From: Candidatus Poribacteria bacterium
GTDB lineage: Bacteria; Poribacteria; WGA-4E; WGA-3G
Assembly (NCBI GenBank): GCA_964291315.2
Contig: OZ219753.1
Span: 3,072,001 to 3,136,000 of the forward strand
DNA length: 64,000 nt
Reading direction: 5' to 3'
This document shows positions 1 through 64,000 of the stretch, one piece after another. The position numbers and the translations under genes are program-made. Below the pieces are notes generated by a model that was not told where the DNA came from, ran no database searches, and saw nothing but the letters and a program-made list of their open reading frames with translations. Within the stretch, counting starts at the first letter, position 1. Each line of letters starts with the position of its first letter.

Positions 1-161
1 TTTTGCCAGCAGGCATCGTCGAGAACACCGTCAATAGTTGGCGGATGTTCGATTTTAACTGCCGGCAACGCCTTTTTCACAGTGCTGTCCGTTGCAGCCC
101 ACAGCTTTCCACACACAGTGAGGAAAAGAATGAAAGTGACGAATAGTTTTTTAGCTAGCAT
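1..161 (-). CDS. 5' part of a secreted CBM9-like/DUF5916-type protein (runs off the window)
   Basis: Manual translation from ATG at 161 (GGAGG upstream): MLAKKLFVTFILFLTVCGKLWAATDSTVKKALPAVKIEHPPTIDGVLDDACWQ. Signal peptide followed by a PxIDGxLDDxxW motif. Not in the ORF track. Confidence 0.7.
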   Translation of the reverse strand, partial: MLAKKLFVTFILFLTVCGKLWAATDSTVKKALPAVKIEHPPTIDGVLDDACWQ

Positions 162-624
162 TTATTCTAAAGACCTCCAGATGAAACAATTGAACGTTTT
201 AAGTGAACTCACGCAATACAGATAACGCGAGTTGTGAGTTTGATAGATACTGTAACGTGAGTTTGAAAAAAGATTTAGAGGATATCTTTCGTATTAACGC
301 GAGCTTGATACATATTAGGTTCATCTTAAGAAAAAGAAAAAAAAAGGTTTATGGTTATGGCAGAAGGGTTGCTAAATACAAAACAAAGAGTATCAGGCCG
401 CTTCAGATGTGTGAGCGCCTCGGCATTCATTAGCAAGGGCGCGCACTTTTCTCTGTCAGGCAACGAAATCATCGACTGCATGCTGCGATGAGGTATCAAA
501 AATATTATCCCGCGACGGAGCAGCGATCATACCATTACTGGCAAATCTCTGACTAGACGCAGGTTCTAGGTCCACCTGCAAGGATTACGTCTTCGCCCGT
601 AGCTTTTCCATCCGTCCCCTATCG

Positions 625-2169
625 CTAACCTTTGGACGAAACCGAGGTAACCCCAACAATGCCTTTCTGCATCAATTCGATCAGTAACGTATCGGAGTGT
701 TTAAGGGTGTTCCTTGGAACAGGGTGCCACAGACTTAATTGATTTATGACCTCTGCTTCTTCTGAGCAGATAGGGATACGTATTGTATACAGCAGGTCAT
801 CCGAAACAAAAAATGCCCCGGTTTGTCTGCCGCTTAGCGCGAGAAACAGAAGGCTTTCCGGTTCGAGCCTCAACTCGATTTGAGAAGTATACGGCGCGAT
901 CAACTGACGGTAGTCAGCATCTGCGAGTCCTTTGTAGACAGGACTGGCGGTGGTTCCTGTCTTTGCATACTGTAACCGGGGTCTCTTCTTTGTGAATCTT
1001 TGATGAAACCGGGTCCCAAAGGGAGATAACGTCGGCCTCGTTTCGTTTGTCGGGCTGTTAAGCACGCGTTCTACAAATTGTATGACCTGTTCCGTATAGC
1101 GCGCGTAACTAAATTTCGCCTTGACCCTCTCCCGCCCGCGTTGTCCTTGTTCTTCGCGGAGATGCCTGTTTTCAATCAAGGCTCTTATTGCACGTATGAC
1201 GGCTGGTGTGTCAATTCGAATGCCGTTTGTTGTCACCCATGTGTTTATGGAAAATCCGCCCTCAAGGTCTCGGATAGTGTCTTTTAATCCGCCCCATGCC
1301 GTGCCGATAACAGGCACTCCCGCACTCATCGCTTCGATCTGGGACAACCCGAAGTTTTCGTCGTGGTGGAGCGTGAGGTTTATGAAGGCATCAGACGCAT
1401 TGAAAACCTCGTTGAGTTCCTCGGAGCTTTGCCACCCGAGTATGATAACATCCTCTGAAATCTGTAATGACGCTATAAGGGCTTGGACTTTATCCTCTAA
1501 ATCCATCGGATGCATACGGAATTCAGAAAAAGGGACATCCTCAAAACGTCCCACGACGACCAACTTCACAGGGGTCCCCGAGTGTATGAGTTCAGCGACG
1601 GCCCTGAGTGTTGTGTGCAGATTCTTTTCAATGGTCACCCGCCCCGTGTAGACAAGGACAAAATCATCTGGCTTGACTCCCCAATCCTTTCGGAGTTTTT
1701 CGCGCGCTTCTCCGCTTTTTAAAGGGAAGTAAGTTTCAAGATTCACACCGAACGGAAGGTAGACCGCTTCCGGAGTGGGCTTATCTAGGTCAATAAACTC
1801 ATAATAGATGTCCCTATCGGCTGTGCTAGTAAACCATATCGCATCGCTCTGATATAGATAGGGCATAATATCTCGAAATTTGTTCGCGCCCCGGGGGAAT
1901 CCTCCGAGGGCTTGGAATATTGTTTTCCCTCTCCATCCATTTTCTTTTAGGAATTCAATATGCTTGCTATAGCTTGTGATGGCCAAATCCACATCTACCG
2001 CATTTTCGAGCGTCCATGATTCCATCTCTCTTACGCTGAAGGGCTCCCCTTCTGCTTTCAAGAGACGATACTCTTTTTCAAGAATCTGCTCTATCTGACT
2101 AAAAACAGTGTATAGACTGGAATCAGGCTCTTCCGTTGCGGCGTGTCGGGTCAATAGAATAGTTTTCAT
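625..2169 (-). CDS. GT4 (GT-B fold) glycosyltransferase with C-terminal extension, in the lanthipeptide cluster
   Basis: YTGRVTIEKN and ENFGLSQIEAMSAGVPVIGT (EX7E) motifs; same strand, directly downstream of the ABC genes. Confidence 0.88.
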   Translation of the reverse strand: MKTILLTRHAATEEPDSSLYTVFSQIEQILEKEYRLLKAEGEPFSVREMESWTLENAVDVDLAITSYSKHIEFLKENGWRGKTIFQALGGFPRGANKFRDIMPYLYQSDAIWFTSTADRDIYYEFIDLDKPTPEAVYLPFGVNLETYFPLKSGEAREKLRKDWGVKPDDFVLVYTGRVTIEKNLHTTLRAVAELIHSGTPVKLVVVGRFEDVPFSEFRMHPMDLEDKVQALIASLQISEDVIILGWQSSEELNEVFNASDAFINLTLHHDENFGLSQIEAMSAGVPVIGTAWGGLKDTIRDLEGGFSINTWVTTNGIRIDTPAVIRAIRALIENRHLREEQGQRGRERVKAKFSYARYTEQVIQFVERVLNSPTNETRPTLSPFGTRFHQRFTKKRPRLQYAKTGTTASPVYKGLADADYRQLIAPYTSQIELRLEPESLLFLALSGRQTGAFFVSDDLLYTIRIPICSEEAEVINQLSLWHPVPRNTLKHSDTLLIELMQKGIVGVTSVSSKG

Positions 2170-2276
2170 GTTCTGTTTCCTCTACGTTATATCTATCTCA
2201 CTTTATGGGTCCTGAAATACATCCGTTAGTTAAAAGAGAGTCCCTCTTAAAACCTACTTAGCGACATCTATTATTC

Positions 2277-4067
2277 TTAGGCGTACCACGCAGATTGAGC
2301 CCGCCACATCTCAGCATATATACCCTCGTTCGCGAGCAACTCCGCGTGGGTCCCGCTTTCAACAAGGGCTCCCTCGTCTAAAACCAGAATTCTGTCACAC
2401 AACCGGGCAACTCCGAGTCTATGTGAGATGACGAGGAGGGTCCGGGATTCTGCTTTCGTTAACAACTCTCGAATTATGTCAGCCTCGGCAACGGGGTCTA
2501 TGGACGCAGTGGGTTCATCAAAAACCATGAGTGGACTGTCTCGAAATAGCCCGCGTGCGACCGCTATGCGAAGCCACTCGCCGCCTGATATGTCACGACC
2601 TCCGAACTCGTTTCCAAGGTAGAGATCTAAATCCTGCGAAAAAGTCGACCCCGCTTTCAACAAGGCGCTTCGTATACCCGCGTCGTCTTGAATGCGCTTA
2701 ACATCAGAAAACGCCACATTGTCGCGGACCGGCAGCAGATATCTAACAAAATCTTGGAAAACCGCACTCGCCTCCACCGTTTTCTGAGCTGTGCCTGCAT
2801 CTATCTTCACGCTGCCACGGCTCGGCGGATACAATCCGAGCAGGATATTTGCCAAAGTCGTCTTCCCAGATCCATTTTTACCCACAAGCGCAATGCGCTC
2901 TCCAGGGCTGATTTCTGCGGTAATGTGCTTTAGTACATCCGTCCCAGTTTGAGGATACCGGAAGGAGATACCCTCCATTTGAAGACGTAGCGGCTCCGCG
3001 CTGCCGTGTGCCGAAATATTGCTATCAGGGTTCGAGTTAGAAATCGCCGGCTGCTCAACGTTATCGGGCTGTATGGAAAAGAGTATGGCGAGTTCACGTA
3101 AAATACCCACCTGTTCCGCGAGGCTTCCAAGGGAACGCACCATCGTGGAAAGAAAGCCTTGCAAACTCACCGCTGCATGAATCAATCCGGTAAAAATGCC
3201 GGCTGTCTCTTTTGGGTCTGCGCTCTGTGCAGCGTGTGCTGCAATGAAAAGGACCGCCGCATATCCAAATACTGTGGAGAATCCGGCAAGCACCTCCCAG
3301 CGCATTATCTTTTTTAGCGTGGCAAGCTCTAGATTGGCAACGGTTTGATAAGATTTTTCCCACTTTGCCAACAACCAACGTTGGAGCGTGAACAACCGAA
3401 TTTCCCCCGCGCTGGTGCGAGAGGCGAGAAGCTCTGCCCAAGTCTCTTGTATCCGCTGCGAACGAACAACCGACCGTTCATGATCGCGTCTCAGCGAGAT
3501 GACACGCGGTTGTGTCAGGGAAATAACGACAGTGGATAACAACAGGGCCGCAGCACACCAGATGCCACCGCCAATGATGAATACCGCCGCGAACAACCCA
3601 ACAAGCGTAGCAACGCAGTGAATGTTATCTAGCACACTACGCAACAAACGCACAATACGATCCCCGAAATCCCGATGAGCCCGAGACGAAACGTCATGAA
3701 ACTCAGCGTCAAAAAAATGGAGCATCGGGATTCGCGCCGCCTGTTTTAAAAGCCGCTGCTGAAAATAGAGTATGGCTCGATTTGAGAACCATAACTGGGT
3801 CGGATAATTCAAAACATCGGTTAAAATTTGACACCCCGACATCACAAGATACATACAGCACCAGAAGAAGACTCGCTCGCCATTTATCAGGGCATTCGTA
3901 AACCCTGCGACAATAATAGCAGCAAACGCAAAAAACGCGGCATTCACAAGCCGCAAGAACACAGTGACAAAAAGCTGAAAAGGGGCAACAACGACAAAAC
4001 GGAGCACAATTCCTAAAACAGCCCGCCGCGAAACGTGTTGTACCTCTAAGCTGCTCACTGATACCAC
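2277..4067 (-). CDS. ABC exporter (TMD+NBD), lanthipeptide transporter half 2
   Basis: GKNGSGKTT, ISGGEW, VFDEPT, SHRL; N-terminal TM helices; no C39 domain. Confidence 0.92.
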   Translation of the reverse strand: MVSVSSLEVQHVSRRAVLGIVLRFVVVAPFQLFVTVFLRLVNAAFFAFAAIIVAGFTNALINGERVFFWCCMYLVMSGCQILTDVLNYPTQLWFSNRAILYFQQRLLKQAARIPMLHFFDAEFHDVSSRAHRDFGDRIVRLLRSVLDNIHCVATLVGLFAAVFIIGGGIWCAAALLLSTVVISLTQPRVISLRRDHERSVVRSQRIQETWAELLASRTSAGEIRLFTLQRWLLAKWEKSYQTVANLELATLKKIMRWEVLAGFSTVFGYAAVLFIAAHAAQSADPKETAGIFTGLIHAAVSLQGFLSTMVRSLGSLAEQVGILRELAILFSIQPDNVEQPAISNSNPDSNISAHGSAEPLRLQMEGISFRYPQTGTDVLKHITAEISPGERIALVGKNGSGKTTLANILLGLYPPSRGSVKIDAGTAQKTVEASAVFQDFVRYLLPVRDNVAFSDVKRIQDDAGIRSALLKAGSTFSQDLDLYLGNEFGGRDISGGEWLRIAVARGLFRDSPLMVFDEPTASIDPVAEADIIRELLTKAESRTLLVISHRLGVARLCDRILVLDEGALVESGTHAELLANEGIYAEMWRAQSAWYA

Positions 4068-5818
4068 TCCCTTTGTTCATTGAACATCTGAGCGTACTTC
4101 CCGTTTTTATCCAGCAGTTCCCTGGGTGTCCCAATTTCCACCAGGGTCCCCTTCTCTAAAACCGCAATCCGATCTGCAAGACGGGTAGGGCCAAGGCGAT
4201 GCGTTATAAGCAATGCTGTTTTCCCCTCTACCAACGCCACAAAATGCTCAAATAGTGCAAGCTCTGCCAACGGATCGAGATTCGCAGTGGGCTCGTCAAA
4301 AATAAAAAGGGAGACCTCTTTTTTCAAGAGACTCCTCGCCAATGCCACACGTTGCCATTCACCGCCGGATATATCCACGCCCCCTAACTCAGGCCCCAGA
4401 AGTGTTTCTAAACACAAGTTTTCTGTAGAAAATCCAACTTGCGCTAACGCAGCCTGAATGTCAGGATCTTGATTAGCGTCCAGACTGAAGGTAACGTTCT
4501 CTCGCAGCGTGCTCGGATACCTCACCGGGTGTTGAAAAACAAAGGTACACGCATTTCGAATGTCATCGGCGGCCATGCCGACAGCGTCTACACCGTCTAT
4601 CACCACGCGCCCATCTGTCGGAGAACGGAGCCCCGCCAACATGTGTGCCAACGTTGTCTTTCCAGACCCGTTTTCGCCTACGATTGCAAGAATTTCACCG
4701 GGGTGGAGATGCATATGAATGCCGCAAACCGCATCTGTGTCAGCACCGGGATAACGGTAGGTAACGCCGTCTAAAACGATACCTTGCCGCAGCGGACAAG
4801 GATAGGAGACAGAATCAGTTGATGAGGCTTCGGACGAGGGGAGAGCCATCAGACGACGAAAGTCCTCGCCATACCCGATATGTTGTACAAAACTCCTCAC
4901 CGTAAACTGCGCGGAATTCATACCGGCGGTGATAGTCCGAAACGCTTGTAGCACTAAGGCCGCAAGTCCCGGTTCAATTCGTCCACTGGAGAGAGAGACT
5001 ATGAACAGAGAAGCCCCAAGTATGAGTGTGAAAAGAAGGACTGCAAGGCCCCCTTGATACGTATTTTGAAGTGAAACCCGTAACTCCCCGCTCATATAAT
5101 CGCTCAGTGTCTTCTGCCAGCGTCCGAGGAGGGTCTCACCGATACCCCATAGGCGAATTTCGGAGGCACTTTGCCGACGCGTTAATAGTTGAACATAGTA
5201 ATCAGAAAGCCGTTTTTGATCCGTGTTTTCCACTTCAAAGCGGCGTTCACGCTGCCCCCAATAACTATTGAGGTACCTCAGGAGCACAACCCCACAAGCG
5301 AGTACTACCGGTAGCCATAAAGATATCAACCCTAAAATAACTGCGCTTGTTACCAAGATCGGCACATATTCGAGAATCTCCAACGCATCTTCCATTAAAC
5401 GGGGGCCGCGCACGTCTGCACCAGCAACCACGCGATAGATGAGATCATGCGTCTGTTTATCATCAAAAGCCTCCAGAGACAGGTTGCCTATCTTTGTCAA
5501 GGCACGACGTTGCAAAGAAAAACCGGCCTTCACTCGTATCCGTTCACGCAAGAGGGGAAGCACAATGAAGATGAGCTGTTGCCCAACAAACACAACGCAG
5601 AGCAGAATCAACCACACAAACGCAGCATCTAATCCACCGTCTACCAGCTGGTTGACTGTGGCGCGCAACAGAAGTAGAGCCCCGGCCGCCAAACCCGCTT
5701 GGATAAGCACAAGCAATACCCAAACAACAACAATATCCGGTGCTGATCTGACAATTCTTGAAAAGAGCCACAATAAGTTTCGGTATGAGGAACGTTCAGT
5801 TTCTACTGCGGAGTGCAT
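4055..5818 (-). CDS. ABC exporter (TMD+NBD), lanthipeptide transporter half 1
   Basis: GENGSGKTT, ISGGEWQR, IFDEPT, THRL; overlaps both neighbouring genes. Confidence 0.92.
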   Translation of the reverse strand: MHSAVETERSSYRNLLWLFSRIVRSAPDIVVVWVLLVLIQAGLAAGALLLLRATVNQLVDGGLDAAFVWLILLCVVFVGQQLIFIVLPLLRERIRVKAGFSLQRRALTKIGNLSLEAFDDKQTHDLIYRVVAGADVRGPRLMEDALEILEYVPILVTSAVILGLISLWLPVVLACGVVLLRYLNSYWGQRERRFEVENTDQKRLSDYYVQLLTRRQSASEIRLWGIGETLLGRWQKTLSDYMSGELRVSLQNTYQGGLAVLLFTLILGASLFIVSLSSGRIEPGLAALVLQAFRTITAGMNSAQFTVRSFVQHIGYGEDFRRLMALPSSEASSTDSVSYPCPLRQGIVLDGVTYRYPGADTDAVCGIHMHLHPGEILAIVGENGSGKTTLAHMLAGLRSPTDGRVVIDGVDAVGMAADDIRNACTFVFQHPVRYPSTLRENVTFSLDANQDPDIQAALAQVGFSTENLCLETLLGPELGGVDISGGEWQRVALARSLLKKEVSLFIFDEPTANLDPLAELALFEHFVALVEGKTALLITHRLGPTRLADRIAVLEKGTLVEIGTPRELLDKNGKYAQMFNEQREWYQ

Positions 5819-8511
5819 AGCAGGTCATCGAGCAAAAAATTGAAATTTTTGAATCTCTTTTCTCGGTTTGCTAGCCGAGCCAGAAACATCGCAATCCCCG
5901 CGGAGCCGCTCCCAAAATCGTTGGAAATCCGCAAAAGCTGTTCCCCCGGGAAAGCAATACCGTCCGGATTCTCTATTTGAAACTCAAGGATCCCTTTCGT
6001 AATTTTGAGTGCAGTTTCTATGCATTTGGTATCACCGGTAAAATCCCAAAGATCCAACTGTAGATTTCCAAGCCCGGCAAGTCCCGTAAATAAGGTGGGA
6101 AACGCAGTGAGATCACGAGCAGTGTCCGGCATCAAAGCATCCAACATCTCCTTATACTCGTCATTCTTGAAAACAGACCAGTAACGAACGAGCGCCGTAC
6201 AAACGCCTGCCGATCCGTCTGACCAGTAATGCGAAGCGACATTCTTGTGCATAGAAGGTGGTGACTCGGCGGCAACGCGTCGGATTTGAAATCCCTGTCT
6301 TGTTTCTTCCACTTGTGCTAAATCGTAAGATAACGCTCTTCGCCCGGCTTCTTCAAATCGGAGCTCTCCACTCGCCAATCTTAAGTAAAGGAAATAGAGT
6401 GCTATTCCTGATTGTCCCCTTGCATAGCCACACCAAATGTTTCCCTCCGTGTCTGGCCAGTAGTAACCCTCTTCTGATTCTGACTTTGTGTGGATTAACC
6501 GATCTCCCACTTGAACCGCCTGCTCCAACCAATATTCATCCTGTGTCTCTTTATGGAAATAGAGGCAAGCCAAACCGAAACCGGCAGCACCGTGGTAAAT
6601 GTCGGGAAGTTCCCAGAGCAACGGGTGCTCCGCTGCAGCTTTCATCAATTGCAACGCTATCTTTTGCTGTCCTAGCTTCCAAAACACCCATGCTATTCCG
6701 GACAGCCCCAGGTAGAGCCCCGGCGGATATTTGTCATTTGAAATCTCTTGTGATAGCATCCACGTTATTACTTTCTCTGAAACTTTACCCTCCAGAGACA
6801 ACAGGGCATAAGCAACACCTGCTGCGCCATGGGCGACGCTTAATGGATTCGTCCTGAAAACAGACGGATCCGCAGGAAAGAGGCAATCCGTTCTGTTAAA
6901 ACTCATATGAGACGTGATATAGTTCACTGTCTTATCGACAGTATCCATCAAACACATATCGCTTACCCTCGCCTTATCTGTATCCAATTGGGTGTGTGTA
7001 TCAAGCGACATGTTATTTAGTCGGTTTAAGATTTCATCTACTGACGGGCGCACATTTTCTTCCGCATCCATGCACTCAAGTATAAGTTCCTTCATACGAC
7101 GCGGAAGGGATCCAGCGTTTTCCGCACTCGCTAGGAAGCCATGTGTTGCTGTAGGCTTTATATTTAGTAAAGAGGTCACGGGGCAAATTAAACTGAACAT
7201 GATCCGGCCCAACCCGTATATGTCGTCCGAGGGGGACTGCACCCCTTCTGAGGGTCTAAACCCCGGTGTTCCAAACGTCGTGTATGGTGCATCAACGCCG
7301 ACCTCCCAAGCCCCCTCCAAGTCAATAAGTTGCAACGTTTCATCGTTTTGATGGAGGATGATATTTCCAGGCGAAGTATCATTAATAACGATGTTATGCT
7401 CATGTACAATTTTTAAGGCATGGGTAAGATTTGCGAAGATCTTATAGAGTCCCTCTACATAAATGTTCCCGTCTTTTTCGTCACTTCCAAGTGTCTCATT
7501 TCTACCTTGAGAAACGAGATCAAAGAGGTTGCTACCTTCAAGAAACTCCTCAACGAGGAATAGATGCTCCCAATCCTGAAAAAGATCCAAGGGCTCTGGT
7601 GTAACACCCGTTCCACTTAACTTGCTTAACAGACGATGCTCTTTTCTTAACCTCTCCACCGCGTCCAACCCGTCGGGGCCAATGTTCGTGTGGGGGCGTG
7701 CCTCTTTGATAACCACATGCTGCCCCGTATCCATGTCCACAGCTTTATAAACACCGCCCGTGAGAGAATAGTGCAGCGATCCTTCAATAAGGTATTTACC
7801 ATCCTTCAAAGAAAGCGCGTCCAGATCAGAAGAGTCATCTACTTCATTATTTTCATCTGAATCAAAAGGATCGGACATCCAAGGTGGGAGATCGAAAAAT
7901 GGAGACCTGCCATCCGTCACGAGCGCTCCATTAGGATCTTGAAGAAAATTTTCAACCTGCCCAAATATTGATATTTTGGGGACACCAATAAAGGCACCGT
8001 AACGATAATGCACTACTTCAGAGGTTTTATACCGCTTGTCTGATAAAATGTAAGGTCCCTTCATATCAGCGAGCTGCTCACATAAATCATCTGCAACCCT
8101 GTGGAAATGTTGAACATCTGACGGATAAATCGTTAAAAACTTTCCGCCAGATTCTCTGGCCCCTCCTTTATCCATTATTATGCTGAACACGAAAGGGTCT
8201 GCCAGAAATTTGAAAGCGACTTCCTGCCGAACGCAAATGTCGGTACATCTCTCAAGTATCTGCTTACAATTATCGGGGATCGCGGAAATGTGAATCTTCC
8301 AACCTTGTCTCAACGATTCATGGCTTCGAGGGAAAGTGTGCGTCCAAATGCCGTCTTGGCGGAGGTTCCATGAGATCGGCAACCTCTCGCGGACGATCTG
8401 CAGAAAATCCGGAGAAGGAACATATCGAGAAAAGGGCTCATACCAGTCTGAAGGTATAAGGCTATGAAAAGGGTATAGATTACGTCCGAAGTTTGGATCT
8501 GTTATGAGCAT
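5803..8511 (-). CDS. lanKC: Class III lanthipeptide synthetase (lyase-kinase-cyclase)
   Basis: Lyase motifs QGWKIHIS, GKFLTIYP, HYRYGAF; kinase motifs VVIKEAR, LIDLE, GTPGF. The LanC-like domain has YWSDGSAG and TLFTGLAG where Zn-binding WCHG/CHG would be expected. Confidence 0.93.
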   Translation of the reverse strand: MLITDPNFGRNLYPFHSLIPSDWYEPFSRYVPSPDFLQIVRERLPISWNLRQDGIWTHTFPRSHESLRQGWKIHISAIPDNCKQILERCTDICVRQEVAFKFLADPFVFSIIMDKGGARESGGKFLTIYPSDVQHFHRVADDLCEQLADMKGPYILSDKRYKTSEVVHYRYGAFIGVPKISIFGQVENFLQDPNGALVTDGRSPFFDLPPWMSDPFDSDENNEVDDSSDLDALSLKDGKYLIEGSLHYSLTGGVYKAVDMDTGQHVVIKEARPHTNIGPDGLDAVERLRKEHRLLSKLSGTGVTPEPLDLFQDWEHLFLVEEFLEGSNLFDLVSQGRNETLGSDEKDGNIYVEGLYKIFANLTHALKIVHEHNIVINDTSPGNIILHQNDETLQLIDLEGAWEVGVDAPYTTFGTPGFRPSEGVQSPSDDIYGLGRIMFSLICPVTSLLNIKPTATHGFLASAENAGSLPRRMKELILECMDAEENVRPSVDEILNRLNNMSLDTHTQLDTDKARVSDMCLMDTVDKTVNYITSHMSFNRTDCLFPADPSVFRTNPLSVAHGAAGVAYALLSLEGKVSEKVITWMLSQEISNDKYPPGLYLGLSGIAWVFWKLGQQKIALQLMKAAAEHPLLWELPDIYHGAAGFGLACLYFHKETQDEYWLEQAVQVGDRLIHTKSESEEGYYWPDTEGNIWCGYARGQSGIALYFLYLRLASGELRFEEAGRRALSYDLAQVEETRQGFQIRRVAAESPPSMHKNVASHYWSDGSAGVCTALVRYWSVFKNDEYKEMLDALMPDTARDLTAFPTLFTGLAGLGNLQLDLWDFTGDTKCIETALKITKGILEFQIENPDGIAFPGEQLLRISNDFGSGSAGIAMFLARLANREKRFKNFNFLLDDLLCTPQ

Positions 8512-8630
8512 AAAATTATCCCAAATGAGTGAGGCCAGCCCTGCAGTCTGTGCCTGTCATTACTTAAAACTGTCATCTGTGAACCAGACGCTGTCATCAC
8601 AGATCCAGCCCACAGACAAAAGAAAATAGG

Positions 8631-8744
8631 CTAAGTGCAATTGTTTGTGCAACTAGAAGCCACGCAAGAACTTGCAGACACAGTCATTGAAGACGTACTC
8701 AAGTTCAAGACGGGCATCTGTTGTAATGCTAAAACGCGCTTCAT
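8631..8744 (-). CDS. lanA: Lanthipeptide precursor A (37 aa) MKRVLALQQMPVLNLSTSSMTVSASSCVASSCTNNCT
   Basis: AAGGAG RBS 7 nt before ATG 8744; class III-type leader VLALQ; Ser/Thr/Cys-rich core; directly upstream of lanKC. Confidence 0.9.
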   Translation of the reverse strand: MKRVLALQQMPVLNLSTSSMTVSASSCVASSCTNNCT

Positions 8745-8824
8745 AAGAAAACTCCTTGTTTCTATGTTAGCTGTGAACCAGACGCTGTCATCACAGATCC
8801 GGCTCACAGACAAAAGAAAACGGG

Positions 8825-8938
8825 TTAATTGCAATTGTTTGTGCAACTGTAAGAATGGCAAGAAGAATAAGACTGAATCGTTGGAGACGCACCCAAGCGC
8901 AGGGCGGGCATCCGTTGTAGCGCTAAAACGCGCTTCAT
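8825..8938 (-). CDS. lanA: Lanthipeptide precursor B (37 aa) MKRVLALQRMPALRLGASPTIQSYSSCHSYSCTNNCN
   Basis: Manual translation; paralog of precursor A with identical length and Cys spacing. No clear SD. Absent from the ORF track. Confidence 0.85.
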   Translation of the reverse strand: MKRVLALQRMPALRLGASPTIQSYSSCHSYSCTNNCN

Positions 8939-9076
8939 AAGAAAAATATAGTGAGCAATTTACCTAAGAAGGCAAAAAGAGAAAGTACCTTGCCTCCTGT
9001 GGCAATCCTCTGGTTATTAGATGGTTAACACTGCTATGCTACCGTCATGGCAACACAGCGTGCATAGGTGCAGAAA

Positions 9077-9330
9077 TCACCTTTGGCGCACATCACAGAA
9101 AAGCTCGATCTCGGTACACATCCGAAACATCCAAGGGAAAACCGTCCCCTTTTTTCGGTGATGTATCGTTTCCAAGACCGCATCAAGCACCTGACTGTCG
9201 CTTTTCTCATGGAGTTCTTTCCATTCGGGACGTTCCGCCCGGTCGGAAAAGGTCGGGCAGGTGACACTGAAACGTTCACCAATCTCATCATACCGAACCT
9301 ATTGAAACATAAACTGACATTGTAAAAAAC
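9077..9330 (-). pseudogene. Possible decayed small HTH protein
   Basis: Reads ..FMFQ*VRYDEIGERFSVTCPTFSDRAERPEWKELHE.. with in-frame TAG at 9299-9301; HTH-like pattern. Confidence 0.3.
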
Positions 9331-9539
9331 GACCATATTAACACTGTGCATTGAAATATTTTCCGTGTAAAGCCAAATTATACCGGAAAGGCATCTTTTC
9401 GTAAAGAAAAAAGGTGATTTCCATTCAATACATTATAATTATACACTCTTTCGAGCCTTATGTCAAGAAAAAATTAGATCGTTCGGTAGAGCTACTCGAT
9501 TGTCGCGTATAGTCTTTTGACAAAAATAAAGACCCTGCC

Positions 9540-9643
9540 CCCAACTCCGCCTGGGTAAACACAAGCAATACCCAAACAACAATATCCGGGGCCGATCTGA
9601 AAACTCTTGAAAAGAGCCATCAGATTTTACTGCGGCGTGCATA
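9540..9643 (-). pseudogene. Remnant of the 5' end of the ABC gene at 4055-5818
   Basis: cacaagcaatacccaaacaacaatatccgg..gatctga..cttgaaaagagcca..tactgcgg.gtgcata matches about 5690-5819 with an internal deletion. Confidence 0.8.
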
Positions 9644-9797
9644 AAACGTTTCTGTATGTTTGAGAGAAGCGTGTTTGTGGCAACGGTGTGCACGTTTTAA
9701 AGGCGATAGTGCTGTAAAACCGTCGTCTATGCGCCACAGTGCCTTTGCCCGATTTTATCTCTCAAACGGATGTGCAGCAGTGTGTCCGTGAGGCGAC

Positions 9798-10220
9798 TTA
9801 TGGTGCAGACGGCTCCAACCGTTTTGCGATGCTAAGGAATAAGGTAGGGGCTAGCTGTCCGACTACCTCGATTCCTTTTTCATTTCGGGCATGTGCGATG
9901 TCCAAGGACACAGTGCTTTCCTGCAAGCTCAGCGAAACGCGATGTGTGCCGATGTGTCGCGTGGTTCCTGCAGCCTGTTCGGTTAGCCACGGTGTCGCGG
10001 CCGCTATTGCTTCAACGAAGGGACCGATTTTGATTTGAAGTAAGGTAGTCGGCTGTGCATCTATCAAGCCGAGTTGTGCCTGCCAATCCTCTGTATCTGT
10101 GTGCGTTTCGTTTAACACCTGGTCCACCATTTTTTGGAATTGCTGCTGAGAAAACGTTAGCAGAAAGAAATCGTTGATGTTTCCATAATAGAGGTGGCCG
10201 GGAATCGAGTCTGTATTCAT
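9798..10220 (-). CDS. Hypothetical protein (start uncertain; ORF extends to 10376)
   Basis: Protein-like composition from MNTDSIPGH onward; no motif recognised. Confidence 0.5.
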   Translation of the reverse strand: MNTDSIPGHLYYGNINDFFLLTFSQQQFQKMVDQVLNETHTDTEDWQAQLGLIDAQPTTLLQIKIGPFVEAIAAATPWLTEQAAGTTRHIGTHRVSLSLQESTVSLDIAHARNEKGIEVVGQLAPTLFLSIAKRLEPSAP

Positions 10221-10558
10221 AGTTATGCCTTTATAATCTGCTTGTTGTCTGTGTTCGGGCATAGCGGTTTTTTTTTCAAGAGCAAGTGAGCTATCTCGTG
10301 CAGAATCGCAGGTTGTTCGGGCAGCCCACAAACAGCGCGAAGCGGGGCATGCTTTGAGATAAAAGTGTATAAACATTTAAATAATTTTCCACATTACTAT
10401 AGTATATTTCTAAAACATAAACTTTTTCGCATACCTTATAGATACTTAAAACCGGCTAAAGGGTAGTGAAAAATCTAAGGTTTCACAATCGCCTCAGTGT
10501 TTCTATGGAAATCAATATTTCAAGCCGCCTGCTCATCTCGCTCCTCATTTCTTTTTAT

Positions 10559-10643
10559 AAAAGGGAAACCCTCTTAAAACCTACTTAGAGACACCTATTT
10601 TTAGGCGTACGACACGAATTAAGCACACCACATCTCAGCATAC
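10559..10643 (-). pseudogene. Remnant of the 3' end and trailer of the ABC gene at 2277-4067
   Basis: ccctcttaaaacctacttag.gaca.cta..ttaggcgtac..ccacatctcagcata matches 2242-2318; reads YAEMWCA*FVSYA* versus YAEMWRAQSAWYA*. Confidence 0.8.
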
Positions 10644-11351
10644 GTGCCCAGAGCCTGTCAGTTGTAGCATAGACTGTCAGTCTGTGCAGTGTTGTAGCAT
10701 ATGCTGTTGGTTTCCTGTGCCACTTCGGTACTTCTCACCCAACCTGTTAGGCTACCTAAGAACCCTCTTTATCCAAAGATGAGCCAAATAATTATCAAAC
10801 TCGCGTTAAGACCCCTCATGAAACAGCGTCAATACCGCTCTCTTCCGAAAAATAGTGGACTTGATGACTGCACGTCCCACAAGCAGTGAACGAGTATAGA
10901 GCGAACACATTTCCTTGTGATCGCTCAAGCAGGATATCCCGTTCGCCAACCATAGAAACAGGCTTGTGCCACAGTTTTCTCCAAGCCTGTGTTGTTGCCT
11001 TAAAGGGGATCTGTTTTGGAATAAATTGCTTACTGTATATTAAGTGTAAGGGGGGGGTTAGGAAGCGATAAAAAGCAAGACGAACGAACAGCAGCGCAGA
11101 TAGGATCCACACCGCACAAGGCAAATATTGCCACAGAACCTGACGTTCCGAGTAAGGGCTTAACCGCTAAAGCTTTCAGGCATTTCATGAGTAGATACAT
11201 CAATACCGATAGGCTTAACAGAACCTATCAATGTTACCTTAGGAATTACTTTCTTTCATACTTTCTATTTTAATTATACATTACACTATCAAGTTATGTC
11301 AAGAACTTTTTTCACCTATCCAGAGCCATTCAATCCTCGTTCATATTTTTT

Positions 11352-11558
11352 TCATGATATTGAGAGCTCTGCATGGGTTCGCTGCGAAGCTAGGTGCGTA
11401 GGGTAGAGTGTGGGGTGCGTCTCCTCCGCAGGGATCTCTTTTAACACCGTTCCTTGAAACCGACGGCGATCCCACTCCGCATAAAGCCAAAACGCGGCAA
11501 ACATCAGGAGGGTCAAAAGGATCGGGACAACTATCCCTTTTAGGTTCGTTATTTTTAC
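11352..11558 (-). pseudogene. Truncated membrane-anchored paralog of the 16081/29711 family
   Basis: AAGGAG then a non-start GTA; reads VKITNLKGIVVPILLTLLMFAAFWLYAEWDRRRFQG.. and stops early. Confidence 0.65.
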
Positions 11559-11603
11559 TTTACGTTTCTCCTTTTTACGTTAATCAGAATGAATTGAAGA
11601 CAC

Positions 11604-12500
11604 TCATTTATCTCCCGGTTTCATGTTAAAGACAACTTTTTCGGTCTCAAGTATCCCTTGCTGCTCGAAAATTTTTGCAGTGAATTTCATTTGTTTCAGG
11701 ACACTTTCAAAATTGGCAATTTCTTTGGCATGCTTTTCAGGGTTAATGTCTTTCAACATCTGCGTTTGTAATTCACAATATTGAATCATCTCTAGAATCG
11801 TGACCTCCTTCTGAAGTGAAAAGCGGAAGAAGAGGGCTTTCCATTCTTCCGTGCGCGGGTGTCCGTGAAATGCAAGTGTAGCAAACGCATCAAGTTCCGT
11901 GCGTGCGGCATCTACATCATGCGGGAGGCGTTCATGAAAGTTCACGTAATGTTGGTGGGCGGTTGTTTCCGATGCCGCTGGGGAGGTCCCCCTTTCTGAT
12001 GTGCCTGCTTTTCCGTCAGAATCTGTGGATTTCGGTGCTCGAAGTGGATCGTCCCCCGCTGATGTGAGGGTTTCAGCGTGTTTGAGGGCTTCTCGGTGGT
12101 ATTGTATCGGCACTGCATGTTTATCGGCATCAATCGCTGTCAGCATCCGGATTTCGAGTTCATGGATCCGTTGGATGTCCGAGGGATGCTCTGTCCCGTC
12201 TCGCAGGACTCGGAAGTAGAGCGGGATCCATTCCTCAACGAGGGTATGTCCGTCAAACAGAGTGGGGGCAACCCTCTGGAGCTCTGTGCGTGCGGCATCC
12301 GCATCCGTTTTGAGGAGTTGATGAAATGTTCTCAGTTCTGCTGTCCAAGGGGAGGGATTGACTTCCAGGGTAGCCCCTTTCTGTGCATATACAGACAGGA
12401 GCCCGATACAGCAAAACAGGAGTGTGTATAAGAGTGACGTTTTCAGCCGTCTTCCGTTTTCAAAGACGGCTAACGTCTGCGCGTGAATAAAGGTCAACAT
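11604..12500 (-). CDS. Exported helical protein with an internal duplicated domain; paralog of 28817
   Basis: GGAGG RBS; hydrophobic N-terminal segment; shares HELEIRMLTAIDA with 28817..29674. Confidence 0.85.
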   Translation of the reverse strand: MLTFIHAQTLAVFENGRRLKTSLLYTLLFCCIGLLSVYAQKGATLEVNPSPWTAELRTFHQLLKTDADAARTELQRVAPTLFDGHTLVEEWIPLYFRVLRDGTEHPSDIQRIHELEIRMLTAIDADKHAVPIQYHREALKHAETLTSAGDDPLRAPKSTDSDGKAGTSERGTSPAASETTAHQHYVNFHERLPHDVDAARTELDAFATLAFHGHPRTEEWKALFFRFSLQKEVTILEMIQYCELQTQMLKDINPEKHAKEIANFESVLKQMKFTAKIFEQQGILETEKVVFNMKPGDK

Positions 12501-12827
12501 CTATAACCTCCAAAAATTTTTAACAGTCTAAGTTTTATTCTATATTTATCGCCGGAGAGCTTTCGGACGGCAAAAAGGCTCGGCGTTTTGTCGTCTCTGC
12601 AATCCTCTATCTATTTATCGTACATCCATTTGACGCGGCAATAAGACCGCGGCCAGTGTCCGTTTCCAGCAATTAAAATTAAAAAATATCCCCGTCCTAG
12701 CGATGCAGGACCTCCCGGAGCGGAAACGCTTACATCTGAACATATTCTTTTCTATTCCGTTTGTTGCATGTGATGTGTCTCTGTTTTTCTCTGTATTCAT
12801 GGCATTTTGGTGCCTGGGATTTCTCCG

Positions 12828-13952
12828 TTATTGACTCGGCTGTTTCAACTCACGATAGGGGCGTAACTTGCCAGCGTCGTAGTCAAAAACGAGGGTGTCT
12901 TCGGGAACGTCTAATTGGAATTGGTTAGAGATATCAACATTGACTTCAAAAGAGACGGCTTGAAGGGTCGTCTTCCCAATGAGCTCGCCTTTCTGATGAG
13001 TGGTTTGCTCAATGTTTTCCGGGAACCAGACACCCGGTAGATATTCTCTATAGTGTATATGGCGCTCCGTAATATAGTGATCCCCCTTTTTGAAAGGGAG
13101 CGACTCGATCGCCTCCTGAGACTCGAGGATTTCTTGTAGTTTCACCAAGCGGAAACCTCTCTCTGCGGAGATCCAGAGTTTTAGACTTTTTACATGTGGA
13201 TGCTTTATACGAACGAGGTATGTCTCTTCACCGTTGAGCATTTCTGTTTGCAGGGGTCCGGTTTCATTATCTTCAAGGACTTTCCAGAGAGGCGTCAGGA
13301 GGTAGCTGCTTGGGGTTGCCGATCCGTAGGTCATCCAGTATCTCGGATCTAAATGTGCGTGTATCACACATTCCGGGCCGACCGTATACGCAAGGTGCGT
13401 CTCATAAAAAGCGAAGTATTCCTCTGTATAGTAGATGTAATGGCTGGCACCCGTTAGATTATCAATCATTTTGGAATAGCTCCCTTCGTCTACTTCAATG
13501 CGAAAACCGGCAGAGAAGTGGATACCTCTTTCTTTAAGCGCTTGTCTGACCGGAGGAGGCAGTTCCGGAGCCGCTGTGTTGAGACGTTCGAAGTCGGTGG
13601 GTGAGATATCTACACTAAAGAGTTCAACCTTGCGTTCAGAGACCTCCCATTGTCTTTCTCCATCATAAATCTCCGATAAAATCCTGCTGTTGGAAGAGTC
13701 GACTCTGACTTGTGCGTCTTCAAAGGTTGCACCATCAAAAGCGAAATCGTATTCTCGTTTCTCTTCTATCGCTCCGAGAGCGTGGTTATAGAGAAACGTG
13801 CCGCGTCCAGAAGTTGCTGCGGCATCAAAATGCTTGATGCCTGCGATGAGCGTTTGTAAGTCAAGATTCGGTGCTGCCGCTGCAATAGATATATGGAACG
13901 TTCCTATCAAGCAGAGCCGCAAAAGAAATGAGAGGAAGACTCTTTTTTTCAT
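12828..13952 (-). CDS. Secreted LolA/RseB-like beta-rich protein (paralog 1)
   Basis: AAGGAG before ATG 13952; signal peptide; motifs DPRYW, KLWISAERGF, GVWFP. Confidence 0.7.
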   Translation of the reverse strand: MKKRVFLSFLLRLCLIGTFHISIAAAAPNLDLQTLIAGIKHFDAAATSGRGTFLYNHALGAIEEKREYDFAFDGATFEDAQVRVDSSNSRILSEIYDGERQWEVSERKVELFSVDISPTDFERLNTAAPELPPPVRQALKERGIHFSAGFRIEVDEGSYSKMIDNLTGASHYIYYTEEYFAFYETHLAYTVGPECVIHAHLDPRYWMTYGSATPSSYLLTPLWKVLEDNETGPLQTEMLNGEETYLVRIKHPHVKSLKLWISAERGFRLVKLQEILESQEAIESLPFKKGDHYITERHIHYREYLPGVWFPENIEQTTHQKGELIGKTTLQAVSFEVNVDISNQFQLDVPEDTLVFDYDAGKLRPYRELKQPSQ

Positions 13953-13995
13953 TTCAAACTCCTTGTTGAAATGCGGGGGCACCTTGGAGACCACG

Positions 13996-14658
13996 TTATC
14001 TCACGCCTTCTATGATGCCCATGTGGTTTAGTTCTAAGAGGTCATAAAATTCTCCGCCGGGCTGAAAGGGAGAAAAATCACCGTGTGAATAGGTAATATA
14101 GTCAGTTCCCAAATCAAAGATAGTCCTTCGAAGTTTAAGGGTTTCCTCGAAGATGTCGTCTCTGAGGCGCCACAGTTCTGGCGGCCCCCCATTAGATGGA
14201 GCGAGTTCATCAACAAGTTCCAGCAGGTCCAGACGTTCTAGCAGCAGTTGTGGGATTTCGACCCGGATCTCTGCCAGTCTTTCAGGCCAGTCGGCTTCTT
14301 CCTCGGGTACTGCAGTGGGGTCACTGGCGAGATGAGGGCCCGTTGGAGTGTCTACATTTGTGGGGGGCAGTTCGTGCTGCGTGTATCTGTCTGTGGTCTC
14401 CGTTTCGGTGTCCTGTGAAAAATCGCTATGTCCCCCATCGACAGGCGTGTCGGCTTCCGCGGACGCGCTGTCGGCCCTTAAGGGGGGCGCTGGTGCCTTC
14501 GGTGTGCGGCGTGGCTGGAACTCTACGGCTTTATACACCATTATCACGGCTTGTGGTTGATTCGCGCGGTGAACCACAACACCGAGAAATATCACTGCAC
14601 AAAAGATTAATATTGAGCATATCCAGAAACGCTTTGATTTTAGTAGTACCATCATCAA
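13996..14658 (-). CDS. N-terminally anchored hypothetical protein
   Basis: One TM helix, Pro/acidic linker, helical C-terminal domain. Confidence 0.8.
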   Translation of the reverse strand: MMMVLLKSKRFWICSILIFCAVIFLGVVVHRANQPQAVIMVYKAVEFQPRRTPKAPAPPLRADSASAEADTPVDGGHSDFSQDTETETTDRYTQHELPPTNVDTPTGPHLASDPTAVPEEEADWPERLAEIRVEIPQLLLERLDLLELVDELAPSNGGPPELWRLRDDIFEETLKLRRTIFDLGTDYITYSHGDFSPFQPGGEFYDLLELNHMGIIEGVR

Positions 14659-14713
14659 CCCCTTTTAATTTTGTGTACCTGTTCTATCTGTGGGTGCCGC
14701 GCGGCAAAATGTT

Positions 14714-16081
14714 TCATTTCTGCGGAGCTCCCGACACCGCTAACACGCACGCGTAGTGTTGCCCCATCGCTATGCTTATCGGGCGACTCGGCTGAAGCGG
14801 GGTGACAGATAAAAGTTTACTTCTCTCTCCATTCTGCCTACGGATATCCTCTATGCCCAAAACGTGATGAATAGCGAGGAACCCTTTTTCGCTGACGACG
14901 CAAAGCTGATCGTCTGAAATTTGAAAGTCCGCGACAGGGCCCATGAACCCTTTTGCGTCGATATCTATTGTCTCACTTGAGGGCTCTTCGGGGATTTGCT
15001 GCATCTCTCCGAGTTCGCCAATGCGGTATGCAACTGTCGGCTTTCGGCGCGTGAGAGGCTTTTCACCTGTTGTCGCCAGATGCTCTCGCGAGTCCCTATC
15101 CACGTTGTAATTGAGTGTTCCCCCTACTCTTATTTTTACATCACTAATTCTACCGGCATCGTAAATCAGTATATCCCAGGTCGGGTCCCTGAGAGCCTCT
15201 ATTACTAGAAATTCTGACGAGGCGCGGACCCTTTCCGATCTGCTGCTCAGGAGTTGTAAAAACCCTCGTTGAAACAAGAGCGGGTCCCAAATACCTTCGG
15301 GGCTAAGATCTGATGAGGTAGAGAGGGGGATTTGTTCTATCTCCAGACCGCCTGTTTTGGGGCTTAGCAACCACCACCTTTTTTCTAATGCAACGGCTTT
15401 GACGAGTCGCGCATGTCCGAAATTTATGGAAAAAACGTAGAGGTGGTCATTCGCACTCATTACGTAGAGGTGAGATTCCCTAACATCAACGTCCGTGAGG
15501 GTGTTCTGATCTGGTAAATGGACGGTAGATTCAACCCTGGGGCGTGATGGCTGCGAAACATCGACAAGCTGAAGCGTATTTCTCGTTGTGACAACGAGAT
15601 GGTCTCCAGCAGAAAGTACCTTGCCTAGGTCATCCGCAAAAGCAAGCGATGCCAAATAAACCGGACGCTGCGGGATAGAAAGATCTATAACGTGCAAATG
15701 TCTTTCGGTCGTGAGATACGCGTGTTTTTCCGCCAGGACGACGGTGTTACCTGAATTGACACGAAAGGGCAGTCGGATAGAAGCAGCGAGGGTCGGATAT
15801 TCTGGATCCTCTGTCTCTACCACTGTGAAGAGGGTCTCTTTGGGGCTTGCGGAGGCAACCGGCATTGGGGGTTGAACATCCGCTTTCATGCTGCACCCAA
15901 GGTTCACAAGTGCCAAGAGCATTACACTCAGAAAAGCAAAAACGGTGGGGGGGGAAAACGTTTTCATCACGTCTTTTGCGGCATGCCCGTTTTTTGACAT
16001 CGTAGAATCACTACGGTTCAGGTAAAGGCCGAGGCCGACTATACAGACCAATGAAATGAAAATAGCAAAAATGGATATCAT
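14714..16081 (-). CDS. LVIVD-repeat (beta-propeller-like) exported protein, possible lipoprotein
   Basis: HLHVIDLSIPQRP and LQLVDVSQPSRP repeats; LVNLGC lipobox-like motif; TGATG overlap with the upstream gene. Confidence 0.75.
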   Translation of the reverse strand: MISIFAIFISLVCIVGLGLYLNRSDSTMSKNGHAAKDVMKTFSPPTVFAFLSVMLLALVNLGCSMKADVQPPMPVASASPKETLFTVVETEDPEYPTLAASIRLPFRVNSGNTVVLAEKHAYLTTERHLHVIDLSIPQRPVYLASLAFADDLGKVLSAGDHLVVTTRNTLQLVDVSQPSRPRVESTVHLPDQNTLTDVDVRESHLYVMSANDHLYVFSINFGHARLVKAVALEKRWWLLSPKTGGLEIEQIPLSTSSDLSPEGIWDPLLFQRGFLQLLSSRSERVRASSEFLVIEALRDPTWDILIYDAGRISDVKIRVGGTLNYNVDRDSREHLATTGEKPLTRRKPTVAYRIGELGEMQQIPEEPSSETIDIDAKGFMGPVADFQISDDQLCVVSEKGFLAIHHVLGIEDIRRQNGERSKLLSVTPLQPSRPISIAMGQHYACVLAVSGAPQK

Positions 16082-16836
16082 CAGTAACCACCTCCAATTT
16101 TGACGTTACTTCTGTAGAAAAATTCTTCCCCGGATTCTAGGGAATGTTGTTTGGCTTCTCGGAGCATCTCAAGATTCGCTTGGATTCCCACTACGGCACC
16201 GTCTCCGAATTGAGAGAATTGAGAGAAGAGTCTTATCTCTGCTTCCATGTATCTAATTGCCGTATCCACGGGTACGGGTCCCTTATTGTAGCTTCGGATG
16301 CTTTCAACGAGAATGTCAACATCGGGGGAATCACCGAATTGTTCGCGGAACGCATCGTCAAGCCGCTGGTAAGCATATTCGGGATTAGTGGAGAGATAAG
16401 AGTTGTAATCCTCGAATCCTGCCTTGACTCGCTCTATGTCATAAGGAACTTTAGGAAAATCTGCAGCGTTTTCATCAGGCCCCTCCGTTTTGTGGCTATC
16501 CGGTGCGTCTCCATATGTAATTGTTTTTTCGGTGAACGGCTGCGCTTCATCAAGGAACAAGTCTGCCTCCGCATCGGCTGTGGTGCTCTCTTTTTCCGGT
16601 GTAGGTGCCGCGGGGACTATAGCGGTTGCCTTCTGTGTGCTGCTGCCCTCGACAACTTCTCCGGAGCGGGGGTTTTTCTCAAGTTCTTCCGCCTGCAGTT
16701 CGTCGGGTCCGTGAGGACGAGTTGGCAGCGATCCCGTAAACTGTTTCATATCCCACTCGACGTAGAACCAAAGTCCTATACAAATCATAACAATCACACC
16801 ACCGACAAGGACGAACGGTTTCCTGAGTTTCATCAC
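16081..16836 (-). CDS. Membrane-anchored protein; paralog of 29711
   Basis: TM helix plus WDMKQFTGSLP; shared PEYAYQRLDDAFREQ(F/Y)GD.PDVDILVE. Confidence 0.85.
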   Translation of the reverse strand: MMKLRKPFVLVGGVIVMICIGLWFYVEWDMKQFTGSLPTRPHGPDELQAEELEKNPRSGEVVEGSSTQKATAIVPAAPTPEKESTTADAEADLFLDEAQPFTEKTITYGDAPDSHKTEGPDENAADFPKVPYDIERVKAGFEDYNSYLSTNPEYAYQRLDDAFREQFGDSPDVDILVESIRSYNKGPVPVDTAIRYMEAEIRLFSQFSQFGDGAVVGIQANLEMLREAKQHSLESGEEFFYRSNVKIGGGY

Positions 16837-16913
16837 TTACTCCTTCGATTGGGGCTCAACCTCATTTTTCCCTATGCGGATTTCGAGTTCGGAGACTCGT
16901 TTTACATATCCTA

Positions 16914-16955
16914 TTATTTAATACATACATGTCAGCTCAAAAAACTTAGATTTTT
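16914..16955 (-). promoter_or_regulatory. Repeated ECF-like promoter motif (variant)
   Basis: Minus strand AAAAATCTAAGT-TTTTTGAGCTGACAT-GTATGTATTA aligns without gaps to the 30542 copy. Confidence 0.5.
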
Positions 16956-17213
16956 CCGTTCGCGAGCCCGTGCTATCTAGTTATAACGTGAGTTTGATAA
17001 ATAACTCCCTATTTTCGTTGTATAAAGAGAACACCGTTTGGTCTAATTCCGGGGTATTGTATCACCCTTCGGCAAAATAGACAACTCTTTTCTTTTTATA
17101 CACTCATAATATATTGGAGTTATCAGCGTTTCGTCAGGAGCTCCTATTGACGTTTGGCATGAGTTTGAAAAGAGAGATCAAAACCATGAGATCAGAGGCT
17201 TTCGTGTGCGTAT

Positions 17214-17720
17214 TTAGGGCAGGCTGCCGGTCTCATTGCCGTGTCTATCGAGGGTTCTCAAGATGCCGTTGCTCTCCGCAGAAGCTCGCCATTGCCCGAC
17301 TTCTTGACCCGTTTTGTTTACGATAGACACACTGCCGCCATGTTCGTCGGTAGAGAGCCGCGCCTCGCTTTTGCCGTCTCCTTTTACGGAAAACCGTGCA
17401 CCTGTTTCATCCACAGTTAACGCTGCGTCGCCATCTCCGCCTGAAACCCAAAACGTCCCGCCATGTTTATCAGAAGACACGGATGCCATGCCGCCTTTTC
17501 CAAAAATGTTGAGAATTCCGCCACCGCCCGTTTGGGGAGCTAAGGTGATGACGGGGTGCCCCGTCTCATCGATGATCTGAAGATGCCCACACCGTATCCA
17601 ATCCTGAATAGGGGGCTGGGCATCCACCCGCGGGGCTTGAAAAGGCGTAAAGAGGCTGCCGAGCAAAAATACGATCCCCCCTAAAACGAAAAACGCGACA
17701 TCTCTGTTTTGGAGTTTCAT
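17214..17720 (-). CDS. Secreted Gly-rich beta-repeat protein
   Basis: AAGGAGG before ATG 17720; signal peptide; repeated sDxxGgxxxV.G.g units. Confidence 0.75.
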   Translation of the reverse strand: MKLQNRDVAFFVLGGIVFLLGSLFTPFQAPRVDAQPPIQDWIRCGHLQIIDETGHPVITLAPQTGGGGILNIFGKGGMASVSSDKHGGTFWVSGGDGDAALTVDETGARFSVKGDGKSEARLSTDEHGGSVSIVNKTGQEVGQWRASAESNGILRTLDRHGNETGSLP

Positions 17721-17742
17721 GAGAACCCCTCCTTGTTGTAAG

Positions 17743-18552
17743 TTATTCATATTTGAATTCGAGGAATGTGTAGGGATCAATCCCCGCTTCTTCGTACGGG
17801 ATGACAGTGATGCCGGGGGGATCCTCGCCTCTGTCTAAATACATTTTAGCTGTGGCACCAGCGGCACCTGAAACCCCGGACACATACGGGGTAAACGTGC
17901 CGTCTAGTTCTTGCATATAAGCCCACTGGACGTAAGCAACGCCTGGAATGCTCGGATAGATGAGTTTCGTCCGATCATCATAGGATGCCCCCACCGTTTC
18001 TGTTCCCTGCTCCCAGAGTTTCATGCGGACCCTTATTAAAAGTTCTAGCTTTTTCCCGCCTTCTGGATCATGGGCGGCACGCTCGAGTCTCTCCCACACG
18101 TTTTGATCAGGATAATCTGCGGGGATTTCGGGGAATATTCCGAGCCCGAAAGGCGACAGACGCTGCCGCGGGGGCGGCGCATCAAGAGACGCGACCGTGT
18201 CAACCGCAAACAATTCTGCTGCCTCTTGAGTATCGCTGGGTATCCCCTCATCCGCTGTTTGTGTATCGAAAACAGTGGTTGAAGACATACCGAGCTGTGG
18301 TTCTGATAACGCTTCTGTTTCGGCATCGTTATCGTTTTGCGGAGCGCCCCGATCTGTTTGCACGCCTTGTAAAGAGAGAAGGGCTTGTTCTGTTTTTGCT
18401 AAGTCTTCCTCGCTTTGACGTGTGAGGTAGGCGGAGTAAAGAAGGGAGCCTACGACGCAGACCCCGACAAACAGAACCCCGAAGGTAAGTAATCGGCTTG
18501 ATAAAAAAACACGTGGCACGACGACAAGTGCTGCAAAAATTCTGCGTAACAT
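17743..18552 (-). CDS. N-terminally anchored hypothetical protein
   Basis: TM helix, acidic linker, globular C-terminal domain. Confidence 0.8.
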   Translation of the reverse strand: MLRRIFAALVVVPRVFLSSRLLTFGVLFVGVCVVGSLLYSAYLTRQSEEDLAKTEQALLSLQGVQTDRGAPQNDNDAETEALSEPQLGMSSTTVFDTQTADEGIPSDTQEAAELFAVDTVASLDAPPPRQRLSPFGLGIFPEIPADYPDQNVWERLERAAHDPEGGKKLELLIRVRMKLWEQGTETVGASYDDRTKLIYPSIPGVAYVQWAYMQELDGTFTPYVSGVSGAAGATAKMYLDRGEDPPGITVIPYEEAGIDPYTFLEFKYE

Positions 18553-18659
18553 AAGTCAATCCTTTCTCGTATTTAGGTGCGGGTATTATCTTTGGCGCTC
18601 CTGAAAACCTATGAGCGGCTGTCCCGTTTCAAAAACGCCACTCTTTGCGTTATTGTCTC

Positions 18660-18688
18660 ATTATACACAAAAACACGTTTTGTGTCAA
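18660..18688 (-). promoter_or_regulatory. Consensus sigma70 promoter
   Basis: TTGACA-N17-TATAAT on the minus strand, upstream of 18552. Confidence 0.75.
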
Positions 18689-18739
18689 TCAAATCTACGG
18701 ATTTCCGTAGCGTTAAGGTGTTGAGTATCCTGAAAAACC

Positions 18740-19234
18740 TTAATCCACGGCTCCAGTATCTGCGGAAGCATCGTCACTGGAATCGGTTTTGTCGTTGTAA
18801 TGCTGCAATACAGGGCCATCCATCGGAACGCCGAGTCTTTCATATCGCTCTTTATCCTTCTTCCACTCTTTCAAGTTCGCTTTTGCGGCATCCGACGGAT
18901 AGAGGTGGGCCTCTGCAGTATAGAGCTCTATTGCCTCATCAATGTTCAGTCCAATGCCGCGCTCAAGTTTTTGCTTAAGCCGGATATAGGTACGGACTTC
19001 CGGGATATCCCCAAATTTCTTTACTAACGGATTGTGCGGACTCGGGTTATCTGGGTCGTCTTTGAATGGATGGAACCCCGGGATAAATTCTTCTTCTTTG
19101 GGCGGTTCCTCTTTATCAGCTACCGGTGTCGTGTTTTGAAGCGACTCATTGGCAGACCTTACACCGCAACCGGAGAACAAAACAATCAAAATAAAAAATC
19201 CGAGTAAAGCGTTCATCGTTTTCATTGCATTCAC
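18740..19234 (-). CDS. Lipoprotein with FGDIPEV helical domain
   Basis: LFSGC lipobox; C-terminal domain paralogous to 19231. Confidence 0.8.
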   Translation of the reverse strand: MNAMKTMNALLGFFILIVLFSGCGVRSANESLQNTTPVADKEEPPKEEEFIPGFHPFKDDPDNPSPHNPLVKKFGDIPEVRTYIRLKQKLERGIGLNIDEAIELYTAEAHLYPSDAAKANLKEWKKDKERYERLGVPMDGPVLQHYNDKTDSSDDASADTGAVD

Positions 19235-19878
19235 CTCACAATTTTCGTGCTGTTTGAAGATTCAGTGGCCCTTTTCTCCAAGAAAATATCAAGCGTTTTT
19301 TTCGTTCTCGGGTCTGGCCACAGATGATATTGGGCAGCCGTATAATCGATGTGTTCATCCAAGGTGAGCGGTTGATTCTTGAGTTTTTTTCGTGTTAACG
19401 CAGTTAATGTGTGAACCTCCGGAATGTCACCAAACCGTTGAATCAAACCGATAATCATCATATCTGCAACTTCATCCGGATCCATATCCTCAACCCGTGT
19501 ACTTTTCTTTGCAAACGGACTAGGAGCGGATTGATCTTCGTGTGCGTCATCGGTCTGCGATGCCGTGCCCGTTTGTGAAATCCCCTCAGTCTCTTCAGCA
19601 GCATCAACTGGCGCGGAATCTTCTTCAGACACTTGTTCTGTGGACGTGGAAACTGCGTTTCCCTCGGCACCGGAGGCAGACTTAATCCGTGCAGTACTTG
19701 ACTTAGACGGTAAGGGTTCTTTATCCGGATGAGAAGGGCTCCGTATATCAACCGTCTCCTCTACAACTGGCGGTTGGGGCAAGGAGTCCACAAATCTTTT
19801 GCTATCTGACTTCATGTAGAAAAACAAGCCGCAAGCAAAGGCCACTGAGAGAATGCTACCGATCAACAGCTTTTTCAT
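19231..19878 (-). CDS. Membrane-anchored protein with FGDIPEV helical domain
   Basis: GAGGAGG RBS; TM helix plus SDSKRFVDSLPQPP. Confidence 0.85.
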   Translation of the reverse strand: MKKLLIGSILSVAFACGLFFYMKSDSKRFVDSLPQPPVVEETVDIRSPSHPDKEPLPSKSSTARIKSASGAEGNAVSTSTEQVSEEDSAPVDAAEETEGISQTGTASQTDDAHEDQSAPSPFAKKSTRVEDMDPDEVADMMIIGLIQRFGDIPEVHTLTALTRKKLKNQPLTLDEHIDYTAAQYHLWPDPRTKKTLDIFLEKRATESSNSTKIVR

Positions 19879-19900
19879 TTTATTCCTCCTCTAGATACGA

Positions 19901-20026
19901 GACGAATCTCGCGTTCGTCCCTGCTATTTATATATATACACTTCATCCCTAAAAGTTTAGCTTTTTTTTCATATCTGTATAACTACAGGGTCGAGGTACA
20001 TGAAGACACTAACAATATTTATCTAA
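19901..20026 (-). repeat. About 125-bp intergenic repeat (second copy 24716-24846) containing the ECF-like promoter motif
   Basis: gacgaatctcgcgttcgtccctgctatttatatatatacacttcatccctaaaagtttag is identical in both copies. Confidence 0.9.
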
Positions 20027-20117
20027 TACGCGTCATAGCTGGTGTAAAGCGACATTATAAACTCCGCCCCAAGAAATGTACTATATTTTACGTGGTAATC
20101 CGCTGAGCCCGCTCTCG

Positions 20118-20945
20118 TTATTCGCCGGGCGTGTGCTTTTCCGCATCAGGAGAACCATCAAGCCATTTGAGGAAAATGTGGGGATCGTGAAAAACATAGA
20201 GTATCCTGTCAAAGAGAAAGGGGTCTTCGACGGCGATCCATAAAAGTCCGTCTTCTTCACCATGTTCTTCAAAGCGTATTTTTATCCACCTTATATCTTC
20301 CTCTTGATTCTCTCTAACGACAGAAATGAGGTGCATGAAGATACTGACGATATTTGTCCAATCGAAGGGAGAGAGTTTCTCTTTTTCTTCAACAATCCCT
20401 TTTTGGGCTAACCATTTTATGCCGTCTAGCTTGCTCAGTATAGTGGAGATACCGGGACGCTTATTAACGAAGGAACTCCCGCTGCGTTTTTCAGCTTCCA
20501 TACCCCAGTTCCCAGTTGCGATGAGGTGGATGAAAGCAAGTCCCTCATCTTGTATCTCTTCAGGAGTGGTGTAGAAAAATTGTTCCTGAAAGAATTTGAA
20601 GTAGCGAGCTCTTGGCGGCAAAGCGGTTTTCACGAATTGCTTGTGCGTTTTGAAGGGCGGGAGATCCTTTTCTGATTCCTTGAGATAACCGAAGTATTTG
20701 GGTGGATATGCCTGGGATAAAAACTGGAGATACGTTGGACTTTCAGAGAGTTCGCGCAAGGTTTTGAAGTTTTTATCGAGCAGTTTGCCCGGAAATCGCT
20801 GTTTCAGTGTGTCAAAAGCCGCTTTCTCTTGCGGTGTCGGTGGTTCTTCGGGATGTTTGTACGCTGACGCTGAGGTCAGTAGACAGAATGTCCCAAAAAA
20901 GAGGCAGAAAAGAAATAGGTAGAACGTTTTGTAAAGGCGTGTCAT
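20118..20945 (-). CDS. Secreted helical protein; paralog of 23545
   Basis: Signal peptide; HGEEDGLLWIA motif. Confidence 0.85.
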   Translation of the reverse strand: MTRLYKTFYLFLFCLFFGTFCLLTSASAYKHPEEPPTPQEKAAFDTLKQRFPGKLLDKNFKTLRELSESPTYLQFLSQAYPPKYFGYLKESEKDLPPFKTHKQFVKTALPPRARYFKFFQEQFFYTTPEEIQDEGLAFIHLIATGNWGMEAEKRSGSSFVNKRPGISTILSKLDGIKWLAQKGIVEEKEKLSPFDWTNIVSIFMHLISVVRENQEEDIRWIKIRFEEHGEEDGLLWIAVEDPFLFDRILYVFHDPHIFLKWLDGSPDAEKHTPGE

Positions 20946-21094
20946 GGTGAATCTCCTTGCTGAGCTTCAGATAAGGTGGTTATCATGCGTTGTTTCTGTT
21001 GTGGGCGCGTCTCCGTGGCGTATCCGATAAAAAGAGCAACACTGGCGATGAGGGCAAGACCACAGGCGATCGTTAAGAGATGCGTCGTTTTCAT
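20942..21094 (-). CDS. 50-aa single-TM small protein
   Basis: MKTTHLLTIACGLALIASVALFIGYATETRPQQKQRMITTLSEAQQGDSP; AAGGAG RBS; ATGA coupling to the next gene. Not in the ORF track. Confidence 0.7.
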   Translation of the reverse strand: MKTTHLLTIACGLALIASVALFIGYATETRPQQKQRMITTLSEAQQGDSP

Positions 21095-21095
21095 G

Positions 21096-22190
21096 TTAAT
21101 CGGTCTCCTTTTTAGAGCTCATGAGTCGTTGAAGGTGTGTCGCTATCTCGGGATCCGATACCTTTAGCCTGCGGAGGCCTTCTTCCCGACCGTAGCGTTT
21201 TAGCGTTTGCATCATCGTGTTGAACCGCTCGGGTGAAAAACGTTCTCGTAGCGTTTGTTGAAACGCCGTATCGGACGGAGCCTCCGGTATATCAGCAAAG
21301 AGGTTCTTCAGGAACTCTGCCTCAAGGGCTTCGGCAGTTTCGGGGCGCGGCTCAATGTCCGCGCGGCTCGGTAGCGTTTCACGGAGATGTTCGTTTTCCG
21401 GTGGAATGTCTACCTTTTCTTTCGTCTGTATTGTCTCTGAAACCGCAGCAGACGGTTCAACATCCGTAAAGCGAGCGGGGTCACGGGTGTCGCGGGACTC
21501 TGTTGTTTCGGCAAGAATGCTCGCAGCGTTCTTCTGGATGTCAGCTGCCCAGTCGTGCTCGCCCACACCGAGAAAATGTGCCAATACCCAACTACTGTGT
21601 CCTGGGGCTTTGCCAAACTCGGACATCACCGCGCTAATTTGTTCCAAAACCGCTTCGGAATCTGTCGGGTCTATCGCAGGGGCTTTCTGAAAGAGTTCTG
21701 CCAAGCGTTTTCGCATCATCGGTTCATAGGAGGCAAGGGAGCCGGTCGGGTAGTGCCGGCGGAAGCTATTTTCGTACATGTCCCGGTGCGATTCAACGCC
21801 TTGTGATTCAAGGTAGTCAAAGTAGAGTTTAAAGCTAAAACCGGGCGTCGCGAGCTGCTTTTTCATATATTCTTCATAAGCGGGGGCTTCCATCGCGCGC
21901 ATCAATTCTTGGACGTAAGGGTCTTCGTCTTGTTCCGTTTCCTCAAAAAATGTATTGAGTGTCTGACGCGTCCGTTCAGCAACTCGTGCTTCAGGGGTCG
22001 GCACAGCGGGGGCCGCTGTTTTTGGACCCTGGGTCATCTCAGGTGTCTCATCCAGAGTTCCTTTCGCCTCTTTGGAAATGGGGTCCGACGTGAGTTGCCT
22101 GTTTTCTGGCTTGAGAAGAAACCACCCGATTGTAGCGATGGCGAAGGCGATTGTCACAGCCACCAGCTGGAATATCAGTTTTTTCTTCAT
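21096..22190 (-). CDS. Membrane-anchored protein; paralog of 22500
   Basis: TM helix; C-terminal RYGREEGLRRLKVSDP. Confidence 0.85.
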   Translation of the reverse strand: MKKKLIFQLVAVTIAFAIATIGWFLLKPENRQLTSDPISKEAKGTLDETPEMTQGPKTAAPAVPTPEARVAERTRQTLNTFFEETEQDEDPYVQELMRAMEAPAYEEYMKKQLATPGFSFKLYFDYLESQGVESHRDMYENSFRRHYPTGSLASYEPMMRKRLAELFQKAPAIDPTDSEAVLEQISAVMSEFGKAPGHSSWVLAHFLGVGEHDWAADIQKNAASILAETTESRDTRDPARFTDVEPSAAVSETIQTKEKVDIPPENEHLRETLPSRADIEPRPETAEALEAEFLKNLFADIPEAPSDTAFQQTLRERFSPERFNTMMQTLKRYGREEGLRRLKVSDPEIATHLQRLMSSKKETD

Positions 22191-22212
22191 GGGATGTCTC
22201 CTTGTCTATGAC

Positions 22213-22251
22213 GGCGGGCAAGGGGGATTCACTTGGCTCCCCTTGCCCGCC
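22213..22251. other. GC-rich hairpin in the 5' leader of 22190
   Basis: ggcgggcaagggg/ccccttgcccgcc perfect 13-bp stem; no U tract. Confidence 0.6.
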
Positions 22252-22499
22252 AACAACACGGATAATGTGACCAATTATGATACTATTTGCTGAGTCAAGA
22301 TGTTTTTTTTCAAAACATCCACTATCTATTTACATCTTACAATATCCTTCGATCTGAGTCAAGAAAAAAGAACATAGCCAGGAAAAGGGACAAAAATGTC
22401 AAAAGTTTACGTTAGCACAAAGCACAGTGGGTCAAGGATATCTCCGACTCGATAGCACCAAGGAGAACGGCACAGCCAACGATGAGGGGGATCGTTCTC

Positions 22500-23534
22500 C
22501 TATTTCTTCGGAACCAGACGTTCGAGGTGTTTTGCGATGTCTGGGTCTGATTTCTGAAGTCTACGGAGGCCTTCTTCCGGACCGTAGCGGCCTAAAATCT
22601 GCAGTGCGGTATTGACCCGCTGCGGTGCGAATGCAGTGCGAAGAGATTTTTCAAAGCTGTCTTCTGCCGGTATTGGATCCGGGTGCCCTGTGACAACCGA
22701 GTCGAGCAGCTTTCGGATTTCTGTCTCAACATCAAAGTCTTCGGTAATCAGATCACTGTTTTCGGGCAGCGGTGGTATCGTGTTTGGGACAGCAGGATCC
22801 GATGTTTCTGTAGAGCGTTCCTCGTCGAAACGGACATCCGTCCGTTCGGTTTCTGTGGTGAAAATCGGGGGCGGTGGCTCTCCAACATCCGCTGTTTTTG
22901 CGTCGGGTGCATAATTTATGAGGGTGTCTACCGTCCAGTTTGCGAAAGCGTCCAGGTCGGTTTGGAAATATACGTACCCCCAGGCGTTGTATACCGGATC
23001 CGAGACAAAATCAATCACGACTTCGAAGACATCCATATCCCCTTCTTCCATGTAGTCATGTAATGTTTGGCGCATCTGTGGCAGAACGGATGCCGGGGTC
23101 TCTGTAGGGAAGGCTTCTTGAAAAACGTCTTCATGCACCTTCATGATTGATTTTGAGACATCGGGGGCCCCTTGTGATGCCAGGAACTCGTAGAACTCCA
23201 AGCTTGTATAATGCTCTCTTTCCATAAATGCAGCGAACTCGGGAGAGTCCATAATCTCTAACATTTTTTGTGCTGCGGGAGTTGCGAGTTGTTCTGTTGA
23301 GAAAACGGCATGGACCCCCTGTTTTACCGTTTCTGCTTTACTCAGTTTTTCCGTGCGTTCTTGTGTGCTTTCTGTCCCGCCCGTGGTTGTACCTTCCTGT
23401 TGTGTGGGGACCTGCTTACGGGTTGCCGTGCGGTGCGTGTCTTGTAAGAGCTTGTCTTCGGTGTGTTCCTTCCAGAAAAGGAAACCGGCGAAGGCTGCGA
23501 GAATGATTCCGAGGATCAGCAGATGTTTCCACAT
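22500..23534 (-). CDS. Membrane-anchored protein; paralog of 21096
   Basis: TM helix; RYGPEEGLRRLQKSDP. Confidence 0.85.
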   Translation of the reverse strand: MWKHLLILGIILAAFAGFLFWKEHTEDKLLQDTHRTATRKQVPTQQEGTTTGGTESTQERTEKLSKAETVKQGVHAVFSTEQLATPAAQKMLEIMDSPEFAAFMEREHYTSLEFYEFLASQGAPDVSKSIMKVHEDVFQEAFPTETPASVLPQMRQTLHDYMEEGDMDVFEVVIDFVSDPVYNAWGYVYFQTDLDAFANWTVDTLINYAPDAKTADVGEPPPPIFTTETERTDVRFDEERSTETSDPAVPNTIPPLPENSDLITEDFDVETEIRKLLDSVVTGHPDPIPAEDSFEKSLRTAFAPQRVNTALQILGRYGPEEGLRRLQKSDPDIAKHLERLVPKK

Positions 23535-23544
23535 GAGAGTTCTC

Positions 23545-24417
23545 CTATAACTGGTCTAATGCGGTGAGTTTTTTTACAATGTCCGTTTGCTCAACCCATT
23601 GTAAAAATAGATCCGTCTTCGGGAAGCTTGAGAGAATTTCACCGGTGAGTATCGGTTTTTGAAGGGCTATCCACAACAACCCATCCTCTTGTCCGTGTGC
23701 TTCAAATTGTGCCTGTATCCAAGCAGTGTCTGATTTTCGCGTCTCTGTTGCGAATCTTTCAACTTGCAAGTAGAAGGCGACCCACTTTTCTTCATTTACC
23801 CCTGACAGTCTGTGGTTGATCCAATTGCTGATCGGACCCTTCTTGATGAAAATACTTGTTTTTGCCTTGATGACATCTCGCAGCGCTTTCCGGTCGCGCG
23901 TCTGCTCTGCATGCATCATGAGCATATCAATTTTTAGGTAGAGCCGTGTTAACAGATGGATGCCTTGAACATCTGCATCGTTGACGTTCTCAAAGTGTTG
24001 GTTCAAGAAGTCTCGGTATCTGTCTTCTGGGGGCGAGGCGACCTTCAGAAAATCCGCAAGTGTCTCAAACGGTTTTTCTGTCGGGTGTGCTTGCCTGAGA
24101 AAATCCAGATAGACGCTAGTGTTTGTCAGCGCTTTTAGGGTTTTGAAGTCGTCATCTAAAATCGGATTTTTGAACTTGCCGCGCAGTTGCGTGAAAGTTT
24201 TTTGAAACAGCTTCGCCTCTGCGGTGTCGTTCTGCACGGCGCCCGTTTCGTTTGTGTTTCTGTCAGGCACGATGTTAGAGGCTTGTGCATAAGCCGCATT
24301 TATGTCCATGCCATTCTGGTATCTTGCGAATAGACCTGTGAACGTGAAAAGTAGAAGCAGTCCCGCTGCTGTAGCTGTAAGTGTGCGGAACAAACGGAGG
24401 TTTTTCATAATATTCAT
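23545..24417 (-). CDS. Exported helical protein; paralog of 20118
   Basis: Hydrophobic N-terminus; HGQEDGLLWIA. Confidence 0.85.
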   Translation of the reverse strand: MNIMKNLRLFRTLTATAAGLLLLFTFTGLFARYQNGMDINAAYAQASNIVPDRNTNETGAVQNDTAEAKLFQKTFTQLRGKFKNPILDDDFKTLKALTNTSVYLDFLRQAHPTEKPFETLADFLKVASPPEDRYRDFLNQHFENVNDADVQGIHLLTRLYLKIDMLMMHAEQTRDRKALRDVIKAKTSIFIKKGPISNWINHRLSGVNEEKWVAFYLQVERFATETRKSDTAWIQAQFEAHGQEDGLLWIALQKPILTGEILSSFPKTDLFLQWVEQTDIVKKLTALDQL

Positions 24418-24715
24418 TTTTGAATGTCTCCACTGTTTTGAAGGATTTGCGCCTGTGGCAATCCTGCCGTTGTTATAGCGGGCTGTCTGCTTTTATATCT
24501 GTCTTTATGATACAACAGAAAACCAGCGCTGTTTATCGGTGCTCAACTCATCATCGGCAGTGCTTCGCGAAGGCGGTGTGAGTCACCCATCACTCAAGGT
24601 TGCATACCGATCCATCAAAAAACACTGCGGCATTCCCACCCAGCTCTTTGCACTGCGCTTTCCCCACGGAACCAGGCGGGTGCGAACAGAACCGGATCGG
24701 AAGCGGTGCAACTCT

Positions 24716-24846
24716 GACGAATCTCGCGTTCGTCCCTGCTATTTATATATATACACTTCATCCCTAAAAGTTTAGTTTTTTTTTATTTCTGTATAACTAC
24801 AAGGTCGAGGTCGAGGTACATGAAGACGCTGACGATATCTGTCTAA
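24716..24846 (-). repeat. Second copy of the 19901 repeat/promoter
   Basis: Direct sequence match to 19901-20026. Confidence 0.9.
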
Positions 24847-24974
24847 GCTGAACCGGAGCGTCTCTCTTTTTCTTCCACAATCCCCCTTTGGGCTAACCAT
24901 TTTATGCCGTCTAGCTTGCTCAGTGTAGTGGAGATACTAGGACGCTTATTAACGAAGGAACTCCCGCTGCGTTT
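24813..24974 (-). pseudogene. Internal fragment of the 20118 gene
   Basis: gggctaaccattttatgccgtctagcttgctcagt..ggacgcttattaacgaaggaactcccgctgcgttt matches 20328-20489. Confidence 0.85.
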
Positions 24975-25545
24975 CTTACCTAAAAACACCAACATTGGCA
25001 ATGAGGGCAAGGCTACAAACAACAGTTAATTAACAAAATTGTTGTTAAATCGGAAACACTGTAGGGTATCGCTAGGGCAATTTCCGGCGATCTTCACTAT
25101 ATATATCACCTATAAAGAGAAAAAGTTAATAGTATATCTAGATTTTTTGCTTTTTTTTAATTCAGCCAATTCCGCAATTTAGCTCGAAGTTACGGAGAAA
25201 CGTTAGCATCACAAATGTGAGTTGGTCAATCCTTAGGTATTTCTTTGGTTAATAGATAGAATACCTTTGATATCACAAAGTTATTATATCTTTCCCCACA
25301 GCCGTTCTCTCAGGTGTATTATATCATGCTTCCGTAAAATAGGAGCGGCTTTTTCCGCTATCCGAAAAAATAACAACGCCTGTTGGAAACACTGCCTTTA
25401 TCGTTCCTCTTCCTACATCCTACCGTTCTGAGGTGCTCGGTTATGTAATTTTTCTAAGAGAGATGCCATCGTTTTCAGTGCCGGATACAGTTCAAAATAC
25501 TAAGTCCTCCCGAAAAGGCACCTGAGAGCGACGGCTTTTCCCATT

Positions 25546-27282
25546 TCAACGTCTCGTCTGCATTTCTGTGAACTGTTTCTGAAATAATCCGTGGTAGACC
25601 CCTCGGCGTTGGATCAAATCCGCATGGGTGCCGGTTTCAACAAGTCTGCCCGCACTCAGCATAAGGATCTTATCCGCAGCCAGAATCGTCGAGAGCCGGT
25701 GGGCTATCACAAAGCTGGTTCGTCCTCTCATCAGACGCATCAACGCCTCCTGCACTAACGCCTCCGACTCCGCGTCTAAAGCAGATGTCGCTTCGTCTAA
25801 GATGAGGATCTTTGGATCTCTGATGAGAACACGCGCAATAGCAAGCCTTTGCTGCTCACCGCCAGACAGCTGAACGCCACGCTCACCTACTCGAGTCTCG
25901 TATTGTTCTCGAGACTTCATGATGAAGTCGTGGGCGTTTGCTGACTTCGCCGCAGCGACAACCGCCTCGTGTGACACCGCCTCCGGATCCGCCGCCCCTA
26001 AGCGGATATTGTAGGCGATGCTCTCATTGAACAGATAAGGGGTCTGGAAAACAATACCTATCTGCGAACGAAGCGATTGAACCTGTATCTCATTGATAGG
26101 AACATTGTCTATCAAAATAGTGCCACGCTGGGGCTCATAAAAGCGCGGAATGAGACGGATGAGGGTACTTTTTCCCGCACCGCTGGGACCAACTATCGCG
26201 ACAGTTTCCCCAGGGTCTGCTTGGAAGCGAATCTCTTTCAAAACAGGAGCTGCCGTGTCATACCCAAAAGAGACGTTAGAGAACTCGACGTGTCCTTGGA
26301 TCTGTTTTATAGGGGTTCCTGTTTGAGGTTCTTCTCGGTTTTCATCAAAGAACGCGAAGACCCGCCGGGCTGCAACCAAGACCCCCGGGATACGAAGGTG
26401 AAGACTTATAAGAGAACGCACGGGCTGATATACGCAATCAAACCACATAACGATGGCAAAGAGTTCTCCAACAGTAACCGCCTCGCGCAGCACATAACTG
26501 CCACCGACCAGAAATACCAAAGCACGCCCTATCCAAGACAAGAGTTGCGATACATTCCCGACCTGTTGGAGGGTGACCTGTTTGATACGGGTGGCCACCA
26601 GCTGCTTGAGGAAGTGATGGCGTTTTTTTAAATCGTAGAGCTCTTTTCCCAATCCTTTGAGTTCACTGGAACCAGCAATGCTTTCTTGTAAGCCCCCTGA
26701 TAGCAAAGCGTTTTGCTCTTGAACTGTCTCCCCGATTCGACGGAGCGGTTTTTCTAAAAAAATTGGGAGTAAGACATTTATGAAGGAAATAAACAGCGTG
26801 AACAGACCTAACTGCCAATTCACGGATGTCATCGTGATGAGGGTTATAATCAGTAAGATGATATTGATCGGGTAGTCACCCGCAAACACGCCAAACCCTT
26901 GCAGGGCTTTTGGAATATCCGATGTAAATATCGCCATCACTTTCCCTATAGGATGGGCATCGTAGAATCGGAATCCTAATTTTCGCAGGTGCTGATAGGC
27001 TGCCAATTGGAGGTCCTTCTTGCCATTTTCTGAGACTTTTGTAGGAAAATAGACAAATCCAAGTGTAAGGATATACATACCAAGTGCTATTAATCCCCAG
27101 AGTCCACAAAACGGCAGCAACCTGCTTGGGTTTTGGGCAATAAAAACATCATCGATGAGCATTTTTTCGATCCAGGGATGAACGAGATATCCACTCCAAT
27201 AACCGAGCGCGCAGAGAATATAAAACACCTGGAAATACCAATACGGTTTCAGATAGGCCAACAGCCGCAAAACATATTTCAC
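25546..27282 (-). CDS. MsbA/Sav1866-type ABC exporter (TMD+NBD)
   Basis: GPSGAGKST, LSGGEQQR, ILDEATSALD, AHRLST; six TM helices. Confidence 0.93.
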   Translation of the reverse strand: MKYVLRLLAYLKPYWYFQVFYILCALGYWSGYLVHPWIEKMLIDDVFIAQNPSRLLPFCGLWGLIALGMYILTLGFVYFPTKVSENGKKDLQLAAYQHLRKLGFRFYDAHPIGKVMAIFTSDIPKALQGFGVFAGDYPINIILLIITLITMTSVNWQLGLFTLFISFINVLLPIFLEKPLRRIGETVQEQNALLSGGLQESIAGSSELKGLGKELYDLKKRHHFLKQLVATRIKQVTLQQVGNVSQLLSWIGRALVFLVGGSYVLREAVTVGELFAIVMWFDCVYQPVRSLISLHLRIPGVLVAARRVFAFFDENREEPQTGTPIKQIQGHVEFSNVSFGYDTAAPVLKEIRFQADPGETVAIVGPSGAGKSTLIRLIPRFYEPQRGTILIDNVPINEIQVQSLRSQIGIVFQTPYLFNESIAYNIRLGAADPEAVSHEAVVAAAKSANAHDFIMKSREQYETRVGERGVQLSGGEQQRLAIARVLIRDPKILILDEATSALDAESEALVQEALMRLMRGRTSFVIAHRLSTILAADKILMLSAGRLVETGTHADLIQRRGVYHGLFQKQFTEMQTRR

Positions 27283-27823
27283 ATCATGCCCCTTTCAGAC
27301 TAGAAAATAGGCATTAGAGAACTGAGGCAAAAACGTCCTTAACCAGACTTCAACGGATAAAGCTCAACTTCATATTAACAGAAGCCGAAAAATAGCGTGC
27401 CGGAGCAAAACACCTAATTTGTAACTGCGCAGTTCTTCTTCCGATCAGTTTGGGTTAACAAAGCCTAACTTAGTGAGGATCGGATGCCTTGCCAAATCAT
27501 TATCTTCATTTTCATTGACTAATCCCTGGCGATGAAAATACAAGAAGTTGGCTCCATTTGACTTCAACTGCACGAAATCAGGCACGCTGCGCATCATGGG
27601 TTTCATAAAGCTGTACTTTATCTGCTGAGGCTACCTCTTGAAGTACAACGGATTCATTCTAATTGAGGTAAAGTCATTTGACAACAATTTTTTAGAAGAG
27701 GCAGCAAATATCCGTGTCGACATCAAATTTTGTGGTGGACATTTTATATGTTAAAGCTCCTATTTTGAGCAGTCCGTTCTGCTATCGCCCGCCTGCTCTT
27801 TTTTGAAAAATACGGATCTGACG

Positions 27824-27864
27824 AAAAAAGCTAAACTTTTCGGACTGAAAGGGATATATTAAAT
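27824..27864 (+). promoter_or_regulatory. Repeated ECF-like promoter motif
   Basis: AAAAAAGCTAAAC-N15-GGATATATTA. Confidence 0.55.
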
Positions 27865-28509
27865 GACAGGACGAGAATTGTTTGTAGTCTCTGTCGGACC
27901 GTTTCCCACTCATCCTGTTCCGTTCCCACCCACCCTGTTTCTTGGCGGAAGCGCGGTGCATTGAGGGGCGTGCCGGCCCCTCTCCTTTGTTTTAGGGAGC
28001 GATGAATATCTATAGAAAGTATCTAGGAAATACGCCCCCAGAGGATACCGACCACAACGGTCTCAGTTCACCTTTTTTTGACAACCAACGTGCAGCTGAT
28101 ATATAGTTTACGGAAACAGAACTGTCGGAGACACCAGGGATTCGTTTCTGTCGGCTTCCTCATCGTTTAGCTATTGATATAGAGCCACCTGTGCGCGACG
28201 CAAAACGGTACGGTTTCTTTATCGACAAAAACGCATCGCATTTTTCCGCGGAAACAAAGTATCCTCAAAGCGTTCGGATGAAAGAAACGTTATCAGCTGC
28301 AAACGTTGTTGCTGCTAGTTGGAACTACAGCACCTAACTCAACGTCTTGATCGTTGTTAAAACCATTACAGAACCCAACTAACTATAGCTAGCACTGGGT
28401 ACACTTACTGATGGGTCTTCCGCAGATGTTCGCGTTTCATTGGCGTATGTCCGTAGATGTGCGAATGATTATCTAAATCGGCGAGGACTATTGTTCTAGA
28501 CCAATTTTC

Positions 28510-28538
28510 TTGACAAAAAACGTGTATTTGTGTAGAAT
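28510..28538 (+). promoter_or_regulatory. sigma70 promoter, homologous to the 18660 promoter
   Basis: TTGACA-N17-TAGAAT. Confidence 0.7.
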
Positions 28539-28816
28539 GAGAGAATAACGTAAAGTGCCGCGTTTTTGGAAGTGGCAGCCGCTCAGAGATTTTCAGCGGT
28601 GCGTAGAAAGTGTTCTCATTGCAAGTCGACGTGGATATGCCTGCCACAGCCCAACGCGGATAGTGCATACCGAAAGCAACTCATAAACGTTGCACAAGTT
28701 GTGCGTTTTTCGGTGACCACCTCACATTGATAACCAGCGGAGTACCAAGGAGGTAAAATACTTTTCAGATTTTGCCTTCCATACAGCAATCCACGAAAAT
28801 AAGGAGAACACAACAA

Positions 28817-29674
28817 ATGCTTTTTATTTCACGCCCTATCATCACACTGTTGATTCTAGCCGTCGTCAGTTCATCCATTTTTTTCATAGCCCCCGTCGAA
28901 AATACTGAGGCACATCCGTATGAAGGCCATTCTCACATCTATGAGGTAGCTGCTTCTCCGTGGGCAGAGCATCTCGAAACGTTTCAACAACTCCTTCGGG
29001 CAGATCCGAAAGCCGCGCGCATCGAACTTCAGAACGTCGCGGAAGACCTTTTCGGAGAACACACGCTCCGCGAGGAATGGGTCGTGCTTTTCTTCCGAAT
29101 CAGCAAAGACGGAACTAAAGACATCTCGGATGTTCAGCGCTTACATGAACTCGAAATCCGGATGCTGACAGCGATTGATGCCAAAAAGTACGCACAGCAA
29201 ATACAGCAGCATCAAGAAGCACTTGCCGACTTGACAGAACCCGACGCTGTTTTGGGCGATGAGGATCTAAAAGCCCCCATCGATGCAGAACCGCCTCCCT
29301 TGTCGCAAACAACGTCAAAAACAATATCGGATATCGCATACAAAACGTTTTTTCAACTTGTAGCCGACAACAAAGAAGCAGCAAATGCCATGCTTGACAT
29401 TTATGCCTTAATTTCCTTTGAGAACCATCCGCTCTCCAAAGAGTGGAAAACACTCTTTTATCAACTCTGCCGGAACCAGGAAGCCACTCACTCTGAAGCG
29501 AGTCGTCTCTTTGAGTTAAGAAAGCAGATGCTGACAGACAATGACCCGAAGAAGTATGCAAAGGAAATCAAACGTTTATCTGGTATGCTCAACAAAATGA
29601 AACTCACGCAGAAATTACTCGAACGCCACGGTGAGGCAGATGAGAAATTCCCATTTACCGTCGCGCCGGAATAA
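28817..29674 (+). CDS. Exported helical protein with a duplicated domain; paralog of 11604
   Basis: AAGGAG before ATG 28817; signal-like N-terminus; strong similarity to 11604. Confidence 0.85.
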   Translation: MLFISRPIITLLILAVVSSSIFFIAPVENTEAHPYEGHSHIYEVAASPWAEHLETFQQLLRADPKAARIELQNVAEDLFGEHTLREEWVVLFFRISKDGTKDISDVQRLHELEIRMLTAIDAKKYAQQIQQHQEALADLTEPDAVLGDEDLKAPIDAEPPPLSQTTSKTISDIAYKTFFQLVADNKEAANAMLDIYALISFENHPLSKEWKTLFYQLCRNQEATHSEASRLFELRKQMLTDNDPKKYAKEIKRLSGMLNKMKLTQKLLERHGEADEKFPFTVAPE

Positions 29675-29710
29675 GACCGCACAGGCAAATCAAAAAAAGG
29701 GGGGACATCC

Positions 29711-38614: not shown

Positions 38615-39200
38615 ATGCGACAAAATCGGCTGCAAAACAGCGTCCTGGGGGTTACCACGCTTGCGGTGTTCTCTTTCTACTCACAGTGCTCTGTTAGGAT
38701 ACATTTGACAACGTCAGCACTGAAACAGCAACAATACCTATCCGGCCGCTTAAAAAAAACGCCCGCGGGTCCGGCATCAAACACCAAAACGACCCTGGCA
38801 CTGTCGTAGAAGATCGATTTGAGAAATCAGAAGCGGTGCACTAGGCGCTGCAGTTCCTTAAAACCCTCGAAGAACAAAGGTCCCCTGATAACAACGCAGA
38901 GTCCATTGATCAGAACATTCCTGAGGAAACAACCGCGCGCCGTCAAGAGGAAATGCTACTTCAATTGGTCCGGGAGGGTGTTGCCTATTATGGGAGTCTC
39001 GTCTATAGCGGCACCATTGAAATCGTCGTTGAATCCACTAGCAGTGACATCCCCGGTATTTCGCGAGGGCCTAACGGCTTTCGTCGAGACTCCTTTCAGT
39101 TCTCTGGCAACCGCCTCAAAGTCACGATCCTTGAAAATACGACCTATTACAATGGCGGTGAAAGAGGGGGTTGCCACATCCGAATTATTCAACATTCACA
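38615..39200 (+). pseudogene. Decayed, truncated paralog of 36358 (boundaries approximate)
   Basis: EAVH*ALQFLKTLEEQ (TAG 38842) and QLVREGVAYY..SG..PNG..FSGNR match paralog 3; similarity stops near 39.15 kb. Confidence 0.75.
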
Positions 39201-39244
39201 TTCCAAAACACAATATAAACGCAGATTAGGAGTGAAGGCGCATC

Positions 39245-40219
39245 CTACACTGTTAAAGAGAGGAAAAGTTCTTCCAGCGATTTTTCAGCTGTGTGCATTT
39301 CGAGGAGCTGCCAATCGTGTCCGATGATAGTTTTTGCGACTTGAGCTCGGATATCAGTGGTATATCTATAGTAAAGATGGAATTTCGGGGTGTTGCTTGC
39401 AGAGGGGGTGCGCTGTTCAACTTGAATCACATTTGGGATGTTTTTGAGCACAGCCGTGACATCATTGACGGGACCTCCTGCCACTTCAACAGAAAGAATT
39501 AGCGGTGTTGCCTGGGAGTTTTCTACGTTGCTAAGGGAAGCACCTGTCTGTGTGGACACAGCTCGCCCGTTTTCCAATTGGACATCTCCAGTGATTTTGC
39601 CTTTGCTAATGATAATCAAACGTTCACACGTGAGACTGGCTTCGGGCAAGATGTGGGTGCTGAATAGAATAGTCTGTTCTCTGCCGAGTGCCTTGATGAG
39701 TTCCCGGATTTCAACAATTTGGCGTGGGTCTAATCCAGAAGTCGGTTCGTCGAGAATTAAAACATCCGGTTCATGAATAAGTGCCTGTGCTAAACCGACG
39801 CGTTGCCGGAAACCACGGGACAACTGTCCGATAATCTGATGTCGCCGTTCGGTGAGTCCACATGCGCCAATAGCCTTATCCAACTGTTGCCTGATATGCC
39901 CCCGTGGAACGCCTCGGATCCTCGCCATATATTTCAAATATTTCGTCACGGTCATTTCTGGGTAGAGCGGTACGTTCTCTGGAAGATAACCGACACGTTT
40001 GCGTACTTCTCGTGACGCTTTGAAAACGTCATGTCCGGCGACGGTAACAGTTCCACTACTTGCAGGCATAAAGCAGGTAAGGATTCGCATTGTAGTAGTT
40101 TTGCCCGCCCCATTAGGGCCAAGAAAACCGACAATTTGTCCCTTATCTACCTGAAAGGAGATGTCTTTGAGAGCTTGGAAGGGCCCGTAATTCTTTGTGA
40201 GATTTTGAACTTCAATCAT
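39245..40219 (-). CDS. ABC-2 type ATP-binding protein (GldA-like)
   Basis: GPNGAGKTT, LSRGFRQR, ILDEPTSGLDP. Confidence 0.92.
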   Translation of the reverse strand: MIEVQNLTKNYGPFQALKDISFQVDKGQIVGFLGPNGAGKTTTMRILTCFMPASSGTVTVAGHDVFKASREVRKRVGYLPENVPLYPEMTVTKYLKYMARIRGVPRGHIRQQLDKAIGACGLTERRHQIIGQLSRGFRQRVGLAQALIHEPDVLILDEPTSGLDPRQIVEIRELIKALGREQTILFSTHILPEASLTCERLIIISKGKITGDVQLENGRAVSTQTGASLSNVENSQATPLILSVEVAGGPVNDVTAVLKNIPNVIQVEQRTPSASNTPKFHLYYRYTTDIRAQVAKTIIGHDWQLLEMHTAEKSLEELFLSLTV

Positions 40220-40319
40220 TTTTTCACCCGAAAACGGACGAGGTTAGCGACTGCGCGAGCAGATGCGTTTTTAGGGACAGCAAGATTAGAAACTTCACCA
40301 GCAGATGTATATTGCATGT

Positions 40320-41219
40320 TCAATCTTCGTTAGCTGAAAGTTGTGAGTTCCGAGGGATACTAAAGTTTAAATCTCGGTCTCTGCCCAATAGATACGGGTT
40401 GTTATCAGGCTGGACAGATTCTGATTCGGCAAGCACATGGGGAAGGTCGATTGTCTCACATCGGACATCAATTCGGTTGGGATAGACTAGCACCTGCCGC
40501 CACATCATTGGATAACAGATAATGCCCGAGGAAACAATACACAGCATACCTTGTTCTCTAAAAACCCTATTGAGATGCAGATGTCCACAGAAGAACGCCA
40601 GAATTTGTCTCTCAAAAGGAGTTGTAACCTCAATAACCTCGGCAGAATTGGCGATTCTGGAACCGATTCCCTGAAATTCAACATTTGGGAAAGGGAGTTG
40701 ATGCGAAAAAACGAAAACCTCTTGGTCGTAATCCTGAGCTCTCTTTAATTCTCGTTCTGCCCATGCCAACTGGTTTGTACTGATATATCCATGTATCAAG
40801 TCCTCTGGAACCTCTTGTGAGTCGAGAAGAATAAATCGAATATTTTCATGGACAAAACAGGTGGATCCCATGCCATTGATGCCGAATCTCGCTAAATAAG
40901 CGTCCTTGGCACCAGTGTCCGGATGTAGATCGTGGTTCCCGGGAATATAATAGCAAGGTGCGTTTATACGCGCACCGAGCCCCGCTGCCCTATCAAGTGT
41001 CGCTTCGTATTCTTCTGCGGACATACCGAAATTTTTGCCACCGCACACAATATCTCCACCGTGAATCACAAAAGCGGGATCAAAGGCGTTTAGTTGTTCA
41101 ATCAATTTTTCATAGAGCAGTAGACTATTTTTTTGTTGTTGGAATCCCCCTGAGAAGTTCCGCGTCGCATTTAGATAGAGATGTGTATCAGTAATAAAGG
41201 CAAATTTAAAGAGTATCAT
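40320..41219 (-). CDS. Calcineurin-like metallophosphoesterase (Icc/CpdA-like)
   Basis: ITDTH, GGD, PGNHD, SHQ, GHLH. Confidence 0.9.
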   Translation of the reverse strand: MILFKFAFITDTHLYLNATRNFSGGFQQQKNSLLLYEKLIEQLNAFDPAFVIHGGDIVCGGKNFGMSAEEYEATLDRAAGLGARINAPCYYIPGNHDLHPDTGAKDAYLARFGINGMGSTCFVHENIRFILLDSQEVPEDLIHGYISTNQLAWAERELKRAQDYDQEVFVFSHQLPFPNVEFQGIGSRIANSAEVIEVTTPFERQILAFFCGHLHLNRVFREQGMLCIVSSGIICYPMMWRQVLVYPNRIDVRCETIDLPHVLAESESVQPDNNPYLLGRDRDLNFSIPRNSQLSANED

Positions 41220-41290
41220 AACATATCTCGTTTTGAGGCGAGGCCGGTGACCATCGCCCAGCCAAAGAAAATCCGTTATACTTTTAATTT

Positions 41291-42034
41291 TTAGGAACAG
41301 GTCCGTTTTGTTAAAATTGCAACATAAGTCGGTGTATTCGTTGAGTAAATATAGTGCTGTGCATGCCACGCTGTGCCATCAAGGATGTCCTCCATTTCCT
41401 CTCTTGAAACGAACAGATAGTCAAACCATGGGGTCGCATAGTGGCGATAACGGATCCGTAATCGTAGTTGTCCGCTCATTCGTCCTTTGTCCCTATTCAA
41501 TTGATGATAGGCTAAGTGACACGGGGTTTCTGTCTGGTACGGATCAAGCGTTTCAGCGATAATTTTTGCGGTATCGCTTGTCATCGCATCGAAGCGTTTC
41601 AATAGCCACTTCGCTCTTTTGTAACTTCCGGTGAGTCCGAAGTTATGCCCCATCATAAGAATTGTGTCAAAGATACCTATTTTAGAACTTAATTGCGTGA
41701 TGGGTGCAACAATCGCGTTTTTGAGCCCGCGGGAATGACATGTCTGGATAGCTAAGGGTGAGATGTCAGTTCCTAAAACTGCGTACCCACGTGCTTGGAG
41801 GTAGAGACAGTGCCGTCCTGCCCCACAACCGATATCTAAGACACGTCCAGCAGCGTGGTCTATTGCGAGTTTCTGATGTTCAGCCCAATCGTTGTATTCA
41901 GCGAAGTAGTCGAGCGGCCCCAGCTGACTCGTATCAATAAAGCTATCCGATCTCTCTACAATCTCGACATTTTCTATACCGTTGTGGTAATCTGAAATCA
42001 AATGCCCGTAGGCATCTTGGGTGTCAGTTAGCAC
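41291..42034 (-). CDS. Class I SAM-dependent methyltransferase
   Basis: VLDIGCGAGRH; GTG start at 42034 after AAGGA. Confidence 0.9.
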   Translation of the reverse strand: MLTDTQDAYGHLISDYHNGIENVEIVERSDSFIDTSQLGPLDYFAEYNDWAEHQKLAIDHAAGRVLDIGCGAGRHCLYLQARGYAVLGTDISPLAIQTCHSRGLKNAIVAPITQLSSKIGIFDTILMMGHNFGLTGSYKRAKWLLKRFDAMTSDTAKIIAETLDPYQTETPCHLAYHQLNRDKGRMSGQLRLRIRYRHYATPWFDYLFVSREEMEDILDGTAWHAQHYIYSTNTPTYVAILTKRTCS

Positions 42035-42035
42035 T

Positions 42036-43388
42036 TTATCGTTCCTTGACGTAGCCGGTGGTTCCATTCGGATTAACCCACTTTGTTTTCCAATGCGTCT
42101 CGATGCCTTCGCGCCATGCCTGTGCTGCGTCTGTGAGTTCAGCAGTGAGTTCCGGATGCGTGTCTTTCAGGTTTTTTGTTTCACCCATATCGGTTTCGAG
42201 ATTAGCGAGGTGTACATTGTCCTCTGGCGGTGCTTTCTCTACTAATTGGCCACGAAGAACTAATTTCCAATTGCCTCGACGCACAGCGGTCTGCTTGCCC
42301 ATCTCCCAATAGATTTCACGATGCGGTGTAGATGCCCCGTCTGCAACCATGGGCAGGACATCGTGCCCATCAAGCGCGTATTCGGAGGGATTCCCACCTG
42401 CTGCTGCGAGAAAGGTTGGAAAGACATCCATTGCTGCTCCGACATCATTAATCACTTGTCCAGCAGGGATTCGTTGAGGCCAGTTCATAATTCCAGGTGA
42501 ACGGATACCGCCTTCATAGAGGCTGAACTTATGCCCCTTCAATTTACCAGCGGTGCCGCCATAATAGGGATCCTGTGTGCCATCTAACCAATTTCGGGTT
42601 TCCCGTGAAGGACCGTTATCACTTTGAAAATAGGAGAAGGTATTTTCTGCGAGTCCGAGTCTCTCTAATTCTGAAAAGATTTCTCCGACACTATCGTCAA
42701 CGGCGCTTAGCATCGCTGCCATGATTTGCCTGTCCCAGGGCAGCTCCGGAAAGCGATCCAGGTATTTCTGCGGAGCGTGCATCGGATAGTGTGGTGCGTT
42801 GTAAGGCACGTAAAGGAAAAAGGGCTTGCCGAGTTCAGCAGATTTGCGAATATATTGAATCGCGTATTCAGTGATGAGTTCAGTGAAGTATTCACCGTTT
42901 CGGTAGATTTCCTCTCCGTTCTCCCAGAGGTCATGTGTCTGATCCATGTCGGGTTGTGCCATACCCCAGTAAAAGATGTGGGAGAAAAAATCGATGCATC
43001 CTGCCATGAAACCGAACCAGTCGTGGAACCCGTGATGTTGTGGTCGTGATCCATCAGCGAGTCCAAGGTGCCATTTACCGGACATAGCGGTGTAGTATCC
43101 GCGTGCTTTGAGTGCTGTGGCGAGGGTGGGTACAGAAGATGGGAGTCCTGTAGCAGTGCGATGTCCTGCTAAAATGGATCGGACACCTGCATGACACGGG
43201 TAGCGTCCTGTTAGGAGTGCTGCGCGCGCCGGTGAACAGACAGGTGAATTCGAGTACCAATCTGTAAAACGAACCCCCTCGGCTGCCATTCTATCAAGGT
43301 GCGGTGTTTTGAAATCCGTAGCGCCCATACAAGACAAATCGCCGTATCCTTGGTCATCAGTTAAAAAAATAATAAAATTAGGTTGCAT
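42036..43388 (-). CDS. Cys-type sulfatase
   Basis: PNFIIFLTDDQG, CSPARAALLTG, GKWHLG, SDNG. Confidence 0.95.
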   Translation of the reverse strand: MQPNFIIFLTDDQGYGDLSCMGATDFKTPHLDRMAAEGVRFTDWYSNSPVCSPARAALLTGRYPCHAGVRSILAGHRTATGLPSSVPTLATALKARGYYTAMSGKWHLGLADGSRPQHHGFHDWFGFMAGCIDFFSHIFYWGMAQPDMDQTHDLWENGEEIYRNGEYFTELITEYAIQYIRKSAELGKPFFLYVPYNAPHYPMHAPQKYLDRFPELPWDRQIMAAMLSAVDDSVGEIFSELERLGLAENTFSYFQSDNGPSRETRNWLDGTQDPYYGGTAGKLKGHKFSLYEGGIRSPGIMNWPQRIPAGQVINDVGAAMDVFPTFLAAAGGNPSEYALDGHDVLPMVADGASTPHREIYWEMGKQTAVRRGNWKLVLRGQLVEKAPPEDNVHLANLETDMGETKNLKDTHPELTAELTDAAQAWREGIETHWKTKWVNPNGTTGYVKER

Positions 43389-43408
43389 CCTCTCATTTCT
43401 CCGTTGTA

Positions 43409-44947
43409 TCATTTTTTCCAGAAACTTCGGTCGAGGCTCCGATATTGTATGGCTTCGGAGACGTGAACGGCTTCTATATTCGGGTTTCGATCCAGATCGG
43501 CGATGGTGCGTGCAACTTTCAAAATTCGATCATAAGCCCGTGCACTTAATCCCAACTGGTTAATCGCAACCCGGAGCAGGTCTTGTGCTTGGGAGTTGAC
43601 TTGGCAATATTCCCGAATCTGTTTCGGTTGCATAGTTGCATTAGCATGTATTGTTGTGTGGGCAAAACGTTGCTGTTGGCTCTGGCGCGCCGCCTCAACC
43701 CTTTTCTGGACGATTTCAGAAGGTTCTCCAGTTGTTTCGGCAGCAAGTTCAGCATATTTTACAGCTGGCACCTCAACCTGAATATCGATCCGATCCAAAA
43801 GTGGACCTGAAATACGGGAAACATAATTCTGAATCTGAACTGGTGAGCATTTACAATCTCGGGTTGGGTCGCTGAAGTATCCACAAGGACAAGGGTTCAT
43901 TGCGGCAACGAGCATAAAATTAGCGGGGTAAGTGAGGGATGCTGCTGCGCGCGAAATTGTCACTTGTCGTTCCTCAAGAGGTTGCCGCATAACCTCAAGA
44001 ACATTACGTTTGAATTCGGGGAGTTCATCCAAAAAGAGGACTCCATTGTGTGCAAGACTCACTTCACCGGGGCGTGGGACATTTCCGCCTCCGATTAGGC
44101 CAGCATCTGAAATCGTATGATGCGGTGATCGGTACGGACGTGTTACCACCAAGGGCGTATCACTGGGGAGGATACCAAGAATGCTTTGAATCTTGGTTGT
44201 TTCTAAAGACTCCTCCATGGAGAGCCTGGGCAGAATAGTCGGAATTCGCTTCGCAATCATTGTTTTGCCAGACCCCGGAGGCCCAATCATAATGAGGTTA
44301 TGCCCGCCTGCAGCGGCAACCTCAACAGCACGCTTGACATGTTCCTGCCCTTTCACATCAATTAAATCAGTATGGGATTCTGGATGCTCACTATCCGTGT
44401 CAGCGTTGTGTGTGTAGACTTCAGGTGATATTTCCTTCTCACCATTAAGGAAGGCGGTAGCTTCAGCTAAACTCACAACTGGATAGACATTTATATCTTC
44501 TACAATCGCAGCTTCTTTGGCATTTTCGGCGGGAAGGATGAGGTGTTGGATGCCGTTTTCTTTCGCGGCGATGGCTATAGGGAGTGCTCCTTGTATGCCG
44601 CGAACGCTCCCATCGAGTGCAAGTTCACCTAAAACTATAGCGTTTTCAAGCCCTGTAGGCATGACCTGATTCGTTGCCGCCATAACCCCGATTGCGATAG
44701 GGAGATCAAACGCCGATCCCGCCTTGCGGATGTCCGCAGGCGCAAGGTTCGCCGTGATTCGGGTTTGCGGGAAGTAGAAGCCGGAGTTCTTAATAGCTGC
44801 GGTAACTCGATCTTTACTTTCCTTGATCGCACTGTCGGGCAAACCGACGGTGCTGAAAGCAGGTAACCCTCCGGCAACATCGACTTCAACTTTCACGATA
44901 TAAGCATCAATTCCCAGCATTGCACTGCTTAGGACTGTTGCAAGCAT
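43409..44947 (-). CDS. comM: YifB/ComM Mg-chelatase-like AAA+ ATPase
   Basis: NLAPAD, FDLPIA, GPPGSGKT, RSPHHT, FLDELPEF, SGPLLDRID. Confidence 0.93.
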   Translation of the reverse strand: MLATVLSSAMLGIDAYIVKVEVDVAGGLPAFSTVGLPDSAIKESKDRVTAAIKNSGFYFPQTRITANLAPADIRKAGSAFDLPIAIGVMAATNQVMPTGLENAIVLGELALDGSVRGIQGALPIAIAAKENGIQHLILPAENAKEAAIVEDINVYPVVSLAEATAFLNGEKEISPEVYTHNADTDSEHPESHTDLIDVKGQEHVKRAVEVAAAGGHNLIMIGPPGSGKTMIAKRIPTILPRLSMEESLETTKIQSILGILPSDTPLVVTRPYRSPHHTISDAGLIGGGNVPRPGEVSLAHNGVLFLDELPEFKRNVLEVMRQPLEERQVTISRAAASLTYPANFMLVAAMNPCPCGYFSDPTRDCKCSPVQIQNYVSRISGPLLDRIDIQVEVPAVKYAELAAETTGEPSEIVQKRVEAARQSQQQRFAHTTIHANATMQPKQIREYCQVNSQAQDLLRVAINQLGLSARAYDRILKVARTIADLDRNPNIEAVHVSEAIQYRSLDRSFWKK

Positions 44948-45017
44948 GTGGATATTCCTTCCAATTAGGTTAAAATTCGAATCTCTGCGGTTTGTTAGGA
45001 GCCAGTACCAAATCACA

Positions 45018-46037
45018 TTAATTTAAGTCGCCGGTCAGCTTGTGTAAGGTTTGGATCTGTCGATGGTTGGCGATTACCAACAGTGCGTCTCCGGCACCTA
45101 TTCTTTTATCTCCGGGGGGATTATAAAGAAATGCCCCGTCCGTATCGCGGATGGCGACGACAACCAATCCGGTTTGTTCTTTAATATTTGCAGATTTGAG
45201 AGAAATTCCATCTAAGGCAGAATTGCGCTGAACGATAGATTCAGCAAAATGGGTGCCTTGATGGTTTTGAGTGATATTCGCTAAAAACTCCACAAGATGC
45301 GGATAGAGTATACTAGAGGCGAGGCGGATTCCCCCAATATGATCTGGTAAGACAACTTCATCTGCCCCCGCCGTGATGAGTTTACCCGGCGAATTATCTT
45401 CAACGGCCTTAGAAGCTATTTTTAAACGCGGGTTGAGTTTCCTGGCCGAGATGACAACAAACAGATTATCTTGGTCTCTACTCAAGCAGGTAACGAGTCC
45501 TTGTGCGCGTGCTATACCTGCACGTACGAGCAATTCGTCATCGGTTGCATCACCTTGGAGGTATGGAAAGTCTCGTGTGTCGGAGAGGTGGATAAGGCGC
45601 TCTTCCTCGAATTCAATACCGACGAAATCCACATCTGCTTTTAGCATTTCGTCGAGTACATGCACGCCAGTGTCGCCAAGTCCACAGATGATATAGTGAT
45701 TTGATAATTTATCTACAGTTCGGATCATTTTTTGTTGTCGAAAAAAACTTTGTAGTTGCCCTTCAATCAGAAATAAGGTGGCGATAGTGACACTATAAGT
45801 GTAGACTCCAAACCCCCCGATGAGAAGCAGTATTGTGAAGATGCGTCCGTTATCGCTCATTTCCAGGTCCTCGTGACCTGCGGTTGTTAAGGTAATCACA
45901 GTCATATAGATTGCATCAAGTAGCTGCCAACCGTGTTGTGGATTGTCTCTTTCAATTATCAAGTACCCGAGAGTTCCCGTCAGAAGCAACCCGCCGAGCA
46001 TAGCGAAAGCAATTGTGATTTTACGTTGATAATTCAT
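45018..46037 (-). CDS. 2-TM ion channel with TrkA-N/TrkA-C (RCK) domains
   Basis: DAIYMTVITLTTAG pore helix; HYIICGLG, GDAT; TrkA-C domain. Confidence 0.88.
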   Translation of the reverse strand: MNYQRKITIAFAMLGGLLLTGTLGYLIIERDNPQHGWQLLDAIYMTVITLTTAGHEDLEMSDNGRIFTILLLIGGFGVYTYSVTIATLFLIEGQLQSFFRQQKMIRTVDKLSNHYIICGLGDTGVHVLDEMLKADVDFVGIEFEEERLIHLSDTRDFPYLQGDATDDELLVRAGIARAQGLVTCLSRDQDNLFVVISARKLNPRLKIASKAVEDNSPGKLITAGADEVVLPDHIGGIRLASSILYPHLVEFLANITQNHQGTHFAESIVQRNSALDGISLKSANIKEQTGLVVVAIRDTDGAFLYNPPGDKRIGAGDALLVIANHRQIQTLHKLTGDLN

Positions 46038-46240
46038 TCTCCTCTTTTCGTGACGGTATACTTAGCGTTTTCCCAAGCACACCGTTTTGTGGTCAGTTTT
46101 AGCATTTATTTAGACACTCGGCCTCGTTGCCTCTTTCCCACCAGGGGTGGGGACCGGTATAGGAAACCTTCCGTACTGCTGAAAGAAGGAGTTTATTTAT
46201 TTTGCGGTTTTACCATAAAATTCCCGTGATTCTCCTGAAG

Positions 46241-46825
46241 CTAATGCCTTCTTCTCGCACTGCGTTTGACAGCCGGATTCGGGTCGTGTTGTGCAATATC
46301 GAAGAGCGTACGGCGTTCGATTTTGTCGAGCATCGGCAAAAGCTTTGCGACTTCTATGCGCACACACGCCGCGGGGTCTTTAAGAGCCCGTTCAAACCAG
46401 CGTTCAGAGTCATCCGAGGCATGTTTCGCCAGAGCAGCGAGTGCGCCGGCGCGGATACGTTTATTCTTAGATTCGGCGTAGGGCAAAATAGGGGAAACAT
46501 ACCCTTCATCACACCGACTCATAATCCTCAAGGCACTACAGACTACATCGACCGATTCGTCTTCAAGATACAAAACACACCAATCGAATAGGTCCGTAAT
46601 CCCAGATTTTTCAAGAGATTGAAGTCCACGTATACGCCGCTTTGGATTCGGGTCGGAAATATCGACTATCCCGCGAGCAGAACAAGTATAGACTTCTGCA
46701 GATTGGATCGGTTCTTCTAGCGTGTTTGGATGTTGAACGTGGAGTGTGATTGTATTGTTCTGCATATGCTCGATTGGGTGCACTTCCGGACTGAAAGAAA
46801 TTTTGTCAAAAATGCGGGTAACCAC
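46241..46825 (-). CDS. HEAT-repeat protein (start uncertain)
   Basis: LEDESVDV, LKDPAACVR, DPNPAVKR repeats. Confidence 0.75.
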   Translation of the reverse strand: MVTRIFDKISFSPEVHPIEHMQNNTITLHVQHPNTLEEPIQSAEVYTCSARGIVDISDPNPKRRIRGLQSLEKSGITDLFDWCVLYLEDESVDVVCSALRIMSRCDEGYVSPILPYAESKNKRIRAGALAALAKHASDDSERWFERALKDPAACVRIEVAKLLPMLDKIERRTLFDIAQHDPNPAVKRSARRRH

Positions 46826-46940
46826 TGCTTACCTATTGTAAAGAACTCTTGGCGATTGATATGTTTTCCGGTACCAGATTCCATTCGGTTATTCATCCAA
46901 TGTGCTAACCGCAAGATGCCGCAATGGTTTCTACTCACAA

Positions 46941-47333
46941 TCAAGAGGGGTTTTGACTTTCCGCAACGGGTATCTCGTCTGTGGGTTCATCAGCGGGTGT
47001 CTCTTCTTCGGTTTGCTCGGTTTTTTCGTCCTCTTGTGCAGCCGTATCCTGTCTACTCAGGGCGCGGACGTAACCCATCCTGAGTTCATAGAGGGTATTG
47101 GCCAAGAAGTTAGCTTCCGGTGCGGTGAGGTTTCCTTTTGTCTTTTCTTCAAGCATCTCAATGCTATCAATAATCCGTTTCGTGAGCGGGAGGTTTACAA
47201 TCACCTTGTCTGTTTCGGGGTTACGGATCCCCTCTAAGTAGAGTTGGGCTGTCGTTACGAGATCCCCAAGAAAGGTGATGAAATTCATGGGCGGAAGTGT
47301 TTGCGTTTCTTGCTGGGCGGTAGTTTCTTCCAT
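46941..47333 (-). CDS. DUF1844 family protein
   Basis: IDSIEMLEEKTKGNLTAPE..LYELRMGYV. Confidence 0.85.
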   Translation of the reverse strand: MEETTAQQETQTLPPMNFITFLGDLVTTAQLYLEGIRNPETDKVIVNLPLTKRIIDSIEMLEEKTKGNLTAPEANFLANTLYELRMGYVRALSRQDTAAQEDEKTEQTEEETPADEPTDEIPVAESQNPS

Positions 47334-47395
47334 TTATTGTGCTTGCTCCTCACTTATTGCTATGTAGTGTGCAGATGTCTGGACAAAAGATTCTG

Positions 47396-47779
47396 CTATT
47401 CCTCATCGAATATGATAATTTGTGCAAGTAAGCTGCCTGCTTGGTTGTTGTTGCTCGGGTTTTCATTCATAGCGAGAAAGATAACGCCATCAGCGGGTGC
47501 AGGATTGTCGTAGCGTGAACCAACAGCAAAAACGGTGTCTTCAATCCTGGCAATAAGTGCTCCGATATTTGTGCCGGGTAATAGATAACCGTTGGAGCCT
47601 GGTGTCTTAGGCACCCCATCTCCGCCACACCATCCGGTCCGATTTTGCAGATCCGGGGACCACGCGCCCTCTGCATCAATAATGAGACGTTGTCCTTTTT
47701 TGACGCGCACGTAACTTTCCTGCCAGACGGGGCTTGGACGCGCCGTTCGAGTAACAGTTAAAGCCATATATGCCTCCAT
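47396..47779 (-). CDS. LecA/PA-IL-like lectin-fold protein
   Basis: VKKGQ..AEGAWS..GALIARI..FAVG..APADGVIFLAMNE..GSL. Confidence 0.6.
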   Translation of the reverse strand: MEAYMALTVTRTARPSPVWQESYVRVKKGQRLIIDAEGAWSPDLQNRTGWCGGDGVPKTPGSNGYLLPGTNIGALIARIEDTVFAVGSRYDNPAPADGVIFLAMNENPSNNNQAGSLLAQIIIFDEE

Positions 47780-47899
47780 TTATAACAAAATATACAATTA
47801 AACGAGAGTTCGAAAAAAGATAAACTTCACAAATCGGTCTTAGCAGTTAGCCGTTTCTGATTTGTCAACCGCTATCTGCTAACTGCTAGCCGATATCCA

Positions 47900-48502
47900 T
47901 TACTCTTTCTCTCGAATAGTAATGTTCATAATTGCGTCGCCAACGGTGATTCTGTCAACGACCTCCATACCGCTGACGACGTTTCCGAAAATGGTGTAAT
48001 CACTGTCAAGGATAGCATCGCCTCGACAGATAAAGAATTCTGATGCATAGGAGACACTCGCCCCTTCTTCTTTCGCTAGGGCGACAACGCCCCGCGACAT
48101 CTGTTGCGAACCGTTCTCAATTGGAAGTGTGTCTCCGGCGGCGAGATTCGATCCTGCTTGGACGAGAAGTTCTTCTGCGCGATTAAACTTCTCGCCTTTA
48201 TAATACATGACTTGGGCGTTCTTAATGAAATTCTTGGAAGTTTCGGGTGCTTCAGCTGCAAGAAATTCAAATTCAATAGTGCCCTTTGCCGTTTCAATAA
48301 CGGCCACCACCGTTGTGGGATCAATCTGAGGCTTTGCTGGCGAGCCCGTTGTGCCTGCCCCAGTGCGACGTGCGCGTGGTACGGGTGCAGGCTTGTCTTC
48401 TTGTGCGCAGCTCATCACAAAGGTAGCAAAGGAAACCGCCAGGATCAAGAGCACTGCAGACGTGAAGGTTTGGTATTGGTTATTCCGTTGTTGCCTTAAC
48501 AT
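47900..48502 (-). CDS. Cyclophilin-like lipoprotein with a degenerate active site
   Basis: IETAKGTI, APETSKNF, FFIC, YTIFGNVVSGMEVVD. Confidence 0.82.
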   Translation of the reverse strand: MLRQQRNNQYQTFTSAVLLILAVSFATFVMSCAQEDKPAPVPRARRTGAGTTGSPAKPQIDPTTVVAVIETAKGTIEFEFLAAEAPETSKNFIKNAQVMYYKGEKFNRAEELLVQAGSNLAAGDTLPIENGSQQMSRGVVALAKEEGASVSYASEFFICRGDAILDSDYTIFGNVVSGMEVVDRITVGDAIMNITIREKE

Positions 48503-49085
48503 ATTTTAACTTCGCCTCCAATCGGATTTTTGTCATGACATCGCCTATTGATAAATGATCAACGACATCCATCCCTTGAATTACACCACCAAAGGTAGTG
48601 TATTGACCATCAAGATGGGGTTGGGGTTTGAAGCAAATGTAGAATTGGCTCCCGGCTGAATTCGGTGTGTTTGCCCGAGCCATCGCCACGGTGCCTCTGA
48701 GATGTGGACGTTGGTTTGGACTCGTATACTCGTCAACGATATTCCAACCGGGACCACCTGTTCCATCGCCTTTCGGACATCCTCCCTGAATAATATTCAG
48801 ACCGGGCGCGTTGACCTTCCTATGAAATGTCAATCCATCATAGAACTTTAGATTAATCAGCTTAATGAAATTATTCACTGCCACCGGGGCAGCGTCGGGA
48901 TAAAACTCAAACACAAATATACCTTTGTCAGTTGTGACAACCGCTACCTGCTCTTCAGGCGTTAGATTTCGATTGAAAGGTAGCGCACAGCCGACTATGG
49001 TTATGAACACAAGTAGAAGCGCCAAAATTCCATAGAATGAACTTCGACGTGAAAATTGTAAGCGTAGATAATAAGCAGTTTTCAT
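48480..49085 (-). CDS. Cyclophilin-type peptidyl-prolyl isomerase (lipoprotein)
   Basis: FYDGLTFHR, IQGG, AMAR, GSQFYI, HLDGQYTTFG; IVGC lipobox. Confidence 0.93.
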   Translation of the reverse strand: MKTAYYLRLQFSRRSSFYGILALLLVFITIVGCALPFNRNLTPEEQVAVVTTDKGIFVFEFYPDAAPVAVNNFIKLINLKFYDGLTFHRKVNAPGLNIIQGGCPKGDGTGGPGWNIVDEYTSPNQRPHLRGTVAMARANTPNSAGSQFYICFKPQPHLDGQYTTFGGVIQGMDVVDHLSIGDVMTKIRLEAKLKYVKATTE

Positions 49086-49107
49086 CTAACTTCCTTTGCT
49101 CTGCAGG

Positions 49108-49860
49108 CTAGTCGGTTTTCAGACTTGCCCAGACAGTTGTCAATCTGTCATGAAGATCGACGTACAAACTGACAGGTTCTGCCATATCTCTGAGCATTTC
49201 TTCCTTAGTTAAGGCGTAATTATAGATCTTAATTTCGTCAAGGGCTCCTGTAAGAAACCGCCCACTCCCACCGCGCGCGCCGATAAAAAGCGGGTCATTG
49301 TTCGGTTTCAGTTCTCCCTTACACGGCATGTCCGCTTCGAGTTCGCCATCGATGTAGAGCATGATATCGTCACCATCCCATATACCAACGAGAAAATGCC
49401 ATTCGCCATCCTGGATACTCGGACCGATGTTATCGTCGTTACACACATCAGGTAAATCGAAAAACTGCAGAATTGTCCCCCCGTTGTAAAGCGGAGCAAG
49501 ATTATATAAACCCGAAATCCAAGCGCTTCCTTTTTCAACACCACTCTGAATTGCTTCGCCACCTTTGACAAGTGCCCACAACTCAATAGTGATTGCATCA
49601 ACGATATCGAGACTTGAATGGTCCGGAATTTGCCCGGAGGTTTTGCCGTCAAATTCCAAGGCCTGTCCAAACACGCCTTCAATTAATTTCGGACTGCCTT
49701 TAAAGGTAGCATCGTTACCGAATTCCGACAAATCTTTTGCAACCTCCCCCTCCATTTCGTCAAAGGAAAGATGTAATACCAAATCTTGGGCATCACATAG
49801 GGCTGTGATCCCGATTAAAACAAAAGAAAAAATCAGCCAGATGACAGAAGTCTTTTTCAT
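49108..49860 (-). CDS. Secreted LamG/concanavalin-like protein
   Basis: GVFGQALEFDG, WHFLVGIWDG..LYIDG, LDEIKIYNYALT. Confidence 0.9.
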   Translation of the reverse strand: MKKTSVIWLIFSFVLIGITALCDAQDLVLHLSFDEMEGEVAKDLSEFGNDATFKGSPKLIEGVFGQALEFDGKTSGQIPDHSSLDIVDAITIELWALVKGGEAIQSGVEKGSAWISGLYNLAPLYNGGTILQFFDLPDVCNDDNIGPSIQDGEWHFLVGIWDGDDIMLYIDGELEADMPCKGELKPNNDPLFIGARGGSGRFLTGALDEIKIYNYALTKEEMLRDMAEPVSLYVDLHDRLTTVWASLKTD

Positions 49861-50149
49861 TTTCTTCCTCCTTGCTAAGAGAGTTAATTGGCTGTACTAT
49901 TTTGCTCAAGAGAATTATAAGCAACCTCTTTTTAGATGTCAATCAAAATCTAAATTCCCTAAACAGTTAATATAACTTTAATAATAGCAAGTGTGAAAAA
50001 AAAAAGCAAGGATTTTCAACACCAAGGTCATTTTTAAGGATGGCTTGACGCGAAGCGTTTTAATTGATATGATATAATAGTGATAGCGTAGTAAATCTAA
50101 GGTATTACTTTTAACTAGAAGAATATAAGGTAGAATATAAGGGGTAATT

Positions 50150-52198
50150 ATGCATGAACTAACGATCCAAGGAGAGCTGCATACAAATTCAGTTGGCATG
50201 CAGCTCGTCAGGATCGAACCCGGTACTTTTACCATGGGATCGGAGAACGCAGCCTTATCAGATGAGTTGATAGACGGAAAATCGCATCTCCGCGACGGCG
50301 ACTGGGACGAGAAACCGGTACACAAGGTAACGCTGACCACCCCGTTCTATATCGGTACTTTGCAGGTTACCAACGCGCAGTATGAGGAATTTCAACCTGA
50401 ACACAGTGAAATCCGTGGGAAACTCGGCTTTTCGCGGGATGATGATGAAGCGGTTGTATTTGTGGATTGGCACGATGCAACACATTTCTGCAATTGGCTT
50501 TCTGAAAAGGAAGGTCTCCCTTATCGACTTCCGACCGAAGCCGAATGGGAGTACGTCTGCCGAGCGGGTACCACAACCCATTTCCATACCGGTGCCACTT
50601 TACCTTCTGAATTTCAGAAAAACGTCGGTGAGAGTTGGTACCCGGATGCTGGCCGAAGCCGCGGCACATCAGAAGTGATACCTCTGCATGTCGGACAGAC
50701 CCCACCCAATGCTTGGGGAGTATACGATATGCACGGAAACGTAGAGGAATGGTGCCAGGATTGGTATGGCGCTTACGAATCACGTTCACAGATTGACCCT
50801 GTGGGTGCAGAAACAGGTCTGTATCGCGTTACGCGCGGCGGTAGTCATTCGACACTGCTCTGTTATTTACGTTCTGCCAATCGGATGGCAGCAGTACCTG
50901 AAGATAAACACTGGTACATTGGGTTTCGAGTCGTTTGTGGTGAAATGCCTCGAACACTGCCTACACCTGCCCCGAAAATCGCATTGTGGGGACGTAACGT
51001 TAAACAGGAACGTGCAAGTGTACCCGCGCCAGAAGCACCTTACTTCGCGGAACCGATACCTTATATCAAAATCCCTGCAGGTTCAAATGGCCCCCTCTTT
51101 TCAGCGCACAACCACGTTCCAGCAATCACTGAATGTTCAAACGGTGACATGTTCGCGGCATGGTACTCCTGTGTGACAGAGCGCGGCCGCGAACTAACAG
51201 TCGCTGCAAGTCGGCTACGCTCTGGCAAAAAGGAATGGGATGCCGCTGAACCTTTCTGGGGGTCACCCGATCGGAACAATCACGCAACCGCACTCTGGCG
51301 GCACGAGAATGGACGGATTTATCATTTCAACGGACTATCTGCGGCGGCGACGTGGGGGCCCTTGGCGTTGGTGATACGCTATTCTGATGATAACGGCGCG
51401 ACGTGGTCGAAACCACGCTTCATTTCGCCGGAACATAGACTCCGACACATGCCGATTACCTCTGTCTTCCGGCGGCATAACGGTTCTATACTTCTCGCTT
51501 GTGATGCGGTGAGCGGTGGAAACGGAGGCACTGCTATATGGCTCAGCGACGATGATGGAGAAACGTGGAACGATCCAGGTGAAGGACAACCTATCCCCGA
51601 ATTCGAGGAAGGGAAAACCGGGGGGTGGATTGCTGGTATACACGCTGCTGTCGTTGAACTCACAGACGGGAGGTTAATGGCTTACGGCCGCGGTGACACT
51701 ATTAATGGACAGATGCCGAAAAGCATTTCTGAAGATGATGGCAAAACGTGGTGCTATAGTGCAAGCCAATTCCCCGTTCTTTCGGGCGGACAACGCTGCA
51801 TCCTTTTACGGCTGCAAGAGGGACCGATCTTCTTTGCGTCGTTCACAGGTGATCGGAGAGAACTACCACCTATGCCGATCGTCGATGCGTCTGGAAACGA
51901 ACGTCTCGTTACAGGACTCTTTTGTGCTTTGTCCTACGACGATGGCGAAACATGGGTATATATCCGTCCGGTTACAGACGACGGCGCAGAGCGAGAGATT
52001 CAAACGATGGATGGTCGGACGTTCACAATGGGATTAAACAGTGCCGAACCGAGCGGTTACCTCGCTGCCTGCCAAGGGGAAAACAGAATTATCCATCTCA
52101 TTAGCAGCCGTCAACACTATAGGTTCAACCTTGCTTGGCTGCAAAAACCACCGCCATCGGAAGCAAAAAAAATAACACCCTATGCCCATAACGTGTAG
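50150..52198 (+). CDS. FGE/SUMF1 domain fused to a BNR/sialidase-like domain
   Basis: RLPTEAEWEY, DMHGNVEEW; Asp-boxes SDDNGATW, SDDDGETW, SEDDGKTW, SYDDGETW. Confidence 0.9.
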   Translation: MHELTIQGELHTNSVGMQLVRIEPGTFTMGSENAALSDELIDGKSHLRDGDWDEKPVHKVTLTTPFYIGTLQVTNAQYEEFQPEHSEIRGKLGFSRDDDEAVVFVDWHDATHFCNWLSEKEGLPYRLPTEAEWEYVCRAGTTTHFHTGATLPSEFQKNVGESWYPDAGRSRGTSEVIPLHVGQTPPNAWGVYDMHGNVEEWCQDWYGAYESRSQIDPVGAETGLYRVTRGGSHSTLLCYLRSANRMAAVPEDKHWYIGFRVVCGEMPRTLPTPAPKIALWGRNVKQERASVPAPEAPYFAEPIPYIKIPAGSNGPLFSAHNHVPAITECSNGDMFAAWYSCVTERGRELTVAASRLRSGKKEWDAAEPFWGSPDRNNHATALWRHENGRIYHFNGLSAAATWGPLALVIRYSDDNGATWSKPRFISPEHRLRHMPITSVFRRHNGSILLACDAVSGGNGGTAIWLSDDDGETWNDPGEGQPIPEFEEGKTGGWIAGIHAAVVELTDGRLMAYGRGDTINGQMPKSISEDDGKTWCYSASQFPVLSGGQRCILLRLQEGPIFFASFTGDRRELPPMPIVDASGNERLVTGLFCALSYDDGETWVYIRPVTDDGAEREIQTMDGRTFTMGLNSAEPSGYLAACQGENRIIHLISSRQHYRFNLAWLQKPPPSEAKKITPYAHNV

Positions 52199-52297
52199 AG
52201 GAAACACGCAGCCTATCCGTTTGAAACATTGATGACGAATTGCTCTGTTTTTTCAATGATGTTATGCTAACCGAACACCAGCGATAAGGAATTGACA

Positions 52298-53188
52298 ATG
52301 AAACTCCCATTTTTACATCAAGAAGTAGAAGTCCAGATCGATCTGCGCGAAAGCAACGACATTCTTGACAATCCTGATGCTTTAAAAGAAAGGATAGCAG
52401 CAGACGGCTATCTCCTGATTCGTGGGTTACATGACAAAGAGGCTATCCTCGCGGCGCGGTGCCAAATTTTGGAGAGACTCACAGCAAAAGGTATGCTCGC
52501 CCCGCATACGTCTTTGATGGACGGTATTTTTAATCGGGACTACCCCGACCCAACATCTACGGGGTCAATGGGCAATAAGGCATTGACGCAGCTGCCATTA
52601 TTCAAAGAAGTCGTTGAGGGGCAACCTATCATGAGCTTTTTTAGGCACTTCCTCGGCGGCGAAACGTGCACCTTCGATTTCAAATGGCTACGCACAGCAG
52701 GACCGGGGGCCGGTTCTCCTATTCATTACGACATTGTCTTTATGGGTAGAGGCACACAAAACCTCTATTCCTGTTGGACCCCTTTTGGGGATATATCGCT
52801 TGATATGGGGCCTATTGTTTTCTGCCTCGGCTCTCACAAATTCGCAAAGGTCAAAGCAACTTATGGACAAGCAGACGTTGATCGAGATCTCATTGAAGGG
52901 CATTTCAGCGACAATCCGCTTGAAGTTGTCGAGAAATTCGGAGGCCACTGGGCAACAACGACATTTTCAGCGGGCGATGTTATCATTTTCAGTATGTTCT
53001 TGATGCACGCTTCGCTTGTCAACACATCCAATAAGATTCGAATAACGGCAGACACGCGTTATCAACTTGCGATCGAACCAATTGATGAACGTTGGATTGG
53101 AAAGCAACCAAAGGGGCACTATGCTTGGAAACAGGATGGCACACAGATTGAATCTTTAGAAGAATCCCGGCAACGCTGGGGGGTTTAA
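52298..53188 (+). CDS. PhyH-family Fe(II)/2OG dioxygenase
   Basis: HYD, GDVIIF..MHAS..N....R. Confidence 0.9.
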   Translation: MKLPFLHQEVEVQIDLRESNDILDNPDALKERIAADGYLLIRGLHDKEAILAARCQILERLTAKGMLAPHTSLMDGIFNRDYPDPTSTGSMGNKALTQLPLFKEVVEGQPIMSFFRHFLGGETCTFDFKWLRTAGPGAGSPIHYDIVFMGRGTQNLYSCWTPFGDISLDMGPIVFCLGSHKFAKVKATYGQADVDRDLIEGHFSDNPLEVVEKFGGHWATTTFSAGDVIIFSMFLMHASLVNTSNKIRITADTRYQLAIEPIDERWIGKQPKGHYAWKQDGTQIESLEESRQRWGV

Positions 53189-53264
53189 AGCTTTCATCTA
53201 CTATTACATACACTTGTAGGCGAGATTTCGAAATCCCCGCCCTCCTATCCAAACAACATCTATT

Positions 53265-54371
53265 ATGACTGAAAAAACAAAAGATATGCATAACGATTCA
53301 ATCACAAATAACACTCCTACAACGCCTAAAACCAACAAACCCAATCTATTCCTCCCCTTGCTCTTCGTTTTACTTTGTGCTTTTGGGATCGGCTTCGGTA
53401 TTAGGTATTACAAAGGTAGCCATGAGGCGACAATTGAAGGTGCCTGGGAGGTCTACTTTAGCGAAGTCAATGCGGGTGTTAATCATTATTCTCTTGAAAA
53501 ACGGCTTGTTGCGCGACTGTCTAACGCTGAGGAACGGATTGATGCTGCGCTCTATCACCTGAGTGCTGCACCGGTAGCCAATGCGTTGATCGAAGCACAT
53601 CACCGTGGGGTACAGGTGCGGATAGTCACTGAAACAGATAACATGGATGAGGAAGAAATTGGCCAGTTGCAGGAAGTCGGTATTCCGATTGCCGATGATG
53701 GAGATCCGGATAGCTATATGCATCACAAATTTATTGTGATTGATGAACGATATGTCTGGACAGGTTCCTATAACACCACCTACAACGGCGCCTACAAGAA
53801 CAACAACAATGTCATATTGATCGACTCAGTCCGGCTTGCATACAACTTCACGCAGGAATTCCGGGAACTGTTCCTCCGGGAACAGGTTGGAAAACCTTTT
53901 GATAGGTATATGACTTACCCACACGTGACACTGAACGATGGCACAGAGATTTTTACCTATTTCTCACCACACACCGACACGATCCGGCCCTTGCTTGAGA
54001 CGATCCGGTCGGCGAAGACATCAATCCACTTTATGGCTTTTTCGTTTACGCATGATATGATCGGCGGTGCGATACGTAACCGCTTTGAATCAGGTGTTGA
54101 CGTACAAGGGGTCTTTGAGAGCAGACAAGTCGACGATCGATACTCCGAATATAACGCCATGAAGGATGCACGGATCCCAGTTAGCTTGGACGAAAATAGA
54201 GGAGCTATGCACCACAAGGTGATTGTGATTGATGGAGAGACGGTGATAACGGGGTCGTATAACTTCTCAAAAAATGCAGAAAATAACAACAATGAAAACC
54301 TTTTGATTATCAAAGGGAATAGGGAGATTGCAGCGGCATATTTAGCGGAATTTGAACGGATAGTGCGTTAG
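53265..54371 (+). CDS. Phospholipase D/nuclease family protein (two HKD motifs), membrane-anchored
   Basis: MHHKFIVID..TGSYN and MHHKVIVID..TGSYN. Confidence 0.92.
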   Translation: MTEKTKDMHNDSITNNTPTTPKTNKPNLFLPLLFVLLCAFGIGFGIRYYKGSHEATIEGAWEVYFSEVNAGVNHYSLEKRLVARLSNAEERIDAALYHLSAAPVANALIEAHHRGVQVRIVTETDNMDEEEIGQLQEVGIPIADDGDPDSYMHHKFIVIDERYVWTGSYNTTYNGAYKNNNNVILIDSVRLAYNFTQEFRELFLREQVGKPFDRYMTYPHVTLNDGTEIFTYFSPHTDTIRPLLETIRSAKTSIHFMAFSFTHDMIGGAIRNRFESGVDVQGVFESRQVDDRYSEYNAMKDARIPVSLDENRGAMHHKVIVIDGETVITGSYNFSKNAENNNNENLLIIKGNREIAAAYLAEFERIVR

Positions 54372-55543
54372 TGTTTCTCACCTAAGGTTACGACATGATG
54401 TCGTTCTGCCCCGTTTCTACTGATTTTAAGTTTAACTTTCGTTTGAGGTCGCTTGGTTGCGACACATCGTAATAGATCGGCATAGGAACGTACAGACGTT
54501 TTGTCAAATTCAAGGATCACATCATTGGGTAATAGTCCGCCTTTGTATGCTGGGCTATCCTCAATCACGTGGGTAACATAGAGCCCCCATGTGCCTATGT
54601 CGACCTCAACGCCGAGCCAACCGCGCGCCACCCTTCCGTGTACTATAATCTCTTTAGCAACCGTGTGAACTGTCTCTATCGGCATAGCAAAGGTGATCTC
54701 TTGATTACGGATTCTTAGCGGGGACGGTTGTACAAGAAATTGTGTGATGTCTATATTGTCTTGTTCCTCAAACAACATATTAGCTAGTGCATCAGTGCGA
54801 ATTGGCTCTGTCATGACAGCAAGTATCATTCCAATGATCTCTCCTGATGTATTGACGACAGCTCCACCGCTGTTGCCGGGCGTGACGGCTGCGTTGATTT
54901 TGATTAATTCCGCGCACAGTTGATCTGGCAAGATGTCCCATCCAGCAACGATTCCGAACGAGATAATTGGACTGTGTCCGTAAGAGCTTCCTATCGTCAC
55001 GGCCCATGAACCGGTGTTAATCTTTGAAGAGTCTCCCCATTTGATGCCAGGTTGCATCGTTTTGGGAACCTTTGAAGATGTGGATCCGGGGCCTGGGTCC
55101 ACGGCGCGAATTATCGCAATATCGGTAAGTGTATCCGTACCGATCAATTTCGCTGAATATATCTCTCCGTTACTAAAAACAACCTCAAGTTTGTTTGGGG
55201 CTTCTATCTCAAAAATGGTTGTTGCGACGTGTCCAGCGGTGTCAATCAAGATACCCGAACCGATATCTTGACGGATGAGGCTTGACCTCTTAAGGTTCGG
55301 CTGGAACGGTACCGAATTAACCTGTGTCGCTACTACTTTGACAACTGCAGGCTGGGCACTGGCGACTATCTTCTGAAAATCCCTTTCGAACATCTGTAGG
55401 ACATTTTCTTTTGAAAAACTAAACGGAATTGCATAGAATAGTAGAGCGAGCAATCCGATTACCAATTGCCATATACGTCGCTCATCATAGGGAAAGAGTG
55501 CTATACGCGCACTCGGGCGGTGTTTTAAGTCTTTCGCGTGCAT
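54368..55543 (-). CDS. HtrA/DegP-like trypsin + PDZ protein
   Basis: GSGILID, TDIAII, PGNSGG, RGWLGV PDZ. Confidence 0.88.
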   Translation of the reverse strand: MHAKDLKHRPSARIALFPYDERRIWQLVIGLLALLFYAIPFSFSKENVLQMFERDFQKIVASAQPAVVKVVATQVNSVPFQPNLKRSSLIRQDIGSGILIDTAGHVATTIFEIEAPNKLEVVFSNGEIYSAKLIGTDTLTDIAIIRAVDPGPGSTSSKVPKTMQPGIKWGDSSKINTGSWAVTIGSSYGHSPIISFGIVAGWDILPDQLCAELIKINAAVTPGNSGGAVVNTSGEIIGMILAVMTEPIRTDALANMLFEEQDNIDITQFLVQPSPLRIRNQEITFAMPIETVHTVAKEIIVHGRVARGWLGVEVDIGTWGLYVTHVIEDSPAYKGGLLPNDVILEFDKTSVRSYADLLRCVATKRPQTKVKLKISRNGAERHHVVTLGEKH

Positions 55544-55644
55544 ACGTTTATCATCCTTCGGCTGTTAGTTGCGAGTGGTTGACAGTTGCGAAGCTTATTG
55601 TCTGCCATAAAAACTTTACCGATAGCCGTTTGCCAATTGCTATT

Positions 55645-56241
55645 TCAAAGTCCACCGCGTGTAGAAACGGTGGTATAGCTCACCTGTTTTAAGACATAGT
55701 GCTGCTGCATCGGTTGTCTCGATGTTGAGCTAACACCGCCAGGTAAAAACGGATCGGCATTTTGCACCTCGCGCTGTGCATCTGTGGGCGATGCAACAGG
55801 CGGAAGACCAACTCGGGACGGTTCGGAGGCTGGGGTTACCACGACAGCAGACTGAGAGTTTTGATCGGATAGGTTTCCGTTTTGGTAGAGGTAGCCGCCA
55901 ACGGTGGTGATAAGGATCAAGGCAAGAGTACCACTGAATGCCCATTTCGGACGGCGGAGTCTGTCTTGCAGTCGATGCCAACCTGTTGTGATAATTTCCT
56001 TAATACCCCCGAACTCGCGCCGTTCCTCAGCTAGTTGTTGCATCAACTTAGGTATAAAGTCCGGAGACGGTTCAATCTGCGGCAATCGCTGTGCAGCTTT
56101 AACAACCTCCTGAAATTGGGCATATTCGTGCTGGCACGCTTTACACGCTGTGAGATGTGTCTCAAAGCGCTGCAATGCCTGATAATCAAGTGTATCTTCA
56201 AGGTAGGCAGAAAAGTGTGCAGCAGCCTGTAAGCAATTCAT
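55645..56241 (-). CDS. Anti-sigma factor (zf-HC2 + TM)
   Basis: MNC..HLTACKAC; one TM helix. Confidence 0.88.
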   Translation of the reverse strand: MNCLQAAAHFSAYLEDTLDYQALQRFETHLTACKACQHEYAQFQEVVKAAQRLPQIEPSPDFIPKLMQQLAEERREFGGIKEIITTGWHRLQDRLRRPKWAFSGTLALILITTVGGYLYQNGNLSDQNSQSAVVVTPASEPSRVGLPPVASPTDAQREVQNADPFLPGGVSSTSRQPMQQHYVLKQVSYTTVSTRGGL

Positions 56242-56259
56242 ACATTACTCCCGTAAACA

Positions 56260-56862
56260 TCAAATAAAGGATTTTAACTTATCTTTAAGCATGAGGCGGG
56301 CGCGATTGATCCTGGATTTCGTCGTACCGCTTCGAAGTTCAAGCACATCACTAATTTCGTCATAACTAAGCCCTTGCAAATCTCGAAGGACGAGCGGAAC
56401 CCTGTATTTTTCTGGTAGTTCCGCAATTGCTGCTTGGATAGCGTCTTGCAACTCCTTACGTTCAAGGGCGACCTCCGGTTGAGAAGAAGGGTCAGCAGAT
56501 GCGGTCTCAATTAAGTCAATCTGTGCGGTGTCTTCGCCTTCGCTATTCACAACGTTATCGACTCTGTATCGATCACGACGTCCTCGATTTCGCAGTTCAT
56601 TTTTGCAGAGGTTCTTAGCAATATGATACATCCACGTTTTAAAATGTGCGCGTCCAGGCTTATAACGTCGCGCAGCTTTAAAAATACGGATAAATGTTTC
56701 CTGTGCCAAATCTTCGGCACTATCTCTATCATTGATGAACCGAGCAATGAAATTGATAAGCGGCTGCTGATGCCGACGCACGAGAAGCGTAAACGCATTT
56801 TCATCGCCTGCTCGGTAGCGTTCCATTAATTCATCATCTAATTCATCATCTAATTCAGGCAT
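56260..56862 (-). CDS. ECF sigma factor (SigE/SigW-like)
   Basis: AEDLAQETF, FKTWMYHIAKN, GLSYDEI..GTTKSRINRAR; GGAGG before ATG 56862. Confidence 0.93.
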   Translation of the reverse strand: MPELDDELDDELMERYRAGDENAFTLLVRRHQQPLINFIARFINDRDSAEDLAQETFIRIFKAARRYKPGRAHFKTWMYHIAKNLCKNELRNRGRRDRYRVDNVVNSEGEDTAQIDLIETASADPSSQPEVALERKELQDAIQAAIAELPEKYRVPLVLRDLQGLSYDEISDVLELRSGTTKSRINRARLMLKDKLKSFI

Positions 56863-56888
56863 CAAGAGCCTCCGGAGGTGCTTGCCTA

Positions 56889-56928
56889 TAATATACACCA
56901 AACCGTAGATTTAGTTGCAGATTTTTTT
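56889..56928 (-). promoter_or_regulatory. Putative autoregulated ECF promoter
   Basis: AAAAAAATCTGCAAC-N15-GTGTATATTA just upstream of the sigma RBS. Confidence 0.55.
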
Positions 56929-57215
56929 GATCGGACGAAGATAGCAAATTTAGCGTCTATAAAAATTGCCAATTTCTGAAAGGTGAGGAAACTAACGCCC
57001 TAACCACTGAACGGTTCCAAGCTTGACCACAAAATAGATTTCGTGTATCATTATTTTTGTAGCGATCCGCTATCAGATCGCTATACTTTCAGTTGTCATC
57101 TAAGGGGGCATTGTAGCTCTTGAAAACCGTTGTAATACCGACAAGAGTTGCTGATGACTAGCAGCTATCGCTCTAACTACCGAAGGTTAACAGCTATGAA
57201 CCAATGGAGGCTTAT

Positions 57216-57785
57216 ATGTTTGATCAGGTTTTACGAGAAGTTGAGGCACAATGTAGAGAGGAAAGAATCCCGATGTTAGGTCCTGAAAAGGCGAAATTTC
57301 TCGCTGCTTGGGTCGAAAAGACAAAACCGTCTCTCATTGTCGAATGTGGAACTGCTATCGGTTATTCTGGATTATGGATGCTGCGTGTTCTAAAGACTAT
57401 CGGTACTGGACGTTTAATAACGATAGAAATAGATGCCGATCGAGCCGCCCAAGCGCGCACAAATTTTAAACGTGCCCGATTAGCAGACCTTGTCGATTCA
57501 CACATCGGGGATGCCCAAGAAGTCCTCAAAAGCATTCAGATCCCTGTCGATTTTCTACTCCTTGACAATAACTTCGATAACTATTTTCCGTGCTTTCAGG
57601 CAATTGAATCACGGCTAACAAATCCGGCAACTGTTTTGGCAGACAACGTTGGCATTGGTGCAGAGTCAATGGCAGATTATCTAACATACGTCCGCGATCG
57701 TTATGAATCTGAAACTCATTGGTTTGATATCGACTTGCCGTGGGTAAAACAGGATGCGATCGAAGCCAGCATCTACCGCCGTTAG
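57216..57785 (+). CDS. O-methyltransferase (COMT/YrrM-like)
   Basis: VECGTAIGYSG, LADNV. Confidence 0.9.
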   Translation: MFDQVLREVEAQCREERIPMLGPEKAKFLAAWVEKTKPSLIVECGTAIGYSGLWMLRVLKTIGTGRLITIEIDADRAAQARTNFKRARLADLVDSHIGDAQEVLKSIQIPVDFLLLDNNFDNYFPCFQAIESRLTNPATVLADNVGIGAESMADYLTYVRDRYESETHWFDIDLPWVKQDAIEASIYRR

Positions 57786-57803
57786 TTGAGGAGTACACCG
57801 TAT

Positions 57804-64000: not shown

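Follow-up and report, generated by a model that had tools for sequence, protein, structure and literature searches.

The lanthipeptide locus occupies positions 625–8938 of the window, by which we mean the whole 64-kb stretch of DNA that was analyzed. It contains genes for two precursor peptides, a lanthionine synthetase, two ABC half-transporters, and a glycosyltransferase (GT), with the following features:

9438–9466, minus strand: candidate sigma-70 promoter, TTGACA-17-TATAAT, a consensus match only
8825–8938, minus strand: precursor B (LanA), 37 aa, MKRVLALQRMPALRLGASPTIQSYSSCHSYSCTNNCN
8771–8809, minus strand: hairpin 1, 3' of precursor B, from RNA folding
8631–8744, minus strand: precursor A (LanA), 37 aa, MKRVLALQQMPVLNLSTSSMTVSASSCVASSCTNNCT
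8577–8615, minus strand: hairpin 2, the second copy, 3' of precursor A, from a repeat match
5803–8511, minus strand: LanKC, class III lanthionine synthetase (lyase-kinase-cyclase), 902 aa
4055–5818, minus strand: ABC1, exporter half-transporter 1 (membrane and ATPase domains), 587 aa
2277–4067, minus strand: ABC2, exporter half-transporter 2, 596 aa
625–2169, minus strand: GT, GT4 glycosyltransferase, 514 aa
1057–2169, minus strand: GT catalytic GT-B part, residues 1–371, from Glycos_transf_1 and the structure model
640–918, minus strand: GT C-terminal domain, residues ~418–510, with an RRE-like winged-helix fold in the structure model

A check of open reading frames and translations placed all six genes on the minus strand, exactly where the earlier note had put them, and every frame is intact. 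LanKC and ABC1 overlap by 16 nt and ABC1 and ABC2 by 13 nt, as in a translationally coupled operon; a gap of 107 nt separates ABC2 from the GT gene. The best explanation for this arrangement is a single class III lanthipeptide operon. Since the GT gene comes last and lies behind the gap, it could have a promoter of its own. The candidate promoter lies ~500 nt ahead of the first precursor gene, agrees with the consensus at 12 of 12 positions, and was the top of 18 promoter-like sites in positions 1–11000. The next four ORFs upstream of the cluster had no matches in Pfam or NCBIfam. The GC content of the cluster (0.486) equals that of the genome (0.479). The Poribacteria-like origin proposed earlier is borne out by the GT of a second genome from the same genus (G006), which shares a 90%-identity cluster with a named member labeled "Candidatus Poribacteria bacterium." Such hosts are sponge-symbiont-type bacteria of an uncultivated lineage.

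The two precursor genes are a 194-nt tandem duplication (8571–8751 versus 8765–8945, 82% identical), and each is followed by a copy of the hairpin. The segment 8745–8835 folds with −32.2 kcal/mol (z −4.37), and none of 200 shuffled sequences was as stable. The hairpin pattern has two matches in the window against zero expected, and the copies differ at two bases at which pairing is kept as G-U. Because no U-tail stands behind the hairpin 3' of precursor B, this element probably serves in mRNA stability or processing.

LanKC has the domain set of a class III enzyme (RamC_N, residues 39–223; Pkinase, 252–496; LANC_like, 556–887). It scored 748.4 bits against the NCBIfam model of class III LanKC (NF038151, cut-off 575) and 568.1 bits against the class IV model (NF038150), which is under the cut-off of 650 for that model. 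Residues 50–878 align to a solved class III LanKC (8sao) with an E value of 1.7e-70. The cyclase reads "...YWSDGSAG..." and "...DFGSGSAG..." at the segments that align to the same ligand-less motifs in 8sao; zinc-binding cyclases, we assume, have Cys and Cys-His where LanKC has Ser and Gly-Ser. The earlier assignment to class III, with a cyclase that lacks zinc ligands, thus stands. The structures 8sao, 8sap, and 8sam share the Ser and Gly/Thr-Ser at the would-be zinc-ligand positions, but are distant in sequence from this enzyme, and the cores in the window are unusual in carrying their Cys residues as C-x4-C-x3-C at the extreme C terminus.

Both precursors begin with the leader M-K-R-V-L-A-L-Q, read directly from the sequence. 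In an alignment of 21 precursors, M1, R3, L5, A6, L7, and Q8 were invariant (R-x-L-A-L-Q). A hydrophobic recognition motif of the L-x-L-Q type, which these leaders carry, is the published consensus for class III leaders. Precursors A and B are the only ones with an LALQ leader in the 4.4-Mb genome. Each core has three Cys residues; that of precursor B has an SxxS motif and ends in TNNCN, and that of precursor A ends in TNNCT. The first Ser of SxxS (S23) is at least 90% conserved in the 21 aligned precursors, most of which have a C-terminal Cys or Cys pair. The 18 distinct precursors of the G006 type have two Ser columns, occupied in 17 and 14 of them, and two Cys columns, likewise occupied in 17 and 14. 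The usual Ser-to-Cys spacing in class III is three residues; it is zero or five in the window precursors and six to eight in their relatives. With three Cys residues per core, we infer that the product would be polycyclic.

ABC1 has an ABC_membrane domain (33–291) and an ABC_tran domain (366–512), and ABC2 has ABC_tran (379–521). Alignment of both to the NHLP exporter model starts only at about position 158–160, and the N-terminal peptidase part is missing from both. No protease domain was found by Pfam or NCBIfam in the six genes or in the next four upstream ORFs, in agreement with the earlier statement that the cluster lacks a protease gene. No Peptidase_M1 gene was found in the genome, M1 being the family to which the NAI-112 leader peptidase presumably belongs. 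The analogy with NAI-112 drawn in the earlier note is therefore loose: it holds for a LanKC accompanied by a dedicated GT and fails for the Trp acceptor, as neither window core contains Trp, and for the M1 peptidase.

The GT matches Glycos_transf_1 (PF00534) at residues 156–348 with an E value of 1.4e-28. No Pfam family matches its N-terminal half, the part that in GT-B enzymes binds the acceptor. The structure model (pLDDT 89.9, pTM 0.89) has a two-Rossmann GT-B fold. Foldseek returned PimB' (3oka, 1e-18), together with sucrose-phosphate synthase, MshA, and BshA (E values of 1e-18 to 1e-16). An E-x7-E motif in the donor-binding domain defines the GT4/Glycos_transf_1 family, and in 25 family members the corresponding residues, E271 and E279, show at least 90% conservation. 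The modeled fold and this conservation predict that the GT is catalytically competent.

The C-terminal domain, ~95 residues long, occurs almost only fused to this GT family. A profile of the domain found 67 representatives at E ≤ 0.001 among 1.84 billion, with nearly all matches at about residues 375–530 of proteins of 505–570 aa; 7 of 12 sampled matches had GT4 Pfam domains. Apart from the RiPP-linked GT, the domain appeared only in short proteins, possibly gene fragments. It is modeled as one helix, four strands, three helices, and one strand, with pLDDT mostly 86–96. Two structural comparison runs gave best Z scores of 6.8 and 6.6 to MibB (residues 187–287) and 6.4 and 6.5 to TbtB (252–358), all below the value of 8 under which, according to the guide of the comparison tool, a match may mean a shared arrangement only. 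RiPP enzymes or RRE proteins make up 15 of the 50 best matches, including these top two; NisB, PqqD, TbiB1, the lasso B1 protein 6jx3, PbtF, and LynD are also among them. The aligned parts are, we assume, the peptide-binding regions of these proteins. Foldseek on the domain had no matches at E ≤ 0.001. Sequence methods gave no such signal: none of six domain members matched PqqD in Pfam even at E ≤ 10, no RRE model in NCBIfam matched, and profile–profile alignment (hhalign) with three lasso B1 proteins gave a probability of 0.3%.

The winged helix might instead bind DNA or mediate oligomerization, in which case the peptide could still be a substrate of the GT, but without RRE-type docking. The 50 best structural matches include many winged helices of the OmpR/PhoB family, PriA, or NO66-type proteins (Z 3.6–6.1); those of NO66-type oxygenases and OmpR-type regulators come close to the RREs in score, and two NCBIfam regulator models matched weakly, each in one of six members (E 0.04). 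We consider such a role distinctly unlikely, because the two leading matches are to RiPP proteins, the domain is confined to the RiPP-linked GT save for the short possible fragments, and its strands precede its helices. The last point fits the RRE arrangement, a winged helix in which a three-stranded sheet is followed by three helices. We call the modeled fold RRE-like in the sense that it most resembles the peptide-binding regions of RiPP enzymes, at Z scores of no more than 6.8 and with generic winged helices close behind.

Of 176 genomes of the phylum, seven have a GT ortholog (E ≤ 1e-50); these all belong to one genus, so the seven contexts are not independent. LanKC is full-length in three of the 176 (G000, G006, and G162), and a fragment of it lies at a contig end in G012. 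In all four, the GT gene follows LanKC at a distance of zero to two genes: it is the next gene in G006 (56% identity) and G012 (61%) and comes two genes later in G162 (36%). Metagenome contigs L108–L110, which represent one locus seen three times, have LanKC and then the GT, and contig L111 has ABC2 and then the GT. Co-conservation of the GT with LanKC, which the earlier note had named as a point on which its proposal could fail, is therefore seen in every LanKC-bearing genome of the 176 and on metagenome contigs. The patchy occurrence (four of 176 genomes), together with a frameshift in the GT and fragmentation of an ABC gene in L111, would also suit a remnant cluster that is silent or decaying and yields no product. 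That is very improbable for the window cluster given its six intact frames, conserved catalytic motifs, genome-like GC content, overlapping genes, and a hairpin after each precursor gene.

In G033, G166, and G150, the remaining GT-bearing genomes, the GT lies inside lasso-peptide operons. These encode a B2 protease (Transglut_core3), a cyclase of the Asn_synthase type, and a B1 protein of the PqqD type, and the GT gene directly adjoins or overlaps that for B1. In a GT tree, five LanKC-linked GTs fall in one clade (51 rows, support 100) and two lasso-linked GTs in its sister clade (9 rows, support 90). None of 80 generic GT4 loci used as a control had LanKC, a lasso cyclase, a B2 protease, or the GT C-terminal domain.

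These neighborhoods bear on whether the GT acts on the peptide at all. It could leave the peptide alone and instead modify a sugar or a component of the cell envelope, for example to protect the producer or to build exopolysaccharide, which would account for its linkage to RiPP clusters. Most characterized GT4 enzymes use sugars, lipids, or small molecules rather than peptides, and the closest solved relatives (the four named above and WaaG) are GT4s of this kind. In the source annotations, the GT is called a "glycosyltransferase involved in cell wall biosynthesis," the gene sits at the operon end past the gap, and G162 has a UDP-glucose/GDP-mannose dehydrogenase two genes further downstream. 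Against this, the GT is tied to two unrelated RiPP classes, a context absent from the generic GT4 loci; it carries a family-specific C-terminal domain whose modeled fold is RRE-like; and the half that would contact the acceptor has no Pfam match. On balance we regard an envelope or sugar acceptor as unlikely and favor the view that the GT is a RiPP-tailoring glycosyltransferase and that the operon probably makes a glycosylated class III lanthipeptide.

In the pathway that we propose, the two precursors would be made with their M-K-R-V-L-A-L-Q leader, and LanKC would phosphorylate core Ser/Thr residues, eliminate the phosphate, and form thioether rings (lanthionine or labionin) on the three Cys residues; phosphorylation, elimination, and ring closure are established for the enzyme family. 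Before or after LanKC, the GT would transfer a sugar from a nucleotide sugar to the peptide, which it may hold through the fused RRE-like domain. Candidate acceptors are the conserved Asn-Asn beside the last Cys, Ser/Thr residues that escape dehydration, or Cys. The product would then be secreted by the heterodimeric ABC exporter, and the leader would be cut off by a peptidase encoded elsewhere. That the peptide is glycosylated we infer from the assembled context. In the related precursors, the cores are hypervariable apart from the C-terminal Asn-Asn, which is present in all 18 distinct G006-type precursors, where Asn accounts for 3.4% of the remaining core. The same ending occurs in three further metagenome precursors, and the lasso precursors that adjoin the GT end in IPNNG, NTNC, PPNC, and NHNC. 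The G162-type precursors contain no Asn at all, and Asn is therefore not a universal acceptor.

Glycosylated RiPPs are few: two lanthipeptides and two homologous lasso peptides were counted in 2025, with few of the GTs characterized (PMC11912497). The apl cluster of Actinoplanes, which makes NAI-112, also pairs LanKC-based class III biosynthesis with a single dedicated GT (AplG), which places a deoxyhexose on N-1 of Trp (PMC8341899, PMC11912497); it comes from Actinomycetota, the window cluster from Poribacteria. The cacaoidin cluster likewise has a GT4-family enzyme, Cao24, and a glycosylated lanthipeptide product, but it is of class V, with a Tyr-linked disaccharide and three GTs of unproven roles, and no fused C-terminal domain is described for Cao24 (PMC8068269). 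This comparison, and that with IgtG, is by description. IgtG (davasins) and pseudomycoidin represent lasso-peptide glycosylation, as the sister clade of the window GT may do; IgtG was tested in microsomal assays, modifies a single Ser of the mature lasso iteratively, and has relatives in graspetide clusters (PMC11912497), whereas members of the present family are predicted to be soluble GT4 enzymes of the GT-B fold that carry an RRE-like domain. RRE–glycosyltransferase fusions were noted in structure-based RRE mining (PMC12710340); the family named in its text is PF00535 (Glycos_transf_2), unlike the PF00534 of the window GT, whose domain is undetected by PqqD or other sequence models, although its full lists could also contain the present family. 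Searches of full-text papers, in a collection that lacks most subscription journals, turned up neither a GT4 family of this kind nor a Poribacteria lanthipeptide cluster of this type. If our reading is correct, the GT would represent a new family of tailoring enzymes, a GT4 with a fused peptide-docking domain, common to two RiPP classes. It would offer a handle for glyco-RiPP genome mining and a candidate tool for leader-guided peptide glycosylation, and the cluster would be a first concrete natural-product pathway of such type in uncultivated Poribacteria.

A bolder extension, which we consider unlikely, is that the family is a class-independent RiPP glycosyltransferase that docks on both class III lanthipeptides and lasso peptides through the RRE-like domain and glycosylates a C-terminal Asn-Asn (or Asn-Cys). 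We know of no precedent for N- or S-glycosylation of this sort by a retaining GT-B enzyme, which is what this would entail. In G006-type genomes, the GT would then decorate a library of nine hypervariable lanthipeptides.

The six genes of the class III lanthipeptide cluster are intact and run in the same direction on the minus strand, spanning 625–8938.

Genes of the lanthipeptide cluster in the window
8825–8938, minus strand, precursor B (37 aa)
8631–8744, minus strand, precursor A (37 aa)
5803–8511, minus strand, lanthionine synthetase LanKC (902 aa)
4055–5818, minus strand, ABC half-transporter 1 (ABC1)
2277–4067, minus strand, ABC half-transporter 2 (ABC2)
625–2169, minus strand, GT4 glycosyltransferase (GT; 514 aa)

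LanKC overlaps ABC1 by 16 nt and ABC1 overlaps ABC2 by 13 nt. GT is separated from ABC2 by a 107-nt gap, in which no terminator-like site was found. Past GT, a 460-nt non-coding gap precedes a new gene with a signal-peptide-like N-terminus (3–161, minus strand), which marks the end of the cluster. The related locus L010 encodes a protein with weak matches to DUF5916 and CBM9. The window's genome (4.4 Mb, 4 contigs, 95% complete) and the cluster are equal in GC content (0.479 and 0.486, respectively). Among sequencing runs, four DNA runs from a single study contain the stretch, and no RNA run is listed for it.

LanKC contains a RamC_N lyase, a protein kinase and a LanC-like cyclase domain (Pfam). 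It scores 748 bits with the NCBI class III model, above the cut-off of 575, and 568 bits with the class IV model, below the cut-off of 650. Solved class III enzymes align with residues 50–878 (8sao, E = 1.7e-70), and the alignment to 8sao places Ser and Gly-Ser at two would-be zinc-ligand positions of the cyclase, which we take to be Cys and Cys-His in zinc-binding cyclases. Both half-transporters have an ATPase domain and neither has a peptidase part. No protease domain was detected in the six genes or the next four ORFs (Pfam, NCBIfam). The window's genome has no Peptidase_M1 gene and differs in this from the system producing the glycosylated lanthipeptide NAI-112, whose leader peptidase is presumably of the M1 kind. 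Peptidase_S9 was also considered as a source of the leader peptidase, but the genome's matches sit in open frames of just 249–368 aa and no candidate is named. An earlier note on this DNA had described a class III cluster of six genes on one strand (among them LanKC, two ABC genes and a GT4) with no protease gene, and had stated that LanKC enzymes lack the zinc ligands. These results agree with it in each respect, coordinates included.

Of the phylum's 176 genomes, 7 have a GT ortholog (E ≤ 1e-50), and these 7 belong to a single genus. Three of the seven encode a full-length LanKC and a fourth carries a fragment at a contig end. The earlier note had made co-conservation of GT with lanKC a test of its claim, a candidate glyco-lanthipeptide; GT lies downstream of LanKC in all four LanKC-bearing genomes. 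It follows LanKC directly in G006 and G012, a methyltransferase and an MFS transporter intervene in G162, and ABC1 and ABC2 do so in the window. A metagenome profile scan with four closer GT sequences returned four loci: one was recovered three times and has a LanKC-GT pair, and the fourth has an ABC2-GT pair. Homologs of GT at 50–78% identity stem from metagenomes, one being labelled 'Candidatus Poribacteria bacterium'.

The remaining three GT-bearing genomes have no LanKC, and their GT genes lie inside lasso-peptide operons. Besides GT, these operons encode a PqqD-type B1 protein, whose gene GT adjoins or overlaps, as well as a B2 protease, an Asn-synthase-like cyclase and ABC exporters. The loci with a GT-family member beside B1 are L099 (G033), L100 (G166) and L101 (G150); L099 also encodes a GT28-like protein and a PRMT-like methyltransferase. 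A FastTree phylogeny of 69 rows (62 of the homologs P0002–P0069, at 480–600 aa, and seven sequences from the loci) groups the LanKC-linked GTs within a single 51-row clade (support 100) and the lasso-linked GTs within a 9-row clade (support 90). A scan with the whole-GT alignment, whose patterns were generic GT4 motifs, kept 80 loci of unrelated GT4 genes (≤32% identity), which served as a control. None of the 80 contained LanKC, lasso genes or the C-terminal domain of GT. A six-sequence GT profile had no match in four named genomes, nor in 301 genomes from the family to which G177 (labelled Pyrinomonadaceae) belongs. Because GT follows two unrelated RiPP classes, it is most simply a peptide-tailoring enzyme; the seven contexts are not independent, since all come from one genus. 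We infer that GT probably glycosylates the cluster's peptide, and the interpretation offered in the earlier note stands, strengthened by this analysis.

Two sets of related loci were seen in passing. The LanKC cluster of G162 (L098, 1073–12428) has additional tailoring genes, namely a SAM methyltransferase, a luciferase-like monooxygenase, a UDP-glucose/GDP-mannose dehydrogenase, an MFS transporter, a 307-aa protein without family and an ECF sigma factor. Frames of 430–446 aa at L106 (1252–2577, G036), L008 (G011) and L105 (G111) match LanKC at the beginning of the model only (positions 24–390). The G036 frame has a RamC_N lyase domain and no cyclase, and the three may be stand-alone lyase-like proteins.

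Structure prediction gave a confident GT-B fold for GT residues 1–371 (pLDDT 89.9). In a structure search this part matched PimB', sucrose-phosphate synthase, MshA and BshA (E = 1e-18 to 1e-16), and E271 and E279 are conserved in the family alignment. The N-terminal half, which is the acceptor-binding half in GT-B enzymes, has no Pfam match. After a low-confidence loop (residues 392–417), the model shows a compact domain (418–510) composed of one helix, four short strands, three helices (the middle one of three residues) and a final strand. Searched against 1.84 billion proteins, a profile of this C-terminal extension found only 67 representatives, with the match almost always in the same place in proteins of 505–570 aa. 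Twelve were sampled: seven have GT4 domains, two are spurious repeat proteins, and three are short proteins that may be gene fragments.

By sequence, searches with the C-terminal domain against Pfam, NCBIfam and the ESM Atlas, and hhalign against lasso B1 proteins, gave nothing usable; Foldseek against the PDB gave no match at E ≤ 0.001. An exhaustive structural search ranked a region of the lantibiotic dehydratase MibB first (Z = 6.8) and one of the thiopeptide enzyme TbtB second (Z = 6.4). RiPP enzymes or stand-alone RiPP recognition elements (RREs, which are PqqD-like) made up 15 of the best 50 matches, a result confirmed by a repeat search; the others are TigE, MccB, MadB, NisB, PqqD, ThcOx, PbtF, McbB, CteB, TbiB1, LynD, lasso B1 and TglI. 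Three of the 15 entry titles mention an RRE or bound leader peptide explicitly, and in the other RiPP entries the aligned region is presumably the RRE. With no Z value reaching 8, and with generic winged helices scoring nearly as high, we call the predicted domain RRE-like and not an RRE.

The 21 precursors that we aligned have an invariant leader start (M-x-R-x-L-A-L-Q). The first Ser of an SxxS motif is at least 90% conserved among them, and most carry one Cys or a pair of Cys at the C-terminus. Clusters of the G006 type have nine precursor genes each, with hypervariable cores. All 18 distinct G006-type precursors end in Asn-Asn, and Asn accounts for 3.4% of the remaining core; three further metagenome precursors also end in NN. 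The window's two precursors end in TNNCN and TNNCT, and the lasso precursors adjoining GT end in IPNNG, NTNC, PPNC and NHNC. G162-type precursors contain no Asn. The conserved Asn is thus a lead, not a finding: a candidate recognition or acceptor site. The nine-gene arrays (L009, 6665–8627, from G006; L108, 2090–4248, from a metagenome) resemble a combinatorial library, with leaders that hardly differ (mean pairwise identity of 96% in the first 10 residues), hypervariable cores and Asn-Asn at every C-terminus.

NAI-112 is the sole known glycosylated class III lanthipeptide, and its sugar is placed on Trp by AplG following ring formation (PMC8341899, PMC11912497). The window's cores differ in having no Trp, the acceptor reported there. 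The cacaoidin cluster includes a GT4 that is described as of unproven role (PMC8068269). IgtG (microsome assay) and pseudomycoidin are precedents for lasso glycosylation (PMC11912497), and RRE-GT fusions are reported for GT2-type (PF00535) enzymes (PMC12710340). In the literature searched, we came across no account of a GT4 family resembling that of GT. New here are this family, the RRE-like domain that it carries, its occurrence in both lanthipeptide and lasso clusters, and the Asn-Asn signature.

The precursor A and B genes form a 194-nt tandem duplication, and the same strong hairpin lies 3' of each. Long-range pairing of the hairpin region with the LanKC start (inverted repeat 8494–8507/8594–8607) was no better than in shuffles (z = −1.55) and was rejected. 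A perfect sigma-70 consensus stands some 500 nt ahead of the first precursor gene, and a transcript starting there would have a long untranslated leader (8939–9466). This leader has no Rfam match, and no Rfam family was found in window positions 1–12000. The 192-aa upstream ORF (9798–10376) was considered as the sigma-like factor found beside related clusters, and it is not that factor. Fourteen consecutive ORFs of 164–455 aa on the minus strand (9798–24417) match neither Pfam nor PHROG. Homologs of the 455-aa ORF (14714–16081) are present in 30 of the genus's 65 genomes, frequently as several tandem copies, and the set looks like a lineage-specific paralogous family without assigned function. 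Another ABC exporter (578 aa; ABC_membrane and ABC_tran) is encoded at 25546–27282 on the minus strand, 17 kb from the cluster.
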